64,000 bases of DNA from Candidatus Eiseniibacteriota bacterium (GTDB taxonomy: Bacteria; Eisenbacteria; RBG-16-71-46), in contig JANXPZ010000125.1 in the NCBI GenBank assembly GCA_025357055.1, forward strand, positions 800 through 64,799, in the 5' to 3' direction. The notes beneath the pieces were generated by a model that was given only the letters and a program-made list of their open reading frames with translations, was not told where the DNA came from and ran no database searches. The translations under genes and the position numbers were made by a program. This document shows, one piece after another, positions 1 through 64,000 of this stretch; positions within the stretch are counted from its first letter, which is position 1; the number at the start of each line of letters is the position of its first letter.

Positions 1-252
1 TTCGGCGGTGAGCCGGGCATCCTGATCCGCGGCCGCAACGGTGAGTACCGCGCCCTCTCCGCCGTCTGCACCCACCTGGGCTGCACCGTCCAGCTTCGCC
101 CCGACGGGCAGTCCATCTGGTGTGCGTGCCACAACGGTCTCTACGACCTCGAGGGACGCAACGTCTCGGGGCCGCCGCCACGGCCGCTCGAGTCCTACGT
201 CGTGCACGTCATCGGCGGGGACGTCGTGGTGGAGAAGGCGAAGGGCGCATGA
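1..252 (+). CDS. Rieske [2Fe-2S] subunit of a cytochrome bc/b6f-type complex (5'-truncated at window edge)
   Basis: Frame 1 from nt 1 reads ...[10 protein letters not shown]...[10 protein letters not shown]..., the two Rieske cluster-binding boxes (CxH...CxxH); the ORF is open to the window start; stop TGA at 250-252 overlaps the next ATG (ATGA). Confidence 0.8.
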
Positions 253-1322
253 ACCTGGCCGACTGGCTGCGCGAACGGCTCGGGCTCGAGGCGCTCGATC
301 ACGTGATCGAGAAGAAGCGCGTCCCGGTCCACCGCCACACGTTCTGGTACTACTGGGGCGGGATGACCCTGTTCCTCTTCGGGGTCCAGGTCGCGACCGG
401 CATCCTGCTCGTCCTCTATTACCGGCCGAGCGCCGACGAGGCCTACGAGAGCGTGCGTTTCCTGATGACGCAGGTCTCCTTCGGGTGGCTCATCCGCTCG
501 ATCCACTCCTGGTCCGCGAATCTGCTGGTGGGCGCGGCCATGATCCACATGTTCAGCGCCTTCATGCTCAAGTCGTACCGCCGGCCGCGCGAGGTGACCT
601 GGCTCACCGGCATGGGGCTCTTCGTGCTGTGCCTGGCCTTCGGCTTCAGCGGCTACCTGCTGCCGTGGAACCAGCTGGCGTTCTTCGCCACCAAGGTGGG
701 CACGGACATCATGGGCAGCGTGCCGCTGGTCGGTCCCTTCCTCGCGCGCCTGCTGCGCGGCGGCGACCAGATCACGGGCGGAACGCTCACGCGCTTCTTC
801 GGCTTCCACGTGGCGATCCTGCCGCTGTGCATGACGGCGCTGCTGGGCATCCACCTGTTCCTGGTGCAGTGGCACGGCATGAGCGTGCCGCCCGGTGCGG
901 AACAGCCCGTGGCCGCGCCGAAGCAGGAGATGAAGTTCGTCCCCGACTTCCTGCTGCGCGACCTGGTGGGCTGGCTCGCCGCGCTGGGCGCGCTCGCGCT
1001 GCTCGCCGCGCTCTTCCCCTGGGAGCTGGGGCTCAAGGCCGACCCCTACGCGTTCGCGCCCGCCGGCATCAAGCCCGAGTGGTATTTCGGATACATGTTC
1101 CAGACCCTGCGCATGATCCCTTCGCGGGTGCTCGGGATCGAGGGCGAGCTGCTGGGCATCGTGGGCTTCGGGCTGGGGGCCCTGGTTTGGGCGCTGGTCC
1201 CCTTCCTCGATGCGCCCGACGGCCGCGGCCCGCGGGCGCGCTTCTGGCGCGTGGTCGGCGTGCTGGCGATGCTCTACGTGGTCGTGTTCACCCTGCTGGT
1301 CTATCGCGGAGGACCCTCGTGA
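249..1322 (+). CDS. Cytochrome b (b6 + subunit-IV-like regions in one ~358 aa polypeptide)
   Basis: [12 protein letters not shown]...[11 protein letters not shown]...[11 protein letters not shown]...[16 protein letters not shown]... matches the cytochrome b/b6 family; length fits fused b6+SUIV; ATGA overlap with the Rieske stop. Confidence 0.85.
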
Positions 1323-2554
1323 GAGCCCTGCGGCGGTTGCTGTTCCTGGCGGGCGCGTTGCTGCTCGCGGCCGCGCCCGCGCGCGCGGTGGTGGACTCCT
1401 GCGTCGAGTGCCACCGCGGGCTCGACGACCCGCGCCTGAAGGCCCCGACCGCTGGCTTCCCGCATGACATCCACGCCGAGCGCGGCCTCACCTGCGCCGC
1501 CTGCCACGGTGGCGATCCGGCGGATCCGGATCCCTCGGCGATGGATCCGGAGAAGGGCTTCAAGGGCGCGCCCACCCGCGCGCAGATCGCTCCGCTGTGC
1601 GCCTCGTGCCACGCCGACGCGGCCTTCATGAAGCGCTACAACCCGCGGCCCTACGTGTTCTCGATGGCCGAGTGGCAGACCAGCGTGCACGCGAAGCTCG
1701 CGGCACGCGGCGACGCCAAGGTCGCCACCTGCACGAGTTGCCACGGCGTGCACGGCATCCGCCCGCCGAAGGACCCCGCCTCGCCGGTCTTCAAGACCAA
1801 CGTGCCGCGGACCTGCGCGAAGTGCCACAACGCCGGCTACATGAAGGGCCACCCGGTCCGCACCGACCAGTTCGCGCTCTATTCGAAGAGCGTGCACGGC
1901 GTGGCGCTGCTGGAGAAGGGGGACGTCTCCGCGCCGGCCTGCAACGACTGCCACGGCAACCACGGGGCCGCGCCGCCGGGCGTGAAGGACGTGACGATGG
2001 TCTGCGGCACCTGCCACGGCCGCGAGGCCGAGTTGTTCGAGGGCAGCCGGATGAAGGCGGGGCTGGACGCGATGGGCAAGCCCGGCTGCGTGACCTGCCA
2101 CGGCAACCACGGGGTGCAGCACCCGACCGACGCCATGCTCTCCGCGGCGCCGGGCGGCACCTGCGCGGGCTGCCACCGTCCCGGCTCGGTGGCCGAGCAG
2201 GGCACGAGCGCGATCGTGGCGAGCTTCCGCGGGCTGCAGGGCTCGCTCTCGACCGCGGACAGCCTGCTCCAGCTGGCCGAGGTGCGCGGCATGGAGACCG
2301 CCCCGGGCCGCGGGAACCTGAAGGAGGCGCAGGACGCCCTGGTCGGCGTGCGCGCCGGGCTGCACAGCTTCGATCCGAAGCAGATCGGCGCCGTCCTCGC
2401 CGAGGGCGCGGGGCTCTCCCGCAAGGCGACGGGCTACGGGCGCGAGGCGTTGCGCGACTGGCACAACCGCCGCTTGGGGATGGTCCTGTCGCTGGTCGTC
2501 ATCCTGATCCTGATCGGCCTCGTGGTCGCGAAGATCCGCCAGATCGAGAATTGA
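1319..2554 (+). CDS. Membrane-anchored multiheme cytochrome c (9 CXXCH), cytochrome subunit of bc complex 1
   Basis: GTG start overlapping the cyt b stop (GTGA); N-terminal signal/anchor; 9 CXXCH motifs (CVECH, CAACH, CASCH, CTSCH, CAKCH, CNDCH, CGTCH, CVTCH, CAGCH); C-terminal hydrophobic helix [19 protein letters not shown]; paralogous to 8273..9493. Confidence 0.8.
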
Positions 2555-2572
2555 TCCCCGTGCCCCGGCGGG

Positions 2573-2596
2573 GCCGCGCGGTGGGACGCGGCCCGT
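2573..2596 (+). terminator. GC-rich hairpin downstream of the bc operon (possible intrinsic terminator without a U-tract)
   Basis: gggccgcg-cggtggga-cgcggccc inverted repeat 20 nt after the cyt c stop; there is no T-run, which is common at high GC. Confidence 0.25.
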
Positions 2597-2633
2597 CGCG
2601 AACCCTCCGGGCGCTTCCCACCATGCGCGGAGG

Positions 2634-3457
2634 ATGCCCGCCATGAACACCCGCCTCGCCCTGCTCGGCGTGATGATCGCCGCGCTCCCGCTCGCGGTGG
2701 ATCTCCCGGTCTCGCGTGATTCCTCGCGCACCGGTCCGCTGCAGGTGGAGGTCGCCGGCGGTGGCGGCCAGTTCGCCATCGTGAACCGTGGCTGCGATGG
2801 GCGGGTGCTCCAGGTCACGCGCAACCAGCTGCGTTCCGGCGCGCTCGTGGTCGAGCATCGGCTCCCGGAGGGCTTCGTCGTCGTCGTGCGTGCGGGCGCG
2901 TGCAGACGACGCTGCACCCGATCACGCAGGTCTATGTCGGCGCTCCGGGCCAGCCCTACCGCGACTCGACGCGCACCATCTGGTACTCGAATCGCTACGT
3001 GAACCCGTACGTAGGCTACGAGGGACGCCGGGTGGGCGTGGGCGTCGGCGTGATGAAGGCCGATCGTCCGTTCGATGCCGACCATTCGTGGACCGGCATC
3101 GAGGACCCCCTCCAGGGGGTGCAGGCCGCGAATTCCTTCCATGAGGTGCTCCCCACCGGGCACGTGCGCCTGAGTGGCGAGCGGCACCGCCTGACGCTGC
3201 GCTGGATGGAGGACGTGCCGCTGGAGTCGGAGGGCCACTTCAGCGCGGACCTGGGGTTCCGGTCGAGCCGTCAACTCGAAACCGGCGTGTTCGTGGGTCT
3301 CGCCGGGCCCTACGATGGCGTCATGTTCGGGCTGCGCGGGCGCGTCTGGTTCACGCCGGCGGCCGCGTTGCAGATCAAGGCCTCCGTGTCGAGTGGGGAA
3401 GGCGGGGAGTACGGCGTCTACGGCAGCGTCATCGCGAGGTTGCCGGGCGTGCACTGA
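2634..3457 (+). pseudogene. Secreted hypothetical protein, probably frameshifted (two ORFs 2634..3002 and 2900..3457)
   Basis: Frame 0 gives a signal peptide (MNTRLALLGVMIAALPLAV) and protein-like sequence up to ...FVVVVRAGA, then degenerates into an R-rich tail; frame 2 becomes protein-like from about 2900 (QTTLHPITQVYVGAPGQPYRD...); this is consistent with a -1/+2 frameshift near 2895-2900. Confidence 0.4.
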
Positions 3458-3542
3458 AGCGGCGCCCGGCGGGCGCGCGGGCCCGTGCGGAGTCGGCTCC
3501 GGCCCGCGCCCGGAGGGGGTTCGCGCCTGCGGAGAGGTCGCC

Positions 3543-4751
3543 CTACGCCGGGTGGATCGGTGCTTCTTCGGCCCGCTTCGCCGGCAGCAGCCGGACGAGC
3601 ACGAAGAGGATCAGGAAGGGCGCGAGCAGCAGCCCGAGCGCGGTGACCAGACCCTCCAGCCCGGTCATCTCCATCTTGTAGGCCATCAGCCCGCGGAAAC
3701 TCTTCGAGAAGAGCTGCCCGCCGATGACCACGTTCCAGCGCGTGCTGAAGATGCCGAGCTGGATCAGGAGCGCCGCGGTGAAGTAGAGGAGCTTCCTCAG
3801 GTCCGGGTTCACGCGCCGGGTGCGCGCCGCCACCAGCACCGCCAGCGGCACGAGCATGCCGAGCAGGACCTGGAGGATGACCAGGTTCATGAAGAGCTTC
3901 ACCGAGATGAGCTGCGCCAGGATCTTCACCGACTCCTCGCTCTGGTAGAGGCGGTGGATGAAGTCGAGCGCCTCGAGCGAGAAGTCCACGACCACGGCGT
4001 AGAACAGGTACGAGGCCACCTTGTCCAGGCACTTCATGTCCAGCGGTTCGTTCCGCAGGGAGGTGATCACCATGTAGAGGAACAGCACCAGCGCGATGCC
4101 GGAGACGATGGCCGACATCAGGAACACGATGGGCATGAGCACGCTGCTCCACCAGGGATTGGCCTTGATGGAGCCGAAGATGAAGCCCACGTAGCCGTGG
4201 AGCAGGAAGGCCGACGGGATGCCCACGATGGTGATCGTCCGGACCGCCTTCCGGTCGAAGGCGACCGCCTGCTCGCTGATGTCGTTCGAGAACAGGGAGA
4301 GCGCGCGGTAGACCCAGCGGAGCGGGGGCTTGTGCTCGCGGCCCCACACCACCAGGTCGCGCCGGTACTCGAACCAGATCTCGAGCAGCAGGATGCCCAT
4401 CAGGTACCAGGCGTAGACGAACCCGAACATGGCCATCGCCGAGGAGAGGTGCGGCGCCAGGAAGATCTCGAACGAGCGCTCCATGTGCCCGAGGTGCAGG
4501 AGCAGCGGGAAGGGCGCCACGAGCAGGAAGGACAGCGCGGTCAGGAGGGCGAGCCGGTAGGTGGGCTGGACCTCCTTCACGTTGAAGACCTTGACCAGCG
4601 AGGCCAGGATGAACGCGCCGGCCACGAGCCCGGTGAGATACGGGTAGACCACGATCAGGATCGACCAGTGGATCTCGATCTCGTTCGGGTAGATGTACCC
4701 GATGACCTGCCCGAGCAGCTCCGTCAGGTTGGGCGGCACCTGGGCGATCAT
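3543..4751 (-). CDS. NrfD/PsrC-family polytopic membrane quinol-interacting subunit
   Basis: 402 aa with 8-10 predicted TM helices; NrfD/PsrC-like sequence (…HLGHMERSFEIFLAPHLSSAMAMFGFVYAWYLMG…); GGAG RBS before the ATG; ATGA overlap with the upstream FeS gene. Confidence 0.8.
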   Translation of the reverse strand: MIAQVPPNLTELLGQVIGYIYPNEIEIHWSILIVVYPYLTGLVAGAFILASLVKVFNVKEVQPTYRLALLTALSFLLVAPFPLLLHLGHMERSFEIFLAPHLSSAMAMFGFVYAWYLMGILLLEIWFEYRRDLVVWGREHKPPLRWVYRALSLFSNDISEQAVAFDRKAVRTITIVGIPSAFLLHGYVGFIFGSIKANPWWSSVLMPIVFLMSAIVSGIALVLFLYMVITSLRNEPLDMKCLDKVASYLFYAVVVDFSLEALDFIHRLYQSEESVKILAQLISVKLFMNLVILQVLLGMLVPLAVLVAARTRRVNPDLRKLLYFTAALLIQLGIFSTRWNVVIGGQLFSKSFRGLMAYKMEMTGLEGLVTALGLLLAPFLILFVLVRLLPAKRAEEAPIHPA

Positions 4752-5523
4752 CGCACCTCTCCGTCGAGCTGGGCGTAGTAGACCTTGGGCTCGGTGTTGA
4801 GCGCGGGCTTCAGCACGTTGATCTTGTTCATGCGCTGGAAGCGCACGAGGCGGCTCGCCTTGCTCCGGAGGTCACCGAAGACGCGCGCCTGGGTCGGGCA
4901 CACCTCGACGCACGCCGGCAGCAGCCCCTTGACCACGCGGTGGTAGCAGAAGGTGCACTTGTCCGCGGTGTTGGTGCGGTGATTGAAGAAGCGTGCCCCG
5001 TAGGGACAGGCCTGGATGCAGTAGCGGCAGCCGATGCAGCGCGTGCTGTCCACCAGCACCACGCCGTCCGCGGTCGTGAAGGTGGCGCCGACCGGGCAGA
5101 CCTGCACGCAGGGCGCGTGCGCGCAGTGGTTGCAGAGCTTCGGCACGAAGAAGGAGCGCAGCACCTCGCGCTCATCCTGCGCCTTCCGCTCCCCGCGCGG
5201 ATTCACGCTGATGCACTCGACCTCGGTCTCGCCGCTCTGCTTCACGGTGTAGCGCTCGACCCAGGTGCGGAAGAAGAACGGCTCGGGGGGCACGTCGTTC
5301 TCGGCCTTGCACGCCTCCGCGCAGCGGTTGCAGCCGATGCACTTCTCGACTTCGATCCCCATCCCGTACCAGTGGTCGCGGGGCTCGTAGCCGGGAGTGG
5401 GCGAACCGGTCGCCCCGGCGGCGCCCGCGACCGACGCCTCCGCCTGGCGCATCAGGGCCTGGAGCACGGCGGCGGCCGGGATGAAGGCGATGGCCCCCTT
5501 CTTGAGGAACTCGCGCTTGTTCA
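4748..5523 (-). CDS. 4Fe-4S ferredoxin-type iron-sulfur subunit (NrfC/PsrB/HybA family), Tat-like signal
   Basis: MNKREFLKKGAIAFIPAAA... followed by four Cys clusters (CIGCNRCAEAC, CNHCAHAPCVQVCP, CIGCRYCIQACP, CTFC...CVEVCP); the track ORF 4748..6079 is actually two genes; ATGA overlaps on both sides. Confidence 0.85.
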
Positions 5524-6255
5524 TGGCCGTCCTTCCGGCAGGTGGGGGTAGTGACACTGCCAGCAGAGGTAGCCGCCGCCGTGGCTGGCGAGCTCCACCT
5601 TGGGCGCGTCCGGGTTGGCCGTGCCGCCGGCGTGGCACTGCCCGCAGAACTCGCGGGTCTGGGGCTTGCTGGGAAGCGCGCTGCGGGGCGCGATCCGGTG
5701 CTCCTTGCTCGCGGTGTGGCAGGTCGCGCAGGGCAGCAGCGCGTGCGCCGAGAGCGCCACGGTGCGGGCGATCTGCGCGTGGCAGGCCGCGCACTCCTTC
5801 GGGGTCTCCGGCGGCACCGGGTCGTGCGGGTTGTGGCAGGTGATGCAGGGCTTGAGCGGATTGTGGGATTCCGTGTTGATCTGCGGGAAGCCCGTGGGCC
5901 GTGCCGCGTCGTAGGCATGGCAGACCGGGCAGAACTTGCGGTCGCGGGGGGCGAAGGGCTTGACCGACATCGGGTCCTCCGCGTGTCCGGCGGCCGGTCC
6001 GTGGCAGGTCTCGCAGGCGAGCCCCTTGTGGTAGCCCAGGGCTTTCTTTTCCCACTCCTCCGCGTGGCAATCCTGGCACGCGGACGCGCCGGCGAAGTTG
6101 ACGGGCCGGGCGACCTCGCGCCGCACGGTGGCGGACTGGTGCACCGCGGTGGAGAAGTAGGCGCGCGGGATCAGCACGAATCGCACGAGCAGAGCCAGCG
6201 TCGCGACGAGCGCGACCACCACCGCGATGCGCGTGACCTGCTCGGGGAGCTTCAA
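5521..6255 (-). CDS. Membrane-anchored octaheme cytochrome c
   Basis: TTG start 4 nt after a GGAGG RBS; N-terminal TM helix; 8 CXXCH (CQDCH, CETCH, CPVCH, CITCH, CAACH, CATCH, CGQCH, CWQCH); stop overlaps the FeS gene start. Confidence 0.8.
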   Translation of the reverse strand: MKLPEQVTRIAVVVALVATLALLVRFVLIPRAYFSTAVHQSATVRREVARPVNFAGASACQDCHAEEWEKKALGYHKGLACETCHGPAAGHAEDPMSVKPFAPRDRKFCPVCHAYDAARPTGFPQINTESHNPLKPCITCHNPHDPVPPETPKECAACHAQIARTVALSAHALLPCATCHTASKEHRIAPRSALPSKPQTREFCGQCHAGGTANPDAPKVELASHGGGYLCWQCHYPHLPEGRP

Positions 6256-6454
6256 GGATCCTCCCGGTTCTCCAACGCCGCGGCCACGGCCAGACTCAAG
6301 TGGCGCATCCTAGCAGGGAAGCGCCCTGGGCGGGGAGCGAAAACGCCCGGTCCGGGTACTACCATCGGCTACCGGGCGGGGAGGTCGGCGTCCGCGTCCG
6401 GTGCCCGATCGGCCGCGCCCCGGCTCGCCGGCGGCGCTTCATGAATCGTCCGGG

Positions 6455-8272
6455 CTAGTCCTGGTGACACTGCGCGCAGGCGGACTTCGCCGGCCGCAAC
6501 TGCCCGGCGGCGGGGTCGTGACAGGTCTGGCACTCGAGGTCCATGTCGAGGTGGGCCTGGTGCGAGAACTCGCCGCGGAAGCTCTTCACGGTGCGCGTCT
6601 TCACGTCGGCGTGGCACGGCAGGCACGAGCCCCCGGCGGCCGCGGTCTTCCGATGATGGCAGGGCACACAGCCGGCCGGCCCGAAACGCACGACCTCTCC
6701 GCCCGCGCGTTCCTCGTGCGTCCGGTGGCAGGCGTCGCACTCGAGCTTCGCCTTGAGCAGGTGCGGACCATGGTCGAAGGCCCTGCCCTGCCAGGCCCCG
6801 CGCTGCGCCTCGACGCCGGTGTGGCACAGCATGCAGCGCCCCGAACTGGCGCCCGTGCGCCGCCACGGCAGCTCGAGCGGGGCCAGCCCCTTCGCGCGGC
6901 GGGCCTGGTTCATCAGCTCGTGGGAGCGCTCGAGCAGGGCGTAGGCGTACGTCATGTTGTGCACGGCCTTGCCCTGCGAGACCAGCAGGAAGTCGTGCCG
7001 CGCGTCCTGCCACGCCTGCGACGGCTCCAGGCCCATCGCGCCTGCGGTCGCTTCGAGCTGGCGCTGCAGCGCGGCGACACGCTGCGCGGAGGCGCTCTGC
7101 CAGGACCTGAAGATCGCCTGGTACCCGGGCCCGTGGCAGGCCATGCAGGAGACGCCGTCGGCACGCTGGATGACGGGCTCGAGCGGGCCCTTCGCGGCCT
7201 GGGTCGCGACGGCCTCCCCGTTGTGACAGCCCTGGCAGGTGACGCCGACCGCGGCCATCGGTCCGGGCTGGTCGGGCACGCCGCGCCCGCCGGTGCCGGC
7301 ATAGAGGCTCTGCTGAGCGCCGTGGCCCGCGCCGTGGCAGGGCCCGCAACTGCCCGCGTCGACGGCGCCCGCGCCGTGCGCGTCGGCGCGCGCGCCCTTC
7401 GGCGGGGCGCCGTGCGCGATCACGAGGTGGCAGTTCGTGCAGTCCACCTTGCGCTTGGAGACGTGCCAGTCGTGCAGGTAGTCCGGATCGCCGTAGCGCG
7501 CGAGCCGCTCCGGCTGGTTGTGGCAGGTGAGGCAGCGGATCTGCGGCACGTCGCCGGTCCCGCGGATCACGCCCGCGTGGCAGGCGCTGCACGAAGTGCC
7601 GAGGCGCGAGACCTCGCCATGGTCGAACGACACGCCGGCGGCGGTGGTGACGCGCCCGGGGACGGCGTGGCAGAGCCGGCAGCGGGCGGTGCCCTGATCG
7701 GGCGCCTCGCCCTTGAAGTGGCACAACGCGCAGGTCGTGGGGGTCACGGCGATGTGCGAGCCGACCATGACCTGCGAGTGGCACGAGGTGCAGCGCAGCC
7801 GGAAGCCCTTGCGGCTCTCGGTGAGGTGCGGGGTGTGGTCGAAGACCACGCCCTGGAAGTCGACCTTTCCCTCCAGCAGCCGGCGCTCGTGGCAGCGCAG
7901 GCAGTTGGCGTCGTCCACTTCGGCCCAGGGCTTGGTGCCGTAGGTGGCGGTGAAGTACTTCACGACCATCGAGAGCGCCTCGTACTTCTTGCGCAGTTCG
8001 GCGCCGATCCCCGGCGAGATGTGGCACTCCACGCAGGCGATGCGGTTGTGCTTCGACGTCTTCCAGGAGGCGTAGTACGGCTTCATCAGGTGGCAGGTCC
8101 CGCAGAACTGCGGCGTCGAGGTGCCGAGCATCGCGATCAGGGTGAGCACGACGAACAGTCCCAGAGCGAGCCCGGCGGCCAGCGTGAGGCCGCGCAGGCT
8201 GCGCCATCCGCCGCGGCCGCCCGGCCAGCGGCCGCGGGGCGGGGCGGGACCCGGCCCCGGGACGCCGGACAC
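6455..8272 (-). CDS. 18-heme c-type cytochrome, NapC/NirT/NrfH-family N-terminus fused to a large multiheme extension
   Basis: GTG start abutting the stop of 8273..9493 with 0 nt spacer; TM helix then ...STPQFCGTCHLMKPYYASWKTSKHN...CVECH (NapC/NrfH signature); 18 CXXCH in total. Confidence 0.75.
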   Translation of the reverse strand: MSGVPGPGPAPPRGRWPGGRGGWRSLRGLTLAAGLALGLFVVLTLIAMLGTSTPQFCGTCHLMKPYYASWKTSKHNRIACVECHISPGIGAELRKKYEALSMVVKYFTATYGTKPWAEVDDANCLRCHERRLLEGKVDFQGVVFDHTPHLTESRKGFRLRCTSCHSQVMVGSHIAVTPTTCALCHFKGEAPDQGTARCRLCHAVPGRVTTAAGVSFDHGEVSRLGTSCSACHAGVIRGTGDVPQIRCLTCHNQPERLARYGDPDYLHDWHVSKRKVDCTNCHLVIAHGAPPKGARADAHGAGAVDAGSCGPCHGAGHGAQQSLYAGTGGRGVPDQPGPMAAVGVTCQGCHNGEAVATQAAKGPLEPVIQRADGVSCMACHGPGYQAIFRSWQSASAQRVAALQRQLEATAGAMGLEPSQAWQDARHDFLLVSQGKAVHNMTYAYALLERSHELMNQARRAKGLAPLELPWRRTGASSGRCMLCHTGVEAQRGAWQGRAFDHGPHLLKAKLECDACHRTHEERAGGEVVRFGPAGCVPCHHRKTAAAGGSCLPCHADVKTRTVKSFRGEFSHQAHLDMDLECQTCHDPAAGQLRPAKSACAQCHQD

Positions 8273-9493
8273 CTAGCGGTTCCTCGCGGCCTGGTCGCGG
8301 AAGCGCTTGAGCACGAACAGCGTCAGCAGCACGTAGAACCAGAACGCGATGAGCACGTAGCGGTGCTGGCGCAGGTTCGCGAACTTGCCCTCGAGCTCCT
8401 TCTGCACCTCCTCACCCACCGCGCGGGCGCGGGTGGTGAAGCCGGCCACGACCTCCGGTTGCACGGAGTGCGCGGCGGGCAGCGCTTCACGCAGGTAGGT
8501 GTGCGCCTCCTCGATGCGGGCGTGATAGTCCTCGGTCTGGATCGGGATGGCGTCGGCCTTCGCGACCAGGGCCGCGGCCTTGTCCACCTCGGCCGCGGCG
8601 GTGCGGTATTCGGTCCAGAGCCTGCGGCCCAGGTCGAGCCGCCGCGCGTCGCCGGCGTGGCAGACGGCGCACGACGAGGCGAGACGCTCGGGCCGGGCCG
8701 CCTGCACACCGTGGGCCTCGTGGCAGGACGCGCACTCGGGGCGCCTGCCGCCGCGTGCCACGGCGTGGCCGCCCGAGGTGTAGTAGCGCCGTTCGGCGGT
8801 GTGGCACTGGCCGCACACCTTGTCGACGTCGCCGACGTTGGGCGGATTGGCGCCGTGCACGCCGTGGCAGGACACGCAGGTTGGCGCGCGCAGGTTGCCC
8901 TGCTCGAAGAGCGCCCGCGCGTGGACGCTCGACTGGTACTTCTTCAGCACGTCCTGGTGCTCGCGCGCCCCTGGCATGGCCCGGCTGCCGTGGCAGCGCC
9001 CGCAGGTCTGCGGGATGTTGAGCTGGTTGACGCTGCTCGCCGGGTCGTGGGGCGCGAGGATCTCGTGCGCGCCGTGGCAGTCCGAGCAGACGGCGACCTG
9101 GCGGTCGCCCCGGGCGAGGCGCTGGCCGTGACCCGACGTCTGGTAGAGCGCGTACTGGTCCACGGGCAGGTTGTAGGGGCGCATGCGCCCCTCGTCGGAG
9201 TGGCAGGTGGCGCAAAGTGCCGGGATGTCCTGGCGCGCGGGACGGCCCCGGAAGCCGGCGCCGTGCGCGGCCCCCGCGTCGAGGCTGCGGTCGTTGCCGC
9301 CGTGGCACGAGACGCAACGCACGCCTTCGGGTGCGTGACGGCTCTTCTCGAACTGGACGCGCTCGGCCGGGTGGCAGACGCCGCAGCGGCCCGAGGACGC
9401 GGTGATCGCCGCCGGTCCCGCCGGCGGGACGGTCTGGGCGTGGGCGGTCAGGGTCGCGACCGCGAGGAGCAGGAACACGAGCGGGGTCTTCAT
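8273..9493 (-). CDS. Membrane-anchored multiheme cytochrome c (9 CXXCH), cytochrome subunit of bc complex 2
   Basis: GGAGG RBS 7 nt upstream of the ATG; signal peptide MKTPLVFLLLAVATLTAHA; 9 CXXCH; C-terminal TM helix; clear paralogy to 1319..2554 (e.g. CATCHSDEGRMRPYN.../[15 protein letters not shown]...). Confidence 0.85.
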   Translation of the reverse strand: MKTPLVFLLLAVATLTAHAQTVPPAGPAAITASSGRCGVCHPAERVQFEKSRHAPEGVRCVSCHGGNDRSLDAGAAHGAGFRGRPARQDIPALCATCHSDEGRMRPYNLPVDQYALYQTSGHGQRLARGDRQVAVCSDCHGAHEILAPHDPASSVNQLNIPQTCGRCHGSRAMPGAREHQDVLKKYQSSVHARALFEQGNLRAPTCVSCHGVHGANPPNVGDVDKVCGQCHTAERRYYTSGGHAVARGGRRPECASCHEAHGVQAARPERLASSCAVCHAGDARRLDLGRRLWTEYRTAAAEVDKAAALVAKADAIPIQTEDYHARIEEAHTYLREALPAAHSVQPEVVAGFTTRARAVGEEVQKELEGKFANLRQHRYVLIAFWFYVLLTLFVLKRFRDQAARNR

Positions 9494-9497
9494 CGCC

Positions 9498-10628
9498 CTA
9501 CCTCCGCTCGAGCAGCGCGCCGAGCACGCTGAGCACGAGCCACACCAGGAGCACCGCGGCGCCCGCCAGCCGGATGCGCAGCCTGCGCCCGGGGGTCTCG
9601 TCGCGGCGCAGCCACAGCGGCAGGAGCAGCACCGCGAACGCGGCGGCCAGCATCACGAACCCGCTCAGCCAGGGCAGGGGCAGGCGCTGGAGCAGGACGT
9701 AGGGCGCCAGCATGTACCACGGGGGCCGCACCCCGCCGGGGGTGACGTACGGGTCGGCCGCCCCGTGGAAGCGCAGCGGCAGCAGCGTGGCCAGCGTCAC
9801 GAGGATCGCGAACAACCCGACCGTGAGCATGGTCATCGAGTAGAGATGTTCGCGATAGCGGATGGGCCTTTCGTCGCGGGCCGGTCCGGTCTGGCTCAGG
9901 CCGACGCGGCGCAGCGTGGCGAAGGTGAGGTAGAGGAAGGCGGCGTAGAACGCCGGCAGCACCATGACGTGCAGCACGTAGAAGCGGATCAGCACGTCCG
10001 CGTTCACGGTCCGTCCGCCCAGCAGGAACGCCAGGATGGGCCCGGCGATGGGGATCGCCCACACCACCTCGAGCCCGCGCACCGTGCTCCAGTAGGTGTG
10101 GGAGTCCCAGGTGAGGAGCCGTCCGGTGAAGTCCGACTGGATGACCACCCAGGTCATGGCCACCGCGCACCACCACAGCACCTCGCGCGGCGCGCGGTAC
10201 AGGCCCTCCCAGAACAGCCGCAGCAGGCGCAGCACGATGACCGCCACCAGCAGCCACGAGCCCCAGGCGTGCACCTGGTGGATGAACCAGCCGCCCGGCA
10301 GGTCGCGCACGATGGTGCGCGTGCTCTCGAAGGCGGCCTCGGGCGTGGGCCGGTAGTAGTAGGCGAGCAGCACGCCCGTCACGATCTGCAGGCCGAACAG
10401 GATGGCCGCCAGCAGGCCCAGCACGCGGGCGCCGTGCGCGTAGCGCGGCACCGGTTCGGCGGCCACCTCGCGCAGCACCTCGCGCACCGGCTTCTGCGTG
10501 TCCACCGGCGTATAGACCAGGCCGAAGTGGGTGATGAAGGAGAAGATCTCGCTCAGGTTCACGCGCTGCTCAAGCCAGTCCACCCAGCCCCCGCGCGCGG
10601 GCGGGCCCTGCCTGCCGGGCGCGTTCAT
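9498..10628 (-). CDS. Cytochrome b (b6 + subunit-IV-like), bc complex 2
   Basis: MNAPGRQGPP... then the cytochrome b family (…LLAYYYRPTPEAAFEST…GRLLTWDSHTYWSTV…); ATGA overlap with the Rieske stop; the track ORF's N-terminal extension is rejected. Confidence 0.85.
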   Translation of the reverse strand: MNAPGRQGPPARGGWVDWLEQRVNLSEIFSFITHFGLVYTPVDTQKPVREVLREVAAEPVPRYAHGARVLGLLAAILFGLQIVTGVLLAYYYRPTPEAAFESTRTIVRDLPGGWFIHQVHAWGSWLLVAVIVLRLLRLFWEGLYRAPREVLWWCAVAMTWVVIQSDFTGRLLTWDSHTYWSTVRGLEVVWAIPIAGPILAFLLGGRTVNADVLIRFYVLHVMVLPAFYAAFLYLTFATLRRVGLSQTGPARDERPIRYREHLYSMTMLTVGLFAILVTLATLLPLRFHGAADPYVTPGGVRPPWYMLAPYVLLQRLPLPWLSGFVMLAAAFAVLLLPLWLRRDETPGRRLRIRLAGAAVLLVWLVLSVLGALLERR

Positions 10629-11089
10629 ACCTGGACGAAGATCTCGCCGGCGCGGACCGACACCGGGTAGCTGGGGAGCGGCCGGGGCGGCGGGCCGGAG
10701 AGCACGTTGCCCGAGAGGTCGAAGCGCCCGTCGTGGCAGGGGCAGACCAGCGTCCTGCGGGCCGGTTCGTAGCCCAGGATGCAGCGCACGTGCGTGCACA
10801 CCGCCGAGAGGGCCAGAACGCGCGTGGCGTCGAGCCGGACCACGTAGAAGGGCGTCACCCCGTGACGGACGAGGCGACCTTCGCCCACGCGGTAGTCGGC
10901 CAGGAGTCCGGCGCTCACGGTGCGCTCGGCCTCGCGCTTCTCGGGCGCCTTGAGATAGGCGCCCACCACGGCGGCGGCGCCGAGCCCCCAGAGCGCGAGG
11001 AAGGTCTGCGAGAGCACGGTGAGGAAACGGCGCCGGTCCGCAGGGCCGGACGCCGGCAGGTGGATCGGACGGTCTTCAGGGATCGGCAT
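10625..11089 (-). CDS. Rieske [2Fe-2S] protein with Tat signal, bc complex 2
   Basis: MPIPEDRPIHLPASGPADRRRFLTVLSQ (twin-arginine), CTHVRC...CPCHDG Rieske boxes; 154 aa. Confidence 0.85.
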   Translation of the reverse strand: MPIPEDRPIHLPASGPADRRRFLTVLSQTFLALWGLGAAAVVGAYLKAPEKREAERTVSAGLLADYRVGEGRLVRHGVTPFYVVRLDATRVLALSAVCTHVRCILGYEPARRTLVCPCHDGRFDLSGNVLSGPPPRPLPSYPVSVRAGEIFVQV

Positions 11090-11322
11090 GGGATCTCCGA
11101 CGGGGTCGGGGACGCAGGACGCGCGGGCGGGTCGCCGTGCCCACTGGCCTGCGGCCGGCCAGTGCCCCGCGCGTGGCAGTAAGTCCAAGCCGCATCATAG
11201 CCCGTGAACCGCGCCCGGCCAATGCGACTCGAGGCCCATACCCGGTCCACCCGGAGCCCCCGGTCCACCGCCCGCCGGTTTCGCTCGACCTGCCGTCGCA
11301 TTTGCGCTATGAAGTCCATCCC

Positions 11323-12648
11323 ATGATGACCCGTGCCCGGTTGGTCGCGCTGGCCGCGTTGCTCGCGGTCTTCCTGCTGCCCGGACGCGCCTTCGCCGCG
11401 AGCGGCGGCCCGGACCTGGCGCCCCTGCTGCTCGCGCTGGTGGTGGTGCTCCTCGGCGCCCGGCTGGGCAGCGCGCTGGCGGAGCGGTTCGGCCAGCCTC
11501 CCGTCCTGGGCGAGCTGCTCGCGGGGATCGTCATCGGCAACCTCGGCCTGCTCGGCTGGCACGGGCTCGCCGGGATGCGCGACCTCGCGGGGCTCGAGCT
11601 GCTGGCGCAGATCGGCGTGCTCTTCCTGCTCTTCGAAGTGGGGCTCGCCTCGGAGGTCGGGCAGATGCTCGCCGTGGGCCGCTCGGCGCTGCTGGTGGCG
11701 ACGCTGGGCGTGATCGCCCCCATCGGTCTCGGCTTCCTGGTGTCGCGCGGGTTCTTCCCCGGGCACCACCCCCTGACCCACTGGTTCGTCGGCGCCACGC
11801 TGTGCGCCACCAGCGTGGGCATCACCGCGCGGGTGCTCGCCGACCTGGGGCGCACGAAGAGCCGCGAGGGCCGCATCATCCTCGGGGCGGCGGTCATCGA
11901 CGACGTGCAGGGGCTGCTGGTGCTGGCGGTGATCAAGGGCATCATCGATTCGGTCGATCGCGGACAGGTCTTCAACGCCGGCTCGGTGCTGCTCATCGTG
12001 GCGAAGGCGGTCGCCTTCCTGGTGGTCGCGGTCGCCCTGGGGCGCTCGATCTCGAGCCGCGTCTTCCGGCTCGGCGCGCGCCTGCGCGGAGAGGGCGTGC
12101 TGCTCTCGCTGGCGCTGGCCTTCTGTTTCTCCTCCGCGTGGCTCGCGGGGCTGCTGGGCCTGGCGCCGATCGTGGGCGCCTTCGCCGCCGGGCTCGTGCT
12201 CGACGAGGTCCACTACCGCGATCTGCGGGCTCGGGACCGGGCCCAGCGCGACGTGCAGACGCTGCTCAAGCCGATCTCCACCTTCCTCGTGCCGGTCTTC
12301 TTCGTGCTCATGGGCATGCGCGTGGACCTCTCGGTGTTCGGCCAGGCCGGCATCGTGGGCTTCACCGCCGCGCTGATCGTGGTCGCGATCGTGAGCAAGC
12401 AGGCCTGCTCGCTGGGCGTGCTGGACAAGGGGACCGACCGGCTGGCGGTGGGGCTCGGCATGATCCCGCGCGGGGAGGTGGGGCTCATCTTCGCGGGCAT
12501 CGGGAGCGGACTGATGATCGGCGCCGAGCGCGTGGTGGACCCGATGATCTTCTCGGCCGTGGTCGCCATGGTCGCCGCGACCACGCTGCTCACACCCCCG
12601 TTGCTCGCCTGGCGGCTGAAACGGCTGCCCGTCCCCGCGGACGAATGA
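11323..12648 (+). CDS. Cation:proton antiporter (CPA/Na+-H+ exchanger family)
   Basis: 441 aa, 11-13 TM helices, Na_H_Exchanger-like sequence (GELLAGIVIGNLGLLGW..., ...GMIPRGEVGLIFAGIG...). Confidence 0.8.
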   Translation: MMTRARLVALAALLAVFLLPGRAFAASGGPDLAPLLLALVVVLLGARLGSALAERFGQPPVLGELLAGIVIGNLGLLGWHGLAGMRDLAGLELLAQIGVLFLLFEVGLASEVGQMLAVGRSALLVATLGVIAPIGLGFLVSRGFFPGHHPLTHWFVGATLCATSVGITARVLADLGRTKSREGRIILGAAVIDDVQGLLVLAVIKGIIDSVDRGQVFNAGSVLLIVAKAVAFLVVAVALGRSISSRVFRLGARLRGEGVLLSLALAFCFSSAWLAGLLGLAPIVGAFAAGLVLDEVHYRDLRARDRAQRDVQTLLKPISTFLVPVFFVLMGMRVDLSVFGQAGIVGFTAALIVVAIVSKQACSLGVLDKGTDRLAVGLGMIPRGEVGLIFAGIGSGLMIGAERVVDPMIFSAVVAMVAATTLLTPPLLAWRLKRLPVPADE

Positions 12649-12700
12649 CGACCGCAGGACGAGCACCGGTCGCGCCTCCGCCCGCGGGGGGACGCTCCTC

Positions 12701-14992
12701 GTGATCCGGATCGAGCTGCGCGTCCCGGAGACCTTCGAGCCCCGGGCGCGCTACGCGCTCGCCCAACTCGCGCTGGCCTGGGGCCTGCCCGCGCGCTTCG
12801 TCGCGGGCGGCGACGCCGGCGGCGCGGACCTGGTCTACGGCGAGCCGGGGCGGCGACGGCCGGGCGACGGGCTGTTCGTCCCGTTCGACGGGGCGCTCTA
12901 CGAACCCGCGACGCGCTGTGAGCTGGCGCCGCTCGAAGGCGTGACGGCGTGGGTGCGGCAGGGCGTCGCGCCGGAGGCCGTCGACCTGGTGGGCGGGGCG
13001 TACCGGCTGCTCGCGTTCCTCGACGAATCGCAGATCGACGAGACCCGGCGCGATCGCCGCGGCACCTTCTCCTGCTCCGCGCTGCCCGGGCAGCGGCAGG
13101 CGTGCACCGCGGTGCCGCTGGTCGAGCACCACGCCGCGGTCCTGCTCGGGCGCCTGTGCGCCGCGCGCCCGGCGCTGGCGGACGCGTGTGTGCCGCGCTG
13201 GCCCGACGGCAAGCGCTGGGTGGCGATCCTGACGCACGACACCGACGCGGTGCGGATCGGCGCGCCCGCCGAGATCGCGACCAACCTGGGCAAGGCGCTG
13301 CTGCGCCGCGACCCGCTCGCGATCGAGATGATCCGGCTCGGCCTGCGGCACGGACGCGCGGTGACGGGCAACCCGCTGTTCGGTTTCCCGGGATGGGGCG
13401 AATTCGAGCGCGCGCGCGGCGTGCGCAGCGCGTTCTACCTGTTCGCCGCGATGCCGGGCGGGCGGCGTGACCTCAACGACTGCAAGTCCAGCGTGCTCGA
13501 TCCCGGCACGGACTGGGATCTGCTGCGCGCCATGGCGGGCGACGGCTGGGAGTTCGGGCTGCACCCGCCCATCCACGCGAAGGACGACATCGACGTCTTC
13601 CTCTGGTGCAAGCGCACGATCGAGGAGCGGCTCGGCCGCCCGATCCAGGGGCTGCGCCACCACTACTGGGCGCTCGACTGGCGCCGGCCGCACCTGACGT
13701 ACCGCAAGCACGTCAACGCCGGCTTTCGCTACGACGCCTCGATCGCGTGGCGCGACCGCCCCGGCTTTCGGGCGGGCACGTCGCTGCCGTTCCGTCCCTT
13801 CGATCCCGGCCGCGCGCGGGCGCTCGATCTCGTGGTGCTGCCCACCAGCCTGATGGACGGGCACGTGATCGGGAACGCCGCTGTCGGTCCCACCGCACCG
13901 GCCGCGAGCGCGCTGTTCGGCGCCGCGCGCGCTGCCGGCGGCGTGGTCGTGCTGGACTGGCACACCGAGTCGTCCTGCGACAGCCTGCGCTACCCGCGCT
14001 TCCTGACCACGATGGGCGAGATCCTCGATCCCGTGCTCGCCGATCCGTCCTGCTGGCTCGCGACGCCGTGGGAGGTCGTGAGTCACTGGCATCGCCGCCG
14101 CATGGCGCTCGAGGCCGCAACGCACGAGACGATCGAGGTGTCCGCAGACGCGTCGGCGCCGGCGGTCGCTCCGCGCCCGCTCAGGGTCGGCCTGCTCGGC
14201 ATGCCCGACAACGAGGCGACGCCCGCGTTGCTGCGCGAGCTGGAGGCGAACGACGTCCGCGTCGAGACGATCGTCTACTGGCGGCCCGCCGCGCGCGACC
14301 AGTGGAAGCGCGTCATGAACAAGCTGCGTGCCGCCGGGCTGCGCGGCGTGCTGACGCGCGTGGTCCAGGCCCTGGCGCGCAGGGCCGGCCGGCCCAGGGC
14401 CGCCTCGGGGGCCGCGCTGCCCGAGCCGTTCCCGGGCGCGCGCCGCTTCGACGTGCCGCACCACAACTCCGACGAGTGCCGTGACCTGCTGAAACGCGAG
14501 GGCGTGGACGTGCTCATCGTGGCGACCGACGCGATCCTCACGCGCAAGGTCTTTCTCGCCCCGCGCGTCGCGACGCTCAACGGCCACCCAGGCTGGGTGC
14601 CGGCGTTCCGCGGCCTCGGCTCCGTCTACCACCAGATGCGGCACGGCTGGCCGCCGGCGGTGAGCGTCCACCAGGTCGACGAGGGCATCGACACGGGCCC
14701 CGCGTACGCGCGCGAGTGGCTCGACGTGCGCACCGTGGCGCCGGAGCGGATCGAGGCCGAGCTGACGCGGCTGCGCGGACGGCTGTTCGCGCGCGTGATC
14801 GACGCGCTGGCGCGCGACCAGGCCAGGCCGATCGACGTGTTCCTCGAGCCGAGCGGCATGACGCGCGGCATGCCGCTCGCCGAGCGCCGCGAGCTCGAGC
14901 GCGAGCTGCGCGCGGGTCGCGTGCTGAGCGTTCCCGGGCACCTGCGCAGCTCGTCGTCTGGCGGCGGCCCTTCCGGGGGCGCCGGCCCCTGA
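12701..14992 (+). CDS. Two-domain fusion: N-terminal ArnD-like polysaccharide deacetylase (CE4)-like domain + C-terminal formyltransferase-like domain
   Basis: N-terminus: ...WVAILTHDTDAVRIG...WEFGLHPPIHAKDD...GLRHHYWALDW... resembles the ArnD/CE4 family (from memory); C-terminus: ...VLIVATDAILTRKVF...LNGHPGWVPAFRGLGSVYH...VSVHQVDEGIDTGP... matches the formyltransferase (Fmt/ArnA-N) motifs NxHPSLLPxxRG and HxxDxGxDTGP. Confidence 0.55.
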   Translation: MIRIELRVPETFEPRARYALAQLALAWGLPARFVAGGDAGGADLVYGEPGRRRPGDGLFVPFDGALYEPATRCELAPLEGVTAWVRQGVAPEAVDLVGGAYRLLAFLDESQIDETRRDRRGTFSCSALPGQRQACTAVPLVEHHAAVLLGRLCAARPALADACVPRWPDGKRWVAILTHDTDAVRIGAPAEIATNLGKALLRRDPLAIEMIRLGLRHGRAVTGNPLFGFPGWGEFERARGVRSAFYLFAAMPGGRRDLNDCKSSVLDPGTDWDLLRAMAGDGWEFGLHPPIHAKDDIDVFLWCKRTIEERLGRPIQGLRHHYWALDWRRPHLTYRKHVNAGFRYDASIAWRDRPGFRAGTSLPFRPFDPGRARALDLVVLPTSLMDGHVIGNAAVGPTAPAASALFGAARAAGGVVVLDWHTESSCDSLRYPRFLTTMGEILDPVLADPSCWLATPWEVVSHWHRRRMALEAATHETIEVSADASAPAVAPRPLRVGLLGMPDNEATPALLRELEANDVRVETIVYWRPAARDQWKRVMNKLRAAGLRGVLTRVVQALARRAGRPRAASGAALPEPFPGARRFDVPHHNSDECRDLLKREGVDVLIVATDAILTRKVFLAPRVATLNGHPGWVPAFRGLGSVYHQMRHGWPPAVSVHQVDEGIDTGPAYAREWLDVRTVAPERIEAELTRLRGRLFARVIDALARDQARPIDVFLEPSGMTRGMPLAERRELERELRAGRVLSVPGHLRSSSSGGGPSGGAGP

Positions 14993-15170
14993 CCCACCGC
15001 CACCCCGGCGCGCCCTTGCAACCCGGGGTCAGTCGCGACACAATCGAGCGGCGTCCGGCCGCTCCCCCTGCCTCCGCTCTGGACGCAGGAAGGAAGGGGC
15101 ACGGACGAACCAGTGCAGCTCAGTCCGTCAATTCACGCTCCAGCTCCACGGAAAGTCGAGAGGAGCCTCT

Positions 15171-15220
15171 CTTCGGGCGTGGTCGCCAGGGTCGCCGCGA
15201 CCACGCTGCTCATGCCGGCA
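15171..15220 (+). repeat. ~50-bp imperfect direct repeat of the antiporter gene 3' end (12551..12600); relic gene fragment in an intergenic region
   Basis: ggtcgccagggtcgccgcgaccacgctgctcatgcc versus ggtcgccatggtcgccgcgaccacgctgctcacacc (about 36/39 identical); translation (VVARVAATTLLMPAPFALR) mirrors the antiporter C-terminus (VVAMVAATTLLTPPLLAWR). Confidence 0.6.
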
Positions 15221-15362
15221 CCATTCGCCTTGCGGTCGAGGTGGCCACTCGAAGCCGGCCCGCCGCAGCGCGGTCCTTCCAGAGGTCGAGAACACGCCGG
15301 ATCCTGCGGCTCGCGGAGGCATTCCCGCGCGAGCTCGCGCGCCGGCGAGAAAGGGTGGAGTC

Positions 15363-15986
15363 GTGGAGGTGCCGCACTACGGCAGTCGTTTCTTTCGGAG
15401 CATCGTCACGTTGCTGGAGTGGATCCTCAAGAAGGTCACGGGCCCCGACGGGTGGCGGCCGGCGGGCGCGATCCGGGAACTTCCCCCGTCCGCCCTCGTC
15501 TATGATTCGCGGGAGGAGCAGCGGGCGGACGTCGTGTTCCGGATGCTCGCGGTCCTGGGATTCACGCCCCAGAAGGTGGCCGTCACCGGTTCGGCGGACG
15601 ATCTCCCCGAAACCTGCAGGACGATCTCCCTCGGCGCGGAGGATTGCTGGGCCACGGTCGTCCTCGAGCCCATGGACGACGTCAGCGCCCGCAACCTCGG
15701 CGCAGGCTTCCGGCAATACGCCCACCTGCACCCCGACGTCGTGGCCCTCGTCGTCGGGCCGCTGCCGAGCCGCTCGGAGATCCTGGACCGCTATCGCCAC
15801 GTGGTGACGGCCGACGATGGCAGCGTCTCGTCCGCCGAACTGGCGGCGGGGCTGGCGCACGCCAGTGCGGCGCGCGTCCTCCATTGCGCGCGGCTGCTCA
15901 ACACGGCCGTGGTGTTCTTCGCGTTCGCGGCGCTGATCGTCGGCCTCGCGCTGGCCTGCGTCGGATGGCTCGTCTCAGGGCGATGA
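15363..15986 (+). CDS. Hypothetical protein with C-terminal TM helix
   Basis: ORF with strong GC3 bias; C-terminal hydrophobic segment VVFFAFAALIVGLALACVGWLV; no recognisable family. Confidence 0.4.
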   Translation: MEVPHYGSRFFRSIVTLLEWILKKVTGPDGWRPAGAIRELPPSALVYDSREEQRADVVFRMLAVLGFTPQKVAVTGSADDLPETCRTISLGAEDCWATVVLEPMDDVSARNLGAGFRQYAHLHPDVVALVVGPLPSRSEILDRYRHVVTADDGSVSSAELAAGLAHASAARVLHCARLLNTAVVFFAFAALIVGLALACVGWLVSGR

Positions 15987-16044
15987 ACCACCCCGCCCCG
16001 CCGTCGCCGCCGACCCCTGCGGGAAAGGGCGGGGGGGTGCGCGC

Positions 16045-16419
16045 ATGAGCGCGAGGGCTCTGCCGCTATCCGTCCTGAACGGCGCCCTCTATCTGGCCAC
16101 CTGCGCGCTCGCCGGAACCGGCCTGCTGCTGGAGCTCCGGATGGACGTGGAGGACGGTGCGGTCCGGCTCCTCGGCATGGGTCGGGATGACTGGGGCGAG
16201 ATCCACATCGTCCTCGCCCTCGCCTTCCTCGCCTTGACGGGGGTCCATCTCCTCTTGAACCGGGCCTGGATCAGGGTGTTCGTGACCCGGGCGGGATGGG
16301 CGATGCCCATGCTGGTCGTGGGGCTCGGGATGGTCGCGGTTCTGCTGCTCTGGCCGGCCGAACGCACGGCGGCTGGCGGCGACACGCATGCAGACCGGCG
16401 ACAGGAGGAAGTGGACTGA
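16045..16419 (+). CDS. Small 4-TM membrane protein (DUF4405-like)
   Basis: 124 aa, hydrophobic helices with conserved His (EIHIVLALAFLALTGVHLLLN); positioned upstream of a Moco-domain-like protein as in DUF4405/oxidoreductase pairs. Confidence 0.45.
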   Translation: MSARALPLSVLNGALYLATCALAGTGLLLELRMDVEDGAVRLLGMGRDDWGEIHIVLALAFLALTGVHLLLNRAWIRVFVTRAGWAMPMLVVGLGMVAVLLLWPAERTAAGGDTHADRRQEEVD

Positions 16420-16502
16420 TCCCCGGAACGACGGCCGCGGTCCGCGGGCGGATGGCGCCCGGATCTCGGCCGAATGACCCGCGAGACACAGAGGAGCGCC
16501 CG

Positions 16503-17495
16503 ATGCCCCGTCCCACGCGCCTGCCGTTCGTCCTCGCGCTGATCCTCGGCCTGTCCGTCTGCCTGCCCGCCCTGGCCGTCACCGCGCCCGCACTCGAGGT
16601 CGCCGGACCGGGCGGCCTGCGCGCCTTCTCCGTGGCGCAGCTGAGGAAGCTGCCCGTGACCGAGGGATTCGGCGGCGTGAAGAGCAGCACGGGCAAGGTC
16701 ACCCTGCCGGGGAGATGGAAGGGTGTGGCGCTGCGGGACCTGGTCGCCGCCGCCGGCGGTTGCGACGCCACGAAGAACCTCGCCGTCGTGGCGAAGGACG
16801 GCTACAGCATCACCTTCTCGCACGACCAGGTGATGAACGGCGGCTTCACCGCCTACGATCCCGGCACGGGCGACACGCTCGCGACGCACGAGCCGCTCCT
16901 TGCGCTCGTGGTCTACGAGCACGAGGGCCGGCCGCTGAACGTCACCGAGGACGGTCCGCTGCGCGTGATGGTGGTGAGCCCGACGGGCAGCCAGGTGACC
17001 GACGGGCACTGGTCCATCAAGTGGGTGACGAAGCTGACGATCCAGCCGGCGAGCGAGGCCTGGTCGCTGGCGCTCGAAGGCGCCCGGCCCGAGATCATGG
17101 ACCGCGCCACGTTCGAATCGGGGGCGTCGCCGAAGTGCCACGCGGCCACGTGGAAGGACGCGCGGGGCCGGGTGTGGACCGGCATCCCGCTCTGGCTGCT
17201 GGTCGGCCGCGTGGACGATGGTTCCAGGCACGGCGCGCGGGCGTTCAACGATTCGCTCGCCGCGGCCGGCTACACCGTGGACGTGGTCGCGGGCGACGGC
17301 GCCACGGTCTCGTTCGACAGCCGGCGGCTCGGGCGGAACGACGGGATCATCATCGCCGGCCTGCTCGACGGCGCGCCGCTGCCCGCGCAGTCGTTCCCGC
17401 TGCAGCTGGCCGGCCCGGACCTCAAGGACGGAGAGCGGCTCGGCGGGATCTCGAGGATCGTCGTCCACGCGCCCGGGGCGCCGCGGTCGCGCTGA
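16503..17495 (+). CDS. Secreted protein with two tandem molybdopterin-binding oxidoreductase-like domains (sulfite-oxidase/YedY fold family)
   Basis: Signal peptide MPRPTRLPFVLALILGLSVCLPALA; domain 1 ...GVALRDLVAAAG...EGRPLNVTEDGPLRVMVVSPTGSQVTDGHWSIKWVTKLTI; domain 2 ends ...PLQLAGPDLKDGERLGGISRIVVHA. Confidence 0.5.
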   Translation: MPRPTRLPFVLALILGLSVCLPALAVTAPALEVAGPGGLRAFSVAQLRKLPVTEGFGGVKSSTGKVTLPGRWKGVALRDLVAAAGGCDATKNLAVVAKDGYSITFSHDQVMNGGFTAYDPGTGDTLATHEPLLALVVYEHEGRPLNVTEDGPLRVMVVSPTGSQVTDGHWSIKWVTKLTIQPASEAWSLALEGARPEIMDRATFESGASPKCHAATWKDARGRVWTGIPLWLLVGRVDDGSRHGARAFNDSLAAAGYTVDVVAGDGATVSFDSRRLGRNDGIIIAGLLDGAPLPAQSFPLQLAGPDLKDGERLGGISRIVVHAPGAPRSR

Positions 17496-17598
17496 GCGCC
17501 GGGGCGGGTCGCGCCGCGGCGTCGCGACGGACGATGCGAACGTCGCCGGGTTCCACGGGGCAGCGGGGAGGCGCCTGCGTGTCGCAGCCGCGGTCGCG

Positions 17599-18999
17599 CT
17601 ACGAGGCCGGTCGCGCCGGGTCGGGCGGTGCGCCGAAACGGGCCACGACCCAGATCAGGAAGGTGTGGGCGAAGGCGAAGTAGGAGATGTCGAAGTCGTC
17701 CTGGACCAGGATGTAGGTCCAGCCCTGGAGCGCGACGGACCAGGCGAAGAGCGCGGCGATCACGCCGAACAGGACCCACACGATCCCGAGCCACGCCTGC
17801 AGGACCGAGCGCGCCAGCCACCCCCACGCGATCGCCACGGCGAACACGCCCGCCAGCAGCGGCGTCGGGATGTAGGAGAGCTGGATGGCGAACGGGCCGA
17901 ACTGCGCGAACCGGCGCGCGTCCCACAGGAGGAACGGCACCAGCGTCGCGACGAAGGTGGCCACGCACCAGGCCGCCACGACGGCCCCGGAGCGACGGTC
18001 GTTCCGGTAGCGCCACGGCAGGAAGACCGCGTACGCCAGCCCGACGATCCCGCGGGTGGAGAGCAGGAGCCCCGCAGCGATGCCCCGCCAGGGCGTGGTT
18101 CCGGGCCGCGCCCGTCCCTCGATCCCCGCGAGGAACAGCAGCACGAGCGTCATGTTGCTGAAGAGTTCGCTGCGCGTGACGACCTCGTAGAGGAAGAGCG
18201 GTGCGGCGAGCAGCAGTCCGAGCGCGAACCACGCGGTCTCCGGGTGCGCGCGCGCCGCGCGGCGGCAGGCCCAGGCGAAGGCCCCGAAGGCCGCGATCTG
18301 GAGGAGGCCGAGATCGCCGATCGCCTGGAAGGGCAGCGCGATCAGGAACAGCACGGGGAACGCGGACGGCAACACGGCCGAGGCGTACGGGAAGCGGCCG
18401 TGGAGCAGGTGGTCGAGCCACTCGCGGATCGCGGGGTAGCGCGTCACCCGCAGGGCCTCCGGGTCGAACCGCGTCATGACCAGCGCCAGGGCGATCGCGG
18501 CGGCGGCGGCGACGGCGGCGAAGCCCCAGCCGCTGCGGTCGCGGCGCGCGCACCCCCGCGCGAGACGCGGACCCACGAGCCAGAGCGCGGTCGCGAAGGC
18601 CACGTAGAGCGTGGCCGCGAGCAACCCGTGCCCCCCGGCGCGCTGGGGGTACTTGAAGGCGAACGGGAGGTTGACGCCGATGTAGAGCGCGGCGAGCGCG
18701 AACCGGGCGCCGTGGCCGAGACGTTCAGGCGTGGGGATGGTCGCGCTCCTCATCGGCCAGGGGGTCTGCAGACGGTCTCGGGTCGCTCTCCGCGGCGGCA
18801 TCGGCCTGCACGCCGACGCCGTCCGCGCAAAGCTCCGGCCGGGAGGCGGCGTCCGCACTCGCGACCCGGCCGCAGGGCAGACTACGGCCCGTCCGCGGTC
18901 GCTGTCCATGTCGCGCGCACGGGCCGCGGCCGGGAGGCGCGCGCCGCCGGGGCCCGATGAGCGGACGCCGGCGGCGGTACGCGTGGGAAGCAGGCTCAT
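17599..18999 (-). CDS. Polytopic integral membrane protein (possible glycosyltransferase-like/GtrC-like); start uncertain, possibly an internal ATG near 18750
   Basis: More than 10 hydrophobic helices from about residue 90 onward; the N-terminal 80 aa of the track ORF is R/P-rich and probably not translated. Confidence 0.45.
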   Translation of the reverse strand: MSLLPTRTAAGVRSSGPGGARLPAAARARDMDSDRGRAVVCPAAGSRVRTPPPGRSFARTASACRPMPPRRATRDRLQTPWPMRSATIPTPERLGHGARFALAALYIGVNLPFAFKYPQRAGGHGLLAATLYVAFATALWLVGPRLARGCARRDRSGWGFAAVAAAAAIALALVMTRFDPEALRVTRYPAIREWLDHLLHGRFPYASAVLPSAFPVLFLIALPFQAIGDLGLLQIAAFGAFAWACRRAARAHPETAWFALGLLLAAPLFLYEVVTRSELFSNMTLVLLFLAGIEGRARPGTTPWRGIAAGLLLSTRGIVGLAYAVFLPWRYRNDRRSGAVVAAWCVATFVATLVPFLLWDARRFAQFGPFAIQLSYIPTPLLAGVFAVAIAWGWLARSVLQAWLGIVWVLFGVIAALFAWSVALQGWTYILVQDDFDISYFAFAHTFLIWVVARFGAPPDPARPAS

Positions 19000-19081
19000 G
19001 GACGGCGGCCGGGAAGGGGGCTAGGCTCACCGGCTCCCGAAGCGGACTTCCTGTCCCTACGTCCCACCCCGAGGTAGGCCC

Positions 19082-21811
19082 GTGCCCCGACTCCGACTTT
19101 CGCCCATGCTGGTGATCCTCGCCCTGGCGGCGCTCATCTTCGCATTCCCCGCCTTCACCGCCCTGCTCACCGACTGGTGGTGGTTCCGCGAGATCGGCTA
19201 CGAGGTCGTCTTCACCCGTGAGCTCCTGACGCGGTCGCTGCTCTTCCTCATCGTGGGAGCGGTCACCTCCGTCGCGCTCTACCTGAACCTGTGGATCGCG
19301 CAGCGGGGGCGCGTGGCCAGCCCCGTCCTCATCGACGTCGGGCCGACGGTGCCGCAACTGGACCTGACGCGAACGCTTCGCCGGGTGAGTCTGCCGGCCT
19401 CGCTGGTCCTGGGCCTGCTGGCCGGACTCGGCGCCGCGCCGGCGTGGGACATCGTGCTCCAGCTGATCAACCGCACCCCGTTCGGGACCCTGGACCCGGT
19501 CTTCTCGCGCGACATCGGATTCTACGTGTTCACCCTGCCGGGGCTCTCCGCGGCGCTCGCCTTCCTCTCCAGCCTCACCATCGGCTGTCTCGTCCTGCTG
19601 GTGCCCGTCTACTTCGTGCGGGGCGACATCGCCGTGCGCCCCCCGCTGTTCCACATCGGGAGGTCGGCGGGCAGGCACCTCGCCACCGTGCTCGCGGCGC
19701 AGCTGCTCCTCACCGCCGTGCGGCTCTGGCTGGTGGACGTGCCGAACCTGCTGTACTCGTCCACGGGCCCGCTGATCGGCGCGAGCTACACCGATCTGAT
19801 GGCCCGGCTCCCGGCCCTGCGCCTCTCGGCGATCGTGGCGGTGGCGGCCGCCGCCCTGGTGCTGGTCGGCGGTCTGCGGGGACGGCTGGTGCGCTACGGA
19901 TTCGTGGCCGTCGGCGGCTACCTGGTCGTGGTCTTCCTGGGGCGGGGCGTCTTCCCGCAGGTGATGCAGAAGTTCGTGGTGGCGCCGACCGAACTGACCC
20001 GGGAGACGCCCTACCTCCGGTACCACATCGCCGCGACCCGGCTGGCGTGGGGCCTGGACAGCGTGGAGGTCCGTGAGCTGACCGTGGATTCCAGCCTGAC
20101 GCTGGCGGACATCCGCGCCAACGCCCCGACCATCGAGAACGTGCGCCTGTGGGAACGCGAACCCCTGCTGCAGACCTTCGGGCAGCTCCAGGAGATCCGC
20201 ACCTACTACGACTTCGTCTCGGTGGACGACGACCGGTACTGGATCGACGGGCGGTACCGGCAGGTGCTGCTCTCGCCGCGCGAGCTCAACCCCGCGTCGC
20301 TGCCGACGCGGACGTTCATCAACGAGCACCTGACCTTCACACACGGGATGGGACTCACCCTCAGCCCCGTCAACCAGGTGACCACCGAAGGCCTGCCGGT
20401 GCTGTTCGTCAAGGACCTCCCGCCCAGTTCGAACGTGTCGTTGAGGGTCACACGGCCGCAGATCTACTACGGCGAGCTGACCGACTCTTACGCCTTCGTG
20501 GGCACCCGGCAGCGCGAGTTCGACTATCCCTCGGGGGAGGAGAACGTCTACGCCGCCTACCGGGGAAGCGGGGGTGTGCGGGTCGGCAGCCTCTGGCGCC
20601 GCCTCCTGCTCGCCGTCCGCTTCGGCTCCTCGAACATCCTGTTCTCGCAGGACATCGTCAACGACAGCCGGGTGCTCTACAACCGCAACATCAAGGTGCG
20701 CGTGGCGAAGGCGCTGCCGTTCCTCCGGTTCGATCGTGACCCCTATATCGTGATCGCGGCCGACGGCACGCTCAAGTGGATCCTCGACGCCTATACCCGC
20801 ACGGATCGTTATCCCTACGCGAAGCGGCTGGACGATGGTACGAGCTACATGCGCAACAGCGCGAAGATCGTCGTGGATGCGTACGACGGCTCGCTGAAGG
20901 CGTACGTCAGCGTCCCGGGCGATCCACTGATCAGGACCTGGGCCCGCAGCTTCCCCGGCATCTTCATCCCGATGGACAGCATGCCGGCCGACCTGCGCGC
21001 GCACGTCCGCTATCCGGACGACATCTTCCGGATCCAGGCGGGCCTGTACACGACCTACCACATGCAGGCGCCGGAGGACTTCTACCACCGGGAGGACCAG
21101 TGGCAGATCCCCGTCGGGGATTCGGCCACCGGGGCGGTGCCGTTCATGCGCCACATCATCATGCGGCTGCCGGACGAGAAGGCTGCCGAGTTCGTCTACA
21201 TGGTGCCGTTCACGCCACGCGGCAAGGACAACCTGGCGGCCTGGCTGGTGGCGCGGAACGACGGCGCCGAGTACGGGAAGCTGCGGGTGTACCGCTTGTC
21301 CCGGCAGAGTCTCGTGTTCGGGCCGACGCAGATCAAGAACCGGATCAACCAGAACACGGACATCTCCCGCCAGGTGTCGCTGTGGGATCAGCGGGGCTCG
21401 CAGGTCATCCGGGGGGATCTGCTGGTGATCCCGATCGAGGCCTCGCTGCTGTACGTGCAGCCGCTCTACCTGCGGGCGGAGGGCGGGCGGATCCCCGAAC
21501 TCAAGCGCGTGGTGGTCGCCTATCAGAACCAGGTGGTGATGTCCGAGACCCTCGACGGCGCCCTGACGGAGCTGTTCGGCGGCTCCGCCGGTCCGCGCAG
21601 CCAGGCGGGGCCGGCCGTGGCGGCGGTGTCGGGCGGGACGCCGCTGGGCGGCGCGGAGTTCCAGGCGACGGTCGCCGAGGCGCGGCAGCGCTATCAGAGC
21701 GCGCTGCAGGCGCAGCGCGCGGGCGACTGGGCCCGCTACGGTGAGGAGATCCGGCGACTGGGCGAGCTGCTCGAGCGGGTCGGGGCGGGCGGCCCCCCGC
21801 GGCAGCGGTAG
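19082..21811 (+). CDS. UPF0182-family large membrane protein
   Basis: 909 aa; N-terminus ...LTDWWWFREIGYEVVFTRELLTRSLLF... plus multiple N-terminal TM helices, typical of UPF0182; long soluble C-terminal region. Confidence 0.7.
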   Translation: MPRLRLSPMLVILALAALIFAFPAFTALLTDWWWFREIGYEVVFTRELLTRSLLFLIVGAVTSVALYLNLWIAQRGRVASPVLIDVGPTVPQLDLTRTLRRVSLPASLVLGLLAGLGAAPAWDIVLQLINRTPFGTLDPVFSRDIGFYVFTLPGLSAALAFLSSLTIGCLVLLVPVYFVRGDIAVRPPLFHIGRSAGRHLATVLAAQLLLTAVRLWLVDVPNLLYSSTGPLIGASYTDLMARLPALRLSAIVAVAAAALVLVGGLRGRLVRYGFVAVGGYLVVVFLGRGVFPQVMQKFVVAPTELTRETPYLRYHIAATRLAWGLDSVEVRELTVDSSLTLADIRANAPTIENVRLWEREPLLQTFGQLQEIRTYYDFVSVDDDRYWIDGRYRQVLLSPRELNPASLPTRTFINEHLTFTHGMGLTLSPVNQVTTEGLPVLFVKDLPPSSNVSLRVTRPQIYYGELTDSYAFVGTRQREFDYPSGEENVYAAYRGSGGVRVGSLWRRLLLAVRFGSSNILFSQDIVNDSRVLYNRNIKVRVAKALPFLRFDRDPYIVIAADGTLKWILDAYTRTDRYPYAKRLDDGTSYMRNSAKIVVDAYDGSLKAYVSVPGDPLIRTWARSFPGIFIPMDSMPADLRAHVRYPDDIFRIQAGLYTTYHMQAPEDFYHREDQWQIPVGDSATGAVPFMRHIIMRLPDEKAAEFVYMVPFTPRGKDNLAAWLVARNDGAEYGKLRVYRLSRQSLVFGPTQIKNRINQNTDISRQVSLWDQRGSQVIRGDLLVIPIEASLLYVQPLYLRAEGGRIPELKRVVVAYQNQVVMSETLDGALTELFGGSAGPRSQAGPAVAAVSGGTPLGGAEFQATVAEARQRYQSALQAQRAGDWARYGEEIRRLGELLERVGAGGPPRQR

Positions 21812-21958
21812 CCTGTTCCGGCGGGCCGCGACGGGTGCGCGGGACGAAGCATCCGTCGCGGCTGCGCGGAGCATCGCAGCGCGGGACCGGGATCACGAAG
21901 CGTGAGACCGCGTCCTCGCGACGCGCTTCAGGACGGGCCCGGGCCGGCCCTCCGGCCG

Positions 21959-22764
21959 CTACATCGCGTCGAGGAACCGCTGGAAGCCCGGAGTGACCTG
22001 GGCGCCTGCGTGCTTCTTCCGGAGATAGGCGTGATTGGTCGTGTAGGCGCGCACCGACGAGCTCACGTCCTTGAAGCAGCGGGGATAGGTCTTCTGCCGG
22101 TGGTGGAAGACGAATGACGTGTGCGCGATCGCGTGCGTCCAGCCGAGCAGGTGTGCGCGGATGCAGTAGTCGTTGTCCTCTTCGCACCCGAGCCCGAATC
22201 GCTCGTCGAACAGCCCGACCTGGGCGAACGCCTCCGCCCGGACCAGGGTGCAGAAGAACATGAGCGGGTGATCCACGACCACGTACGGCCTGCTCTGCTG
22301 GAGCGCCGCCAGCCTCAGCTGCCTGGAGGTGGCTTCGATGTGGCTGATCGAAAGTGGCGGAGAGAAGCTCACGACCTTCTGTTCGTATTTCTCGAGGGCG
22401 CCATTGGTCACCGGCCCGACCAGGCCGATCGCCGGGTCCATCTCCAGGACCGCCAGCAGGTGCTCGAGCCATCCCGGCGTGCAGTAGGTGTCCGAGTTCA
22501 GGAAACAGACGTGCCCCGAGACGATCTGCCGCAGGGCAAGATTGTTCCCTCCCGGGAACCCGAGGTTCTTCTCCGAGCGGATGACCTGGGTGTCGGGGGC
22601 GTTCGACTGGATGTCGGCGATCAACGAGGCCGTCTCGCTGTCGGAGCCATTGTCCACCAGCCACAGCTGGTACAGGTCGCCGGGAGTGTTCCTGAACAGG
22701 CCACGGATGGTGAGCTTGAGGTCTTCGGGCTGGTTGTAGACGGGAACGACGATGTGGGTCTTCA
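21959..22764 (-). CDS. Family 2 glycosyltransferase
   Basis: ...HIVVPVYNQPEDLKLTIRGL...LWLVDNGSDSET... GT2 N-terminal signature; GTG start at 22764 (track ORF extends to 22792); visually lower GC than its neighbours. Confidence 0.7.
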
Positions 22765-23130
22765 CGAGTCCCCAGACTCCCCTGGAACGCACCCCGGACG
22801 CGGAGCGGCGGCCGTCTCAGCCGATCCCCTGGAGTGGAAGGACGGGAGCCCGGCCGCGCACGGCGGCGACCATACACGCAGCCCGGCATCGGGTCACGCG
22901 CATTCGGGCTCCAGCCCGGACGATCCGTGACCCGCCGCTGCGAGCGCGATCCGATCGCGGTCTGCGGTGCGCGGGGGCCCGGGCCCGGCCCGATCCCGAC
23001 GGTTCACCTCCCGGCGCCCCCTGTGCGAGAATGACGCCTCGTCGGGCCGCAGCACGGGAGCGCAGCCGCGCGAAGGCCCCGCAGGGCGGGGGCGCACGCT
23101 CCCGCACCCAGGTCCATCCAGGAGGCGGCC

Positions 23131-23571
23131 ATGAGCCGAGTCGCGGACGTCCTTTCGCACAAGGGCCGTGAGGTCCACACCGTCGAGCGCGAGACGACCA
23201 CCTTCGAGGCGCTGGAGAAGATGGTCCGGCACAACGTCGGCGCGCTGGTGGTCACGGCGGGTGACGCCATCGCCGGCATCTTCACCGAGCGCGACTTCCT
23301 GCGGCGCGTCGTGCTCCAGGGGCGCGACCCGAAGGTCACGCGGGTGCGCGAGGTCATGAGCGAGCGCCTGGTCTGCACCGACCCCGACCGGCCGGTGGAG
23401 GACTGCATGGCGGTGATGACCCACGAGCGCATCCGCCACCTGCCCGTGGTCGTCTCGGGAAAGCTGGCGGGGATCGTCTCCATCGGGGACGTGGTGCGGC
23501 ACCTTTCGGCGGAGCGTCACGTCGAGATCCGCTACCTCACCGACTACATCACGGGCAAGTACCCGGGCTGA
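23131..23571 (+). CDS. CBS-pair domain protein
   Basis: AGGAGG RBS 7 nt upstream of the ATG; two CBS motifs (…VGALVVTAGDAIAGIFTERDFLRRV… and …HLPVVVSGKLAGIVSIGDVVRHL…). Confidence 0.8.
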   Translation: MSRVADVLSHKGREVHTVERETTTFEALEKMVRHNVGALVVTAGDAIAGIFTERDFLRRVVLQGRDPKVTRVREVMSERLVCTDPDRPVEDCMAVMTHERIRHLPVVVSGKLAGIVSIGDVVRHLSAERHVEIRYLTDYITGKYPG

Positions 23572-23697
23572 GCCGCGGACGATGACGCACACGGGGGGCG
23601 GTGCGGGCTTCGAGGGGCGCGCCGCGGGGGGCCATCCCGGCTCCCGGTCGCTCCTGCGCACGCTCCGCGAAGCGCTCGTCGCTGCGGACGGCATGGC

Positions 23698-24765
23698 GTG
23701 ACGGGCCTGCGCAGTCCGCTCGGCAAGATCGCGCCCGGGCAGTTCGAGCGGGTCATCGCGCCGCACCTGGGCGCCGAACGCTCCGAGGTGCTGGTGGGGC
23801 CGCGCGCGGGACAGGACTCGGCCATCGTGAAGCTGGGCGGCGGGCGCGTGCTCGCCGTCACCACCGATCCGCTCTCGGTGGTGCCCGCGCTCGGCTTCGA
23901 GGCCTCGGCGCGGCTCTCCTGCCATCTGATCGCCTCCGATCTGTGGACCACGGGCATCGCGCCCGCCTGGGCCTCGATCACGTTCAACCTGCCGCCGCAG
24001 ATGGACGACGCCGACCTCGAGACCTACTGGCTGGCGATGAGCGACGAGTGGGCGCGGCTGGGGGTCTCGGTCGTGACCGGCCACACCGGACGATACGCGG
24101 GCTGCGACTACTCCATCATCGGCGCGGGCACGGTGATGGGCGTGGGTGAGGAGTCCGGCTACCTCACGCCCGCCATGGCCTCACCGGGCGATCGCGTGAT
24201 CGTGACCAAGGGTTGCGCGATCGAAGCCACGGCGATCGCGGCCTGGCTGTTCCCGAAGCGGCTGGGCGCGAAGCTCGGCCCCGAAGGCGTCGTGCGGGCC
24301 CGGGCGCTGCTCGGCCAGGTCAGCGTCGTGGCCGACTGCCGGGCCGCAGTGCGCGTGGGGGTGCGCGAGCGCGGGGTGACCGCGCTGCACGACGCCACCG
24401 AGGGCGGCGTGCTCGGCGGCCTGCTCGAACTGGCGCGCGCCTGCGGGCACGATCTGGCGGTCGAGCGCGCGCGGGTCCCGCTCACGCCCGAGGCGCGGGC
24501 GGCCTGCGAGGTGTTCGGCACCGATCCGTACTGGACGCTCTCCGAGGGGACCCTGATCGCCACGGTGCGGCCCGCGCAGGTCACGGCCGTGCTCGCAGCG
24601 CTCGCCGCCGCGGAGATCCCGGCAGCAGAAGTGGGCGAGGTCGTGCCCGGCAGCGGGGCGCTGCGGCTCGCGGAGCCCGGTGGCGGCACGAGCCGGCTGA
24701 CCGAGCCACGGCCCGACCCCTACTGGCCGGCGTATCAACGGGCGATCGACGAGAGCTGGGAATAG
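23698..24765 (+). CDS. AIR-synthase-related (PurM-like superfamily) protein
   Basis: ...DSAIVKLGGGRVLAVTTDPL... N-terminal PurM-like motif and C-terminal PurM_C-like region; exact function not assignable. Confidence 0.6.
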   Translation: MTGLRSPLGKIAPGQFERVIAPHLGAERSEVLVGPRAGQDSAIVKLGGGRVLAVTTDPLSVVPALGFEASARLSCHLIASDLWTTGIAPAWASITFNLPPQMDDADLETYWLAMSDEWARLGVSVVTGHTGRYAGCDYSIIGAGTVMGVGEESGYLTPAMASPGDRVIVTKGCAIEATAIAAWLFPKRLGAKLGPEGVVRARALLGQVSVVADCRAAVRVGVRERGVTALHDATEGGVLGGLLELARACGHDLAVERARVPLTPEARAACEVFGTDPYWTLSEGTLIATVRPAQVTAVLAALAAAEIPAAEVGEVVPGSGALRLAEPGGGTSRLTEPRPDPYWPAYQRAIDESWE

Positions 24766-24826
24766 CGGGGCCCGTCGCGCGCACATCGTGGGCCGCGGCT
24801 CGCCCCGGTCGCTGCCGCCGTGCGCG

Positions 24827-26689
24827 CTACTTCGCCAGGACGTCCTCCGGCGGCGCGTGCAGGGCCCGGGCGACCGGGATGAGGTTCTGCTCGGGGTCGG
24901 CCCAGGGTGAGCGGCGGTAGAAGAACTCCAGGCGCTCGTGCGGGTTCTTCGCGAAGGCCGGGTCCGAGGCGACCCGCGCGCGGAACTCCCCGGCCAGCGC
25001 GGGATCCTCCTGCATCATCTTCCGCGCCAGCGGCTCGACCACGTAGGCCTCGCCGTACTCCTTCTTCTCGAGCACGGTGTCGAAGAAGTTCCAGCGCGCG
25101 AGCGCGTCGGGCGCCTGCGCCTCGAACAGCTGCACGGCCACCAGGGCCGAGCGCTGGTCGAGCGGCACCCAGACATCCCCGGGCCGGTACGTCCGAAGGC
25201 GCCGCACCGGCTCGATCCTGCCGATCTGGAGCGGGAAGTGGCCCTCGCTGGGCTCGCTCGCGGCCTTCCATTCCGCGATGCGCGCCTGCTCGACGGTGTC
25301 GCTCCAGGCCCGCGCGAAGCGGCGGTAGCGCACGCCGTGGACGTCGAGCCGCTCGATGACCGACTGCCATTCCTGCGGCACCAGGTAGCCGACCGGCTGG
25401 GTCACGGTGAGCGCGGGCGCGAGCGCGAAGAAGCGTGGGACCAGCGTGTCGAACGGCGCGGTGCCGTAGCGGATCACCGGCGCGCCCGCGATCTCGCTCC
25501 ACTCCCAGACGGGGCGCACGCCCTTGAGCACGAACATCACGCTGTCGCCGGTGAGTCGCGAGGAAAGCGCGATCCCGCGCTTCGCCGGGTCGGGCTCGCG
25601 CCCGCGCGCGATGACCTGCGCCTCGGCGTCGGCCACCGCCTGCAGGAGGTCCTGCGGGCGCGCGTTGACCTCGGCGAGCGTGGCGGAGACCACGTCGTAG
25701 GTGGCCCGCACGCGCGTCTCGTAGGGCTTGAGCATGTGGGTCTCGAGCAGGATCGCGGGCCGGCACTGGAACGTCGGGTAGCCGGTCGAGAAGCGCGGCG
25801 GGGTGTCTCCCGAGCTGAAACCACGGAAGGGATTGGACCAGTCCCGCAGGTAGAGGTAGGGCCCGACGACGTGCCCCAGCACCTCGACCGCGGGGAGTGC
25901 GCGGCCCTCGAAGGCCGTCTCGATCCAGCGCGTCACGCTGGCCGGCCCCTGGGGACCGTGGTTGTAGCCCCAGGTGACGTCGTAGCGGCAGTCGAGGCCG
26001 TCGGTGGTGTGCGTGTCCACCAGCAGGTCCGGCCACCAGCGCGTGAAGACGTGCGACAGGAACGCGCGCATCTCCGGGGACTCGGCCTTCATGTAGTCGC
26101 GGTTCAGGTTCAGCCCGATGGGCGTGGTCCGCCAGCCCGCCTCCTCGGGGCCGTTCTGGTTGATGCGGCTGGTGCGGCTGCTGCGCTCGTGCGCGTCCGG
26201 CGAGAACATGGGCACGACCAGCAGGATGCAGTGGTCGAGCAGGTCCTGCTGGCGGCCGGTGATGGCGATGTCGCGCAGCAGGGCGAGCATGGCGTCCTTG
26301 CCCTCGATCTCGCCGGAGTGCACGCCGCACTGGACCAGCACCACGGGCTTGCCGCTGGCGCGCGCGGCCTCGGGCGTGAACGCGCGGTCCTTCGCGGCGA
26401 CGACCAGCAGGAGCTCCCGGCCCTGCCCGCTCGTGCCGAAGGACTGCACGCGGATCAAGGACGATCCCGATTCGAGCCGGCGCAGGTACTCGACCGTCTC
26501 GTCGTAGGTCGCGGTCAGGCGGTAGCCCGTGCGCTCGGCGCGGGTGGCCCAGAACGTGGACAGCCCGAGCACCGGCGCCATGGGGCGCGGTGCGAGGGTG
26601 AGCGAATCGGCGCGGGTCTGCGCCGACCCGGAGCCCGGGGCCAGCAGGATGGCGAGGACCACCACGAAGGCGGCGACACGGCGGATCAT
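24827..26689 (-). CDS. Secreted M14-family zinc carboxypeptidase-like protein
   Basis: Signal peptide MIRRVAAFVVVLAILLAPGSGSA; ...VQCGVHSGEIEGKDAMLALL... (HxxE zinc site); the track ORF extends to 27469 but overlaps the response-regulator gene in another frame and is rejected. Confidence 0.65.
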   Translation of the reverse strand: MIRRVAAFVVVLAILLAPGSGSAQTRADSLTLAPRPMAPVLGLSTFWATRAERTGYRLTATYDETVEYLRRLESGSSLIRVQSFGTSGQGRELLLVVAAKDRAFTPEAARASGKPVVLVQCGVHSGEIEGKDAMLALLRDIAITGRQQDLLDHCILLVVPMFSPDAHERSSRTSRINQNGPEEAGWRTTPIGLNLNRDYMKAESPEMRAFLSHVFTRWWPDLLVDTHTTDGLDCRYDVTWGYNHGPQGPASVTRWIETAFEGRALPAVEVLGHVVGPYLYLRDWSNPFRGFSSGDTPPRFSTGYPTFQCRPAILLETHMLKPYETRVRATYDVVSATLAEVNARPQDLLQAVADAEAQVIARGREPDPAKRGIALSSRLTGDSVMFVLKGVRPVWEWSEIAGAPVIRYGTAPFDTLVPRFFALAPALTVTQPVGYLVPQEWQSVIERLDVHGVRYRRFARAWSDTVEQARIAEWKAASEPSEGHFPLQIGRIEPVRRLRTYRPGDVWVPLDQRSALVAVQLFEAQAPDALARWNFFDTVLEKKEYGEAYVVEPLARKMMQEDPALAGEFRARVASDPAFAKNPHERLEFFYRRSPWADPEQNLIPVARALHAPPEDVLAK

Positions 26690-26820
26690 GGGCGCAGGAT
26701 AGCACACGGGCACGCCGGCTCCGTGCGCGCGGTCGTTGCGCGCGGGGGCGCCGCCGGCGTCCGGTCGCCGCGGATCGTGGTCCGGTCGCGTCGTCGTCGG
26801 CGGCCCACGAGGGGGCCGGG

Positions 26821-27582
26821 CTAGAGCAGCTCCTTCAGCCGCGCGTGACCCGAGCGGCTCACGGGGATCTGCTTGCCATCCTGGAGCACGGCCACGTAAC
26901 TGTCCTTCGCATACAACTCGAGGCGCGCGAGCCGCTCGATGTTGAGCACGCAGGAGCGGTGGATCCGCACGAAGCGCGCGGGGTCGAGCCCGGCCGCGAC
27001 CTCGGCCAGGGGTTGCGGCTTGAGGTGGGTCCTGCCTCCGGCGCGGATGCCGACGTAGTCGTCCTGGGCCTCGATCCAGTCCACCTGGCCCACCGGGATG
27101 ACGTGCACGTTCGGACCGTCCTTGACGAGCAGGCGCTCGACGTACCGCCCGGGCGGGCGCGCCGCCGCGGCGAGCGTGGCGGGCGAAGGCGCGGGGGCGG
27201 CGACCGCGGCGCCGAGCCGCGCGCGGGCCTGCGCGAGCGCCTCGCCCAGCCGCTCGCGGGTGACGGGCTTCAGCACGTAGTCCACCGCGTGCACCTCGAA
27301 GGCCTTGAGCGCGTACTCGTCGTACGCGGTCACGAACACGACGGCGGGCGGCCGCTCGAGCAGGTCCAGCACCTCGAAGCCGTCGAGCTTGGGCATCTGG
27401 ATGTCCAGGAAGACGACGTCGGGGGCCCGCTCGCCGATGACCTTCACCGCGTCGAACCCGTTCGCGCATTCGCCCACGATCTCGATGCCGGAGTGCGCGG
27501 CGAGGTATTCGCGCAGCAAGCCGCGCGCGGGGGCCTCGTCGTCCACGATCACGACCCGCAGGGCGCCCGGATCAGGCGGCAT
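26821..27582 (-). CDS. LytTR-family response regulator (receiver + LytTR DNA-binding domain)
   Basis: ...VVIVDDE...DVVFLDIQMPKLDGFEV... receiver domain; C-terminal ...FVRIHRSCVLNIERL... LytTR motif. Confidence 0.85.
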   Translation of the reverse strand: MPPDPGALRVVIVDDEAPARGLLREYLAAHSGIEIVGECANGFDAVKVIGERAPDVVFLDIQMPKLDGFEVLDLLERPPAVVFVTAYDEYALKAFEVHAVDYVLKPVTRERLGEALAQARARLGAAVAAPAPSPATLAAAARPPGRYVERLLVKDGPNVHVIPVGQVDWIEAQDDYVGIRAGGRTHLKPQPLAEVAAGLDPARFVRIHRSCVLNIERLARLELYAKDSYVAVLQDGKQIPVSRSGHARLKELL

Positions 27583-28690
27583 GGTCTCCTCCCGTGCTGA
27601 CCGCCGGGGTCACGGATGGCCCCGGTCTCGTCCCTTCCACCGCGGGCAGGCTCAGCACCGCGCGGAAGCGCTCCGGCTCCTCGAAGACGTCGAGATGCGC
27701 CCGCCGCGGATCGAGCGCCGCGAGCCGCTGACGCACGTTCTCGAGCCCCAGGCCCACCCCGCGGCGGGGCGGGGCCGCGGAGTCCCGGGGATTCTCGACG
27801 CCGACCTCGAGCGTGTCACCCCTGCGGCGGGCCTCGATGAGCAGGGTGCCGCCTTCCACGCGGTCCGCCACGCCGTGCTTCACGGCGTTCTCGATGAGCG
27901 GCTGGATGAGCAGCGGGGGCACGAGACAGCCCAGCGTCCCGGGCTCGATCCTCCGTTCCACCAGGAGACGCGGCCCGAAACGCACCTGCTCGACCGCAAG
28001 GTAGCGTCCGGCCAGTGCCAGCTCCTCCTCGAGCGAGACGCGCTCGCGCCCGCCCAGGGAGAGGCTCGTGCGGAGGAAGTCGCCGAGCAATCCGCACATG
28101 TCGCGGGCGCCCTCGGGATCGGACCCGGCCAGGGCGCTGATCGAGTTGAGGCTGTTGAAGAGGAAGTGCGGGTTCAGCTGCGCCCGCAGGGCCCGCAACT
28201 CCGCCTCGCGCGCCGCGACCTGCGTCTGGAGCAGGCGGCGTTCGGCCTCGCGCGCGTTCTCGAAGGCGAGCACGAAGTAGTGCCCGACCAGCGACTGCCC
28301 GTAGAGCACGAGGCCCGCGACCCAGAGCAGCGTGAGGTCGCCCGCGAGGCCGTCGGGCCCCGGGCCGAGGTGGAAGCGCTTCGTGAGGAAGACATCCCAC
28401 ACGGCGCCGATCATGACCCAGGCGAGGCTCGCCTGGACCGCGGCGCCGGCCAGTCCCATGAACAGGCGCAGCGGGGGCGTGCGCTCGAGCGGGTGCGCGC
28501 GGCACACCCACCAGGCCGACAGGCACACGAACGCGTAGACCAGCGTGAGCGGCGCGGTGAACGCCAGCGCGGCCCCCGCGCTCGTCCGGGCGCCCAGCCC
28601 GCCGAGCACCGCGGTGAGCAGCGCGCAGATGCCCGCCCATCCGAGCAGGTAGAGGAGGATGCGCAGCCGGCCGCGGAGCAGGGGGTGCAT
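27572..28690 (-). CDS. LytS-type sensor histidine kinase (His_kinase 5TM-type)
   Basis: N-terminal TM helices; ...LRAQLNPHFLFNSLNSISAL... (PF06580 signature); HATPase_c region. Confidence 0.8.
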   Translation of the reverse strand: MHPLLRGRLRILLYLLGWAGICALLTAVLGGLGARTSAGAALAFTAPLTLVYAFVCLSAWWVCRAHPLERTPPLRLFMGLAGAAVQASLAWVMIGAVWDVFLTKRFHLGPGPDGLAGDLTLLWVAGLVLYGQSLVGHYFVLAFENAREAERRLLQTQVAAREAELRALRAQLNPHFLFNSLNSISALAGSDPEGARDMCGLLGDFLRTSLSLGGRERVSLEEELALAGRYLAVEQVRFGPRLLVERRIEPGTLGCLVPPLLIQPLIENAVKHGVADRVEGGTLLIEARRRGDTLEVGVENPRDSAAPPRRGVGLGLENVRQRLAALDPRRAHLDVFEEPERFRAVLSLPAVEGTRPGPSVTPAVSTGGDHAA

Positions 28691-28693
28691 GGG

Positions 28694-29407
28694 TCAGTTC
28701 TTGATCTCGACGCCGCCCATCAGGACGACGCCCTTCACGACGAGGTGGCCGCGGGTCTCGCCGGCGGGCGCGCGGGTGGCGTCCTCGATCCCGGCCATGA
28801 GCGGCAGCGCCTCGACGGTCACCTGCCAGTCCGCGGGCACGAACAGTTCCACGCCGCCCCACACCACCGTCACGTCGACGACCGCGCGGCCGCCGGGCAT
28901 CTTCGCCTGGCGCAGGTCGATCTCGGCGCCACCCATGATGGCGGTGGCGTCGCCGCCGCGGAAATCGAGGGACCCGACCTTGCGCTCGATGCCGGACCAC
29001 ATCACGAAAGTGCTGAACGTGGAATCGGTCTCCGCACCGGGCACGCCGGGTGCGACGGGTGCGTCGGCGCCGCGCGCGCGGCGCATCGCGCCGGCCACCA
29101 TCGAGCCGCCGACCACGACCAGCAGCACCGGCCAGAAGTCCCAGGGGTCGACCTGGATGAGATCGAACTCGTGCAGGAGCAGCAGGGCGCCCGCGAGGGT
29201 GAAGATGATGCCGGGCATCGTGCTCTGGCGGCAGTTGAGCCCGGTGAGCCGGCTCAGGCCGTACACCAGGAGCATGGCGGGCCACCAGCGCAGGATCTCA
29301 TCCGCCTGGAGCAGGCCCAGGTTGTCGAGCGTGAAGAGCACGCCGAGCGCGATGACGACGAACCCGAAGATGAGCCGCCCCGTGAGCGGGTAGCGGTGCT
29401 CAGGCAT
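28694..29407 (-). CDS. LiaF-like membrane protein (N-terminal TM segment + C-terminal DUF2154-like beta domain)
   Basis: TM N-terminus, then repetitive ...GGVEL.. beta-rich C-terminus (VVDVTVVWGGVELFVP..., VVKGVVLMGGVEIKN), resembling LiaF/YvqF cell-envelope stress modules. Confidence 0.5.
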   Translation of the reverse strand: MPEHRYPLTGRLIFGFVVIALGVLFTLDNLGLLQADEILRWWPAMLLVYGLSRLTGLNCRQSTMPGIIFTLAGALLLLHEFDLIQVDPWDFWPVLLVVVGGSMVAGAMRRARGADAPVAPGVPGAETDSTFSTFVMWSGIERKVGSLDFRGGDATAIMGGAEIDLRQAKMPGGRAVVDVTVVWGGVELFVPADWQVTVEALPLMAGIEDATRAPAGETRGHLVVKGVVLMGGVEIKN

Positions 29408-29690
29408 GACGCGCCCTCCTTTCCAGCCGTGCCCCGGATCGCAGCGCCAGCGCGACCAGGAGCAGCGCGGTCGCCGACGCGGCCAGCAGCGCGGGCCCGC
29501 CGGCGCGGCCCAGCAGCAGGGCGGCGCGCGCCAGAGCCCGCAGCACGACGAAGGTCTCCGGGAAACGGCCGATGAATCCGTTCACGAGCAGCACGAGGTT
29601 GACGGTCGCGAGCCACGCCAGCGCGGTGGCGAGCACGGCCGTCACCGCGATCCACAGTTGACGCTCGCGCAACCTGCCACGGTCAGTCAA
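29400..29690 (-). CDS. Small hydrophobic membrane protein
   Basis: 96 aa, three hydrophobic helices, overlaps its neighbours by a few nt (operon). Confidence 0.4.
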   Translation of the reverse strand: MTDRGRLRERQLWIAVTAVLATALAWLATVNLVLLVNGFIGRFPETFVVLRALARAALLLGRAGGPALLAASATALLLVALALRSGARLERRARHA

Positions 29691-30045
29691 GGCGCACCTC
29701 CGGGGTGCGGCGGCGGCGCTCCTCGCCCGTCAACGCCTTGACCACGATGCCCGCTCCCACCGCCACCAGCACGAGCGACCAGGAGTTGCCGTAGGTGAGG
29801 CCCCTCCAGCCGGACGTGACCGCGAGGAACCACGCGCCCAGCAGGATCATGGTCAGGGCCGAGCCCACGCGGCGCTCGATCAGGTGGGTGATGCCGATCA
29901 CGATCAGGATGAGGGGCCACCAATCCCCCATGCCGGCGATGCCCCAGATCCCGGAGCGCTCGACCAGGAACAGGATGCCGAGCGCGATGAGGAAGATGCC
30001 CCAGACCACCGTCTTCATGTTGCGGATGCCTTCGTCCTGCGTCAT
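29683..30045 (-). CDS. Small 4-TM membrane protein (LiaI/LiaF-TM-like)
   Basis: 120 aa; hydrophobic helices; first gene of the minus-strand operon ending with the LytS/LytTR pair. Confidence 0.5.
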   Translation of the reverse strand: MTQDEGIRNMKTVVWGIFLIALGILFLVERSGIWGIAGMGDWWPLILIVIGITHLIERRVGSALTMILLGAWFLAVTSGWRGLTYGNSWSLVLVAVGAGIVVKALTGEERRRRTPEVRLD

Positions 30046-30124
30046 CTCGGACCTCCTTCCGCCCGCCTTCGGGCTTCACCGGTAATCTACGGAAGAGACC
30101 CGGCCCGGGCATGGACTTTTCGGC

Positions 30125-30198
30125 GAGTGGCGGTCTGGCGACGGTGAGTGGCGGTGGGGCGACAACGAGTGCCGTGCGCGGGCGACCGTGAGTGGCGC
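30125..30198 (-). promoter_or_regulatory. Array of four imperfect direct repeats (GAGTGGCGG-like 9-mers) at 21-23 bp spacing upstream of the LytTR operon; candidate LytTR-regulator binding sites/promoter
   Basis: gagtggcgg (30125), gagtggcgg (30146), gagtgccgt (30167), gagtggcgc (30190); located 80-150 nt upstream of the 30045 start; LytTR regulators classically bind 9-bp direct repeats with about 21 bp periodicity. Confidence 0.35.
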
Positions 30199-30546
30199 AC
30201 GCGGGCGGTCCTTGCCTCCGCGTTGAAGAGCCCGCTTTGTGCCCACCTTGCGGGCGCTGACCTTCCCATGCCCACGCCCGGGCTGCTACCAGCGGATAAG
30301 CGCCGTTCGGTGGCATCATCCATCGAATGGAGTGAACTCACAGCACGGTCGCGGGTAGTAGACATCGGGTGGCAGGGTTTCGTGGCACCGCTCTTGCGGT
30401 CACGGAGCGATCCTCACGAAACGGCGATAACGCGCAGTCCCGGATCCACGACCCCCCGCATTTCGGCCGCGAGGAGTCGCAATTTGCAACCTGCAGACCC
30501 GGCCCACACCCCGAAGGATGGCAGGACCGTCGCGGTCGTCGCCGAT

Positions 30547-31401
30547 CGCGTGGTTCTGGCGTGCCTGCTGGCGCTCCCCCTCGCGATCACCCTGCGCTAC
30601 CTGCCCTACTACGCGCTGGGGGTCTCCGGCCGGGCGCGTCACACGCTGCACTCCCTGCTGGGCCCCTCCGGGCCGATCGGGATCTCCTTCGGGATCGCGG
30701 GCGCCGCGCTCTTCCTCTTCATGTGGTTCTACCCGCTGCGCAAGCGGTGGACCGCGCTCCGCCGGCTGGGGAATCCGGGCATCTGGCTCCAGGTGCACAT
30801 CCTCGCGGGCCTCGCGCTGCCGCTCGCCGTGGCCGTGCACTCGGGCTGGCGCTTCGCCGGGATCATCGGGCTCGGCTACGTCGCGATGACGCTCGTCGTC
30901 CTGAGCGGCGTCGTGGGACGCTACCTCTACAGTCACATCCCCCGCCGGCAGGACGGCGTCGAGCTTTCGCGCGAGGCGGTGGCGAACGAGCGGCGCGCCC
31001 TGCTCACGCGCATCGCCGCCGCCACGGGGCTCGATCCGACCGAGGTGGGGCGCACGCTCCACCCGGGGCCCGAGCGGGGCGCCAGCCGGGGCATCGCGGG
31101 CACCCTCGCCCGCCTGGTCATCGGCGACCTGGCCCGGCGCCGGGCGATCCGCGACCTCACCCGCCTCTGGTCGCGGCCGCGACCGGGGCACCCCGCACCC
31201 GACCCGCGCGCGCTGGCCGAGGCGGTGAGGCTCGCGCGCCGGGAGGTGGCCCTGGGGCAGCAGGTGCGGATGCTGGAGGCCACGCACCGCGTCTTCGCCT
31301 GGTGGCACGTGGCGCACCTGCCGGTGGCGATCACCGCCTTCCTGGCCATCCTCGTCCACGTCGGCGTCGCCGTGCTGGTCGGCGGCGTGATGCCGCGCTG
31401 A
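30547..31401 (+). CDS. His-rich polytopic membrane protein, candidate b-type cytochrome/ferric-reductase-like transmembrane component; start uncertain
   Basis: 5-6 TM helices with conserved His (HTLHSLLG, QVHILAGLALPLAVAVHSGW, WWHVAHLPVAITAFLAILVHVG); upstream part of the track ORF (30148-30540) looks non-coding, and GTG 30547 is one possible start. Confidence 0.45.
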   Translation, partial: RVVLACLLALPLAITLRYLPYYALGVSGRARHTLHSLLGPSGPIGISFGIAGAALFLFMWFYPLRKRWTALRRLGNPGIWLQVHILAGLALPLAVAVHSGWRFAGIIGLGYVAMTLVVLSGVVGRYLYSHIPRRQDGVELSREAVANERRALLTRIAAATGLDPTEVGRTLHPGPERGASRGIAGTLARLVIGDLARRRAIRDLTRLWSRPRPGHPAPDPRALAEAVRLARREVALGQQVRMLEATHRVFAWWHVAHLPVAITAFLAILVHVGVAVLVGGVMPR

Positions 31402-31405
31402 CGCC

Positions 31406-32893
31406 ATGAGCATGCTCCTCACCACGCTCGCCTTCGTCGCGCTGACGGCGCTCATCGCCTGGTGGCACGTGCGCGGCTCGGGCACCGTCGCGTCGGCTCG
31501 CGACCTGAGGCCGTGTCCGCGCTGCCGCACCCGCTTCGAAGCCGGCGCCTCGTTGTGTCCGGGCTGTGGCGTGCCGCGGCAGGCGTACGAGCTGGTGAGT
31601 GCCCCCGTCGTGGGGGCCGCGGCGCCGCTCGAGGCGGGCGTGAAGCCGCACCCCATCGTCCGCACCAACCTGTGCGTGGGCTGCGGCACCTGCGTGGCGG
31701 CCTGCCCCGAGCCCGGGGCGATCCGGCTGCAGGACCACCGCGCGTTCGTGGACCTCGACGTCTGTGTGCGGCACGGGACCTGCGCGGTGGCCTGCCCGAT
31801 GAACGCCATCGTGATGGCGGCGGGCGCGGCGGTGCAGCGCATCGAGGTGCCGGAGCTGGACGCGAACTTCCAGAGCAACGTGCCCGGGCTCTATGTGGTG
31901 GGCGAGTTGGGCGGGCGCGGGCTCATCAAGAACGCGATCAACGAGGGCCGCATCGCCATCGAGCACGTCGCCCGCGTGCTGGCGGCGGGCCGCCCGCTGC
32001 GGATGGGAGACGCCGGACCCGGGGGCGGTGAGCCGGACTCCCCCGGGCCCTACGACGTGCTCGTGGTGGGCTCGGGCCCCGCGGGGATCTCGGCCGCGCT
32101 CGAGGCGAAGCGCCTGGGGCTGCGCTGTGTCGTGATCGAGCAGGGCACGATCTCGGACACGATCCGCAAGTACCCGCGCCGCAAGCTCCTGCTCGCCGAG
32201 CCCTCGCGCGTCCAGCTCTACGGTGGATTGTGGGTGGCCGATGCCTCGAAGGAGGAGCTGCTGTCGGTGTGGGAGACGATCATCGCGCGCGCCGGCCTGC
32301 GCGTGCGGACCGGCGAGCGGGTCGAGTCGCTGGAGAGCGACGGTGTGCTGTTCCGCGTGCGCACCCCGGGGACCGAGTACCAGGCCCGCAAGGTGCTGCT
32401 GGCGATGGGCCGGCGCGGCACTCCGCGGCGGCTGGGCGTGCCGGGCGAGGAGCTGGAGAAGGCCCTCTATGACATCGTCGAGATGGAGGCGTTCGCGGGT
32501 TGCCGCATGCTGGTGGTGGGCGGCGGCGACAGCGCGATCGAATCGGCGCTCGGGCTCGCCAACCAGCCGGACACCTCGGTCACGCTCTCCTACCGCGGCC
32601 AGGAGTTCCCGCGGCTGAAGGAGCGCAACCGCGAGAAGCTCGAGGCCGCGCTCCAGGCCTCCGGCGAAGGCGGCGCGGGCCGCGTGGAACTGCTGCTCGG
32701 CAGCCGCGTGATCGAGATCCGCCCCGGCGTGGTGGCGCTCGACTGCGCGGGCATGCCCCGCCTGCTCCCCAACGACTACGTGGTCGTCCGCATCGGTGGC
32801 GAGCCGCCGTACCCGTTCATCGAGCGTTGCGGCGTGCGGATCGTGACCAAGGAGATCGCGATCGACACCGGTGCGGAAAGGCGGGCCGGGTGA
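31406..32893 (+). CDS. Membrane-anchored 2x[4Fe-4S] ferredoxin-domain + FAD/NAD(P)-binding (thioredoxin-reductase-like) oxidoreductase
   Basis: N-terminal TM helix; Zn-ribbon-like CPRC...CPGC; CVGCGTCVAACP and CVRHGTCAVACP ferredoxin motifs; DVLVVGSGPAGISAALEA (FAD GxGxxG) and MLVVGGGDSAIESALGLA (NAD(P)). Confidence 0.7.
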   Translation: MSMLLTTLAFVALTALIAWWHVRGSGTVASARDLRPCPRCRTRFEAGASLCPGCGVPRQAYELVSAPVVGAAAPLEAGVKPHPIVRTNLCVGCGTCVAACPEPGAIRLQDHRAFVDLDVCVRHGTCAVACPMNAIVMAAGAAVQRIEVPELDANFQSNVPGLYVVGELGGRGLIKNAINEGRIAIEHVARVLAAGRPLRMGDAGPGGGEPDSPGPYDVLVVGSGPAGISAALEAKRLGLRCVVIEQGTISDTIRKYPRRKLLLAEPSRVQLYGGLWVADASKEELLSVWETIIARAGLRVRTGERVESLESDGVLFRVRTPGTEYQARKVLLAMGRRGTPRRLGVPGEELEKALYDIVEMEAFAGCRMLVVGGGDSAIESALGLANQPDTSVTLSYRGQEFPRLKERNREKLEAALQASGEGGAGRVELLLGSRVIEIRPGVVALDCAGMPRLLPNDYVVVRIGGEPPYPFIERCGVRIVTKEIAIDTGAERRAG

Positions 32894-34683
32894 GGGCGGC
32901 GCTCCCCCCCATTCTGATCATGCTCTCGCTCTCCGTCGCCCTTCCCGCCCGCGCGCAACTGTCACCGGGGCCGCTCAGCGAGGCGCACCGCTCGCTCGAG
33001 GGCGTGACCCAGTGCTTCCAGTGCCACGAGAGCGGCGCGGGGGCCGCGGACGCCAAGTGTCTCGCCTGCCACACCGAGATCGGCTGGCTGCGCGCCCGGA
33101 GCCGCGGGCTCCACGGCCCCGGGCAGTCCACGCCCTGCGTGAAGTGCCATCCCGAGCACGCGGGAGTCGCCTTCCAGCTGGTGCGCTGGGACGAGGGGGC
33201 CGCCGAGCGGTTCGACCACCGGCGCGCGGGGTTCGTACTCGAGGGCCGGCACGGGAAGCTCAAGTGCGCCGAGTGCCATCAGCCGCGCTTCCAGAAGTCG
33301 GGCGCCGCCGCGCTCATCCGCAAGCGTGACCGCGCCGCGAGCTGGCTCGGGCTCGAGCGCTCGTGCACCTCGTGCCACGCGGACCCCCACCAGGGCCAGC
33401 TCGGCGCCACCTGCACGGATTGCCACGGGCCACAGGCGTGGAAGCCCGCGACCGGCTTCGACCACGCGAAGACCGCCTACCCGCTCACCGGTCTGCACGC
33501 GAAGCTCGAGTGCGCGAAGTGCCACCTGTCCCCGCGGCTCGAGCCCGTGACCGACGCACAGGGGAAGCTCGTGCCACGCTGGAAGCCGCTCCCCCACGCC
33601 GACTGCGCCTCCTGCCACAAGGACCCGCATGCCGGGCGCTTCCCGGGCGCCTGCGCGAAGTGCCACACGACGGAGGGCTTCCGGGTGCTCGACGCGAAGA
33701 ACTTCGACCACGAGCGCACGCGCTACCCGCTGCGCGGCCGCCACGCCACGGTCGCCTGTGCGAAGTGCCACGATCCGAAACTGGCCCGGGGGCTCAAGCC
33801 CGCCTTCGACCGCTGCGACCGCTGCCATCGCGACGCCCACGCCGGGCTCGCCACGCTGGCCGGCCGGCCCGCCGACTGCGCCGCCTGCCACGCGGTGCAG
33901 GGCTGGAGGCCTTCGACCTACAGCGTGAGCGCGCACCAGTCCGCGGCCTATCCGCTCGAGGGGCGCCACGCCCTGGTGCCCTGCGCGAAGTGTCATCCGC
34001 AGGGGGCGGACTCGCTCGCCGCCAGGCTGGGCAGCGCCCGCGTGCAGCTGCGGCCCGCCCGTGCGCGCTGCCTCGACTGCCACACCGACCCGCACCGCGG
34101 CCGCTTCGAGGCGGGCGGCGCCCGGGCCAAGGCCACGAGCTGCAGGACCTGTCACACGCTGGACGGCTTCCGGCCCACCCTGGTGGACGCCGCCGCGCAC
34201 GCGCGACTGGGCTACCCGCTGAAGGGCGCGCACCGGGCCGTGCCCTGCCAGGGTTGCCACGCCGAATTGAAGGTCGCACCGCCCGCGGCCGGCGCAACGG
34301 TCCCGGCCGGCGCCAGCGGCGGGGGCCCCGCCGCGAGCAGCCCGGGGCGCACGCTCCTCTTCGCCGATGCGGGCTCCGCCTGTGACGGTTGTCACACGTC
34401 TCCGCACGGCGACCAGTTCAAGGGCCGCCGCGCCCGGGTGAAGGGTGGCCCGGCGGGCGATGCCTGTGACGCCTGCCACGGGATCGAGAGCTTCACGCCC
34501 GCGAATCGTTTCGATCACGAGAAGGACTCGGCGTTCCGGCTCTCCGGAGCGCACGCGAAAGTCAGGTGCGAGGGCTGTCACAAGTCCTCGCGGGATGCGC
34601 AGGGCCGGTCGTTCGTGGTCTACAAGCCCACGCCCGCCCGGTGCGAGGACTGCCATGTCCACCGGCCGCAGGGGGCGTCATGA
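32890..34683 (+). CDS. 20-heme c-type cytochrome (repeated CXXCH...H modules)
   Basis: GTG start overlapping the upstream stop (GTGA) gives a signal peptide VRAALPPILIMLSLSVALPARA; 20 CXXCH with recurring F(D)H...YPL.G.H spacing motifs. Confidence 0.75.
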   Translation: MRAALPPILIMLSLSVALPARAQLSPGPLSEAHRSLEGVTQCFQCHESGAGAADAKCLACHTEIGWLRARSRGLHGPGQSTPCVKCHPEHAGVAFQLVRWDEGAAERFDHRRAGFVLEGRHGKLKCAECHQPRFQKSGAAALIRKRDRAASWLGLERSCTSCHADPHQGQLGATCTDCHGPQAWKPATGFDHAKTAYPLTGLHAKLECAKCHLSPRLEPVTDAQGKLVPRWKPLPHADCASCHKDPHAGRFPGACAKCHTTEGFRVLDAKNFDHERTRYPLRGRHATVACAKCHDPKLARGLKPAFDRCDRCHRDAHAGLATLAGRPADCAACHAVQGWRPSTYSVSAHQSAAYPLEGRHALVPCAKCHPQGADSLAARLGSARVQLRPARARCLDCHTDPHRGRFEAGGARAKATSCRTCHTLDGFRPTLVDAAAHARLGYPLKGAHRAVPCQGCHAELKVAPPAAGATVPAGASGGGPAASSPGRTLLFADAGSACDGCHTSPHGDQFKGRRARVKGGPAGDACDACHGIESFTPANRFDHEKDSAFRLSGAHAKVRCEGCHKSSRDAQGRSFVVYKPTPARCEDCHVHRPQGAS

Positions 34684-34723
34684 GGAAGGAACGCACGAGA
34701 TCCATCCAGTCGGAAGGCTGGTC

Positions 34724-36166
34724 ATGAAGCGCCCCGGCCTGCCGCTGCGGATCGGGGGCATGCGCCTTGCGGCGACGCTGCTGACGGTGCTTCCACTCGC
34801 CGCGCTCGGACTGGTCGCCTTCGCGGCCGAGAAGCCCGCCGCGGTGGAGCCCGAGTACCCGCACGGGAACTTCCAGGGCGACTGCTCGGAGTGCCACGGC
34901 GACGAGGGGTGGAAGCCGGCGCGCATCAGCCGGAAGTTCGACCACGCGAAGCGCTCGGGATTCGCCCTGAACGGGGCGCACGCCTCGCTCCAGTGCGCGG
35001 GCTGTCACGGCACGCTCGACTTCAGCCAGCAGCGCAAGGTCTGCGCCTCGTGCCACCAGGACCCGCACCTCGGCGAGTTCGGGCCCGACTGCGCCCGTTG
35101 CCACACCCCGCGCAGCTTCCTCGACCGCGCGGGCATGGTGCGCATGCACCAGTTGACGCGTTTTCCGCTGGCGGGCGCGCACGCGGGGCTGGATTGCGAG
35201 GGCTGCCACCGCCTGACGTCCCAGGGGCAGCTGCGCTTCAGCTCGACCGGGACGGAGTGCTACTCGTGTCACCGGGAGGACTTCGTGGGCACGACGAGCC
35301 CCGCGCACGTCGCCGGCGGCTTTCCGACCGATTGCATGAACTGCCACACGCCGCTGGCCTGGCGGCCCACGCGCTTCGTCCACACGGGCGCCACGGAATG
35401 CTACTCGTGCCACCGGTCCAACTACGAGCGCACGACGGCCCCGGCCCACGTCGCGGCGGGCTTCCCGACCGCCTGCGCGACCTGCCACACGACCCGGAGC
35501 TGGCTGCCCTCGACGTTCGACCACGCCGCCACGCCGTTCGCGCTGACCGGGGCGCACGTCCAGACGCCGTGCGTGAGCTGCCACGGGAGTCCCTGGCAGA
35601 ACACGCTGGCCACCGACTGCTACTCGTGCCACCGGCCGGCCTACGACGCGACGGCCGCCCCGGCGCACGTCACGGGCGGGATCCCGACCACCTGCACGAG
35701 CTGCCATACCACCGTGGCCTGGCAGCCCGCGACCTTCGCCCACAACGCCACGGCGTTCCCGCTGACCGGGGCGCACGTCCAGACGCCGTGCGTGAGCTGC
35801 CACGGGAGTCCCTGGCAGAACACGCTGGCCACCGACTGCTATTCGTGCCACCGCCCGGCCTACGACGCGACCACGGACCCCGCCCATGCCGCCGCGGGAT
35901 TCCCGACCACCTGCGCCACCTGTCACAGCACGAGCGCGTGGACCGGGGCGACGTTCGACCACACCTGGTTCCCGATCACCTCCGGCCGACATTCGGGGCT
36001 CACATGCTCGACCTGCCACGTCGTCCCCACGAGCTATGCCTCGTTCAGCTGCCTGAGCGGCTGTCATTCGCAGGGCGACACGGATGGCCGCCATTCCAAC
36101 GTCTCCGGCTACCGGTACGACAGCGCCTCCTGCTATTCGTGCCACCCACGCGGGTCGGCCGGTTGA
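34724..36166 (+). CDS. 17-heme c-type cytochrome with an internally repeated 73-aa module
   Basis: GGAAGG RBS 9 nt upstream of the ATG; signal/anchor MKRPGLPLRIGGMRLAATLLTVLPLAALGLVAFA; about 17 CXXCH; repeated unit PAHV.GG.PT.C..CHTT..W.P.TF.H.AT.F.LTGAHVQTPCVSCHGSPWQNTLATDCYSCHRPAYDAT. Confidence 0.8.
   Translation: MKRPGLPLRIGGMRLAATLLTVLPLAALGLVAFAAEKPAAVEPEYPHGNFQGDCSECHGDEGWKPARISRKFDHAKRSGFALNGAHASLQCAGCHGTLDFSQQRKVCASCHQDPHLGEFGPDCARCHTPRSFLDRAGMVRMHQLTRFPLAGAHAGLDCEGCHRLTSQGQLRFSSTGTECYSCHREDFVGTTSPAHVAGGFPTDCMNCHTPLAWRPTRFVHTGATECYSCHRSNYERTTAPAHVAAGFPTACATCHTTRSWLPSTFDHAATPFALTGAHVQTPCVSCHGSPWQNTLATDCYSCHRPAYDATAAPAHVTGGIPTTCTSCHTTVAWQPATFAHNATAFPLTGAHVQTPCVSCHGSPWQNTLATDCYSCHRPAYDATTDPAHAAAGFPTTCATCHSTSAWTGATFDHTWFPITSGRHSGLTCSTCHVVPTSYASFSCLSGCHSQGDTDGRHSNVSGYRYDSASCYSCHPRGSAG
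35531..35872 (+). repeat. Tandem 219-bp-period duplication inside the 17-heme cytochrome gene with a homogenised core of about 111 bp (2 mismatches)
   Basis: 35552-35652 and 35761-35871 are near-identical (81 bp identical, then 2 mismatches in 30); the flanking parts of each repeat unit are diverged. Confidence 0.85.
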
Positions 36167-37875
36167 GCGCGCGCCGCAGGCGGAGTCCGTCACGGCCGCT
36201 CCATCCCGCGGGGGCCGGCCCCGCGCTGACGCTGGCCGCTGCGCTCGTCGTGCTGCTGGTGGCCTGCGGCTCCGCGGCGCAGGCCGCGCAGGTGGAAGCC
36301 CACGTCACCTACCTCGCCGGCGGATCGGTCTACGTGGACGCCGGGCGTCTGGAGGGTCTGCGCGAGGGCGACTCGCTGGTCGTGGTGCGAGGTGGAAAGA
36401 CCATCGCCTGGCTGCGGGCCTCGTTCCTCTCCTCTCACCGGACCTCGTGCGACACCCTGGGCACGCTCGCGCCCATCCGGGTGGGCGACCTGGCGGGCTT
36501 CGTCACGAATGTCCCCGGGCCCTCCGCTGCGGGAGGTGACACCACCGCCGCGGTGACCGGCGCCCCGCCGGCGACTGCGTCTCCCGCTCCCGGCGCGCCC
36601 GCGCCCCACCCGGTTCCGGGTGTGCCCTTGAGTGGCGCCACGCCTGCGGCCCCACCGCCACGTGCCGCGCGGCGCGGCGGGGCGTTGCGCGGACGCATCG
36701 GGGCGCGCTTCCTCACCGTACAGACCGACCACGGTGGCCGCCTCACGCAGCCGGCGCTCGACCTGCGGCTCGACGGCGTGAGCCTGGCGGGGACGCCGCT
36801 CGACCTGGCCGTGGACTTCCGGGGGCGCCGCGTCACCCAGAGCATTCCCGGGCGGGTCACGCTGAACACCGATCGCGGCCTGTTCTACCGTTTCGCGCTC
36901 GCCACTCACGACCTGGCCGGGCACTACCGGTTCACGGTCGGGCGGCAGCTCTCGCCCTCGCTCGCGCCCGTGAACCTGTTCGACGGCGCGCTGGTCGAGC
37001 GCCGCGGCACGCGCTGGAACGCCGGTCTCTTCAGCGGCGCGCAGCCCGAGCCCATGCGGCTCGGCATGTCGGGTGCGATCGTGCAGGGCGGCGGGTACCT
37101 CGAGTGGCACCAGTCGGCGGGCGCGGCGCGGCGCTGGACCGTCAGCGGCGGCGCCATCAGTTCGTACGACCACGGCAACACCAACCGCGATTTCGGCTTC
37201 CTGCAGGGCTTCTACCTGGACCGCACGCTGAGCGCGACGCTCTCGCAGGAGGTGGACCTGAACCGGGGCTGGAAGCGCGATCTGGGTCAGCCTGCGTTCC
37301 AGGCGACCGGCACGTTCCTCACCACGAACGTGCGGGTCGGCTCCGCGCTCTCCCTGCGTGGCGGCTACGACAACCGGCGCAACGTCTGGCTCTATCGCGA
37401 CCGCATCACGCCCGAGAACCTGTTCGACGACCGTTACCGGCAGGGAGGCTGGGGCGGCGCGTTGCTCGATCTGGCACACCACGTCCGGCTCACGGGGGAC
37501 GCGCGCACCAGCTCGATCGCCGGGGCGCGGCGCCAGAACGGCTGGACCGGCGGCCTCGAGGGCTATCGCTTCACCCCGCTCAACCTCGCGTTGCGCGCGC
37601 GCTACAGCCGGCTCACGGGCAGTGGCCTGGAGAACTCACTGGTCTCGTACGGGGCCGGCCTCGATCCGCTGGGTTGGGCGCACGTCGAAGTGACCGGGGG
37701 GCAGCGCACCACCCGGGAGGCGCTGGCCGGGGTCCAGGAACGCTCGCAGTGGCTCGGCGCCGACCTCGACCTGACGCTGCCGGGCCGCGCCTACCTGAAC
37801 GTCTCGTACGAGGGGGATTCCGGTGGCATCAGCCCGATGCGACAGGCCTACTTCGGACTGAGCTGGAGGTTCTGA
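36163..37875 (+). CDS. Outer-membrane beta-barrel protein (porin-like), possibly a lipoprotein; start tentative
   Basis: TTG start overlapping the cytochrome stop (TTGA) gives RRRR + hydrophobic + LVAC (lipobox-like) / AQA signal; Pro/Ala-rich linker; long alternating amphipathic region ending ...AYFGLSWRF (terminal aromatic typical of OM barrels). Confidence 0.55.
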   Translation: MSARRRRSPSRPLHPAGAGPALTLAAALVVLLVACGSAAQAAQVEAHVTYLAGGSVYVDAGRLEGLREGDSLVVVRGGKTIAWLRASFLSSHRTSCDTLGTLAPIRVGDLAGFVTNVPGPSAAGGDTTAAVTGAPPATASPAPGAPAPHPVPGVPLSGATPAAPPPRAARRGGALRGRIGARFLTVQTDHGGRLTQPALDLRLDGVSLAGTPLDLAVDFRGRRVTQSIPGRVTLNTDRGLFYRFALATHDLAGHYRFTVGRQLSPSLAPVNLFDGALVERRGTRWNAGLFSGAQPEPMRLGMSGAIVQGGGYLEWHQSAGAARRWTVSGGAISSYDHGNTNRDFGFLQGFYLDRTLSATLSQEVDLNRGWKRDLGQPAFQATGTFLTTNVRVGSALSLRGGYDNRRNVWLYRDRITPENLFDDRYRQGGWGGALLDLAHHVRLTGDARTSSIAGARRQNGWTGGLEGYRFTPLNLALRARYSRLTGSGLENSLVSYGAGLDPLGWAHVEVTGGQRTTREALAGVQERSQWLGADLDLTLPGRAYLNVSYEGDSGGISPMRQAYFGLSWRF

Positions 37876-37897
37876 GCCGCGCGGCGGCGGGAGGAAC

Positions 37898-39124
37898 CTA
37901 GCGCGCCCGCATCCAGCGGAGGATCTCGGGGAGCGTCGGGTCCTTGCCGTACATCAGCATCCCGACCCTGAAGATCCGCCCGGCGACACCGCGCATCCAC
38001 CAGCCGCCGAGCGCGAGGAGCGCGAGCCCGAGCGCGATCTCCCACGACTGGGCCGCGCCGAGCGCGATGCGCACCGGCAGGAGCATGGGCGAGAACGGCG
38101 GCAGCTGCGACACGGCGACCAGCCAGCCGACCTCGGGATCGCGCAGCATCGGGACCAGGAAGAGGATGGGCATCATCGGGAGCATGAAGAAGTACCCCTG
38201 GAACTTCGCGCTCGACTCGATGCCCTGCATGGTCGCGAGCACGGCGGCGAACATGGCGTTGTAGAAGTAGAGGCCGAGCACCGCGAAGGCGACATCCACC
38301 AGCAGGTTGCCGGCGCTCACCGACAGCGGCAGGCTGAACGCGAACGCCCCGCCCAGGATGAACAGCGATCCGGCCCAGACCAGCGCCATCAGCAGGCCGA
38401 TCAGCGTGAACGCCAGGATCTTCCCGTCCATCCAGGACTCGGCGCGGATGGCGGAGACCACCACCTCGGTGACCCGGGCCTGCTTCTCGCCGCTGATGCC
38501 GATCATGAGATACGAGATGGTCGAGAACAGCACGGCCATCATCAGGACGACCAGGGCGATGCCGACCATGCGTTCGGCGCGCGCGGTCCCCGGGTCACGG
38601 CTCCCGCCGTTCGCCGCGGCGACGCGTTCCCGGAGGCGCAGCGGAGCGTCGAGCCGGGCGAGCGCGGTCGAATCGAGCCCGAGGCCCGCGGCGCGTTGCC
38701 GCCGCGCGGCCGCGCGCAGGGCCGTGCGGGCGTCCTCCAGCCATCCCGGGCGGGAGGAGCGCATCAGCACCGTGGCCCGGCCCGAGTCGGCGAAGTCCGC
38801 GGCGAGCGCCACGGCCCCGGCCACGCGCTTCTCGCGCACCATGCGCTCGAGCCCCTCCAGGTCGCGCACGTCGCCGGGCGGGTCCGTCCAGCGCAGGACC
38901 TTGGTGTCGGGGAGCCGCTCCGGACTCAGTGCTCCGGAGGCCTCCACGCGGACCACCGCGAGCGTGACGGGCTTCCCGGCGCCGAGGAGCAGGGACGGGA
39001 GCCCGCCGAACCCGATCGCGAGCAGGGGTGTGAGCAGGACCGAGGCGATGAAGTCACCGCGGCGCAACACGCGCGCCAGCTCCCAGCGGACCACCGGCAG
39101 CCACTGCAGACGACGCTCAGCCAT
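37898..39124 (-). CDS. ABC-2-type transporter permease
   Basis: 408 aa, one N-terminal TM helix + large loop + 5 C-terminal TM helices, NatB/ABC-2 architecture; overlaps the ATPase gene by 8 nt. Confidence 0.7.
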   Translation of the reverse strand: MAERRLQWLPVVRWELARVLRRGDFIASVLLTPLLAIGFGGLPSLLLGAGKPVTLAVVRVEASGALSPERLPDTKVLRWTDPPGDVRDLEGLERMVREKRVAGAVALAADFADSGRATVLMRSSRPGWLEDARTALRAAARRQRAAGLGLDSTALARLDAPLRLRERVAAANGGSRDPGTARAERMVGIALVVLMMAVLFSTISYLMIGISGEKQARVTEVVVSAIRAESWMDGKILAFTLIGLLMALVWAGSLFILGGAFAFSLPLSVSAGNLLVDVAFAVLGLYFYNAMFAAVLATMQGIESSAKFQGYFFMLPMMPILFLVPMLRDPEVGWLVAVSQLPPFSPMLLPVRIALGAAQSWEIALGLALLALGGWWMRGVAGRIFRVGMLMYGKDPTLPEILRWMRAR

Positions 39125-40100
39125 CGGCCACCTCGCTCGCCAGGGTCCTGCGCGCCTCGCGATCGCTCTCGACCGCCCGCACGTAGAGCTCGTGGAGCGG
39201 TAGACGCTGCGTATCCACGCCGTGGACGACGGCGTGGGCGGCGATCGCGGCCAGCAGCGGGGCGAGATCCCGCCCGGGAGGCACGGCGATCTCCAGTGCC
39301 TGGCGTCCGTCCCCGAGCGCCTCCCGCTCGAACCGGGCCTCCGGGATCACGGTCGCGACGGCCCGCTCGACCGGGTCGAGACCCGCGAGCGCGGTCAACT
39401 CGACGCGGACCACCAGGTCGGCCCCGCCGGTCGCGGCCCGCCGCACCTCATCGAGCGTGCCGCCGAACAACGTGCGCCCGCGCGAGAGCAGCAGGAAGCG
39501 GTCGGCGAGGCGTTCGACGAGGTCGAGCTGGTGGGCGGAGAGCAGCACCGCGGTGCCCTGCCTGCACAGCTCGCGCATGATGTGCATGGCGAGCTCCTGA
39601 TTGAGTGGATCGAGCCCCGAGAAGGGCTCGTCGAGGACCGCGAGCGCGGGCCGGTGGAGCACCGCCCCCGCGAGCTGCAGCTTCTGCTGATTGCCCTTGG
39701 AAAGCGTGTTGACCTTGTGGCCCGCCCGGTCGGTGAGCTCGAACCGCTCCAGCCACTCACGCGCAGCCTTCCGGGCGGCGCCGGCCCGCATCCCCCGCAG
39801 CTCGCCGAAGTAGATGAGCGTGTCGAGCACGGGTGCATCCGGATACAGCCCGCGCTCCTCGGGCAGGTACCCCACGCGGCCGCGGTCGAGGTCGGCTGAC
39901 CCGTCGAAGAGGATCCGCCCTTCGTCCGGCCGGGTGATGCCCATCACCATCCGCAGTGTCGTGGTCTTTCCGGCTCCGTTGGGTCCGAGGAAACCGAACA
40001 CCTCGCCCGCGCGGACCCCGAACGACAGGGCATCCACGGCCTGGAGGTCGCCGAATCGCTTGGAGACGCTCTCGAGCTCGAGCAGGGGGCGAGGGGGCAT
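39117..40100 (-). CDS. ABC transporter ATP-binding protein
   Basis: Walker A GPNGAGKTT, signature LSKGNQQKL, Walker B LAVLDEP, H-loop; start MPPRPLLELESV at 40100. Confidence 0.85.
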   Translation of the reverse strand: MPPRPLLELESVSKRFGDLQAVDALSFGVRAGEVFGFLGPNGAGKTTTLRMVMGITRPDEGRILFDGSADLDRGRVGYLPEERGLYPDAPVLDTLIYFGELRGMRAGAARKAAREWLERFELTDRAGHKVNTLSKGNQQKLQLAGAVLHRPALAVLDEPFSGLDPLNQELAMHIMRELCRQGTAVLLSAHQLDLVERLADRFLLLSRGRTLFGGTLDEVRRAATGGADLVVRVELTALAGLDPVERAVATVIPEARFEREALGDGRQALEIAVPPGRDLAPLLAAIAAHAVVHGVDTQRLPLHELYVRAVESDREARRTLASEVADG

Positions 40101-40183
40101 GGGTCCGCTCCGGTGAGCTGATGCTGGTACTGGTGCGTGGCGCATCGCCTCAAGGGTTCCGTTGGCCCTGGGGGACGTCCGGG

Positions 40184-42816
40184 CTAGGGGACGACGGTCA
40201 CGCGGCGGGTGAGGCTCCTGCCTCCATGGGTCAGACGGACGAGATAGATGCCGGGCTCGAGGGCCAGGCCCTCGGAGACGTTCACCAGGTGGGGGCCGAC
40301 GCCTTCCACCTGCCGCCTGGCCGACTGGCGGCCCGCCACGTCGAGCAACTCGAGCGTGGCGGGAGTGGCGTCGGGCAGCGCCAGGGAGATGAACACGCCC
40401 TCCCTGCGCGAAGCGGGGTTGGGCCGGGCGCCGTGGAGAGCGAAGACCGTCGTCGGCACGTCCAGCGGCACGCCCACCCAGACCGCGCTGGTCGTCCGCG
40501 GCGTCTCACCGTCGAGCCACGCCAGCCGGTAGGCGTAATGGGCGCCGGGCGAGACCGTGGCGTCCACGAAGGTCAGTCTCCCGGCGCCGGCACTCGTGGG
40601 CTCGCCGATCGCGACGAAGTCCGTCAGGCTGTCCCGGCGCTCGACCGTGATGACGGGCTGGGGGCTCCCGCTGGTGGTCCAGAACAGGGTCACGCGCCCG
40701 GACGTGGACACGACCCTCGAGAACAGGGCCTCGAACGACGTGGCCAGCAATGGCACGGTGGCGGCGTAGACGTCGGGGTCGGCGTTGCGGCCATCGGCCC
40801 AGGCCGCGTACAGGTCGGCGTGGTTCGCGAACAGCGACAGGTAGTCGCCCTGGTTCGGCATGATGTTGCTGGCGACGTTGGTCCAATCCGTCTGCGTCGC
40901 GTTCAGGGCGCCGACCGGGGTCCAGGTCGTGCCGTTGTCGTCCGAGCGCGACAGGTGGACGTTCGAGCCGCCGCCGCAGATCGAGGCCGAGTCGCGCCAG
41001 TCGTACCAGAGGCAGTAGGGCTTGCTGTCGCCGCCGCTCCCGCCCACCGCCACCTCGGGGAGCCAGTCGTCGTAGCCGGCCGGGCTGTCGCTCGACCGGA
41101 CGGGAGCGGACCAGGTCGCGCCGTCGTCCGACCAGGTCACGAACACGTCGCGGTGGTCGCGCGCTCGCTCGCCTGCGGTGGGCGTGTCCAGGCCCGTGAC
41201 GATCCGGTAGGCGCCGACGCTGCCGTCCCACGAGGCGCAGCGCGCGTAGTAGGTGCCGCTCACGGGCAAGGTGAAGCAGATGAAGTTGGTCAGCCCCGTG
41301 CCGGGCGCGGAGAGAGCGAGGCGGGTCGCGCCATCGCTGCAGAAGAGCCGCAGCGACATGTTGAACGTGGAACTGATGGAATCGGCGTAGAAGATCACGG
41401 TCTGGCCCGCCGTGCCGTTGAAGCTGAAGAAATCGAAGTCCGAGGGTGCCGAGAGGGAGCCCCTCAGGGTCTTGCCGGGGGTGAAAGCATCCGCCGTGGC
41501 CAGCGAGTCGTTGACCTCCGTCTCGGAGACGGAGCCGGTCGTGCCCAGGGCGGCGTCGTAGAAATCGACGGATTCGTTCCAGGCCATGTAGATGCGGCCG
41601 CGATACGGCCCGCTCGAACGGTCCACCGCGATCGAGGGGTAGGTGATGCCGGTGCCCCGGTTGAACCCCGGCGCGCCGCTGCCGAAATTCGAGTAGATCG
41701 AGGCCGCGTTGACGGCCGCGTCGAAGGTCGCACCCTGGTCCGTGGACTTGCGGAGCTTCATGAGGTCCACGTCCACCAGGCCGATGGAGTACCAGGTGAC
41801 GTAGACCTCGCCGTTCGGGCCCACCACGGGGCGGGAACCCTGCACGTATCCGGCTTCGGCGCTGGCGGAGAGGCGCTGGGGGCTGTCCCAGGTCGTGCCG
41901 CCGACCGAGGAGCGCTGGAAGACGATCGTGTCCGCGGCGACGCTGAAGACGGTGTAGGAGAGGTAGAGCCGGCCGCTGAGCGAGTCCGCTGCGAGCCAGG
42001 GCTTGTCGAACAGGACCGAGGCGTTGTTGCCAAGACGCACCAGCGCGGGCGTGCTCCACTGCACCGTGTCGGCGTTGAAGCGCGCCTTCACCAGCGCGAT
42101 GCCGTTCCTCGTGGAGTTGTCATCCACCATCGCGCAGAACCAGAAGTCCCCCGTCTTCTCGTTGACCGTGACCAGCGGATCGCTGGCCCAGCGCCAGCCC
42201 GCCGGCACGGGTGGAGAGCCGCCGTCGGTGTAGGTGACCCCTCCGTCCACCGAGTAGCCGTAGCCCTGCGTGCTGGTCGTGGTAGCGGTCGCGAATCCCA
42301 GACCGTCGTTCCAGGCGACCAGTATGTTCGAGCCCTGCGCGGCGATCATCTGCTCGGCCTGCCCGATGGAGGAGTAGGCGGCGTCCTGCGCGCGGTCGTT
42401 GACGAGCACGTCGGGGCCCAGGGCCGCCGTGGCTCGCGCGGGCGAAGCCGTCCGTGTGCCCGGCGCGCCCGTGCCCGGACCCTGGGGGCCGCCGGCCTCG
42501 TACCAGTCGCCCCGCCGCCGGACTCCGGCGCCGGGCCGCACCTGCCCGGGGTGTCTGCGGATCAGCCGGGTGAGCTCCTTCGCCCGCGCCATCCGTGCGC
42601 GCGCGCCCTGGAGGATGAGTCGCTGCTGCAGACGCTTGAGCGCGGGGGCATACGAGGAGACCTTAGCCCCGGCCGACGGCCCGGAGTACTGGCCGGGCTC
42701 CTCGGCGCGGGCCGCGGACGGTCCGGCGTTCGCGAAGGAGAGCAGGGAGGCCACCAGCGCCAGTGCGAGCACGAACGCTGCGCGGAGCGTGGCGGAGTGG
42801 TGAAGACGCAGGGGCA
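40184..42816 (-). CDS. Secreted BNR/sialidase-superfamily repeat protein with T9SS-type (Por/FlgD-Ig-like) C-terminal domain
   Basis: Signal peptide; Asp-box-like motifs (STDQGATF, SDDGATWS, SDDNGTTWT); C-terminal ~80 aa ...PNPASRREGVFISLALPDATPATLELLDVAGRQ...GIYLVRLTHGGRSLTRRVTVVP. Confidence 0.6.
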
Positions 42817-43084
42817 TGGCGGACGTCCTTCTCGGGGTGTTGGGTTCGGATCCCGCACAAGTCCCGGCCGTGGGGCGAACTGGCCCGGGATTCCTGGCGC
42901 CCCACCCCGGGGCACCAGAGCGCGTGTATTGCTCACGCAGGGCAATCTTCGCACCGCCCCGCGCGCGAGTCCACCCGGCCACCGGGTCCGGCGCGGAGGG
43001 CCCGGCGCGCCGGCCTTCACCCGCCCGCGACGACGACGGGGGCGGGTGAAGGCCGCCCCCGTCGCCGACTACGGTCCGGGACGA

Positions 43085-46000
43085 TCAACGCATGCGCGCG
43101 ATCTTGCGGCTCATGGTCCGGCCCTCGGCGTCGAGGCGCAGGAAGTAGATCCCGGCGCTCGACGGCCGGCCGTCCTGGTCAAGGCCGTCCCACGAGACGC
43201 GGTGCTCGCCCGCGGCCTGCGCGCCGTGCACCAGCAGGCGCACCCGGCGGCCCTGCACGTCGAGCACGTCGAGCGAGGCGTCGCCCGGGCGCGTGAGCGT
43301 GAACGCGATCGAAGTCGAGTGGAGCATCGGGTTGGGGTGCGCATCGGCGAGCATGAGCGTGGCGGGCTGCACGCGGGAGGCCACGTCCACCCACGCGCCC
43401 GGCACGCGGAAGTCGGTCTCGAGGCGGCCGCTGCGCGTCGGCGAGCGCCACGGACCGTTCGGGAAATACACCGACCGGGCGAGGGTGCGCATCTGCCACG
43501 CGTACGGCACACCGCTGGTCAGGCCGGTCGCGCCCGCGAGGAGGCTCGCCATGCTGCCGTAGGCGCCCGGTGCCCCGGTCGCGACCCACCCGGTGATGCC
43601 GCTTGCGCCCGGAGCCGGCAGGCCGACCACCGGCGTGACGCGGTACTGCAGGCGCACCCTGGTGCGGCCCGCGGCCGAGCGGCCGTGCGAGAGGAGGAAG
43701 AGGCCGCCCGGATCGCTCTGGCAACCCGGCTGGATCAGGTGCGCGGGCGCGGTGCTGCGATAGCCGACGCCGAGCTGGAGCGAGCCCGAGCCCTGCGCGC
43801 CATAGCGCACCTGGCAGAGGCCCTGGCGGCCGAGCACATTGCTGTAGCCCGGCTCGCCGAAGATCAGATCGCTCCAGCCGTCGCTGTTCACATCGCCCGC
43901 GTTGGCGAGCGAGTGCCCCATGTTCGCGAACGCCGAGCCGCCGGTCGCGCTCCAGAACGCCGGTGCGCCGGCCGGCAGCGGGCCGCGGAAGACGTGGGCG
44001 GCGCCCTGGTCCTGCGGGCCGCCCTGGTCCTGGAAGACGGCGCCGACGAGCACGTCGCTGAGGCCGTCGCCGTCGACGTCGCCCGCCGAGGACACGGCCG
44101 AGCCGAAGCCGCCGTACGCCTCGCCGCCGTACTGGGTCCACAGCAGGCCCAGCGAACCGTCCGCGATCCCGATGAAGACGCGCGCCGCGCCCTCGCCGCT
44201 GAGGGTGTTGGTGGCCGAGGGAGCGCCCACGATGATGTCGCTGAGCCCGTCGCCGTTCACGTCGCCCGCGCCGGCGACCGAAGCGCCGAAGCGCCAGGAC
44301 GACGCCCTCGCGGAGATCGTGAACGTCGTCGAGGGGCCCGCGGTTGAGCCGTAAGCCACCACCACGTGGCCGGCATCGGGGAAGATCGCCCCCGCCTTGC
44401 CGGGCGTATCGAAGTCGGGCGCGCCGATGACGACGTCGGAGAAGCCGTCGCCGTTGACGTCGCCCGCGCCGGCCACCGAGCTGCCCAGGTGCGCGTCGGC
44501 CTGGCCGCCGCTGGCCGACCACATCGGCGTGGTGCTGAGCCCGCCCGGGCCGCCGCGGTAGACGTAGACACGGCCCTCGCCCGGGAGCGGCGAGGTGGGA
44601 TCGACGCCCATGGGCGCGCCCACGATCACGTCCGCATAGCCGTCGCCGTCCACGTCGCCGGCCGGGGCGACCGAGCCGCCGAACTGGCTGCCGGCGCTGA
44701 AGCCGGTGAGGGTGACGTTCGGGGCGGAGGGCAGCCCGCCCGGGCCTCCGTACCAGATGCGAGCCTGTCCCACGCCGCCCGCGGCGGTGTGGGCGCCGAT
44801 GATGAGGTCGGCGTAGCCATCGCCGTTGATGTCACCGGCCGAGGCGACCGAGACGCCGAGTTGATCGCCCGAGGCCCCAAAGGTGTACCAGGTCGCGGTC
44901 GGCACCAGCCCGGTCGCGCTCCCACGGAACAACTGGATGAGCCCGTTGTTTGACTCACCCGGTGAGATGTAGTTGTACCAGGTGGGCTCGCCCACCAGCA
45001 CGTCGTCGTAGCCGTCGCCGTTGACGTCGCCGGCCGAGGCCACCGACCAGCCCAGGTTCGGGTTCTCGATCGCGGTCTGGGTGATGCTCCAGTTCGAGTA
45101 CGACGAAGGCGGCGAGCCGACCCCGTAGTGCACCAGCACGCGCCCCTCGGAGGACTCGCCATTGGTGAAGTACGGGTCGCCCACGAGCAGGTCGCTGAGG
45201 CCGTCGCCGTTCACGTCACCGGCGGTCATCACGTGGGTCGAGCCGGCCGGGTATCCAAGCAGTTGCTGGATGATGAGCGTGGTGCCCACGCTCTGGGCCA
45301 GGTCCACGCGCGAGCTCTCGCCGATCAGCAGGTCGGGCCGGCCGTCGCCGTTCACGTCGCCGGCGGGTGTCAGCGTGATGCCGAACTGCGCGTTCGCGAC
45401 TCCCGAGGACTCCCACCAGAGCAGGTTCGCGGTCGCGGTGTCCACGCCCGCGGCGGAGCCCCGAAAGACGAACGCCATGCCGGATGCGGTCCCGTAGGTG
45501 TTGTCGGCCGGAGCGCCGACCGCGACGTCGGCGTAGCCGTCGCCATTGAGGTCGCCCGCCGGCGCGACGGTGGCGCCGAACTCCCCGTACTGGTGGTGAC
45601 CGAGGAGCGTGGTGCTGCCGACGAGGGTGCCGAGGTTCGAGAAGCCGGGAGTCAGTGGCAGCCCGGCGGCGGAGCCGTAGATCACGTAGGCCTTGCCCAC
45701 CGGGTCGAAGCTGAACGTCGCTTCGGCCAGTGGGGCACCCACGATGATGTCGTCGAAGCCGTCGGCGTTGACGTCCCCCGCGCCTGCGACCGACGAGCCG
45801 AGGTGGGCGTTGAGGCCGGTGGCCGTGCAGCCGGTCAAAAACCAGTTGTTCGTCATGCTCACGCCCGTGGCCGAGCCATAGAGCACCTCGGCCACGCCAC
45901 TGCCGGGCGATGGCGTGCAGGGCCAGAACCCGGCCGCGCTCGGCATCCCGAAGATGAGGTCGCCGAAGCCGTCACCGTTCACGTCCCCGGCCGGCGCGAC

Positions 46001-46633
46001 GTTGAAACCGTAGAGATTGCTGCCGAAGGACGAGAGCGAGTTGAAGTTCACCAGGTCGAGGCCGCCCGCGGCGCCGAAGTACACGCGCGCCGATCCGTTG
46101 AGATACCAGAACAACACGATGTCGCCCAGGTTGTCGCCGTTCACGTCCCCCGCAGGGGCGACCTGGGCGCCCGGCGGCAGGTCGACGACCGGGTAGCCGG
46201 ACGCCAGCACCGGGCCGCTCGCGCTGCCGAGGTAGAGGTAGAGCGCGCTGTGGTAGGAGTTCACGTCCCCGATCGCGACGAAGTCGCTGATGCCGTCGCC
46301 GTCCACGTCACCGGCCGGGGTCAGGCTCATGCCGAGCATGCGGTTGGCGACATTGGACTCGGACGACCAACCCACGGTCGCCGTCAGCAACGCCGGCTGC
46401 GCCACGCGGTCGGGGACGGCGATCCCCCGCGGCGCGGCGGGCGGGGCGCCTGCACGCGTGATGATGCCGAGGTCGGGCAGGAACGACTGCAGCGCGGCGG
46501 GCGGCGGCGCGGGGACCGGGGTCATGAACGAGTCGAGGTCCGGCAGGCCGGCTGCGGCGGCGCTCGCCAGGGTGAGCGCCAGGGCGACGAGGGCCCCGCC
46601 GAGGAGGCGGGATGGACGGGTGGCGTGGCGCAT
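43085..46633 (-). CDS. Giant secreted FG-GAP/VCBS-repeat protein (about 1180 aa) with T9SS-type C-terminal domain
   Basis: More than 15 repeats of ..AGDVNGDG(Y/F)(A/S)D(V/L)..; C-terminus ...PNPMLHSTSIAFTLTRPGDASLDVLDVQGRRVRLL...GIYFLRLDAEGRTMSRKIARMR, homologous to the C-terminus of 40184..42816. Confidence 0.7.
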   Translation of the reverse strand: MRHATRPSRLLGGALVALALTLASAAAAGLPDLDSFMTPVPAPPPAALQSFLPDLGIITRAGAPPAAPRGIAVPDRVAQPALLTATVGWSSESNVANRMLGMSLTPAGDVDGDGISDFVAIGDVNSYHSALYLYLGSASGPVLASGYPVVDLPPGAQVAPAGDVNGDNLGDIVLFWYLNGSARVYFGAAGGLDLVNFNSLSSFGSNLYGFNVAPAGDVNGDGFGDLIFGMPSAAGFWPCTPSPGSGVAEVLYGSATGVSMTNNWFLTGCTATGLNAHLGSSVAGAGDVNADGFDDIIVGAPLAEATFSFDPVGKAYVIYGSAAGLPLTPGFSNLGTLVGSTTLLGHHQYGEFGATVAPAGDLNGDGYADVAVGAPADNTYGTASGMAFVFRGSAAGVDTATANLLWWESSGVANAQFGITLTPAGDVNGDGRPDLLIGESSRVDLAQSVGTTLIIQQLLGYPAGSTHVMTAGDVNGDGLSDLLVGDPYFTNGESSEGRVLVHYGVGSPPSSYSNWSITQTAIENPNLGWSVASAGDVNGDGYDDVLVGEPTWYNYISPGESNNGLIQLFRGSATGLVPTATWYTFGASGDQLGVSVASAGDINGDGYADLIIGAHTAAGGVGQARIWYGGPGGLPSAPNVTLTGFSAGSQFGGSVAPAGDVDGDGYADVIVGAPMGVDPTSPLPGEGRVYVYRGGPGGLSTTPMWSASGGQADAHLGSSVAGAGDVNGDGFSDVVIGAPDFDTPGKAGAIFPDAGHVVVAYGSTAGPSTTFTISARASSWRFGASVAGAGDVNGDGLSDIIVGAPSATNTLSGEGAARVFIGIADGSLGLLWTQYGGEAYGGFGSAVSSAGDVDGDGLSDVLVGAVFQDQGGPQDQGAAHVFRGPLPAGAPAFWSATGGSAFANMGHSLANAGDVNSDGWSDLIFGEPGYSNVLGRQGLCQVRYGAQGSGSLQLGVGYRSTAPAHLIQPGCQSDPGGLFLLSHGRSAAGRTRVRLQYRVTPVVGLPAPGASGITGWVATGAPGAYGSMASLLAGATGLTSGVPYAWQMRTLARSVYFPNGPWRSPTRSGRLETDFRVPGAWVDVASRVQPATLMLADAHPNPMLHSTSIAFTLTRPGDASLDVLDVQGRRVRLLVHGAQAAGEHRVSWDGLDQDGRPSSAGIYFLRLDAEGRTMSRKIARMR

Positions 46634-46853
46634 GTGGGGCCTCCGAGTCGTGGGGGGACGACGCGGCCGCACGTCCATTCAACCAGTCCCTGCGGATAGG
46701 AATCGCCTATCCAGGCGCGGACCCTAGCACGGTGAAGTCGGGCCGGACAATGAATATTTGACCGGTCCTGTGCTCAAACGTGACGAGTGGATCGCTGGCC
46801 CATCGCCACCCCCCGGGGCGGGAGTCTCCCCGGCCGATTTCAGCCGTCCGGTC

Positions 46854-48602
46854 TCAGGGACGCCGCGGCGCGATGCCGAGTTCCTGCGCCAGTCGCAGGC
46901 CGTCCGGGTCGAGCGGATCGAGCGCGAGGCATTCGCGGACGGCGTCCGCGGCGGTGGAGCGGTCGCCGCGTCGCTGCGCGAGGAGCGCAGTCAGCAGCCA
47001 GTAATTGTTGTTCGGTCCGAAGAGGCGGATGCTGGCCTGGCGCAGTGAGTCGGCCCGCGCGTAGTTCTCCAGGCGCAAGGCAACCTGGGCCCGTGTCAGA
47101 TCGATCATGCCGAAGAAGGTGAGGTCCTCCCCCGGTTGGGTCCGCCGCGCCACGATGAGGAGAGAGTCCGCCTCCCGCCAGGAGCCCGTGAGGGTGCGTT
47201 CGTAAGCCGCGAAGTAGAGCGCCGCCGCCCGTGGTTCAATGACCGTGGCAGGCCAGGGCCGGTCGACGTCGTACTCGACCAGTGCGTCCCTGGGCGCGGT
47301 CATGCCGCCCTCACCGCCGAATCGCGCCCAGACCAGGCTGCTGTCGCCGTACCACAGTCGCAGCGCGCGCGGTCCGGCGAAGCCTACTTCGGTGAGCAAC
47401 GGAATATTCCAGAAACGCACGATGGCACGGTGCTTCAAGCGGGGCGCGTGCCCGAGCATCGCGCCCCGCGTGGACTCGACCACGCGTTGCAGGCGCGTGA
47501 TCCGTGCGAGTGAGAAACTGGACGCTGCCGGGGGCGGCTCGCTCGTGACGGTGGCGGGCGCCGGAGGCGCGAGCAGCAGCGCCGCCAGCCGCAGTGCCAC
47601 CAGCGCGCCCGCCAGCGCCGGGGAGGCGAGCGCGAGCCAGCCGGTCAGCGCGAAGCCGAGGCCGAGCGAGGCGACCGTGGTGCGCCACGCGTTCCAGTCC
47701 GGCAGCACGAAGACGAGCGGAACGACGCCGATGGCGAACCAAGCGAGACCGCCGAGCAGGGCGGGCGCCTCGCGCACGATCCGCCTGCGCGCCGCGCCTC
47801 GCAGCGAGAACACGAGGGCCGCCGCCGCGAGCAGGCCGCAGAGCGCGAGGAGCGGGCCGCGCAGCGCCGGGGCGAGGCCCTCGTAGCCCAACTGCGAGAC
47901 AAACGCCTGCACGAGCACCGCCCAGAGCGACATCGCCTGCAGGTCGGCTCCGACTCCCGGTGGCAGGCCCGCGCCGTGCGTGCGCGCGACGGCGTAGCCC
48001 GCTCCCCACAGCGCCGCGACGGCCAGCGTCACCGCGCTCCAGCGTGCGAGTTCGCTTCTCGATCGCGTGCGAAGCCACGTCAGGAGCGGGAGTGCGGGCA
48101 ACACGACGAAGGCCGCCTCGTTGCTGAGCAGCGCCAGCAGCGCCGCCGCGCCGGAGGTGAACAGGCTGCCCGCGGCCGCGCGCTCGATGGCGAGCGCAGC
48201 GAAGAGCGCGCCGAGCAGGTGCTGGGCGGCGCTCGGCCAGGCCAGGAAGATACGTGCCGGCTCGGCGAGGAGCGGGAAGCAGGCGAGGGCGGCCGCGACC
48301 GGCGCATCGAAGCGGCGGCGCGCGAGCCGGTAGAGCAAGGCGTAGAGGGCCAGCAGCAGGAGCGCGGCCAGCAGCGGTGCGAGCCAGGGGGCGCTCGGCA
48401 ACCACGGGCCCACCAGCAGGAAGTAGAGCTGGCGACTCACCGGGCGCCAGTAACAGGCCGCGCCCATCGGACCGAAGAAATCGAGCGACGGCGCGAAGGC
48501 GAGGTGCGAGAGGAAGATGTAGTCGTCGGCCACGGGCACGCCCAGCGTCGGCCCGCGGCTGGCCCAGAACAGCGGCAGGATGGCCAGCGCGCCCCCGAGC
48601 AC
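46854..48602 (-). CDS. Polytopic membrane protein with C-terminal TPR-like region (ArnT/PMT-like glycosyltransferase-like topology?); 5' end unresolved
   Basis: About 10 TM helices followed by a soluble region with TPR-like repeats ending at 46854; no clean start codon between 48602 and the upstream gene stop (48725); possible frameshift with the ATG at 48735. Confidence 0.4.
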   Translation of the reverse strand: MLGGALAILPLFWASRGPTLGVPVADDYIFLSHLAFAPSLDFFGPMGAACYWRPVSRQLYFLLVGPWLPSAPWLAPLLAALLLLALYALLYRLARRRFDAPVAAALACFPLLAEPARIFLAWPSAAQHLLGALFAALAIERAAAGSLFTSGAAALLALLSNEAAFVVLPALPLLTWLRTRSRSELARWSAVTLAVAALWGAGYAVARTHGAGLPPGVGADLQAMSLWAVLVQAFVSQLGYEGLAPALRGPLLALCGLLAAAALVFSLRGAARRRIVREAPALLGGLAWFAIGVVPLVFVLPDWNAWRTTVASLGLGFALTGWLALASPALAGALVALRLAALLLAPPAPATVTSEPPPAASSFSLARITRLQRVVESTRGAMLGHAPRLKHRAIVRFWNIPLLTEVGFAGPRALRLWYGDSSLVWARFGGEGGMTAPRDALVEYDVDRPWPATVIEPRAAALYFAAYERTLTGSWREADSLLIVARRTQPGEDLTFFGMIDLTRAQVALRLENYARADSLRQASIRLFGPNNNYWLLTALLAQRRGDRSTAADAVRECLALDPLDPDGLRLAQELGIAPRRP

Positions 48603-48724
48603 CCAGGGCAGGGTGGCGCGTGGGCGGCCTGCCGATGGCCGATCTCCGCCGCGCGGTGCGGCGGTGGCATGCGCGGCCCTCGTGCGGCCGCGCGGCTCGC
48701 GACGGCGCGCGCTGCGCCCCGGCG

Positions 48725-50569
48725 TCAGGGTCCATCTCCCGCGCGCGGGACGCGGACGCCCGCCCCGCTGCCGTCGGCGCTCGTGCTGTCCACGGGGAAC
48801 AGCACTTCGCGCGCGCGGCCGCGCAGCGTGACGTCCAGCGAGTCGGCCGGCGGCAGCAGCGCGGGGTCGAGCCAGCCCCTGGCGATCATGGCGCGGCCGA
48901 TGAAGTGCATCTGCGCGCGCTCGAAGGGGCGCAGCGATCCGTCGGGGGCGAAGCGGTAACGCCACTTCGTCGGCGCCGGCACCACCGTGGCGAGGAAGAG
49001 CGCCTCGTCCACCGTGACCCGCGCCGGGTCCTTGTCGAAGTAGTAGCGCGTGGCCTCGGCTGCGCCGTGGACGTCGGGGCCCCACTCGATGATGTTCAGG
49101 TAGAGCTCGAGCAGGCGATGCTTCGAGACGTCCGTGAGGTGCTCCAGCACCCAGGCCAGCACCACTTCCTGCCCCTTGCGTGAGAGCGTGCGCGCGTGGC
49201 CGAGCCACAGGTTGCGCACCAGCTGCATGGTGACCGTGCCTGCGCCCCGGCGCCAGGCGCCCGCCTTCACGTTGAAGGCGATGGCGAGCTGGATGGCGCC
49301 GGGGTTGAAGCCGCGGTGGCGGAAGAAGCCGCCGTCCTCGTTCGTGAGCACGGCATGGACCAGGGTCGAGTCGATGTCCTCGAGCGGGCGGAAGAAGGGA
49401 TTCAGCGACGACAGCTCCCGGGTGACCAGGCGTCCGTGCGGCAGGTGGATGGTGGCCAGGAAAGGCTGCTCGAGGCGGAACAGGTCGAGCGTGGTGCGCG
49501 CGGAGTCGAGGCGGAGCCCGTGCGGGATGACATCGGCCGCGAAGCGGACGCTGTCGGGTCGCGCGAGGTCGAGGTCGAGCGTGAGCCGGTAGTCGAAGGA
49601 GCCGCGCACGGTGAGCCCGGTGAGGGGGCCGAGCACCTCGCGTGGCACGCTGGCCAGGACCCGCGCCTCGGTGATGTCGTCGGCGGCGAGGCGGAAGACG
49701 AGCCGGGGGCCGTTTCGATCGATCGAGCCGCCGAGCGTGACCGGGAGTCTGCCGAAGGAGATCCGCGTCGAGTCCGCGAGCCGGAGCACGCCCGCGCGGC
49801 GGTCCTGCCTGAGTGCCCCGTCCACGATGACGCGCAGGCGCCCCGCGGGTCCGTCCGCGGGGTCGCCGAGGCCCAGCAGGGCGGCGCCCGTGAGCCGGTC
49901 GTCGTGTCCGTAGGAGAGTTCCACGTCGAAGGGGACCTCGTGTTCGAGGGCGAGCGCCCCGGTCGCGCGCAGGCGCATGCCGCCGGGGGCGTGGTCGAGC
50001 GCGAGCCAGGCGAGCCGCCCGCCACGCAGCGGAGCGTCCCCGGCCGCGGGCTCCGCGATCACGAGGTCGCGCACCTCGAGGCGCGGCAGCCGCCGCGCAG
50101 GCGCGAGCAGCAGGCCCGCCAGCGACTCGGCCGCGTGGCGCAACTTCGCGGCGCGCGGGCTGACCGCGGCGGCGGGCTCCTCTTCGGGGCCGAGGGTGTC
50201 GGGCAGGCTGGCGTGCCGCGCGACCAGCCGCAGGCGCGCGTGGGCGACCGCGACGTCGCTGGCGCGCGGGCGGAGGACGAGGAGCGACCAGGGATCCACC
50301 GCGACCCCGAGCGAGTCGGCGGTGACGAGCGTGTCGCCCAGGGCACGTTCGCAGACCACGATCCCGCGCAACTCGGCGCGCAGCGGGAAGCGCACGCGCA
50401 GACGCTCCCAGCGGACGGTGAGCCCGCGCTGGCCGGCGGCGTGCCGCAGTCCCCAGGAGATCGCGGCCGGCGTCAGCAGGCGCGCTGCGAGCAGTGCGGC
50501 GAGCAGGACGGCGGCGGCGATCCAGATCCGTCGCGTGCGCATGGCGCCGGGGACTCTACCTGCCCGCAA
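48725..50569 (-). CDS. Large protein with N-terminal signal-anchor/AsmA-like region and C-terminal peptidoglycan glycosyltransferase (GT51) domain
   Basis: C-terminal ...VLTNEDGGFFRHRGFNPGAI...GAGTVTMQLVRNLWLG...RKGQEVVLAWVLEHLTDVSKHRLLELYLNIIEWGP... = GT51 motifs (EDxxFxxHxG, GxSTxTQQ, RKxxE, YLN). Confidence 0.6.
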   Translation of the reverse strand: MRAGRVPGAMRTRRIWIAAAVLLAALLAARLLTPAAISWGLRHAAGQRGLTVRWERLRVRFPLRAELRGIVVCERALGDTLVTADSLGVAVDPWSLLVLRPRASDVAVAHARLRLVARHASLPDTLGPEEEPAAAVSPRAAKLRHAAESLAGLLLAPARRLPRLEVRDLVIAEPAAGDAPLRGGRLAWLALDHAPGGMRLRATGALALEHEVPFDVELSYGHDDRLTGAALLGLGDPADGPAGRLRVIVDGALRQDRRAGVLRLADSTRISFGRLPVTLGGSIDRNGPRLVFRLAADDITEARVLASVPREVLGPLTGLTVRGSFDYRLTLDLDLARPDSVRFAADVIPHGLRLDSARTTLDLFRLEQPFLATIHLPHGRLVTRELSSLNPFFRPLEDIDSTLVHAVLTNEDGGFFRHRGFNPGAIQLAIAFNVKAGAWRRGAGTVTMQLVRNLWLGHARTLSRKGQEVVLAWVLEHLTDVSKHRLLELYLNIIEWGPDVHGAAEATRYYFDKDPARVTVDEALFLATVVPAPTKWRYRFAPDGSLRPFERAQMHFIGRAMIARGWLDPALLPPADSLDVTLRGRAREVLFPVDSTSADGSGAGVRVPRAGDGP

Positions 50570-50614
50570 GAGGCCCGGCCAACGGGGCCGCGGCGGTACG
50601 CGCCCGGGCTCCGT

Positions 50615-50980
50615 TCACTCTCCCCGGTAGGTGCAGCGCGCCGTGCAGGTCTCGTGCACGGTGATGGCCGCGAGCCCGGAAAGCCCGGGCGCGAGCCGCC
50701 GCCACAGCCAGCCGCAGAGCACCTCGGAGGTGGCGTTCTCGAGACCGGGCACGTCGTTCAGCGTGCGGTGGTCCAGTTCGCCCTGAAGCACGGGCTCGAC
50801 CACGGCCGTGATGCCGGCGTAGTCCACCAGCCAGCCGGTCTTGGTGTCCACCTCGCCCGCCACCGTGATCTCGATGCGGAACGAGTGGCCGTGCAGGCGG
50901 TGGCACTTGTGCTCGGGCGGCACCATCGGCAGGCGATGCGCCGCTTCGAAGCGGAACTCCTTGGTCAGCTCGACACGCAT
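50615..50980 (-). CDS. queD: 6-carboxy-5,6,7,8-tetrahydropterin synthase
   Basis: MRVELTKEFRFEAAHRLP...HKCHRLHGHSF... matches the QueD/PTPS family with Cys-His-His zinc motif; 121 aa. Confidence 0.8.
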   Translation of the reverse strand: MRVELTKEFRFEAAHRLPMVPPEHKCHRLHGHSFRIEITVAGEVDTKTGWLVDYAGITAVVEPVLQGELDHRTLNDVPGLENATSEVLCGWLWRRLAPGLSGLAAITVHETCTARCTYRGE

Positions 50981-50982
50981 GG

Positions 50983-51719
50983 TCAGGTCCGGGAAGTGGG
51001 CTCGAGGCCCGGAAGGTCCGTCACGTAGCGCACGGGGTCGGGCAGGCCGGCCTCGCGGAAGCCCTTCAGGCGCAGCAGGCAGGCGTCGCAACGTCCGCAG
51101 GCCGCGCAGGCGCCCGGCGAAGCCGGGTCCGGGGCGGGATCGTAGCAGGTGTGGGTGAGCGAGTAGTCGAGCCCGAGCGAGCGCCCGAGCCGGATCACGC
51201 CGGCCTTGTCGAGGCTCATGAGCGGGGTGTGCACGGTGAAGACCGCGCCCCCCGCGCCGGCGCGGGTGGCCAGGTTCGCGAGGGCCTCGAAGGCGCGCAC
51301 GAACTCGGGGCGGCAGTCCGGGTAGCCCGAGTAATCGAGCGCGTTCATGCCGGCCACCAGGTCGTGCGCGTCGAGTGTCTCCGCCAGGGCAAGGGCGAGG
51401 CCCAGCAGCACGGTGTTGCGCGCGGGCACGTAGGTGACGGGGATGTCCGCTCCCATCGCGCGCTCGTCGCGGTCGCGCGGGACCTCGAGGTCGGCGGTCA
51501 GGGCGGAGCCACCGATGGCGCGCAGGTCCAGCTTGAGCTCGCGGTGCCCGGCCGATCCGAGGGCCTGCGCCACGCGCCGCGCGGCCTCCAGTTCCACGCG
51601 GTGGCGCTGGCCGTAGTCCACGGCGAGCGTCCAGCACTCGAAGCCCCGCTCGCGTGCCCAGGCGAGGCAGGTGGAGGAGTCGAGTCCGCCCGAGAGCAGC
51701 ACGACCGCGCGTGCGCTCA
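50983..51719 (-). CDS. queC: 7-cyano-7-deazaguanine synthase
   Basis: GTG start; ...[18 protein letters not shown]... PP-loop; C-terminal CxxCxxC...C zinc motif ([10 protein letters not shown]). Confidence 0.8.
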
Positions 51720-51730
51720 CGCCGGGGCCC

Positions 51731-52401
51731 TCACACGCCCCGCCTCGCGCCCCACAGCCAGACGTGGAGACGCGGCGAGAGCCGGAAGCCGTGGCGTTTG
51801 CAGACCTCGGAGAGCGCCACCGCCCGTTCGCGCAACCCGTCGTCGGTGTAGCCCTCGGGCATGAGCATGACGCGCCCGGGCGGGATGGCGTGCTCCTTGA
51901 GCAGGCGCAGCGCGTCGGTCTCGTCGGGCGCATCGCCCACGACGATCTTGAACGTGGCGTTGGGCTCGGCGAGCCAGGCGGCGGTGTGCCGCCAGGTCTG
52001 CTCCCAGCGCGGCGTGGCCCGGGGCAGCTTGGGCGAGACGTTCCACAGCAGCTGTTCGTGCGAGTGCGGTGGCGGCAGCACGCCGGCGGTCTCGACCTCC
52101 ACGCGCTCCCAGCGGTCGAGCGCCTGCTCGAGGAGCGGGACCAGGGCCGGCGTCTCGAGCGGCTCGCCGCCAGTCACGACCAGCAACGGTGCGGAGCCGA
52201 GGGCGCGAAGTTCATCGAGCAACAGGCCGGGCTCGCAGTCACGCCCGCCGGCGGTGTCCCAGGAGTACTTCGTGTCGCACCAGCTGCAGCCGACAGAGCA
52301 GCCCTGCAGGCGCAGGAAGTGCGCCGGCACGCCGGCCGATGGCCCCTCGCCCTGGAGCGAGAGGAAGATCTCGCCCACACGCACGGTGGTGATGGTGGAC
52401 A
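51731..52401 (-). CDS. queE: 7-carboxy-7-deazaguanine synthase (radical SAM)
   Basis: [24 protein letters not shown]...[18 protein letters not shown] (Cx14CxxC-type QueE motif); 223 aa. Confidence 0.75.
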
Positions 52402-52404
52402 TGC

Positions 52405-52587
52405 TCAGTGTCCGGCCCCGCGGTGGAGATCGAACTCCTTGCGACAGTTGAAGCACTTCCAGTGGTAGGCCGGCTGGGCGGCGGGCCAGGCGACGTAGTC
52501 GTTGCGGCCGCAGCCGGGGCACGAGATGCGCGTGCGCCCGGTCCTGCCTTCGGCGGCGAGCGAGTCCTGCGAGATCTCCTGCATCAT
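52405..52587 (-). CDS. Small zinc-ribbon protein (60 aa), hypothetical
   Basis: CPGCGRND...CFNCRKEF double CxxC; stop 3 nt upstream of the queE start. Confidence 0.35.
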   Translation of the reverse strand: MMQEISQDSLAAEGRTGRTRISCPGCGRNDYVAWPAAQPAYHWKCFNCRKEFDLHRGAGH

Positions 52588-52684
52588 GGATCGTCCGGGA
52601 TCGAGGTGGGACTGCGCGGTGGGAGCGAACGCGGGAGTATAGGCGCCCGGCGCAGGGCTGGGAAAGGGGTGCTGGTGCAGGCGC

Positions 52685-53782
52685 CTACCGGAACAGCGCG
52701 GCCTCCGCGCTCAGGCCGGGGCCGAAGCCGATCGCCAGGCACGGTCGCTTCGCGTCGCGGCGGCGCAGGCGCTCGAGGATGAACAGGATGGTCGGCGACG
52801 ACATGTTGCCGAACTCGGCCAGCACGTCGTGGGACACGGCGAAGTCCGCGCGGGTGCGCCCCGTCACCTGGGCGCAGGCCTCGAGGATGCGTGGCCCCCC
52901 GGGATGCACGGCCCAGCTCGCCACGTCCTCGACGCTCAGCGCCTGGCTGGCGAGCCACGGGTCCAGCCAGGGCCTCAGCGATGCCTGGATCAGGCCGGGC
53001 ACGCGCGGCGACAGCGTCATCTGGAAACCGTGGTCGCCGATCCGCCAGGTCATCTCCTCCGCCGAGTCGTCGAGCAGCGCAGAGGCGCTGGCGACCAGCT
53101 CCCAGTCCTCGTGTCCCGTCCTCGCGGTGCCGCCGGCCACCACGGCGCCCGCCCCGTCGCCGAACAGCGCGTTGGCGACCACCAGGTCGGGCGACCAGCC
53201 GTACTGGAAGTGCAGCGAGCACAATTCCACCGCGCAGATCAGCACGCAGGCCTGCGGGGACGAATCCGTGAACGCCTTCGCCACGCGCAGCGCGTGGAAG
53301 GCGCCGTGGCAGCCCATGAACCCGAGGTGCGTGCGCGCGGTCGTCGCGGGCAGGCCCAGCTGGCGCATCAGCCGCACGTCGAAGCCGGGGGCGACGAACC
53401 CGGTACAGGAGACGGTGACGAGGTGCGTGATCTCGCCGGGTGAGCGCCCCGCGTCCGCCAGCGCGGCCGCCGCGGCCGTGACGGCCAGCCGGGGCGCCTC
53501 GGTCTCGTACCGTTGCATGCGCACCGACGTGGACGGACCCTGGTCCTCCGTGTCGCGCCGTGGGGGATAGAAGGTCTGGCCGGCCACTCCAGCGGCGCCG
53601 GGCGACTCCTGCAGCACGCTGCGCCGGGTCCGGATGCGCGAGAGCCGGTAGATCGCGCGCATCTGGCGGCGCTGCTCGTCGTCCTCCGGTCCGAGCGCTT
53701 CTGCGAAGGCCGCGGCCTGTTCCTGCGTGGCCTCGTGAAGCGGCGTGCCCGTCCCCAGGCCCTCGATCCACAGACTCATCAT
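52685..53782 (-). CDS. Type III polyketide synthase (chalcone/stilbene-synthase family; SrsA/ArsB-like)
   Basis: ...VSCTGFVAPG... (active-site Cys region), ...GFMGCHGAFHAL..., C-terminal ...GFGPGL...; start MMSLWIEG at 53782. Confidence 0.75.
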   Translation of the reverse strand: MMSLWIEGLGTGTPLHEATQEQAAAFAEALGPEDDEQRRQMRAIYRLSRIRTRRSVLQESPGAAGVAGQTFYPPRRDTEDQGPSTSVRMQRYETEAPRLAVTAAAAALADAGRSPGEITHLVTVSCTGFVAPGFDVRLMRQLGLPATTARTHLGFMGCHGAFHALRVAKAFTDSSPQACVLICAVELCSLHFQYGWSPDLVVANALFGDGAGAVVAGGTARTGHEDWELVASASALLDDSAEEMTWRIGDHGFQMTLSPRVPGLIQASLRPWLDPWLASQALSVEDVASWAVHPGGPRILEACAQVTGRTRADFAVSHDVLAEFGNMSSPTILFILERLRRRDAKRPCLAIGFGPGLSAEAALFR

Positions 53783-54996
53783 GTCCCTCCCGTCTTCGTG
53801 TGCGGGCCGGCGCCGAGCCTGGTGACGACCGGGTGCGCCAGCGACGGCCAATGTGCGAGCGACCCGATGGCCAGCCGAACGGCCCACGGCGCCCGCAGCG
53901 TGCGGGCGATCATCCTGCACGCGCGTTGCTGGCGGCCGATCAACGAGGCGCGCGTCGCGATCCACTCGCGTTCCAGGAGTCCGTCCCACGCGCCCAGGCC
54001 CCGCTGGATGAACGGCAGGGCTGCGCCGGCTGTCGCCAGCGCCCACGCCATTCCCTCACCGGTGAACGGCTCGACGTAGCCGGCGGTGTCTCCCACGAGC
54101 AGCACGCGACGGCCGACCGGGCGGAGCGTGCGCCGCGTCAGGGGGAGCGTGCCCAGCCAGTCGAGCGAGTCGAAGGCGCCGCTCACCGGGACGCCTGCAT
54201 CCTCGAGCACGCGCACGACGCTGCGGCCGGGGGAGCCGCACTGCCGGATGAAGCGCGGATCCAGCGCGGCGCCCACGTGGACCTGGCCCTCCTCGACCCT
54301 CACCACGCCGACGTAGCCCGACCGGCCGATGGCCATCGTGATCGTTCCGGGTGGAAGGGCCAGGGCGCCAGCCGGGGCCATGCTGCCCATCCCGATGCGG
54401 GAGTTCGCGGTCACCACGCTCTCGAACTCACCGCACGCCCGCAGGCTCGTCTGTGCCAGACCATCGGCGGCGATGACGATGCGGGCTTCGACCGGGACCG
54501 CGGGTTGGCCGCGGACGCTGAGTTCCACGAGGCGCTGGCCGGCAGACGCGGCCTGCGCCGGCTCGCGGGCGATGATCGCGGTGGTCTCGGGCAGGAACCG
54601 CGCCCCCGCCTCGATGGCCGCCGCGGCCAGCATCGCGTCCAGCGTGCGACGCGACACCGCCACGCCCGGGGGCATGGGGATCGACGAGTGCCGCCCATCC
54701 TGCAGGAGGCGCACCGTGGTGATCGCGGGCCCGCCGAGGCGGGCGAGACCATCGCCCAGGCCGGCGCGCTGCAGCGCCTCGACCGCGGTGTGGTTCAGGC
54801 ATCCGCCGCAGGCCTTGGCGCGGGGAAAGGGCGATCGTTCGACCAGCAGCGTGGCCAGGCCCGCGCGCGCGGCCTCCCGCGCGGCGAACGCCCCGCCGGG
54901 CCCCGCCCCGATGACCAGCACGTCCCAGGTCCTCGCCGTCGCACCCGGGACGTCGATCGTGGCGCTCATGCGCGCGGTCGCGTCAGCGTTCGCCAT
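53779..54996 (-). CDS. FAD-dependent oxidoreductase/monooxygenase (geranylgeranyl-reductase-like; SrsC-like)
   Basis: ...WDVLVIGAGPGGAFAAREAARAG... Rossmann FAD motif; ...LVGDTAGYVEPFTGEGM... GD motif. Confidence 0.7.
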   Translation of the reverse strand: MANADATARMSATIDVPGATARTWDVLVIGAGPGGAFAAREAARAGLATLLVERSPFPRAKACGGCLNHTAVEALQRAGLGDGLARLGGPAITTVRLLQDGRHSSIPMPPGVAVSRRTLDAMLAAAAIEAGARFLPETTAIIAREPAQAASAGQRLVELSVRGQPAVPVEARIVIAADGLAQTSLRACGEFESVVTANSRIGMGSMAPAGALALPPGTITMAIGRSGYVGVVRVEEGQVHVGAALDPRFIRQCGSPGRSVVRVLEDAGVPVSGAFDSLDWLGTLPLTRRTLRPVGRRVLLVGDTAGYVEPFTGEGMAWALATAGAALPFIQRGLGAWDGLLEREWIATRASLIGRQQRACRMIARTLRAPWAVRLAIGSLAHWPSLAHPVVTRLGAGPHTKTGGT

Positions 54997-55660
54997 CGCA
55001 CCTCCAGGTCAGCAGGAAGCGCTGGGGCCAGCGCGCGACGATCTGCGCGCCGGTGAGGCCGGCGCGCTCGGCGAGGCGCCGGGTTTCGTGCATGGTGAAC
55101 GCCGCCTCGACCGAGCGCGGGCCATCGACGTGGAACACGCGCGAACGCGAGAGCAGCCGGCATCCCGCCCAGGCGAACAGGTACCCGAGGCGGGTCCTTC
55201 GCAGGTCGGAGACCAGGACCAGGTGACGCGCCGCGGCCCGCATGCGGCGCAGGAGCGTCTCCGCCTCCTCGTCACCGAGATGGTGCAGGAACAGCGAGCA
55301 GAGCACGACGTCGAAGCCGTCCGGCAGCGGTTGGCGCGCGACGTCGAGGGTGGCGAAGGTCACGTGTCGCAGCCCCGCGCGGGTCGCCCGGGCGCGGGCG
55401 TGGTCGATCGCCACGGGGTTGAGATCGACTCCGCAGGCCTCGAGCGCAACGCTTTCGCGGGCGCAACGACGGGCCAGGTCGATGATGACGTGACCGCCGC
55501 CGCAGGCGAGATCGAGGATCCGCAGGGGGCGCCCGGCGCGCGGCACGACCTCACGGATCGCGGGCCAGATCGACGCGGCGCTGCGGCTGACCCGGTGGGC
55601 GCGGCCGAGACCGTCGAGCGCCTCCCGGTGCGCGCGAGGGTCGAGGCCGGGCTGATCCAT
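54983..55660 (-). CDS. Class I SAM-dependent methyltransferase (SrsB-like)
   Basis: ...RILDLACGGGHVIIDLA... motif I; ...FDVVLCSLFLHHL...; start MDQPGLDPRA at 55660. Confidence 0.7.
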   Translation of the reverse strand: MDQPGLDPRAHREALDGLGRAHRVSRSAASIWPAIREVVPRAGRPLRILDLACGGGHVIIDLARRCARESVALEACGVDLNPVAIDHARARATRAGLRHVTFATLDVARQPLPDGFDVVLCSLFLHHLGDEEAETLLRRMRAAARHLVLVSDLRRTRLGYLFAWAGCRLLSRSRVFHVDGPRSVEAAFTMHETRRLAERAGLTGAQIVARWPQRFLLTWRCDGER

Positions 55661-55695
55661 CCACTCGGGCTGGCGGTGACGCCGGGCGGAGACCA

Positions 55696-57081
55696 CTACC
55701 CGGCACCGCCGGGGCGGTCCACGTCGGTCCATCCGGCATCCGCCGGCGTCGGGGCGGTGCCGGGATCGCGGGCCTCGGCCGGGACCCCGCGCGAGTCGCG
55801 CACCTTCCAGGCTGCACGCACGCCCACGAGGCCGGCGACCGCGCACAGCGCGAACAGCACCGGGGCGTTGAGCCAGTCCACCAGCGCCCCGCCCAGCATG
55901 GGCAGCAGCATGGTGGGGCCGAGGAACGTGTTGATCAGCCCGACGAAGGCCTGGCGGCGGCCGGGTGGGGCGAGCAGCAGCATGAGACTCGAGTAGCCGA
56001 CGCCGATCGCGCTCTGCGCCGCACCGCCCAGTCCGATCACGGCCTCGAGGGCGAGCACGGCGGCGCCGGCCGGGAGCCAGCCCAGACCCCAGGGCGAGGC
56101 GACGGCGATCGCCGCCGCCGCCAGCGGCAGGGCGCTGCAGGCCGCCGCGCCGATGCGCAACAGCACGCGGTCGCCGTGGCGGACCGAGAGGCGGTGCCAG
56201 AGCAGGTTGGAGAGCACGAATCCGGCCATGCGCACGATCAGGAACGTGCCCGCGGTGCGTGCGCTGCCGCCCAGCTGGTGCACGGCGAACAGCACGATGA
56301 AGGGCGCCGACGCGAACCACACCGAGAGCGTGGCGCGCGCGATCAGCAGGCGGCGGAAGTGCGCGTCGTGCGCGAGCATGGAGAGGCCCTCGCGCAGCAT
56401 CCCGAGCGGGCTGGCGGTCTCGGGGGATGGCGCGGCGGCGGGCTCGCGGATGGCCGAGAAGCATCCGTAGCCGAGCGAGACGAGCACGGCGGCGATGGCG
56501 AAGAGCAGGGCGAAGCGCGGCGCATCCGTCCCGCCCTGGAACAGCTGGCGCACGAACAGGCCGGCGGCCCCCGCGAACAGGCCGCCCCAGAACAGCCGCA
56601 GCGCCCAGTAGGCCCCGAGCCGCGAGCGCGGCACGGTCTTGCCGACCACCTCCATGAACGGGACCGCGGCCAGCCCCGAGCCGAACGCGTAGGCGCCGTA
56701 GCAGAGCAGGAAGGTGGCGAGCATCGCCTGCGGGTGGGTAGCGAGCGGCACGATGAGCAGGGCGAGCAGGGTGAAGGCGAGGCCGCGGATGACCGCGGCG
56801 AAGCGGTAGAGCCCGAGCGAACGGGGCCGGCGCGAGAGGTACGGCACCGTGGCGAACTGCGGCAGGAACCAGCCGAGGTCCGGCAGCGCGGCACTGAAGC
56901 CGATGAGCGCGTTCGAGGTCGTGAGCTTCGAGAGGAAGACCGGGATGACGGTGTTCGCGTCGACGAAGCCCTCGCCGCCCTGGTAGAGCGCGCCGTTCCA
57001 GACCCCGAGGCGGAAGGAGCGGCGCGGCCCGGAGTCGGAGGTGCTGGCGACGGGGTCGGGCCTGGCGGTGGTCGGGTCCAT
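55696..57081 (-). CDS. MFS-family transporter
   Basis: 12 predicted TM helices; typical MFS loop between TM6 and TM7; start could alternatively be 57120. Confidence 0.65.
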   Translation of the reverse strand: MDPTTARPDPVASTSDSGPRRSFRLGVWNGALYQGGEGFVDANTVIPVFLSKLTTSNALIGFSAALPDLGWFLPQFATVPYLSRRPRSLGLYRFAAVIRGLAFTLLALLIVPLATHPQAMLATFLLCYGAYAFGSGLAAVPFMEVVGKTVPRSRLGAYWALRLFWGGLFAGAAGLFVRQLFQGGTDAPRFALLFAIAAVLVSLGYGCFSAIREPAAAPSPETASPLGMLREGLSMLAHDAHFRRLLIARATLSVWFASAPFIVLFAVHQLGGSARTAGTFLIVRMAGFVLSNLLWHRLSVRHGDRVLLRIGAAACSALPLAAAAIAVASPWGLGWLPAGAAVLALEAVIGLGGAAQSAIGVGYSSLMLLLAPPGRRQAFVGLINTFLGPTMLLPMLGGALVDWLNAPVLFALCAVAGLVGVRAAWKVRDSRGVPAEARDPGTAPTPADAGWTDVDRPGGAG

Positions 57082-57174
57082 GGAGCCGGGAGGATGGCTC
57101 CGCGGGCGGGTGCCGCGCAAACGAAACCCGGCGTCCGGGATGGACCGGAGCGCCGGGTCTCGTTCAGGTGTGGA

Positions 57175-57939
57175 CTATCGGTACAGGGTCTTGATCTTTC
57201 CCCAGGTCGAACGCTGCGCCGGAACGGTGAGCGGCGTGTCCCACTTGCCATTCGGGTGAGCGGTCCAGCCGACCGGAAGAGAACACGTGCCGGTCGCGGC
57301 CGGAACGCTCGGCGGAGCGGGGCACCAGAGGCCCGACAGCAGGTTGATGGCGTTCTCGACCTGGCCGTAACGCGTGCCACCCGTGCACCAGTAGTTCGTC
57401 CGGAACGAACCGCTGTAGATCCCGCTGATCCGGCTGACGAGCACGTTCAGCGTGTCCATCTGGCCGCTCAGCAGCAGGGTGCCGTCCACGAACGCGTCGG
57501 GGACGACTCCGCCGGCGGGAAGAGCCGGAAGCACGGCGGCCACCGGCGCGTTGCGCGGAGAACCTGCGTAGATGCGGAAGTTCCCGCCCACGTACTTGGT
57601 GTTGTACCGCCTCGTCGAGTCGAGGATCGTCGTGACGGTCCCCTGTGAGACCAGGCCATCCCAGATGAACGTGTACTCGGTGCCGGGGTCGAGCGGGTCG
57701 AGGTCCGCGAACGGGTAGCAGAACTTCGACACGAGGCCGACCACGGTGAGCTGGCTCCCGAACGCGGAGCTGAGGTTGGCGACGTCGTAGGCCGTCTCAT
57801 AGGCCCAGGCGTCACCGTCGAACTTGATCATCACGCCGGTTTCGGCCGGCACCGGGGTGCACTGGGCGGTGGCCACGGTCGCGGACAGCGACAGAGCCAG
57901 CAGCCCCATGACCGCCGCTGCCCAAATCTTGTTCTTCAT
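57175..57939 (-). CDS. Secreted hypothetical protein, paralog A, C-terminus ...TWGKIKTLYR
   Basis: Signal peptide MKNKIWAAAVMGLLALSLSATVATA; no known domain; C-terminal decapeptide shared with 57994..58689. Confidence 0.6.
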   Translation of the reverse strand: MKNKIWAAAVMGLLALSLSATVATAQCTPVPAETGVMIKFDGDAWAYETAYDVANLSSAFGSQLTVVGLVSKFCYPFADLDPLDPGTEYTFIWDGLVSQGTVTTILDSTRRYNTKYVGGNFRIYAGSPRNAPVAAVLPALPAGGVVPDAFVDGTLLLSGQMDTLNVLVSRISGIYSGSFRTNYWCTGGTRYGQVENAINLLSGLWCPAPPSVPAATGTCSLPVGWTAHPNGKWDTPLTVPAQRSTWGKIKTLYR

Positions 57940-57993
57940 AGCGATACCTCCATCATGAAGTCGCTCCGGCGAGGCCGAGAGCGAAATCCTGGG

Positions 57994-58689
57994 CTAGCGG
58001 TAGAGCGCCTTGAGGGCGCCCCAGGTCCGATGAGTTGCCGGCACGGGACCCGGGATGCGGCATTCGCCGGAGATCTGGTGATCGTACCCGTCCGGGATCG
58101 CCGGGTTCGGACGGCCCGCGAGGCCGGAGAGCGTCCAACCATCGCGCTGCGCCTCGGGAATCTGGGCCAGCAACGAACCCTCGTCGAAATGGATGTTCCC
58201 GGTGAAGCCACCCTGGTTGGCTGCGAAGTCGTAGTTCAGCACGAGGAACTCGATGTGTCCGCCGAGGATCACCGTGCCATCGATGAACGTCGATGGCGCG
58301 GTGGCGTTCGGCGGGTTGGCGCTGTACAGCGCCTGGGTGCTGTTGTCCTCGTAGAATCGCCCGCGCCCCGGATTGGCGAACCCGACCTCGAGATAACGGT
58401 ATTCTGGATAGTAGGTGTAGTTCTGCACCGTGAGGTCGTAGTAGTGGTACGTGTACTCGTTCGCGACGATGTCCACGTACGGAGTCAGATAGGCGTCGAA
58501 CGAGGTCACGAACCCGAGTGCCTTGTAGCCTTCCCCGATCGTCAGGTAATTGCCGTCGGGCCCGGGGTTGGGGTTCGGGGATTCGTAGTCGTAGCCGGCG
58601 AATCCCAGCAGGAAGACGTCAGTCTGTGCGAAAGCAGGTGCGGCGATCGTGCTGAGGGCAAGGAGGAGCAGCAACACTGCACGCTTCAT
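57994..58689 (-). CDS. Secreted hypothetical protein, paralog B, C-terminus ...TWGALKALYR
   Basis: Signal peptide MKRAVLLLLLALSTIAAPAFA; Tyr/Asn-rich; visually lower GC than the surroundings. Confidence 0.6.
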   Translation of the reverse strand: MKRAVLLLLLALSTIAAPAFAQTDVFLLGFAGYDYESPNPNPGPDGNYLTIGEGYKALGFVTSFDAYLTPYVDIVANEYTYHYYDLTVQNYTYYPEYRYLEVGFANPGRGRFYEDNSTQALYSANPPNATAPSTFIDGTVILGGHIEFLVLNYDFAANQGGFTGNIHFDEGSLLAQIPEAQRDGWTLSGLAGRPNPAIPDGYDHQISGECRIPGPVPATHRTWGALKALYR

Positions 58690-59180
58690 CAGCCACCTCC
58701 GCGAGGGGTCAAAGTCAGGAGCCTTGATCGGAAGAGAAGATCCGGATGATGCGACTTGGAGTAGCTGTGGAAAGAAGCGCTCCTGCCCGCCTTTCTGGGT
58801 CCATACCGCCGAGGCCAGCAGACCCACTGTAGGCACACGACGCCCCTCGCGCCGCGAGGAGCGTGTCGGGGGATGACGATGAACCGTCGCACGGCGGCGA
58901 AGTTGCGCCCACGCGCAACGGTTCAACGACAATCAAGCGAGTATACGAGCGTGTAACGGAGATGCAAGGTCAGAAAGGGCCCGGAGTGAAAGGGAGACCT
59001 GCGCAGGGGGCGCGCCGCGGTGAATCATCTCTTTCGGGAGACAGGGGCGGCTGCGAGGGTCTCCGGAAAGCCCGCCTCCCGTCGTGAAGGCGCTCAACCC
59101 ACTGGCCCGGAGCGGCTTGCCTTCCGCCCCTCTCCCGCGGGGGCCGGAAACGTCTACGGGCCCGTTCCTCCGGACCCGGG

Positions 59181-60186
59181 CTAGGACCGGGCGCCCAGGG
59201 CCCGCGCCAGTCGGGGCAGGCTCTGATCGTACCGGTACGAGGTGTTCATGTGGCCGTCGTCGAACTCCTCGTACTCGTGTGCGATGCCCAGCTCCCGCAG
59301 CCTCCGGCTGAAGAGCCGGGCGCCGTGCAGCAGGTTGAACTCGTCCTTCGTACCGCAGTCGACGTGGAGGAGGCGGAGCGAACGCAGCGCCTCTGCGTGG
59401 GATTCGAGCATGCGGAGCGGGTCGTGCTCGAGCCAGCGCTTCCAGACGTCCTCGCGGAACGCGCCGGTCTCGAGGTCGCAGGGCAGGTCGATGCCGAAGG
59501 TGGCCGAGTCCGGGTTCGGCGAGTAGGCCGCGGCCATGCCGAGGATGTTGAGCGCGAGCATGTCGTCGTGGCCCTTCTGGCGGCGGGTCTCGAAGCGCTC
59601 GAGCCAGGCCGCGGGTCCGCCGGCCTGCTGCACCTGGGTGCAGAACTTCGGGACGTCGCCCCGGTAGCAGTAGTCGAAGTACAGGTCGCCGCTGTGGCAG
59701 GCCACCGCTCCGAAGACGTCCGGGTGTCTCATGCCCAGGGTGAGCGCTCCGTAGCCACCCGAGGACTTGCCCGCCACTCCGCGGTGGTCGCGCGCTGCGA
59801 GCGTGCGGAAGCGCGCATCCACCCAGGCGACCAGCTCCACGGCCACGTGCGTCTCGTAGCGACCCGTGGCGCTCGAATCCACGTACTGCGAGCCGCCGAA
59901 GCGCGTGAAGCAGTCCGGCAGGACGAGGATCACCTCGCCGCAGCCAGCGGCGATGAGCGCGTCCAGGCGGTCGTCGAGCGCCGGCGACCAGGGGTTGTCG
60001 TTGAGCAACATGCGTCCGCGCCCGGTGAAGCCGGCGAGCACGAAGATCACGGGAAAGCGACGCGCGGGGTCCGTCGCGTAGGACGGCGGCAGGTAGACGG
60101 GCACCGTGCGCGTGTGCGGGTCTCCCGCGGGGTTGCCCGCGAGGACGGCGCTCTCGAAGCGTTCCATCAGGACGTTGCCGCGCTTC
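59181..60186 (-). CDS. Esterase (alpha/beta-hydrolase, putative esterase/esterase-D-like family)
   Basis: ...VPVYLPPSY...FPVIFVLAGFTG...GKSSGGYGALTLGMRHP... (GxSxG nucleophile elbow). Confidence 0.7.
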
Positions 60187-60350
60187 ATCGGGTCTCCTTC
60201 GGCAGGTGGCCCCGGACCGGGCAGGTCACGGAAGATAGCCGCAGGGGGCCCGAATCCCAACCGGACCGGGGCGTTTCACGCGTCGTCCGGGCTAATCCCC
60301 GCAGCGGACTTGCCGATAACTTCCGCAGGCCCGCCACCGGGCTCGTCCTC

Positions 60351-61955
60351 ATGATTCCCGGCATGGAGTACCGCCCGATGAAGTCGGAGATCCGCTTCAC
60401 GAGGGACAAGCTCGACCGCCGCGCCTGGTCACTGCTGGGGCTGACCTTCATCGTGGTCATCGCCCTCGCCGCGGCGGTGCCGCTGCTCTACCTGCCCCAG
60501 GCCAGCCTGCTGCGCGAAGGTCCGGGCGGTGAGCCCGCGCAGGGGCAGTACCTGCCGGTCCTGGGGCTGCTGGGCATGGTGGTCATCTTCTGCCTCTACA
60601 CCGCGCTCAAGCAGCGTGAGTTGGACGCGATGCGGCTCCGGCTCGAGCAGGAGGAACGCGAGAAGGCGAACGTGGGCACGCGCCTCTCGGAGTTGTCGGC
60701 CCTCTTCCAGCTTTCGACGACCCTGAACCTGCAGCTGCAACTCGACGACCTCCTCGAGATCGTCGTGCGCCGCGTGGTCTCCACACTGCAGGCCCAGCAG
60801 GCGTCGATCATGATCCTCGATCCCGGGACCAGCGTGCTCGAGACCCGCGCCTCCTACGGCCTCGAGTCCGAGTTCGCGCGCAACGCCCGCAGGAAGCTGG
60901 GCGAGGGCGTCGCCGGCTGGGTGGCCGAGCGTCGCGAGGCGGTCCAGCTGGACGCGGGCGCGAGCATGGGCGCCTTCCGGAGCCAGCACAAGGCCAACCG
61001 GAACATCACCTCGGCGCTCTCGCTCCCGCTCCTGGTCGGCGAGCGCTGCGTGGGCGTGCTCAACGTCAACCGGATCAACCACCCCGAGACTTTCCAGGAC
61101 CACCACCGCGAGGTGCTCGGTCTCTTCGCCGAACACGTCGGCTCGGTCATCGAACGCGCCGGAGTCATGGATCGTCTCGGGCGCCGGGCGAACAGGCTGG
61201 AGGCCGCGAACCTGGAGCTCAACGAGGTGAACCGCCTGAAGGACATGTTCCTCTCGACCGCCAGTCATGAGCTCAAGACCCCGCTCACGTCGGTCATCGG
61301 CTACGCCGAACTGCTCGACGACAACGACGAACGCATGACCCGCGAACAGCGCGGAGAGTTCCTGCGGCGCCTGCGCGCCGAGGCGGGCCGCCTGCTGGGC
61401 CTGATCGAGGACATCCTCGACCTGGCCCGGATCGAGAGCGGCAAGCTCGCGCTGCACTGCGTTTCGATGTCGGTGAACGAGGTGGTGCATGCGGCCGTGG
61501 AGACCACGCGCCTGCTGGCCCGCAAGCACGGCGTCGAACTGGTCGAGCGGTTCGATCCCCTCCTGCCGCGCGTGGCGCTGGACGAGGTCAAGCTGCGTCA
61601 GGCGGTGGTGAATCTGCTGGTGAACGCCGTGAAGTTCAGCCCCGAGCGGGGGAAGGTCGTGATCGAGACCCTGCGCGACGGTGACTTCCTGCGGGTCCAG
61701 GTGACCGACCAGGGCTCGGGTGTCGCGCCCGATGACGCGGCGCACATCTTCGAGCTGTTCGGCCAGGGTGAGCATGGCGCCCGGGCGGGCGGACTCGGCA
61801 TCGGGCTCCACCTCGTCAAGCGCCTCACCGAGCTGCACGGCGGCCACGTGGGGGTGAACAGCCGCGTCGGCGAAGGCAGCAGCTTCTGGCTGCGGCTGCC
61901 GCTGAACGTCGCGGAGCCCGCGGAAGCGATGGAGGCCGATCGAGTGGCAGCCTGA
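60351..61955 (+). CDS. Membrane GAF-domain sensor histidine kinase
   Basis: Two TM helices, coiled coil, GAF-like region, H-box ...FLSTASHELKTPLTSVIGYAELL..., HATPase (…GGLGIGLHLVKRLTELHGG…). Confidence 0.8.
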   Translation: MIPGMEYRPMKSEIRFTRDKLDRRAWSLLGLTFIVVIALAAAVPLLYLPQASLLREGPGGEPAQGQYLPVLGLLGMVVIFCLYTALKQRELDAMRLRLEQEEREKANVGTRLSELSALFQLSTTLNLQLQLDDLLEIVVRRVVSTLQAQQASIMILDPGTSVLETRASYGLESEFARNARRKLGEGVAGWVAERREAVQLDAGASMGAFRSQHKANRNITSALSLPLLVGERCVGVLNVNRINHPETFQDHHREVLGLFAEHVGSVIERAGVMDRLGRRANRLEAANLELNEVNRLKDMFLSTASHELKTPLTSVIGYAELLDDNDERMTREQRGEFLRRLRAEAGRLLGLIEDILDLARIESGKLALHCVSMSVNEVVHAAVETTRLLARKHGVELVERFDPLLPRVALDEVKLRQAVVNLLVNAVKFSPERGKVVIETLRDGDFLRVQVTDQGSGVAPDDAAHIFELFGQGEHGARAGGLGIGLHLVKRLTELHGGHVGVNSRVGEGSSFWLRLPLNVAEPAEAMEADRVAA

Positions 61956-62036
61956 GCGCAGACGTCCGCCCGACGGTCGCACAGCGGCCCGGACTCTTCG
62001 AGAGCCCGGGCCGCATTCATCCCCGGCGGAAGGCGC

Positions 62037-63581
62037 CTACGCCGCCTTCAGCACCTCGGGATACTCGTGCGCCTCGAGCGCGCGGGCCACGCTCAGCGTC
62101 GCCGGCAGCGGCCGCAACTCCTTCGCCTCGGCCGGCGCTGACGGTACTCCGCCCTCGTCCATGACCACGCGCACGTGGGGCCGCGCCAGGTCCTGCTGGT
62201 TGGGGGCGAGCACCACGGCGGTCCGGCCGTCGCTGAGCTCCACCAGCTGACCCGGGGGGTAGAAGCCCACAGAGCACACCAGCGCCCACAGCATGACCGG
62301 GTCGAAGCGACCGGCGAGCGGCCCGAGCATCATGCCCAGCGTCTGGTACGGGGTGACGCTCCTGCCCCGCTCGCCGCGGTGCGCCTGCAGGCTCACGAAG
62401 CAGTCGGCGAGCGAAACGAACTCGGAGAGCCGGCTGGCGCACCAACCGGCAGGCAGTGCCGGATAGTTGTCGGACCCGGCCGGGGTGCGCGATGACCCGC
62501 GGTCCTGCGGAGTTCCGGCGGCGTGGTGCTCGAGCGCCACGCGCATGCAGCGCAGGGTGGAGGCGTTGAACGCGGTCGAGCGCGCGATGAGCTTCGTGCC
62601 CTCCAGCGCGTGACTCTCGGCCAGCCGTCGCTCCTCCTCGTCCATCTCCTCCCACGGGTGGCGGATCCGGTCGTAGACCACGGCCTTGCCCACGTCGTGG
62701 AGCAGGGCGGCGACGCCGAGGTCGGCGAGCGCCCTGCGATCGAGCCCGAGGAGGTGCCCCAGGGCCACGGCGACGATGCAGACGTTGACCGCGTGCGCAT
62801 ACGTGTCTTCGTCGTGGTGGCCCAGACTCGAGAGCCCGACCACGACGGACTCGCCTGCGAACGCCCCGTCGATGAGCGGCTGCACCACGCGCTTGGCGTG
62901 TCGCAGCTCCATGCCCTCCTGCAGTGCGGTCGTGGTGAGCAGGGAGCGCGCGCCGAGGATGGCCAGCGAGCGGCTCTTGTGCGTGATGAACCGCGCGCCG
63001 ACCGCGCAGGCACCCGGCGGTTCCGGGTCGGCTGCGCCGGTGACCGCGGTCGGAGCCTCCTCCGACCCCATCACGAAGTCGTCCGGATCGAACGGGTCGG
63101 CTGCGCCGCCGGATTCGGTCGAAGCATGCACGGCCGGCAGGATGTGGCCCGTCGACTCGGCCACGCAGGCCTCGAGCAGCTTCCTGCCCTGGTGCTCGCC
63201 GGGGCGCAGGAAGAGCCGGAAGAATCGCCCGAGCTCACCCGACGTGACGCCGTCCTGAACGCGTATGCCGGCGATGCCCCGTCGCGCAAACTCCTCCATG
63301 AGCGCCTGGTGGGACCTCAGGTCCCCCGCCTTGACCGGGAGCCGCACGCCGTTCAGATAGAGGTCGCTGTCGAGCGAGATGAGCACCGCCTCGGGCGCCT
63401 CGGCGAAGACCGGGCCGAGCGAGCCGAGGAAGCCGAGGAGTTGCTGGACGAAGACCTGGTTCTCGACCTCGTAGGTACGGCCGATGCGCACCAGCGCGAG
63501 GAACCGCATGATGATCGCGATGCCGTACTCGCGCAGGCGCTCGTCGCCGGGACGGATCGCCGGGATCGGGGTCTCGGTCAC
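62037..63581 (-). CDS. HD-GYP/HD-domain signalling protein
   Basis: ...HAVNVCIVAVALGHLLGL...LLHDVGK... HD motif; long N-terminal regulatory region. Confidence 0.65.
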   Translation of the reverse strand: MTETPIPAIRPGDERLREYGIAIIMRFLALVRIGRTYEVENQVFVQQLLGFLGSLGPVFAEAPEAVLISLDSDLYLNGVRLPVKAGDLRSHQALMEEFARRGIAGIRVQDGVTSGELGRFFRLFLRPGEHQGRKLLEACVAESTGHILPAVHASTESGGAADPFDPDDFVMGSEEAPTAVTGAADPEPPGACAVGARFITHKSRSLAILGARSLLTTTALQEGMELRHAKRVVQPLIDGAFAGESVVVGLSSLGHHDEDTYAHAVNVCIVAVALGHLLGLDRRALADLGVAALLHDVGKAVVYDRIRHPWEEMDEEERRLAESHALEGTKLIARSTAFNASTLRCMRVALEHHAAGTPQDRGSSRTPAGSDNYPALPAGWCASRLSEFVSLADCFVSLQAHRGERGRSVTPYQTLGMMLGPLAGRFDPVMLWALVCSVGFYPPGQLVELSDGRTAVVLAPNQQDLARPHVRVVMDEGGVPSAPAEAKELRPLPATLSVARALEAHEYPEVLKAA

Positions 63582-64000
63582 GGGCGGCTCCGGGTGCTGA
63601 GGGCTTCGAGGCAGGCCGTGCGCACCGCTTCGTTGCGGGCGCGCGCACCCGCTTCGAGCGCCGCCATCGCTTCCGGCGTGCCGATGCGGCGCAGGGTGCG
63701 GGCGGTTGCCACGCGCTGGAGGGTGCGGCGTGCGAACCAGCCGCCCTTGTGCAGCAGCGCCTCGAGTGCCGGCACCGCGGGGGTGTCGGCGATGTCGCCC
63801 AGCGCGCCGAACAGGGCGCGCTGGTTGTTCTCGTCGCGTGATTCGAAGCTGGGCGATTCGATGAGGGCCAGGATGGCGAGCGCTACGCGCGGGTCCTTCT
63901 CCCGAGTCAGCATGTTGAGCGCGGTCGCCAGCAGCTGCGCGTCGCGCACGTCGAGCTGTTCGATGAGCAGCGGGTTGCGCTCCTCGGGCGGGACCGAGCC
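63578..64000 (-). CDS. HEAT/PBS-lyase-repeat protein (3' part; gene continues beyond the window end)
   Basis: Repetitive ...ALGDIADTPAVPALEALL.../...RRIGTPEAMAALEAG... HEAT-like repeats; the reading frame stays open to nt 64000. Confidence 0.5.
   Translation of the reverse strand, partial: GSVPPEERNPLLIEQLDVRDAQLLATALNMLTREKDPRVALAILALIESPSFESRDENNQRALFGALGDIADTPAVPALEALLHKGGWFARRTLQRVATARTLRRIGTPEAMAALEAGARARNEAVRTACLEALSTRSRP

What the first reader, a model, noticed from the sequence alone, without database searches (positions are those of the whole stretch)
35531..35872. Internally homogenised repeat inside the 17-heme cytochrome gene: about 111 bp nearly identical at a 219-bp period
The gene encodes at least four copies of a 73-aa two-heme module. 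Most copies are diverged at the DNA level, but two adjacent copies share a 111-bp core with only 2 mismatches (35552-35652 versus 35761-35871). Their flanks differ, which points to recent gene conversion or unequal crossover between modules. Such repeats drive module-number variation in multiheme cytochromes and are a common cause of assembly collapse. This core also explains the identical antisense ORFs 35422..35613 and 35641..35832 in the six-frame track.
Basis: seen in the sequence. Interest (0 to 1): 0.5.

Follow-up and report, generated by a model that had tools for sequence, protein, structure and literature searches.

The report
Recombined heme-module repeat in a cytochrome gene
Two neighbouring three-heme modules of a multiheme cytochrome gene share a 112-base stretch that recombination made nearly identical; relatives carry one to four such modules, so this is a real but ordinary case of repeats evolving together.

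Summary
Window 35541-35652 and 35760-35871 (offset 219 bp) differ at 2 of 112 bases, both synonymous. The left flank is 76% identical and the right flank 60-64%. In 100,000 permutations no tract exceeded 84 bp. Codon bias cannot explain it: 2 synonymous differences were seen against 15.2 +/- 2.7 expected.

The gene (34724-36166, +) encodes a secreted c-type cytochrome with 17 CXXCH motifs and one conserved CX3-4CH. Its closest relatives are in Candidatus Eisenbacteria. The 73-aa period holds three hemes, not two.

Orthologues carry 1, 2, 3 or 4 copies of this module (13 to 23 CXXCH). In the first half of the module, copies group by genome (W_m1+W_m2 bootstrap 87%). In the second half they group by position across genomes. 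That discordance is the signature of concerted evolution by gene conversion or unequal crossover.

Three diagnostic sites suggest the terminal module overwrote the internal one. The right end of the tract lies where homology between the modules drops.

The errors are a coordinate typo, "two-heme", and antisense ORFs that match only in their first 24 residues. Assembly or polishing artefacts cannot be tested without reads. The mechanism is well known, so interest is low to moderate.

The parts
34724..36166 (+). Multiheme c-type cytochrome gene (480 aa from ATG 34724; alternative in-frame ATGs at 34655 and 34760). It has 17 CXXCH motifs plus one CX3CH. The N-terminus looks like a Sec signal peptide (MKRPG...LGLVAFA|AEK, judged by eye).
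   Evidence: ORF and motif count. Pfam Cytochrome_C7 63.3 bits (cutoff 24.8), Cytochrom_c3_2, Cytochrom_CIII, Paired_CXXCH_1. Orthologues at 59-80% identity in local BLASTP (68-87% in the MAFFT alignment).
35390..35931 (+). Tandem array, period 219 bp (73 aa), 2.5 copies, 84% matches overall.
   Evidence: TRF; the repeat finder families D1 and D2.
35162..35398 (+). Older, diverged module m0 (79 aa): one-heme part V0 (FPLAGAH..CEGCH) plus two-heme unit U1 (CYSCH..CMNCH).
   Evidence: Translation; motif spacing of 125 aa to the next module in W-clade proteins.
35399..35536 (+). Extra two-heme unit U2 (46 aa, CYSCH..CATCH). It forms the left flank of the homogenised tract and is 76% identical to its +219 partner. 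One such unit (47 alignment columns, placed at U1) is missing from orthologue L009/P0064.
35537..35755 (+). Module m1 (73 aa, three CXXCH: CVSCH, CYSCH, CTSCH; three further His in LTGAH, PAH and FAH). This is the internal-type module.
   Evidence: Orthologues of its second half are 91-92% identical in L008, L009 and L035.
35756..35974 (+). Module m2 (73 aa, three CXXCH: CVSCH, CYSCH, CATCH). This is the terminal-type module.
   Evidence: Orthologues of its second half are 87-92% identical in L009, L034, L008 and L033.
35541..35652 (+). Homogenised core, copy 1 (112 bp). It encodes LTGAHVQTPCVSCHGSPWQNTLATDCYSCHRPAYDAT and is the likely acceptor of the conversion.
   Evidence: Mosaic of class-diagnostic sites: internal-type at 35540 and from 35658 on, terminal-type at 35558, 35559 and 35568.
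35760..35871 (+). Homogenised core, copy 2 (112 bp), 110/112 identical to copy 1. It is the likely donor.
36050..36067 (+). CLSGCH, an atypical CX3CH motif that may bind an 18th heme. It is conserved as CX3CH or CX4CH in all nine close orthologues.
35422..35613 (-). Antisense ORF (63 aa). It is a by-product of the repeat in 73% G+C DNA, not a gene.
   Evidence: its first 24 residues are identical to those of ORF 35641-35832 and the rest differs.
35641..35832 (-). Second antisense ORF (63 aa), same explanation.
32890..34683 (+). Upstream gene for a cytochrome with 20 CXXCH motifs (start GTG 32890 or ATG 32920). It belongs to the conserved cluster.
   Evidence: same gene order in L033, L034 and the P0004 contig.
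31406..32893 (+). FAD/NAD(P)-binding oxidoreductase with a 4Fe-4S dicluster domain, the first enzyme-like gene of the conserved cluster.
   Evidence: synteny.
36163..37875 (+). Downstream gene (about 570 aa; the TTG start overlaps the cytochrome stop as TTGA). It has no Pfam family and ends in ...LSWRF. It may be an outer-membrane barrel, but this is not shown.
   Evidence: Orthologues of 559-570 aa without Pfam follow the cytochrome in L033, L037 and the P0004 contig; the genes after it in L034, L035 and L036 are cut by the contig end. Single-sequence AF2 failed (pLDDT 33).

Best explanation
The gene encodes a secreted multiheme cytochrome whose middle part is a tandem array of 73-aa modules. 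Each module carries three CXXCH motifs and three further conserved histidines. The array evolves in concert through homologous recombination between misaligned or neighbouring modules. Unequal crossover adds or removes whole modules, three hemes at a time. Short non-reciprocal exchanges (gene conversion), or a duplication followed by a deletion, overwrite part of one module with the sequence of its neighbour. In this genome the last such event copied about 112 bp from the terminal module (m2) onto the internal module (m1). This stretch covers the one-heme part plus the first 12 codons of the two-heme part. The tract ends on the right where m1 and m2 fall to about 62% identity. That point is the edge of usable homology, and the distal half of the terminal module is never homogenised in any genome examined. 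Shown here: the tract, its statistical significance, synonymous-site homogenisation, phylogenetic discordance and copy-number variation among relatives. Inferred: the recombination mechanism, the donor/acceptor polarity (three sites only), bis-His ligation, and the idea that changing module number lengthens or shortens a linear heme chain.
For: The tract is 112 bp with 2 mismatches, against flanks of 76% and 60-64% identity, and 0 of 100,000 permutations reach it. There are 2 synonymous codon differences of 36, against 15.2 +/- 2.7 expected. In codons 1-37 of the module, W_m1 and W_m2 are 97% identical; the best orthologue pairs are 93-95%, and the gene-wide W-L009 baseline is 93.6% and 88.9%. 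In codons 38-73, W_m1 and W_m2 are 62% identical, yet each has orthologues at 91-92%. NJ bootstrap for the first half gives W_m1+W_m2 87%, L036 pair 99%, L033 m3+m4 98% and L002 pair 98%. For the second half it gives W_m1+W_m2 0% and a clade of terminal modules 74%. A G at 35545/35764 is shared by both W copies and by no other module. Variants shared only by the copies within one genome also occur in L034, L036 and L033. Constraint is not the cause, because paralogue identity in the same segment ranges from 68-77% (L037) to 98% (L001, L033). Module number is 1 (L011, L015), 2 (window, L002, L009, L035, L036, P0047), 3 (L008, L034, L037, P0004) or 4 (L001, L033), giving 13 to 23 CXXCH. The right ends of near-identical tracts recur at module positions 113-117 in W, L001, L009, L033, L034, L035 and L036. 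Other tract positions differ between genomes, which argues for independent events. Polarity rests. As an internal control, the FG-GAP gene at 43085-46678 has 13-14 tandem repeats at 60-79% identity and no homogenised tract.
Against: No reads are available, so an assembly or polishing effect cannot be ruled out. The margin between paralogue distance (3 differences in 111) and orthologue distance (6-8) is small, and the 87% bootstrap rests on a few sites. Polarity rests on three diagnostic sites defined from three genomes. No same-species genome was found, so copy-number variation is shown between related lineages, not within a population. Gene conversion cannot be told apart from duplication followed by deletion through unequal crossover. 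The structural claim (a linear heme wire with independent modules) is not supported by a confident model (pLDDT 59.7, pTM 0.25).
Confidence: 0.8

Rival explanations
1. One recent tandem duplication of a 219-bp unit, with no later exchange. The identity would simply be what remains of a young duplicate.
For: The array has period 219. A duplication in the phase [U-distal, V, U-proximal] would place the right boundary at 35652/35871 without any conversion. L001 and L034 show whole-module near-identity, which fits fresh duplications.
Against: A fresh duplication gives 219 bp of identity, not 112. The other half of the same unit (35435-35540 against its +219 partner) is only about 77% identical. 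The internal module is old: its second half has orthologues at 77-92% in every relative that carries an internal module except L002, including the distant L037. The whole unit therefore cannot be young.
Confidence: 0.07
2. Purifying selection on a conserved peptide, together with strong G+C-rich codon bias, keeps the two DNA copies alike without any recombination.
For: The encoded peptide (LTGAH..CxxCHGSPWQNTLATDCYSCHRPAYDAT) is highly conserved in all close orthologues. This segment is 85-95% identical at the DNA level between many genomes. The window is 72-73% G+C.
Against: Local codon usage predicts 15.2 +/- 2.7 synonymous codon differences and 2 are seen. The same segment is only 68-77% identical between paralogues in L037, 82% in L002 and 85% in L035. 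Paralogues are closer than orthologues and share genome-private variants.
Confidence: 0.03
3. Assembly or consensus-polishing artefact. Reads from one copy were placed on the other, or a strain mixture was merged, homogenising or mis-joining the repeat. The true locus would then have different sequence or copy number.
For: The window closely resembles metagenome-derived sequence, and its proteins are not on record elsewhere, so nothing independent confirms this exact sequence. Relatives such as L001 carry about 500 bp of near-identical repeat that short reads would collapse.
Against: The reading frame is intact through both copies, and the architecture (U, V-U, V-U, C-terminal domain) matches four independently assembled two-module orthologues (L009, L035, L036, P0047). 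The exact run is 82 bp inside a 112-bp tract with two mismatches and clearly different flanks. That is shorter than usual read lengths and the largest assembly k-mers (general knowledge). The same pattern, with a right boundary at module positions 113-117, recurs in contigs from different samples and in a single-record 3.6-Mb chromosome assembly (L001, OY970178.1).
Confidence: 0.08

Closest known systems
Concerted evolution of tandem repeats by gene conversion and unequal crossover (the classical model for rDNA, satellite arrays and repeat-containing bacterial surface proteins; my own knowledge)
   Same: Copies within a genome are more alike than orthologous copies between genomes. Copy number varies between lineages. 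Tracts are mosaic with sharp boundaries. Units at the edge of the array escape homogenisation: here the distal half of the terminal module is never converted.
   Different: The array is very short (2-4 units) and lies inside a redox protein, where each unit carries three covalently bound hemes. Each gain or loss therefore changes cofactor number by three. I found no paper describing this for heme modules within one cytochrome gene. That search covers open-access text only.
[quoted passage not shown]
   Same: The protein is a chain of repeated units of about 73-75 residues with three hemes each. It matches Pfam Cytochrome_C7 (63.3 bits). Growth by module duplication is the same idea.
   Different: It is not a sequence relative. 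It does not match NCBIfam TIGR04257 nanowire_3heme at E <= 0.01. PDB sequence searches return no GSU1996 entry. The module motif differs (F-x-L-T-G-A-H ... CxxCH-G-x-P-W ... D-C-Y-S-C-H ... P-A-H ... CxxCH ... W-x-P-x-x-F-x-H). The lineage is Eisenbacteria, with wider relatives in Acidobacteriota and Gemmatimonadota.
'Grafting and pruning' model of multiheme cytochrome evolution (PMC9250108; extended in bioRxiv 10.1101/2025.05.29.656830)
   Same: Whole heme modules are gained and lost within a family. Here there are 13, 15, 17, 20 and 23 CXXCH among close orthologues and up to 34 in the wider family.
   Different: That model was drawn from deep comparisons between families. Here the DNA still shows the recombination footprints of recent events between adjacent modules.
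Porin-cytochrome (Pcc/Mtr-type) extracellular electron-transfer gene clusters
   Same: Two large multiheme cytochrome genes lie next to each other, followed by a translationally coupled gene of about 570 aa for an unannotated protein ending in an aromatic residue. Gene order is conserved in relatives.
   Different: No barrel is demonstrated (no Pfam hit, AF2 failed). The DmsE/MtrA model scores 33.9 bits against a cutoff of 192.2. This cytochrome has no lipoprotein cysteine. The cluster begins with an FAD/4Fe-4S oxidoreductase.

Membership tests
Multiheme c-type cytochromes of the c3/c7 type (Pfam PF14522 Cytochrome_C7, PF14537, PF02085) | Score above the curated Pfam gathering threshold | tested here: met
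   PF14522 63.3 bits (cutoff 24.8), PF14537 53.5 (25), PF02085 46.9 (22.9).
Multiheme c-type cytochromes of the c3/c7 type (Pfam PF14522 Cytochrome_C7, PF14537, PF02085) | Multiple CXXCH heme-attachment motifs with about one further His per heme (bis-His ligation) | tested here: met
   There are 17 CXXCH motifs. Each 73-aa module has three CXXCH plus three His (LTGAH, PAH, FxH) that are invariant in the 10-sequence alignment and invariant or >=90% conserved in the 40-sequence one (H278, H315, H340, H351, H388, H413). Actual ligation was not tested.
Multiheme c-type cytochromes of the c3/c7 type (Pfam PF14522 Cytochrome_C7, PF14537, PF02085) | Export signal, since heme attachment takes place outside the cytoplasm | not testable with these tools
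   The N-terminus MKRPGLPLRIGGMRLAATLLTVLPLAALGLVAFA|AEK looks like a Sec signal by eye. No predictor was available.
GSU1996-type c7-polymer 'nanowire' cytochromes (NCBIfam TIGR04257 nanowire_3heme) | Match to the triheme nanowire domain model | tested here: not met
   No TIGR04257 hit at E <= 0.01 for this protein. The upstream cytochrome scores 16.1 bits against a cutoff of 40.
GSU1996-type c7-polymer 'nanowire' cytochromes (NCBIfam TIGR04257 nanowire_3heme) | Sequence or fold similarity to the solved GSU1996 structure | tested here: not met
   PDB sequence searches return only NrfB, a sixteen-heme cytochrome and weaker hits. Foldseek on the low-confidence model finds nothing (E > 5), so the fold part is uninformative.
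Tandem repeat under concerted evolution (gene conversion / unequal crossover) | An identical tract longer than expected from the overall divergence of the copies (Sawyer-type run test) | tested here: met
   A 112-bp tract against a maximum of 84 in 100,000 permutations.
Tandem repeat under concerted evolution (gene conversion / unequal crossover) | Synonymous sites are homogenised, not only the protein | tested here: met
   2 of 36 against 15.2 +/- 2.7 expected. In the right flank 10 of 18 same-amino-acid codons differ.
Tandem repeat under concerted evolution (gene conversion / unequal crossover) | Paralogues group by genome in the converted segment and by position in the unconverted segment | tested here: met
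   Bootstrap 87% against 0% for W_m1+W_m2; terminal-module clade 0% against 74%.
Tandem repeat under concerted evolution (gene conversion / unequal crossover) | Copy-number variation among relatives | tested here: met
   1 to 4 modules in 14 orthologues including the window (12 with DNA). Variation within a species or population was not testable because no same-species sequence was found.
Porin-cytochrome (Mtr/Pcc) conduit | MtrA/DmsE-family decaheme or OmaB-like periplasmic cytochrome | tested here: not met
   TIGR03508 scores 33.9 bits against a cutoff of 192.2.
Porin-cytochrome (Mtr/Pcc) conduit | Adjacent outer-membrane beta-barrel gene | tested here: inconclusive
   The downstream 570-aa protein has no Pfam family. 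Single-sequence AF2 gave pLDDT 33. The only hints are the C-terminal ...LSWRF and some predicted hairpins.

The most novel reading that the evidence does not exclude
Module number may be a rapidly adjustable trait in this cytochrome and its wider family (3-10 tandem 73-aa triheme modules, 15-34 CXXCH, in Eisenbacteria, Acidobacteriota, Gemmatimonadota and others). On this reading the DNA core that stays nearly identical between modules serves as a recombination substrate. Lineages could then lengthen or shorten an electron-conducting heme chain in steps of three hemes, for example to match envelope thickness or partner distance. That would mean selection for evolvability rather than passive concerted evolution.
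Probability: 0.1. Interest if true: 0.55.

Novelty: new member of a known kind. Interest (0 to 1): 0.3.

Why it matters
The finding gives a dated, DNA-level view of how multiheme cytochromes gain and lose heme modules, which has mostly been inferred from deep protein comparisons. Here the recombination footprints are still readable, and close relatives differ by exactly three hemes per step.

In practice, heme counts and lengths of such genes taken from short-read metagenome assemblies should be treated with care. Relatives such as L001 carry several hundred bases of near-identical repeat.

Orthologue clustering by length or heme number, as used in cytochrome surveys, will split this family artificially.

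It does not reveal a new mechanism. Concerted evolution of tandem repeats is textbook.

Tried and rejected
- Exact-sequence look-ups of three window proteins, meant to find the source contig or a same-species relative, found nothing on record.
- Single-sequence AF2 of the downstream 570-aa protein, meant to test for a beta-barrel, failed with pLDDT 33.
- AF2 of the cytochrome with a 40-sequence alignment gave pLDDT 59.7 and pTM 0.25. Foldseek against the PDB gave no match with E < 5. I therefore make no structural claim.
- PDB sequence searches with the protein and with a profile gave only marginal hits, the best being NrfB at E = 5e-4.
- Literature searches for multiheme plus gene conversion or concerted evolution found nothing relevant. 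The Geobacter mutation-rate paper and the D. soudanensis paper do not deal with intragenic module exchange.
- DNA could not be retrieved for P0004 and P0047, so only their proteins were used.
- Rejected: selection plus codon bias as the cause, a single young 219-bp duplication, and real antisense genes. The antisense ORFs merely mirror the repeat in high-G+C DNA.
Full report
**1. The observation**

Comparing the window with itself at an offset of 219 bp shows that 35541-35652 and 35760-35871 are identical at 110 of 112 positions.
- The mismatches are 35623 C / 35842 T (TAC/TAT, Tyr) and 35635 G / 35854 C (CGG/CGC, Arg). The longest exact run is 82 bp.
- To the left, 35393-35540 is 76.4% identical to its partner. 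To the right, 35653-35752 is 60% identical.
- I shuffled the 70 mismatches of the 351-bp homologous span 100,000 times. No tract with 2 or fewer mismatches exceeded 84 bp.
- Tandem Repeats Finder reports one array at 35390-35931, period 219, 2.5 copies, 84% matches.
- This is the only repeat of at least 45 bp above 95% identity in the 64-kb window.
- The FG-GAP gene at 43085-46678 (-) has 13-14 tandem repeats that are only 60-79% alike. It serves as an internal control showing that tandem protein repeats in this genome are not homogenised as a rule.

**2. The gene and the module**

The ORF 34445-36166 (+) most plausibly starts at ATG 34724. This gives 480 aa beginning MKRPGLPLRIGGMRLAATLL...AFA|AEK, which looks like a signal peptide by eye.
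It also has CLSGCH at 36050-36067, which is conserved as CX3CH or CX4CH in all nine close orthologues.
- Pfam assigns Cytochrome_C7, Cytochrom_c3_2, Cytochrom_CIII and Paired_CXXCH_1.
- The 73-aa period contains three CXXCH motifs, not two. A one-heme part V (F-x-L-T-G-A-H...CxxCH-G-S-P-W) is followed by a two-heme part U (D-C-Y-S-C-H...P-A-H...G-x-P-T-x-CxxCH...W-x-P-x-x-F-x-H).
- Three further histidines per module are invariant or nearly so. This fits bis-His ligation, which is an inference.
- The layout is V0-U1 (35162-35398), U2 (35399-35536), m1 = V1-U3 (35537-35755), m2 = V2-U4 (35756-35974), then a C-terminal domain.
- The core encodes LTGAHVQTPCVSCHGSPWQNTLATDCYSCHRPAYDAT, that is V plus the first 12 codons of U.
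- The two antisense ORFs (35422-35613 and 35641-35832) exist. They share only their first 24 residues, so they are a by-product of the repeat.

**3. Not selection or codon bias**

Of the 36 codons in the core that encode the same amino acid, 2 differ. Drawing codons independently from local usage predicts 15.2 +/- 2.7 differences, and no simulation out of 200,000 gave 2 or fewer. In the right flank 10 of 18 such codons differ. In orthologues the same segment ranges from 68-77% identity between paralogues (L037) through 82-85% (L002, L035) to 98% (L001 m3/m4, L033 m3/m4). The DNA is therefore free to diverge.

**4. Relatives**

The nearest sequences come from Candidatus Eisenbacteria MAGs and from sediment and soil metagenomes. 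I obtained DNA for eleven orthologues.
- Number of 73-aa V-U modules after U2:

| Modules | Sequences |
|---|---|
| 1 | L011, L015 |
| 2 | window, L002, L009, L035, L036, P0047 |
| 3 | L008, L034, L037, P0004 |
| 4 | L001, L033 |

- L001 is a single 3.6-Mb chromosome record, OY970178.1.
- These counts give 13, 15, 17, 20 or 23 CXXCH.
- One 47-aa two-heme unit is missing from L009 (a 47-column gap in the alignment).
- Among the 120 best homologues the same module, with 72-75-aa spacing, is repeated 3-10 times, giving 15-34 CXXCH. The window's protein is a short member of a large, widespread and uncharacterised repeat family.

**5. Concerted evolution**

I split each module into region a (codons 1-37) and region b (codons 38-73).
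- In region b, W_m1 and W_m2 are 62% identical. W_m1 has orthologues at 91-92% (L008_m2, L009_m1, L035_m1), and W_m2 has orthologues at 87-92% (L009_m2, L034_m3, L033_m5, L008_m4). The internal and terminal module types are therefore old and orthologous across genomes.
- In region a, W_m1 and W_m2 are 97% identical. That is closer than either is to any orthologue (93-95%), and closer than the W-L009 baseline in non-repeat parts of the gene (93.6% and 88.9%).
- NJ bootstrap for region a: W_m1+W_m2 87%, L036 pair 99%, L033 m3+m4 98%, L002 pair 98%, L034 m1+m2 87%. For region b: W_m1+W_m2 0%, all terminal modules together 74%.
- Both W copies share a G at 35545/35764 that no other module has. L034, L036 and L033 each have their own variants shared between their copies.
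- Near-identical tracts sit at different places in different genomes, but their right ends recur at module positions 113-117. L037 and L002 have none. Exchange is therefore episodic and independent in each lineage.

**6. Mechanism**

A single fresh tandem duplication would leave 219 bp of identity. Here only 112 bp are alike, and the rest of the unit is about 77% identical, so an exchange after the old duplication is required.
- Either a short gene-conversion tract or a duplication followed by a deletion through unequal crossover within region a gives the same product. The sequence cannot tell these apart.
- The right boundary lies where m1 and m2 drop to about 62% identity. This is the edge of the array's usable homology, where heteroduplex extension would be expected to stop (inference).
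- The distal half of the terminal module escapes homogenisation in every genome examined, which is the classical edge effect of tandem arrays.
- Polarity: I used sites fixed in the un-homogenised first-module class (L008_m2, L001_m1, L033_m2) and absent from terminal modules. At these sites W_m1 is internal-type at 35540 and from 35658 onward, but terminal-type at 35558, 35559 and 35568. m2 was therefore probably the donor and m1 the acceptor. This rests on three sites.

**7. Context**

The cluster is conserved in relatives. It comprises, in order:
- a hypothetical gene;
- an FAD/4Fe-4S oxidoreductase (31406-32893);
- a 20-CXXCH cytochrome (32890/32920-34683);
- this cytochrome;
- a gene of about 570 aa with no Pfam family, whose TTG start overlaps the cytochrome's stop (36163-37875).

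This resembles a porin-cytochrome conduit, but the membership tests fail or are inconclusive. DmsE/MtrA scores 33.9 bits against a cutoff of 192, and the barrel is not shown.

**8. Comparison with what is known**
- Functionally the protein resembles the GSU1996-type chain of c7-like triheme domains, which is thought to have arisen by duplication and concatenation of modules (PMC11492766).
- It is not a member of that family. It has no TIGR04257 match and no PDB relative.
- Module gain and loss fits the 'grafting and pruning' view (PMC9250108).
- I found no open-access paper describing gene conversion between heme modules inside one cytochrome gene. The process itself is textbook.

**9. Caveats**
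- There are no reads, so assembly or polishing artefacts remain possible. I put this at about 8%.
- Against an artefact: the frame is intact, four independently assembled two-module orthologues share the architecture, and the exact run is only 82 bp with distinct flanks.
- The structure models were too poor to use.

**10. Verdict**

The finding is a clean but ordinary example of concerted evolution and copy-number change in a tandem heme-module array. Interest 0.3; novelty: new member of a known kind.

Noticed in passing
window 36050-36067: CLSGCH is an atypical CX3CH motif near the C-terminus. All nine close orthologues have it as CX3CH or CX4CH (SC[LTFV][ST]-(G/S)-GCH). It may bind an 18th heme with non-standard spacing.
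   Followed up: partly
window 43085-46678 (-): This 1197-aa protein has 14 FG-GAP repeats and a C-terminal FlgD-Ig / Por_Secre_tail-like end. Its 13 DNA repeats (period about 141-222 bp) are only 60-79% alike, with no homogenised tract. I used it as an internal control.
   Followed up: partly
window 36163-37875 (+): A conserved gene of about 570 aa sits directly after the cytochrome, with start and stop overlapping as TTGA. It has no Pfam family, a signal-like N-terminus containing LLVAC, and a C-terminal ...LSWRF. It may be the outer-membrane partner of the two cytochromes. The AF2 single-sequence model was unusable.
   Followed up: partly
window 35258-35398 versus L009 (gene 3639-5231): The nearest relative L009/P0064 (and L010) lacks one 47-aa two-heme unit that the window has. 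The smaller 141-bp sub-unit therefore also varies in number, probably by the same kind of unequal exchange.
   Followed up: partly
L001 7691-8187 (OY970178.1, Ca. Eisenbacteria chromosome): The four-module orthologue has about 500 bp of near-identity between successive modules (tracts of 84, 82, 127 and 191 bp, each with 2 or fewer mismatches). This is far more homogenised than the window, and short reads would be likely to collapse it.
   Followed up: partly
proteins P0002-P0120: The wider family has very regular arrays of 5-10 triheme modules of 72-75 aa (24-34 CXXCH). The named members come from Terriglobales, Acidoferrales, Gemmatimonadales, Calditrichaeota and Paludibacter MAGs. None carries a functional name. 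It appears to be a large uncharacterised family of repeat cytochromes.
   Followed up: no
window 31406-32893 and 32890-34683: The FAD/4Fe-4S oxidoreductase gene overlaps the probable GTG start of the 20-heme cytochrome gene by 4 bp (GTGA). The same gene order occurs in L033 and in the P0004 contig. This suggests a cytoplasmic or membrane-side electron donor coupled to the cytochrome pair.
   Followed up: no

What the first reader, a model, noticed from the sequence alone, without database searches (positions are those of the whole stretch)
52685..57081. SrsABC-like phenolic-lipid biosynthesis cassette (type III PKS + FAD oxidoreductase + methyltransferase) with an MFS transporter
This co-directional cassette is tightly spaced or overlapping (53779-53782 and 54983-54996 overlaps). 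A type III PKS sits with a SAM methyltransferase and a flavin monooxygenase, the conserved srsABC set in Streptomyces griseus, which has homologs in Azotobacter. That set makes alkylresorcinols/alkylquinones that harden membranes and cyst walls. The upstream MFS gene suggests export. In an organism rich in envelope electron-transfer proteins, a membrane-embedded alkylquinone could also act as a redox lipid.
Basis: partly seen in the sequence, partly recalled or inferred. Interest (0 to 1): 0.55.

Follow-up and report, generated by a model that had tools for sequence, protein, structure and literature searches.

The report
Hierridin-type alkylresorcinol lipid gene cassette
This is a real but ordinary three-gene cassette (methyltransferase, flavoenzyme, type III polyketide synthase) of the known "hidABC" kind that makes decorated long-chain alkylresorcinol lipids, inserted beside an unrelated housekeeping-locus transporter in an uncultured, probably Eisenbacteria-like bacterium.

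Summary
The four co-directional minus-strand genes and both reported overlaps are confirmed. The PKS (52685-53782) has an intact Cys158-His293-Asn326 triad. Upstream of it lie a GGR-like FAD oxidoreductase (53779-54996), a soluble class I SAM methyltransferase (54983-55696) and an MFS protein (55696-57081).

The cassette is not a homologue set of srsABC. Its order is MT-FAD-PKS, whereas srs/pkq is PKS-MT-oxygenase. SrsB-type methyltransferases belong to the membrane ICMT family, and the window MT shows no similarity to one. Against a Streptomyces srs-type cluster the PKS is 33% identical and the flavoenzyme 27%.

It matches the hidABC-type operon of picocyanobacteria and Planctomycetota. 55 of 68 usable related loci keep MT-FAD-PKS. 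Identity to Gimesia is 53-54% (PKS), 43-46% (FAD) and 50-52% (MT). Published work shows such PKSs make C15/C17 alkylresorcinols.

The MFS gene belongs to the host backbone. Relatives keep esterase, two secreted paralogs, MFS and queE synteny without the cassette.

The likely product is a methylated, possibly hydroxylated, long-chain alkylresorcinol. The flavoenzyme's reaction is unresolved. Verdict: new member of a known kind, low interest.

The parts
52685..53782 (-). Type III polyketide synthase (365 aa), HidC/planctomycetal alkylresorcinol-synthase-like; last gene of the cassette
   Evidence: Pfam Chal_sti_synt_N 3.1e-26 and Chal_sti_synt_C 7e-18. Best PDB sequence hits are 7cb3 (1.5e-53) and PKS18 1ted (4.9e-51). 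C158/H293/N326 align to the PKS18 triad and are invariant in A1. Identity is 53-54% to Gimesia sp., 52% to Paludisphaera, 42% to D. radiodurans and 33% to a Streptomyces srs-type PKS. W246 is invariant.
53779..54996 (-). FAD-dependent oxidoreductase (405 aa), HidB/Fdo-like, GGR-related; overlaps the PKS start by ATGA
   Evidence: TIGR02032 GG-red-SF 3e-37 (128.9 bits, below the 158.8 cut-off) and FAD_binding_3 2.9e-14. The best PDB sequence hit is the GGR 3oz2 at 7e-17, with C63 aligned to the GGR active-site Cys. The P58-R59-x-K61-x-C63-G64 motif is invariant in 35 homologues. The AF2 model has pLDDT 87.5. Foldseek does not separate halogenases, GGR and PHBH hydroxylases. Identity to Gimesia spp. 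is 43-46%.
54983..55696 (-). Class I SAM-dependent methyltransferase (237 aa, GTG start), HidA/Mtr-like; 14-nt overlap with the FAD gene
   Evidence: Methyltransf_25 1.1e-17 and NCBIfam PRK06202 8.9e-64 (215 bits, cut-off 243). No ICMT/PEMT hit. No TM segment (maximum hydropathy 1.13). Identity is 50-52% to Gimesia sp., 53% to Paludisphaera and 31% to D. radiodurans. There is no hit to the Streptomyces ICMT.
55696..57081 (-). MFS-superfamily membrane protein (461 aa); lineage backbone gene abutting the cassette (stop TAG overlaps the MT GTG start by 1 nt)
   Evidence: Pfam MFS_1 1.1e-14. Only 95 homologues were found; the named ones are Cand. Eiseniibacteriota/Eisenbacteria. Orthologues (52-59% id) sit at the same syntenic position in L090-L092 without MT/FAD/PKS. 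It is absent from 81 other PKS loci.
57117..57139 (-). Terminator-like GC hairpin plus T-rich tail, between the upstream secreted-protein gene and the MFS start
   Evidence: CCCGGACGCCGGG TTTCGTTTGC; sequence read. This is a consensus match only, and fewer were found (1) than expected from shuffles (2.0), so it is weak evidence.
52636..52664 (-). Sigma-70-like promoter match just downstream of the PKS stop, in front of the Zn-ribbon ORF/queE-queC-queD genes
   Evidence: TTCCCA-17-TATACT, 9/12; 1 found against 0.1 expected. This is a consensus match only.

Best explanation
Genes 55696..52685 (minus strand) form a hidABC-type tricistronic cassette.

Proposed pathway:
1. The type III PKS takes a long-chain fatty acyl thioester from primary metabolism as starter. 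No FAAL or ACP gene is adjacent.
2. It adds three malonyl units and closes the ring by C2-C7 aldol condensation with decarboxylation. The product is a 5-alkylresorcinol of about C15-C17.
3. The soluble class I SAM methyltransferase then methylates the resorcinol ring. HidA O-methylates; the Gimesia enzyme was reported as a probable C-methylase.
4. The GGR-related flavoenzyme most probably adds a third ring oxygen, as required for hierridin B. This would give a methoxy-alkylphenol/hydroquinone-type membrane lipid.

The three genes are translationally coupled (ATGA and 14-nt overlaps).

The cassette lies as an insertion between a lineage-conserved MFS gene and a Zn-ribbon/queE-queC-queD block, in an uncultured, probably Candidatus Eiseniibacteriota-related genome. 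It is probably read through from the MFS gene.

What is shown: gene integrity, catalytic residues, family membership by homology and synteny, and the backbone status of the MFS gene.

What is inferred: starter length, aldol cyclisation, regiochemistry of methylation, hydroxylation by the flavoenzyme, co-transcription, and physiological role.
For: PKS:
- The triad C158/H293/N326 aligns with the PKS18 triad and is invariant.
- C188 aligns with the PKS18 acyl-tunnel residue C205, which is Phe in the 1tee mutant.
- W246 is invariant across hid-type, Deinococcus and srs/pkq-type PKSs but is Val in the pyrone-forming PKS18. This fits the Trp reported as the resorcinol determinant, ArsB W281 (PMC9927152).

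Synteny:
- MT-FAD-PKS order occurs in 55 of 68 related loci with enough upstream DNA. These come from Acidobacteriota, Planctomycetota, Gemmatimonadota, Hydrogenedentota and others.
- The operon also sits on the Paludisphaera borealis plasmid PALBO1.

Homology and published biochemistry:
- All three proteins align full-length to Gimesia homologues at 43-54% identity.
- The G. maris operon of this order was tested. Its PKS makes C15/C17 alkylresorcinols, and adding MT+Fdo gives +14 Da products. Planctomycetal proteins are 48-55% identical to HidA/B/C (PMC10896814).
- Recombinant HidA methylates 5-pentadecylresorcinol, and HidB is the proposed hydroxylase (PMC6836626).

Integrity: purifying selection on all genes.

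Insertion: L091 and L092 keep esterase, pB, pA, MFS, Zn-ribbon and queE but have no MT/FAD/PKS.
Against: - No product is known for this lineage.
- The flavoenzyme's best profile and best solved relative are geranylgeranyl reductases, with the GGR active-site Cys conserved. Co-expression of the Gimesia Fdo gave no hydroxylated product (PMC10896814). Hydroxylation is therefore only pathway logic.
- Direct comparison with HidA/B/C sequences was not possible; the link runs through Gimesia.
- PKS18, one of the two best solved relatives, makes pyrones.
- dN/dS of the MT (0.48) and FAD (0.54) genes is rather high, from one pair in a GC3-saturated genome.
Confidence: 0.7

Rival explanations
1. It is a true srsABC/pkqABC-type alkylquinone operon. 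The PKS makes alkylresorcylic acid/alkylresorcinol, an SrsB-like enzyme O-methylates it, and an SrsC-like hydroxylase gives a hydroquinone that autoxidises to an alkyl-methoxy-quinone.
For: - The same three enzyme classes are present.
- The overall chemistry is analogous to hid.
- The flavoenzyme shows weak similarity to the Streptomyces srs-type monooxygenase (27%, E=2e-5).
- W246 is shared with the srs/pkq-type PKS.
Against: - The order is MT-FAD-PKS, not PKS-MT-oxygenase (L088; PMC9927152).
- The srsB class is ICMT (PMC6669644). The window MT is class I and soluble, with no similarity to the ICMT.
- The PKS is only 33% identical to the srs-type PKS, against 52-65% to hid-type PKSs.
- The Streptomyces cluster used is a stand-in, not S. 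griseus srsABC itself.
Confidence: 0.08
2. This is the same hid-type cassette, but the flavoenzyme is a reductase as in its GGR relatives. It would saturate a double bond in the alkyl chain or keep a quinone reduced. The end product would then be only a methylated alkylresorcinol.
For: - TIGR02032 is by far the best profile, 128.9 bits against 62.6 for the next.
- The best PDB sequence hit is the GGR 3oz2, with the Cys aligned.
- P-R-x-K-x-C-G-G is invariant in the family.
- Gimesia MT+Fdo gave only methylated products, and unsaturated heptadecenyl species are made by the PKS (PMC10896814).
- PMC8086630 describes the Hid tailoring steps as 'reduction and methylation'.
Against: - Hierridin B needs a third ring oxygen, and HidB is the only candidate in the cluster (PMC6836626).
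- QhpG, a monooxygenase, is the second-best profile.
- Structural neighbours include many hydroxylases and halogenases at equal scores.
- The score is below the TIGR02032 cut-off.
Confidence: 0.25
3. The PKS is a PKS18-like alkylpyrone synthase, cyclising by lactonisation. The cassette would then make methylated alkylpyrones.
For: PKS18 (a pyrone synthase) is one of the two best solved relatives at 4.9e-51, with the tunnel residue C205 conserved.
Against: - Characterised members with the same operon make resorcinols (PMC10896814, PMC6836626).
- W246 is present here and in resorcinol-type PKSs, whereas PKS18 has Val.
- Identity to PKS18 is lower than to Gimesia.
Confidence: 0.08
4. The MFS protein is a dedicated exporter or flippase for the phenolic lipid, making this a four-gene functional unit.
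For: - It is co-directional, and its stop overlaps the MT start by 1 nt.
- A terminator-like hairpin lies upstream of the MFS gene, and a promoter-like site lies only after the PKS.
- MFS-MT-FAD-PKS is kept in L001-L003.
Against: - MFS orthologues sit at the same syntenic position in L090-L092 without the cassette.
- No homologue is present in 81 other PKS loci.
- Published hid/planctomycete operons have three genes.
- L001-L003 are the same lineage, so they add no independent support.
Confidence: 0.12

Closest known systems
hidABC hierridin operon of Cyanobium sp. LEGE 06113, and the homologous methyltransferase-oxidoreductase-type III PKS operon of Planctomycetota (Gimesia maris, Rhodopirellula baltica; Milke et al. 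2024, PMC10896814)
   Same: - The gene order MT-FAD oxidoreductase-PKS is identical, in a tight operon.
- All three proteins are full-length homologues: 43-54% to Gimesia spp., which are themselves reported as 48-55% identical to HidA/B/C.
- No acyl-activating genes are adjacent.
- The predicted product class is a long-chain alkylresorcinol derivative.
   Different: - The host is an uncultured, probably Eisenbacteria-like lineage.
- The closest outside relatives are Acidobacteriota (62-65% PKS identity).
- The cassette is fused by a 1-nt overlap to an upstream MFS backbone gene.
- The regiochemistry of methylation and the flavoenzyme's reaction are unknown.
srsABC of Streptomyces griseus / pkqABC of Mycobacterium smegmatis (alkylresorcinol to alkyl-methoxy-quinone, 'polyketide quinones')
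   Same: The logic is analogous: a type III PKS, a methyltransferase and a flavoenzyme make a decorated phenolic lipid. A Trp equivalent to W246 is present.
   Different: - The order is PKS-MT-oxygenase.
- The MT is an ICMT-family membrane enzyme, so the fold is unrelated.
- PKS identity is 33% and flavoenzyme identity 27% to a Streptomyces srs-type cluster (L088).
- These PKSs often also use methylmalonyl-CoA.
Geranylgeranyl reductase family (TIGR02032; Thermoplasma GGR 3oz2; MenJ; ChlP)
   Same: This is the best sequence profile and the best solved relative of the flavoenzyme. The P-R-x-K-x-C-G-G stretch, with Cys aligned to the GGR active-site Cys, and the GD-x-AG-x-x-x-P-x-x-G-x-G motif are both present.
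   Different: The score is below the family cut-off. Identity is about 20%. The genomic context is a polyketide cassette, not isoprenoid metabolism. The proposed reaction is ring oxygenation.
Mycobacterium tuberculosis PKS18 (1ted) and the 7cb3 chalcone/stilbene synthase-like protein
   Same: These are the closest solved structures (E=5e-51 to 1.5e-53). The triad and the C205-equivalent tunnel residue are conserved, implying a long-chain acyl starter.
   Different: PKS18 makes alkylpyrones and lacks the W246-equivalent Trp. It has no MT/FAD partners in this arrangement.

Membership tests
hidABC-type operon (MT - FAD oxidoreductase - type III PKS) | Type III PKS with an intact Cys-His-Asn triad | tested here: met
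   C158, H293 and N326 align to the PKS18 triad and are invariant in 15 homologues.
hidABC-type operon (MT - FAD oxidoreductase - type III PKS) | Gene order MT then oxidoreductase then PKS, co-directional and tightly spaced | tested here: met
   The junctions have 14-nt and 4-nt overlaps. The same order occurs in 55/68 related loci and in the published operons (PMC10896814, PMC6836626).
hidABC-type operon (MT - FAD oxidoreductase - type III PKS) | All three proteins homologous to those of an experimentally studied operon | tested here: met
   Against Gimesia spp.: PKS 53-54%, FAD 43-46%, MT 50-52%, all full length. The OCR-damaged G. maris gene sequences from the paper's supplement hit one-to-one. 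HidA/B/C themselves were not available.
hidABC-type operon (MT - FAD oxidoreductase - type III PKS) | Product is an alkylresorcinol that is methylated and hydroxylated (hierridin-like) | not testable with these tools
   Requires expression and LC-MS.
srsABC / pkqABC | SrsB-type methyltransferase (isoprenylcysteine carboxyl methyltransferase family, membrane-embedded) | tested here: not met
   There are no ICMT/PEMT Pfam hits, only class I MT families. There is no BLAST hit at E<=10 to the ICMT of the Streptomyces srs-type cluster L088. There is no hydrophobic segment. The srsB class comes from PMC6669644.
srsABC / pkqABC | Gene order PKS - MT - oxygenase | tested here: not met
   The window order is MT-FAD-PKS. 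The srs-type order is seen in L088 and described in PMC9927152.
srsABC / pkqABC | SrsC-type FAD monooxygenase | tested here: inconclusive
   27% identity over 276 aa (E=2e-5) to the L088 monooxygenase. The superfamily is the same but the subfamily differs.
srsABC / pkqABC | SrsA-clade type III PKS | tested here: not met
   33% identity to the L088 PKS, against 52-65% to hid-type PKSs. No tree including SrsA itself was built.
Azotobacter arsABCD | Two type III PKSs flanked by type I FAS-like ArsA/ArsD | tested here: not met
   There is one PKS only. Its neighbours are MT, FAD, MFS, a Zn-ribbon ORF and queE/C/D.
Geranylgeranyl reductase family (TIGR02032) | Score above the curated cut-off | tested here: not met
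   128.9 bits against a cut-off of 158.8.
Geranylgeranyl reductase family (TIGR02032) | Conserved active-site Cys in the R/K-x-C-G stretch after the first beta-alpha-beta unit | tested here: met
   C63 aligns with the Cys of 3oz2 and is invariant in 35 homologues.
Major facilitator superfamily | Pfam MFS_1 above the gathering score, multiple TM segments | tested here: met
   54.6 bits against 33.4. At least 8 strong hydrophobic segments.

The most novel reading that the evidence does not exclude
The cassette product is a methoxy-alkylhydroquinone/quinone that serves as a membrane redox carrier (a 'polyketide quinone') in an uncultured Eisenbacteria-like bacterium that also encodes multihaem cytochromes. 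It would be made by a GGR-derived, Cys-containing flavoenzyme acting as an unconventional ring hydroxylase. This would extend polyketide quinones beyond Actinobacteria and assign a function to the uncharacterised HidB/Fdo family.
Probability: 0.08. Interest if true: 0.55.

Novelty: new member of a known kind. Interest (0 to 1): 0.2.

Why it matters
This adds one more uncultured lineage, probably Candidatus Eiseniibacteriota, to the wide and patchy distribution of the hid-type alkylresorcinol cassette. That distribution already covers cyanobacteria, Planctomycetota, Acidobacteriota, Gemmatimonadota and a planctomycete plasmid. The clean presence/absence polymorphism at one syntenic site is a good illustration of cassette-wise horizontal transfer. 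The only open scientific point is general to the family: what the GGR-like flavoenzyme (HidB/Fdo) actually does. It also corrects a tempting mis-annotation: srsABC and hidABC are analogous, not homologous, sets.

Tried and rejected
- Exact-sequence look-ups of the window FAD protein and of its 100% identical database twin P0121 gave no contig record.
- PMC3294851, the SrsB paper, is not held. The SrsB family was taken from PMC6669644 instead.
- G. maris t3pks/mtr/fdo sequences copied from the supplement PDF carry OCR indels. tblastn gave the right one-to-one matches, but the identities are unreliable (33-41% to the window, and only 41-62% even to Gimesia sp.). They were not used quantitatively.
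- Plasmid hit H15 (Streptomyces sp. BHT-5-2, L085) turned out to be PKS+MMPL, not srs-type. The Microbacterium locus L086 is fragmented. The D. radiodurans PKS-MT-FAD locus L089 has a flavoenzyme unrelated to the window's.
- An AF2 model plus Foldseek was used to try to classify the flavoenzyme as hydroxylase, reductase or halogenase. All three classes score alike (E=1e-22 to 1e-19, TM about 0.7, 15-20% identity). The fold does not discriminate.
- I considered a halogenase reading, because hierridin C is chlorinated with no known halogenase. It was not pursued: the Bmp2 alignment covers only the N-terminal FAD-binding part, and the K-x-C-G-G stretch is GGR-like rather than the F-P-R-x-x-I-G-E-S stretch seen in Bmp2.
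- The promoter and terminator scans gave one weak match each and are only suggestive.

Full report
**Observation**

The region is about 73% G+C, so many spurious ORFs exist. Four co-directional minus-strand ORFs nevertheless have coding-type GC3 and strong family matches:

| Gene | Coordinates | Length | Start |
|---|---|---|---|
| MFS | 57081..55696 | 461 aa | ATG |
| SAM methyltransferase (MT) | 55696..54983 | 237 aa | GTG |
| FAD oxidoreductase | 54996..53779 | 405 aa | ATG after GGAGG |
| Type III PKS | 53782..52685 | 365 aa | ATG after GGGAGG |

The junctions were read directly:
- TAGTG, a 1-nt overlap at 55696.
- A 14-nt overlap at 54996-54983.
- ATGA at 53782-53779.

The MT start is placed at the GTG because homologues align from residue 5-6 of that version and gene callers chose it in relatives. 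Against a 91%-identical relative, dN/dS is 0.19 (MFS), 0.48 (MT), 0.54 (FAD) and 0.31 (PKS).

**The PKS**

- Pfam Chal_sti_synt_N/C match.
- The best solved relatives are 7cb3 and M. tuberculosis PKS18.
- In that alignment C158, H293 and N326 sit on the PKS18 Cys-His-Asn triad. All three are invariant in 15 homologues down to 57% identity.
- C188 aligns with PKS18 C205. This is the residue changed to Phe in the 1tee mutant that is visible in the same output, and from my own knowledge it lines the long acyl tunnel.
- W246 is invariant in hid-type, Deinococcus and Streptomyces srs/pkq-type PKSs but is Val in the pyrone synthase PKS18. This fits the Trp reported to favour resorcinol formation, ArsB W281 (PMC9927152). 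The column mapping to ArsB is my inference.

**The neighbours, and which family this is**

The MT is a soluble class I enzyme:
- It matches Methyltransf_25/12/11 and NCBIfam PRK06202 at 9e-64, slightly below the cut-off.
- It has no hydrophobic segment.

The flavoenzyme's strongest profile by a wide margin is the geranylgeranyl-reductase superfamily TIGR02032 (3e-37, below the cut-off). The monooxygenase QhpG, BchP and MenJ follow.

The srs operon is described as stilbene synthase, isoprenylcysteine carboxyl methyltransferase and monooxygenase (PMC6669644). I found such a cluster on a Streptomyces sp. NBC_00184 plasmid, with the order T3PKS, ICMT, FAD monooxygenase (L088). Against it:
- The window PKS is 33% identical.
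- The flavoenzyme is 27% identical (E=2e-5).
- The MT has no hit at all.

By contrast, the published hidABC operon of Cyanobium and the planctomycetal operon have exactly the order methyltransferase, oxidoreductase, type III PKS (PMC6836626; PMC10896814).

A scan of GTDB species genomes with a PKS profile returned 80 loci. Of the 68 with at least 2 kb upstream (67 of these plus the NCBI locus L004), 55 carry MT-FAD-PKS in this order. They come from Acidobacteriota, Planctomycetota (including Gimesia), Gemmatimonadota, Hydrogenedentota, Elusimicrobia and others.

Identities to related proteins:

| Compared with | PKS | FAD | MT |
|---|---|---|---|
| Gimesia spp. | 53-54% | 43-46% | 50-52% |
| Paludisphaera borealis plasmid PALBO1 operon | 52% | 43% | 53% |

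Milke et al. report that planctomycetal proteins are 48-55% identical to HidA/B/C. [quoted passage not shown] The cassette is therefore a hid-type operon. srsABC is an analogous, non-homologous solution.

**The flavoenzyme**

- An AF2 model built on 35 homologues is confident (pLDDT 87.5, pTM 0.90).
- Foldseek against the PDB gives equal scores to a Cytophaga flavoprotein (3nix), flavin halogenases (Bmp2, PltA, FasV), the GGR 3oz2 and PHBH-type hydroxylases. All have TM of about 0.65-0.73 and 15-20% identity. The fold therefore does not tell the reaction.
- At the sequence level the family has an invariant P58-R59-x-K61-x-C63-G64 stretch. Its Cys aligns with the active-site Cys of the Thermoplasma GGR.
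- Hydroxylation is required by the structure of hierridin B, and HidB is the only candidate (PMC6836626). It has not been shown, and the Gimesia enzyme gave no hydroxylated product (PMC10896814).
- I put hydroxylase at roughly one half and reductase at one quarter.

**The MFS gene and the setting**

- MFS homologues are few (95). The named ones are Candidatus Eiseniibacteriota/Eisenbacteria.
- In three near-identical metagenome contigs the order MFS-MT-FAD-PKS is kept.
- In more distant relatives (MFS 52-59% identical; L090-L092) the synteny is retained: esterase, two secreted paralogs, MFS, Zn-ribbon ORF, queE-queC-queD. There is no MT, FAD or PKS.
- No MFS homologue occurs in the 81 non-lineage PKS loci.

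The three-gene cassette is therefore an insertion, or a loss elsewhere, next to a backbone MFS gene. The MFS gene is not part of the conserved unit, although read-through transcription is plausible. Supporting that, a terminator-like hairpin lies upstream of the MFS gene and a promoter-like site lies only after the PKS; both are weak consensus matches.

The source assembly is unnamed. It is an NCBI 65.6-kb contig carrying a 100% identical FAD protein. 'Eisenbacteria-like' is an inference from synteny and named homologues.

**Mechanism and comparison**

The most likely mechanism runs in three steps:
1. A long-chain acyl starter is extended with three malonyl-CoA units, followed by aldol cyclisation, giving a 5-alkylresorcinol.
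2. The ring is methylated.
3. The ring is possibly hydroxylated, giving a hierridin-like methoxy-alkylphenol/hydroquinone.

The physiological role is unknown. Roles published for analogues include beta-lactam tolerance (S. griseus), cyst walls (Azotobacter) and electron carriage (actinobacterial polyketide quinones; PMC9927152). For planctomycetes none of these was confirmed (PMC10896814). The redox-lipid idea is thus neither new nor testable from the sequence. A multihaem cytochrome gene 45 kb away is no evidence for it.

**Verdict**

The finding is real, correctly delimited and chemically well guessed. It is filed under the wrong family and carries an over-read transporter. It is a new member of a known kind, in a lineage for which I found no specific report; searches turned up only general BGC surveys. 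Interest is low (0.2).

Noticed in passing
window 57175-57939 (-) and 57994-58692 (-): Two paralogous secreted proteins of about 254 and 232 aa, with signal peptides and no Pfam or NCBIfam match. Both end in the same C-terminal motif, W-G-x-[IL]-K-x-L-Y-R-stop. The pair and the motif are conserved at the same position in relatives L001, L091 and L092 (WGAVKSLYR, WGSIKSLYR, WGKIKSLYR, ...). A search of 1.84 billion cluster representatives finds only 107 relatives, most of them aligned to their very C-terminus. This may be a lineage-specific C-terminal sorting or anchoring signal.
   Followed up: partly
window 52405-52587 (-): A 60-aa ORF with a C-x2-C...C-x2-C zinc-ribbon pattern (MMQEISQDS...CPGCGRNDY...CFNCRKEF...) lies directly upstream of queE, its stop 2 nt before the queE ATG. 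It is conserved in L001 and L091. A sigma-70-like promoter match lies just upstream at 52664-52636.
   Followed up: partly
window about 50600-52402 (-), by synteny with L001: A queE-queC-queD (7-deazaguanine/queuosine precursor) gene block lies immediately downstream of the cassette. QueE (51731-52402) was scored. QueC and PTPS are inferred from L001.
   Followed up: partly
window 6458-8272 (-): A 605-aa multihaem cytochrome combining NapC/NirT, cytochrome c3 and c7 domains. It is about 45 kb from the cassette and not linked to it.
   Followed up: no
window 43088-46678 (-) and 40187-43084 (-): Two large secreted proteins: a 1197-aa protein with nine FG-GAP repeat matches and a C-terminal FlgD Ig-like domain, and a 966-aa BNR/PPC-domain protein. 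The relative's counterpart shows a weak Por_Secre_tail hit. This hints at type IX-like secretion substrates.
   Followed up: no
L087 (Paludisphaera borealis plasmid PALBO1, NZ_CP019083.1, 87177-90144): The complete MT-FAD-PKS operon sits on a 112-kb plasmid of a cultured planctomycete, next to sensor kinase/response regulator genes. This is direct evidence that the cassette can reside on a plasmid, that is, on a potentially mobile replicon.
   Followed up: partly
L089 (Deinococcus radiodurans plasmid, NZ_OV024759.1, 230110-234339): This locus has a variant arrangement: PKS, class I MT, NAD(P)/FAD oxidoreductase, glycosyltransferase. The MT is related to the window's (31%), but the flavoenzyme is not detectably related. 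The flavoenzyme slot in these cassettes has therefore been filled more than once.
   Followed up: no
window 19025-21808 (+): A 928-aa UPF0182 family membrane protein with a very strong match (2.6e-264). Its function is unknown.
   Followed up: no

What the first reader, a model, noticed from the sequence alone, without database searches (positions are those of the whole stretch)
57175..58689. Two adjacent paralogous secreted proteins ending in a shared decapeptide (S/T)WG(K/A)(I/L)K(T/A)LYR; possible uncharacterised C-terminal tag
Both proteins have classical signal peptides, no recognisable domains, and only modest overall similarity, yet end in almost the same 10 residues (…STWGKIKTLYR, …RTWGALKALYR). 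The conserved terminus is not preceded by a TM helix, so it is unlike the PEP-CTERM, LPXTG or T9SS sorting signals. It could be a C-terminal beta-strand signal for an outer-membrane or secretion-targeting factor, or a maturation/cleavage site. The pair also appears lower in GC than the surrounding DNA.
Basis: seen in the sequence. Interest (0 to 1): 0.5.

Follow-up and report, generated by a model that had tools for sequence, protein, structure and literature searches.

The report
New short C-terminal protein-sorting tag
The ten residues shared by these two secreted proteins are one instance of a short C-terminal tag, undescribed in the libraries I searched, that uncultured Eisenbacteria and related phyla attach to dozens of unrelated secreted proteins and that can replace the type IX secretion domain, so it probably marks an unknown surface-targeting route.

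Summary
Two adjacent minus-strand genes, B (58689..57994, 231 aa) and A (57939..57175, 254 aa), encode paralogs at 26% identity. Both have signal peptides, no Pfam or NCBIfam domain, and end in ...TWGALKALYR and ...TWGKIKTLYR.

The shared ending is not simply conserved between paralogs.
- All 126 matches sit exactly at an ORF end.
- The 113 full-length carriers form 68 clusters with no BLAST similarity to one another (beta-helix, lamin-tail, NHL and PD40 propellers, CHRD, thioester and others).
- 81% have signal-peptide-like N-termini, and none has a C-terminal TM helix.
- Positions the scan did not select are also conserved, which extends the tag to P-[VT]-P-[VT]-[ER]-x-x-[ST]-W-G-x-[IVL]-K-x-[LM]-Y-R-COOH.
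- Synonymous codon positions vary freely, so selection acts on the peptide.

Homologous passenger domains, including the A/B barrel itself, carry either this tail or a T9SS type A domain. The window encodes two T9SS-domain proteins as well.

AlphaFold predicts AOC-like/DUF3224-like beta-barrel cores followed by a low-confidence amphipathic helix.

No family model or paper I could search describes the tail. The receptor and mechanism remain unknown.

The parts
57994..58689 (-). Gene B. It encodes a 231-aa secreted protein made of a signal peptide, an eight-stranded AOC-like/DUF3224-like beta-barrel core, a linker and the C-terminal tag.
58627..58689 (-). Signal peptide of B (MKRAVLLLLLALSTIAAPAFA, likely cleaved before QTD).
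   Evidence: The n-region (KR), Leu-rich h-region and AFA motif are read from the sequence. Cleavage is inferred; no predictor was run.
57997..58047 (-). Extended C-terminal tag of B: PVPATHR-TWGALKALYR-COOH.
   Evidence: It matches the 17-residue consensus from 134 tails. AF2 puts a helix at residues 223-230 with pLDDT 44-57.
58696..58700 (-). GGAGG ribosome-binding site 6 nt upstream of the ATG of B.
   Evidence: Read from the sequence.
57175..57939 (-). Gene A. It encodes a 254-aa secreted paralog of B with the same architecture, and has a conserved Cys directly after the signal peptide.
57865..57939 (-). Signal peptide of A (MKNKIWAAAVMGLLALSLSATVATA, likely cleaved before QC).
   Evidence: Features are read from the sequence; cleavage is inferred.
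57178..57228 (-). Extended C-terminal tag of A: TVPAQRS-TWGKIKTLYR-COOH.
   Evidence: Consensus. AF2 puts a helix at residues 243-253 with pLDDT about 68.
57947..57951 (-). GGAGG ribosome-binding site 7 nt upstream of the ATG of A. The B-A spacer is 54 nt, so the two genes are probably one operon.
   Evidence: Read from the sequence. The B-then-A gene order is conserved in L107, L131, L132 and L133.
57117..57139 (-). Terminator-like GC hairpin plus T-rich tract 36 nt after the stop codon of A.
   Evidence: One site was found against 1.0 expected in shuffles, so this is weak evidence on its own.

Best explanation
The shared ending is a modular C-terminal targeting tag of about 17 residues. Its consensus is P-[VT]-[PAS]-[VT]-[ERK]-x-x-[ST]-W-G-x-[IVL]-K-x-[LMI]-Y-R-COOH.

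What is shown:
- Members of Eisenbacteria and neighbouring FCB-group candidate phyla append the tag to many unrelated, mostly small (median 244 aa) proteins that carry Sec or lipoprotein signal peptides.
- The tag is selected at the peptide level.
- It must sit at the free C-terminus.
- It has no membrane-spanning segment.
- On homologous passenger domains it is an alternative to the roughly 80-residue T9SS type A sorting domain.

What is inferred: after Sec export, a Pro/Val/Thr-rich linker presents a 9-10 residue amphipathic helix. Its hydrophobic face is W, I/V, L/M and Y, flanked by the invariant K and the terminal R, with an S/T N-cap. A dedicated, lineage-specific envelope component recognises this helix and directs or retains the cargo at the outer membrane or cell surface. 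The near-invariance of W-G, K and Y-R across phyla argues for a protein receptor rather than generic lipid affinity. I could not decide whether the tag is cleaved, whether it drives translocation or only anchoring, or which protein reads it.

The two window genes are one conserved two-gene module (B then A) of tagged, soluble eight-stranded beta-barrel proteins of the AOC/DUF3224-like fold. Their ligand or activity is unknown.
For: - Strict C-terminal position. All 126 DNA-pattern matches in 119 loci end an ORF at TAA, TAG or TGA. None ends at TGG, although the pattern allowed it. Of 17 further loose matches that were not selected for a stop codon, 15 lie 0-7 residues from a stop. One of the two internal cases is a fused tandem duplicate.
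- Modularity. With tails removed, 113 carriers fall into 68 BLAST clusters. Pfam finds Beta_helix, LTD, NosD, NHL, PD40, CHRD, TED, Big_1, PPC, CBM and others. NCBIfam finds ScyF-NHL, choice-of-anchor W, DNRLRE, ExeM and M36 relatives, which are passenger types that carry PEP-CTERM, GlyGly-CTERM, MYXO-CTERM or T9SS tags elsewhere.
- Secretion. 92 of 113 carriers have signal-peptide-like N-termini and 15 have a lipobox-like motif.
- Independent conservation. Positions -8 to -4 were not in the search pattern yet show 1.4-2.1 bits of information.
- Peptide-level selection. Third codon positions carry only 0.3-0.8 bits, all three stop codons are used, and the downstream DNA is not conserved.
- Interchange with the T9SS domain. 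Beta-helix passengers carry the tail in L047, L063 and L068 and a CTD in L033. Among the top 148 representatives of the A/B superfamily, 108 have the canonical tail, about 20 have degenerate tails, and 9 longer proteins have the A/B barrel at the N-terminus and a T9SS-like domain at the C-terminus. TIGR04183 matches 8 of the 9; 7 pass its cutoff and one is 1 bit short. The window itself encodes two TIGR04183 proteins.
- No TM segment. The highest 19-residue Kyte-Doolittle mean in the last 45 residues is 1.59, and 0 of 113 reach 1.6.
- Helix. AF2 predicts a helix for the tail in both models. The helical hydrophobic moment is 0.55, against 0.40±0.016 for shuffled tails.
- Taxonomic restriction. 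Labelled hits are Eisenbacteria (about 34 loci), Latescibacterota, Krumholzibacteriota, Fibrobacter or Fibrobacteraceae-labelled and Gemmatimonadota-labelled MAGs.
Against: - No receptor, peptidase or translocon was identified. The neighbours of A and B are ordinary genes (esterase, GAF histidine kinase, MFS transporter, methyltransferase), and no non-tagged neighbour recurs specifically across the loci.
- T9SS-domain genes sit near tail genes in 37 of 119 loci. That is about the density seen in the window itself (2 per 64 kb), so the proximity shows no link.
- Confidence in the tail helix is low (pLDDT 44-69). The hydrophobic moment is raised for a strand geometry as well (0.52 against 0.36), so the conformation is not settled.
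Counts per genome, total numbers and true absence from other phyla (for example Bacteroidota) are not established.
- There is no experimental evidence on localisation or processing.
Confidence: 0.65

Rival explanations
1. The tail is a passive in-plane membrane anchor. A short basic amphipathic helix sticks periplasmic or surface proteins to a membrane leaflet with no dedicated machinery, as the C-terminal helices of PBP5/PBP6 and the MinD membrane-targeting sequence do.
For: AF2 predicts a helix. The helical hydrophobic moment is well above shuffled tails, and K and R flank a W/I/L/Y face. No machinery was found in any gene neighbourhood.
Against: W, G, K, Y and R are invariant or nearly so across phyla and across 68 protein clusters, and the tail is strictly required at the very C-terminus. 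Generic lipid-binding helices tolerate wide sequence drift and need not be terminal. Nine to ten residues make a weak anchor. Replacement by a T9SS sorting domain on the same passengers points to a sorting role.
Confidence: 0.15
2. The tail is an accessory signal of the type IX secretion system itself. It could be a minimal signal, or a peptide that docks small cargo onto a T9SS component or onto CTD-bearing carrier proteins, rather than marking an independent pathway.
For: The same phyla and the same genome carry TIGR04183 domains. Identical passenger domains use either ending. Tail proteins are small (median 244 aa) and CTD-like ORFs are large (median 701 aa).
Against: The tail does not resemble any part of TIGR04183, and A and B give no hit to it. 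None of the 119 loci is labelled Bacteroidota, the main T9SS phylum, but the scan was truncated. Known T9SS signals are folded domains of 70-100 residues (established knowledge).
Confidence: 0.15
3. The tail is a covalent-attachment signal. The invariant Lys or the C-terminal Tyr-Arg would be used to cross-link cargo to peptidoglycan or LPS, loosely like the ...YRK-COOH end of Braun lipoprotein.
For: Lys is invariant and Y-R is nearly invariant at the C-terminus. The resemblance to the Lpp ...KYRK terminus comes from my own knowledge, not from a test here.
Against: The Lys is four residues from the end, not terminal. The terminal residue is Arg in 130 of 134 tails. No L,D-transpeptidase or sortase-like gene is linked.
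Confidence: 0.05
4. The tail is the C-terminal beta-signal of outer-membrane beta-barrel proteins and is read by the BAM complex. On this view A and B are small OMPs.
Against: - The best matches are soluble barrels (DUF3224, AOC-like Diels-Alderases).
- The same barrel is the N-terminal domain of large multi-domain T9SS cargo.
- Most other tail carriers are soluble folds such as beta-helix, propeller and lamin-tail domains.
- The last residue is Arg, not an aromatic residue.
- The tail is separated from the barrel by a linker and is predicted helical.
Confidence: 0.03
5. The tail is ordinary paralog or family conservation, or the footprint of a conserved DNA or RNA element (terminator, recombination site) at gene 3' ends.
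For: Only two copies occur in this window, and they belong to paralogs.
Against: The tail is found on 68 unrelated clusters. Synonymous positions are free, and the stop codon and downstream DNA are not conserved.
Confidence: 0.01

Closest known systems
T9SS type A C-terminal sorting domain (TIGR04183, Por_Secre_tail / FlgD-Ig-like CTD)
   Same: Both are C-terminal signals on Sec-exported, often surface or extracellular proteins of the FCB superphylum. Both occur in the same genomes, including this window. Both are attached to the same passenger families and are interchangeable on the A/B barrel and on beta-helix passengers.
   Different: The CTD is a folded beta-sandwich of 70-100 residues. 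This tag is 10-17 residues and predicted to be a short helix. There is no sequence similarity and no HMM hit. The tag sits mostly on small proteins.
PEP-CTERM/exosortase and related TM-type tags (GlyGly-CTERM/rhombosortase, MYXO-CTERM, LPXTG/sortase)
   Same: Both are short lineage-restricted C-terminal tags on many unrelated signal-peptide proteins, with many copies per genome. The passenger repertoire overlaps (NHL/ScyF, choice-of-anchor, DNRLRE, ExeM, M36, LTD, CHRD).
   Different: All of those tags have a signature motif followed by a hydrophobic TM helix and a basic cluster, and an integral-membrane enzyme cleaves them. This tag has no TM segment and none of those motifs. UniRef names one homologue (P0197) a PEP-CTERM protein, but no PEP-CTERM model matches it.
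C-terminal beta-signal of outer-membrane proteins (BAM substrates)
   Same: It is a conserved signal of about 10 residues at the extreme C-terminus of envelope proteins, and it contains Gly and aromatic residues.
   Different: The beta-signal ends in an aromatic residue and forms the last transmembrane strand. Here the end is Tyr-Arg, the prediction is helical, and the passengers are soluble domains.
C-terminal amphipathic membrane-anchor helices (PBP5/PBP6) and the MinD membrane-targeting sequence
   Same: It is a short, basic amphipathic C-terminal helix without a TM segment.
   Different: Those helices are specific to one family and poorly conserved in sequence. This tail is nearly invariant across many families and phyla.
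DUF3224 / allene-oxide-cyclase-like eight-stranded beta-barrels (passenger domains of A and B only)
   Different: Sequence identity is 4-10% and no family model matches. A and B are secreted and tagged, and their function is unknown.

Membership tests
PEP-CTERM / exosortase sorting signal (TIGR02595 and relatives) | Match to a PEP-CTERM model, or a PEP motif near the C-terminus | tested here: not met
   NCBIfam gave no hit at E<=1 for A and B, none at E<=0.01 across 97 tail carriers, and none at E<=10 for P0197, which UniRef names PEP-CTERM.
PEP-CTERM / LPXTG / GlyGly-CTERM / MYXO-CTERM (TM-type tags) | Hydrophobic transmembrane helix followed by basic residues at the C-terminus | tested here: not met
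   The highest 19-residue Kyte-Doolittle mean in the last 45 residues is 1.59. None of 113 proteins reaches 1.6.
T9SS type A sorting domain (TIGR04183) | C-terminal domain of 70-100 residues matching TIGR04183 | tested here: not met
   A and B give no hit. As positive controls, two proteins in the same window score 29.8 and 26.5 bits against a cutoff of 23.
OMP beta-signal (BAM) | Aromatic last residue on the terminal strand of a membrane barrel | tested here: not met
   The last residue is Arg in 130 of 134 tails. The tail is predicted helical after a linker. Most carriers have soluble folds.
Braun-lipoprotein-type peptidoglycan attachment | C-terminal Lys as the attachment residue | tested here: not met
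   The terminal residue is Arg. Lys sits at position -4 from the end.
Generic modular C-terminal sorting tag (operational definition) | Strictly C-terminal position | tested here: met
   126 of 126 pattern matches end at a stop codon, and 15 of 17 unselected matches lie within 7 residues of a stop.
Generic modular C-terminal sorting tag (operational definition) | Found on many unrelated passenger domains that carry N-terminal signal peptides | tested here: met
   68 clusters and about 30 Pfam families. 92 of 113 carriers have signal-peptide-like N-termini.
Generic modular C-terminal sorting tag (operational definition) | Interchangeable with other sorting tags on homologous passengers | tested here: met
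   Homologous passengers end either in the tail or in a T9SS CTD.
Generic modular C-terminal sorting tag (operational definition) | Co-occurs across genomes with a dedicated sorting enzyme or receptor | not testable with these tools
   This needs whole-genome phylogenetic profiling. Only 8-kb loci were available and the genome scan was truncated.
AOC-like / DUF3224 beta-barrel (passenger fold of A and B) | Eight-stranded closed barrel superimposable on family members | tested here: inconclusive

The most novel reading that the evidence does not exclude
The tail marks a previously unrecognised protein-sorting pathway of Eisenbacteria, Latescibacterota, Krumholzibacteriota and Fibrobacterota-like bacteria. 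In this reading, a TM-less amphipathic signal of 10-17 residues at the C-terminus is read by a dedicated, still unidentified outer-membrane or periplasmic receptor or translocon. The pathway would work in parallel with type IX secretion and would handle a large set of small surface or extracellular proteins.
Probability: 0.4. Interest if true: 0.8.

Novelty: new variant of a known kind. Interest (0 to 1): 0.7.

Why it matters
C-terminal sorting tags such as LPXTG, PEP-CTERM, GlyGly-CTERM and the T9SS CTD have each led to the discovery of a sorting machine and have made surface proteomes predictable from sequence. This tag has neither a TM helix nor a folded domain, so it does not fit any known recognition mechanism.

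It also labels a large share of the otherwise 'hypothetical' secreted proteins of several uncultured phyla. A simple pattern or HMM for it would annotate many proteins at once: the A/B superfamily alone has 534 clusters at 50% identity. It would also give a handle for finding the unknown machinery by phylogenetic profiling.

Tried and rejected
- **Tail profile against the 5.8-billion-protein index.** The 40-residue version collected only 9 candidates, so it gave no census, and that search was wasted.
- **afdb50 fold search.** The library was not available.
- **Gene neighbourhoods.** I looked for sorting machinery around A and B and among 1,841 ORFs from the 119 loci. Only T9SS-CTD proteins recur, at roughly the background density, so nothing specific emerged.
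- **Literature.** Seven searches on the motif, the phyla and sorting-tag terms found nothing relevant.
- **Viral contigs as a chance control.** There were only 7 hits, and all look like genuine tails at ORF ends. They therefore do not estimate the chance rate. They do show that chance matches are rarer than real ones.
- **Explanations rejected.**
  - Paralog-only conservation.
  - A conserved DNA or RNA element.
  - An OMP beta-signal.
  - Horizontal transfer as the cause of the GC dip.
  - The PEP-CTERM label that UniRef gives to P0197.
Full report
**1. What is in the window**

The finding's coordinates delimit two minus-strand ORFs exactly.
- Gene B is 58689..57994 (231 aa) and gene A is 57939..57175 (254 aa). 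They are 54 nt apart, and each has a GGAGG 6-7 nt before its ATG.
- A GC hairpin with a T-rich tract follows A. This is weak evidence, because one such site is expected by chance.
- B begins MKRAVLLLLLALSTIAAPAFA|QTD and A begins MKNKIWAAAVMGLLALSLSATVATA|QC. These are classical Sec signal peptides as read from the sequence.
- The two proteins are 26% identical (E=3e-11).
- They end in PVPATHRTWGALKALYR* and TVPAQRSTWGKIKTLYR*.
- Neither matches any Pfam or NCBIfam model.
- The motif occurs nowhere else in the six frames of the window.
- The region is lower in GC (0.63-0.66 against about 0.72). GC3 remains 0.83-0.89, so the dip lies in codon positions 1 and 2. It reflects the Tyr, Asn, Phe and Thr-rich composition of these beta proteins and does not indicate foreign DNA.

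**2. The two families**

A has 121 close homologues and B has 358. All are unnamed, and the source labels are Eisenbacteria, or 'Gemmatimonadales' for one MAG. The tail is at the extreme C-terminus in essentially every full-length member, even at 34% overall identity.

The B-then-A gene order is kept in distant genomes whose other neighbours differ (L107, L131, L132, L133). The pair is therefore a conserved module. The flanking genes (esterase, GAF histidine kinase, MFS transporter, methyltransferase) suggest no function.

AlphaFold2 gives confident models for both proteins, with pLDDT 87.4 and 85.6. Each has an all-beta core and a short terminal helix (residues 243-253 in A, 223-230 in B), and the helix has low confidence at pLDDT 44-69.

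**3. The tail is a general tag**

I back-translated [ST]WGx[ILVM]Kx[LIM]YR plus a stop codon into a DNA pattern and scanned one genome per GTDB species.

- **Taxonomy.** Labelled records are mainly Candidatus Eisenbacteria, with Latescibacterota, Krumholzibacteriota, Fibrobacter or Fibrobacteraceae-labelled and Gemmatimonadota-labelled MAGs. There are many unlabelled 'bacterium' MAGs. A few short contigs sit in bins of other phyla and are probably mis-binned.
- **Position.** All 126 matches close an ORF with TAA, TAG or TGA. None reads TGG, although the pattern allowed it. In the same 842 kb a looser peptide pattern found 17 more copies that were not selected for a stop, and 15 of them lie 0-7 residues from a stop codon. 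One of the two internal copies is the junction of a fused tandem duplicate.
- **Carrier diversity.** With tails removed, the 113 full-length carriers form 68 single-linkage BLAST clusters at E<1e-3. Pfam finds right-handed beta-helix, lamin-tail, NosD, NHL, PD40, Chlamydia-PMP repeats, CHRD, thioester, Big_1, PPC, CBM and other domains. NCBIfam recognises ScyF-type NHL, choice-of-anchor W, DNRLRE, ExeM and M36-peptidase relatives, and it has no model for the tail itself. In other lineages these passenger types carry PEP-CTERM, GlyGly-CTERM, MYXO-CTERM or T9SS tags.
- **Secretion signals and size.** 92 of 113 carriers have a signal-peptide-like N-terminus, and 15 have a lipobox-like motif, for example ...GCGDDD. 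None has a TM-like stretch in the last 45 residues. Their median length is 244 aa.
- **Copies per genome.** Several MAGs appear repeatedly in the truncated list. One locus, L070, holds at least nine tandem tagged lipoprotein paralogs.

**4. Anatomy of the tag and level of selection**

I aligned 134 tails on the Trp. Positions -8 to -4 were not part of the search pattern, yet they are conserved at 1.4-2.1 bits as P-[VT]-[PAS]-[VT]-[ERK]. Cys is frequent at -9 to -11. This extends the tag to about 17 residues, and both window proteins match the conserved V-P core of this extension (B the full P-V-P).

In the DNA, third codon positions of the tail carry only 0.3-0.8 bits, all three stop codons are used, and the 30 nt downstream are not conserved. 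Selection therefore acts on the peptide and not on a DNA or RNA element.

The last nine residues are amphipathic. The helical hydrophobic moment is 0.55 against 0.40±0.016 for shuffled tails. A strand geometry is also above shuffles, so the AF2 helix call is plausible but not proven.

**5. Relation to type IX secretion**

- 37 of the 119 loci also encode large proteins that end in the ...WDGxDxxGxxxxSGVYFxRL...K motif.
- In the window itself, the proteins at 40184-42982(-) and 43085-46678(-) match TIGR04183 above its cutoff.
- This proximity is about the density expected from the window (2 per 64 kb), so it does not show a link.
- More telling, homologous beta-helix passengers carry the tail in L047, L063 and L068 and a CTD in L033.
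- A profile of the A and B families, searched against 1.84 billion cluster representatives, found 534 relatives. Of the top 148, 108 have the canonical tail and about 20 have degenerate tails (for example ...SWSKIKTLYR and ...SWGRIKALHR). Nine are longer proteins with the A/B barrel at the N-terminus and a T9SS-like CTD at the C-terminus.
- TIGR04183 matches 8 of those nine; 7 pass its cutoff and one (P0296) is 1 bit short. In the 315-residue P0296 the CTD directly replaces the tail.
- The tail and the T9SS sorting domain are therefore alternative C-terminal modules on the same cargo.

**6. Interpretation**

Five properties are the operational hallmarks of a protein-sorting tag, and the tail has all of them:
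- a strictly C-terminal position;
- carriers that are unrelated to one another and have signal peptides;
- several copies in some genomes;
- a restricted set of lineages;
- interchange with a known sorting domain.

I therefore conclude, at about 0.65 confidence, that the tail is a modular targeting signal read by a lineage-specific envelope component.

The mechanism is inferred. A Pro/Val/Thr-rich linker would present a short amphipathic helix whose invariant W-G, K and Y-R, together with the free carboxylate, are recognised by a protein partner. Cross-phylum invariance argues against mere lipid affinity.

The rivals are listed with their evidence in the Rival explanations section: a passive membrane anchor, a T9SS accessory signal, a covalent-attachment signal, an OMP beta-signal, and a family-specific or DNA-level artefact. 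The last two are effectively refuted. I found no receptor, so whether the tag drives translocation, anchoring or processing remains open.

**7. Comparison with known systems and novelty**

The tag fails every membership test I could run.
- It fails the TM-type tags (PEP-CTERM, LPXTG, GlyGly-CTERM, MYXO-CTERM), because it has no TM helix and no HMM hit.
- It fails the T9SS CTD test, because there is no hit while controls in the same window are positive.
- It fails the OMP beta-signal test, because the terminal residue is Arg and the passengers are soluble.
- It fails the Lpp-type terminal Lys test.

UniRef labels one B homologue 'PEP-CTERM sorting domain-containing protein', and no model supports that name.

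Pfam (2025 copy) and NCBIfam 20.0 have no model for the tail, and seven full-text literature searches found nothing. This is absence from the libraries I could search, not proof that the tail has never been noted.

I classify it as a new variant of a known kind, a C-terminal sorting tag. There is a substantial chance, about 0.4, that it marks a new sorting pathway.

**8. Limits**

- The genome scan was truncated, so totals, counts per genome and true taxonomic limits are unknown.
- The tail-profile search of the large protein index failed for technical reasons.
- Signal peptides were judged by a heuristic.
- Start codons in the loci were chosen automatically.
- The tail conformation rests on low-confidence AF2 regions.
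- No experimental data exist.

Noticed in passing
window 40184-42982 (-) and 43085-46678 (-): Two large secreted proteins (932 and 1197 aa) end in T9SS type A sorting domains. TIGR04183 scores are 29.8 and 26.5 bits against a cutoff of 23. The organism therefore has type IX-type cargo alongside the short-tail proteins.
   Followed up: partly
L070 1649-7850 (+), MAG F1F2.bin.167 contig JBJXGV010000065.1: A tandem array of at least nine paralogous lipoprotein genes of about 225 aa (...GCGDDD after the lipobox) all end in the tail or a variant (GLYR, GIFR, GLFR, LLFSP). One gene (1649-2908) is a fused doublet that keeps an internal tail at the junction.
   Followed up: partly
L107 1340-2838; L131 7267-8756; L132 7243-8753; L133 7269-8705: The B-then-A gene pair is conserved as an adjacent two-gene module in divergent genomes whose other neighbours differ. 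This suggests the two barrels work together, possibly as a heterodimer.
   Followed up: partly
P0291 (1884 aa), P0299 (2627 aa), P0320 (1143 aa) and similar: The A/B-type barrel also occurs as the N-terminal domain of very large multi-domain proteins that carry metalloprotease-like regions, beta-propeller repeats and a T9SS CTD. It is therefore a mobile extracellular module, not only a stand-alone protein.
   Followed up: partly
P0197 (UniRef100_A0A849SIP3): UniRef names this B-family member 'PEP-CTERM sorting domain-containing protein', but it has the WGAIKALYR tail, no TM helix and no PEP-CTERM HMM hit. The name is probably an annotation error. A related member, P0227, shows only a faint N-terminal resemblance (E=0.26) to the NF038129 PEP-CTERM family.
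   Followed up: yes
window 5521-9493 (-), and CxxCH-rich ORFs around 32500-36166 (+): There is a cluster of multihaem c-type cytochromes: an NrfH-like protein with extra haem sites at 6455-8272 and a DmsE-family decahaem-like protein at 8273-9493. This hints at extracellular or periplasmic electron transfer.
   Followed up: no
window 57117-57139 (-): A GC-rich hairpin with a T-rich tract lies 36 nt after the stop codon of gene A, which fits a B-A bicistronic unit. The scan finds as many such sites in shuffled sequence, so the evidence is weak.
   Followed up: partly
L124-L130 (IMG/VR contigs): All seven matches of the tail DNA pattern in the viral-contig collection are ORF ends, and at least four have the typical upstream P-V-E or P-V-x context. 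Tagged genes therefore sit on contigs classed as viral, either as prophage or host DNA or as phage-borne copies. I did not examine this further.
   Followed up: no
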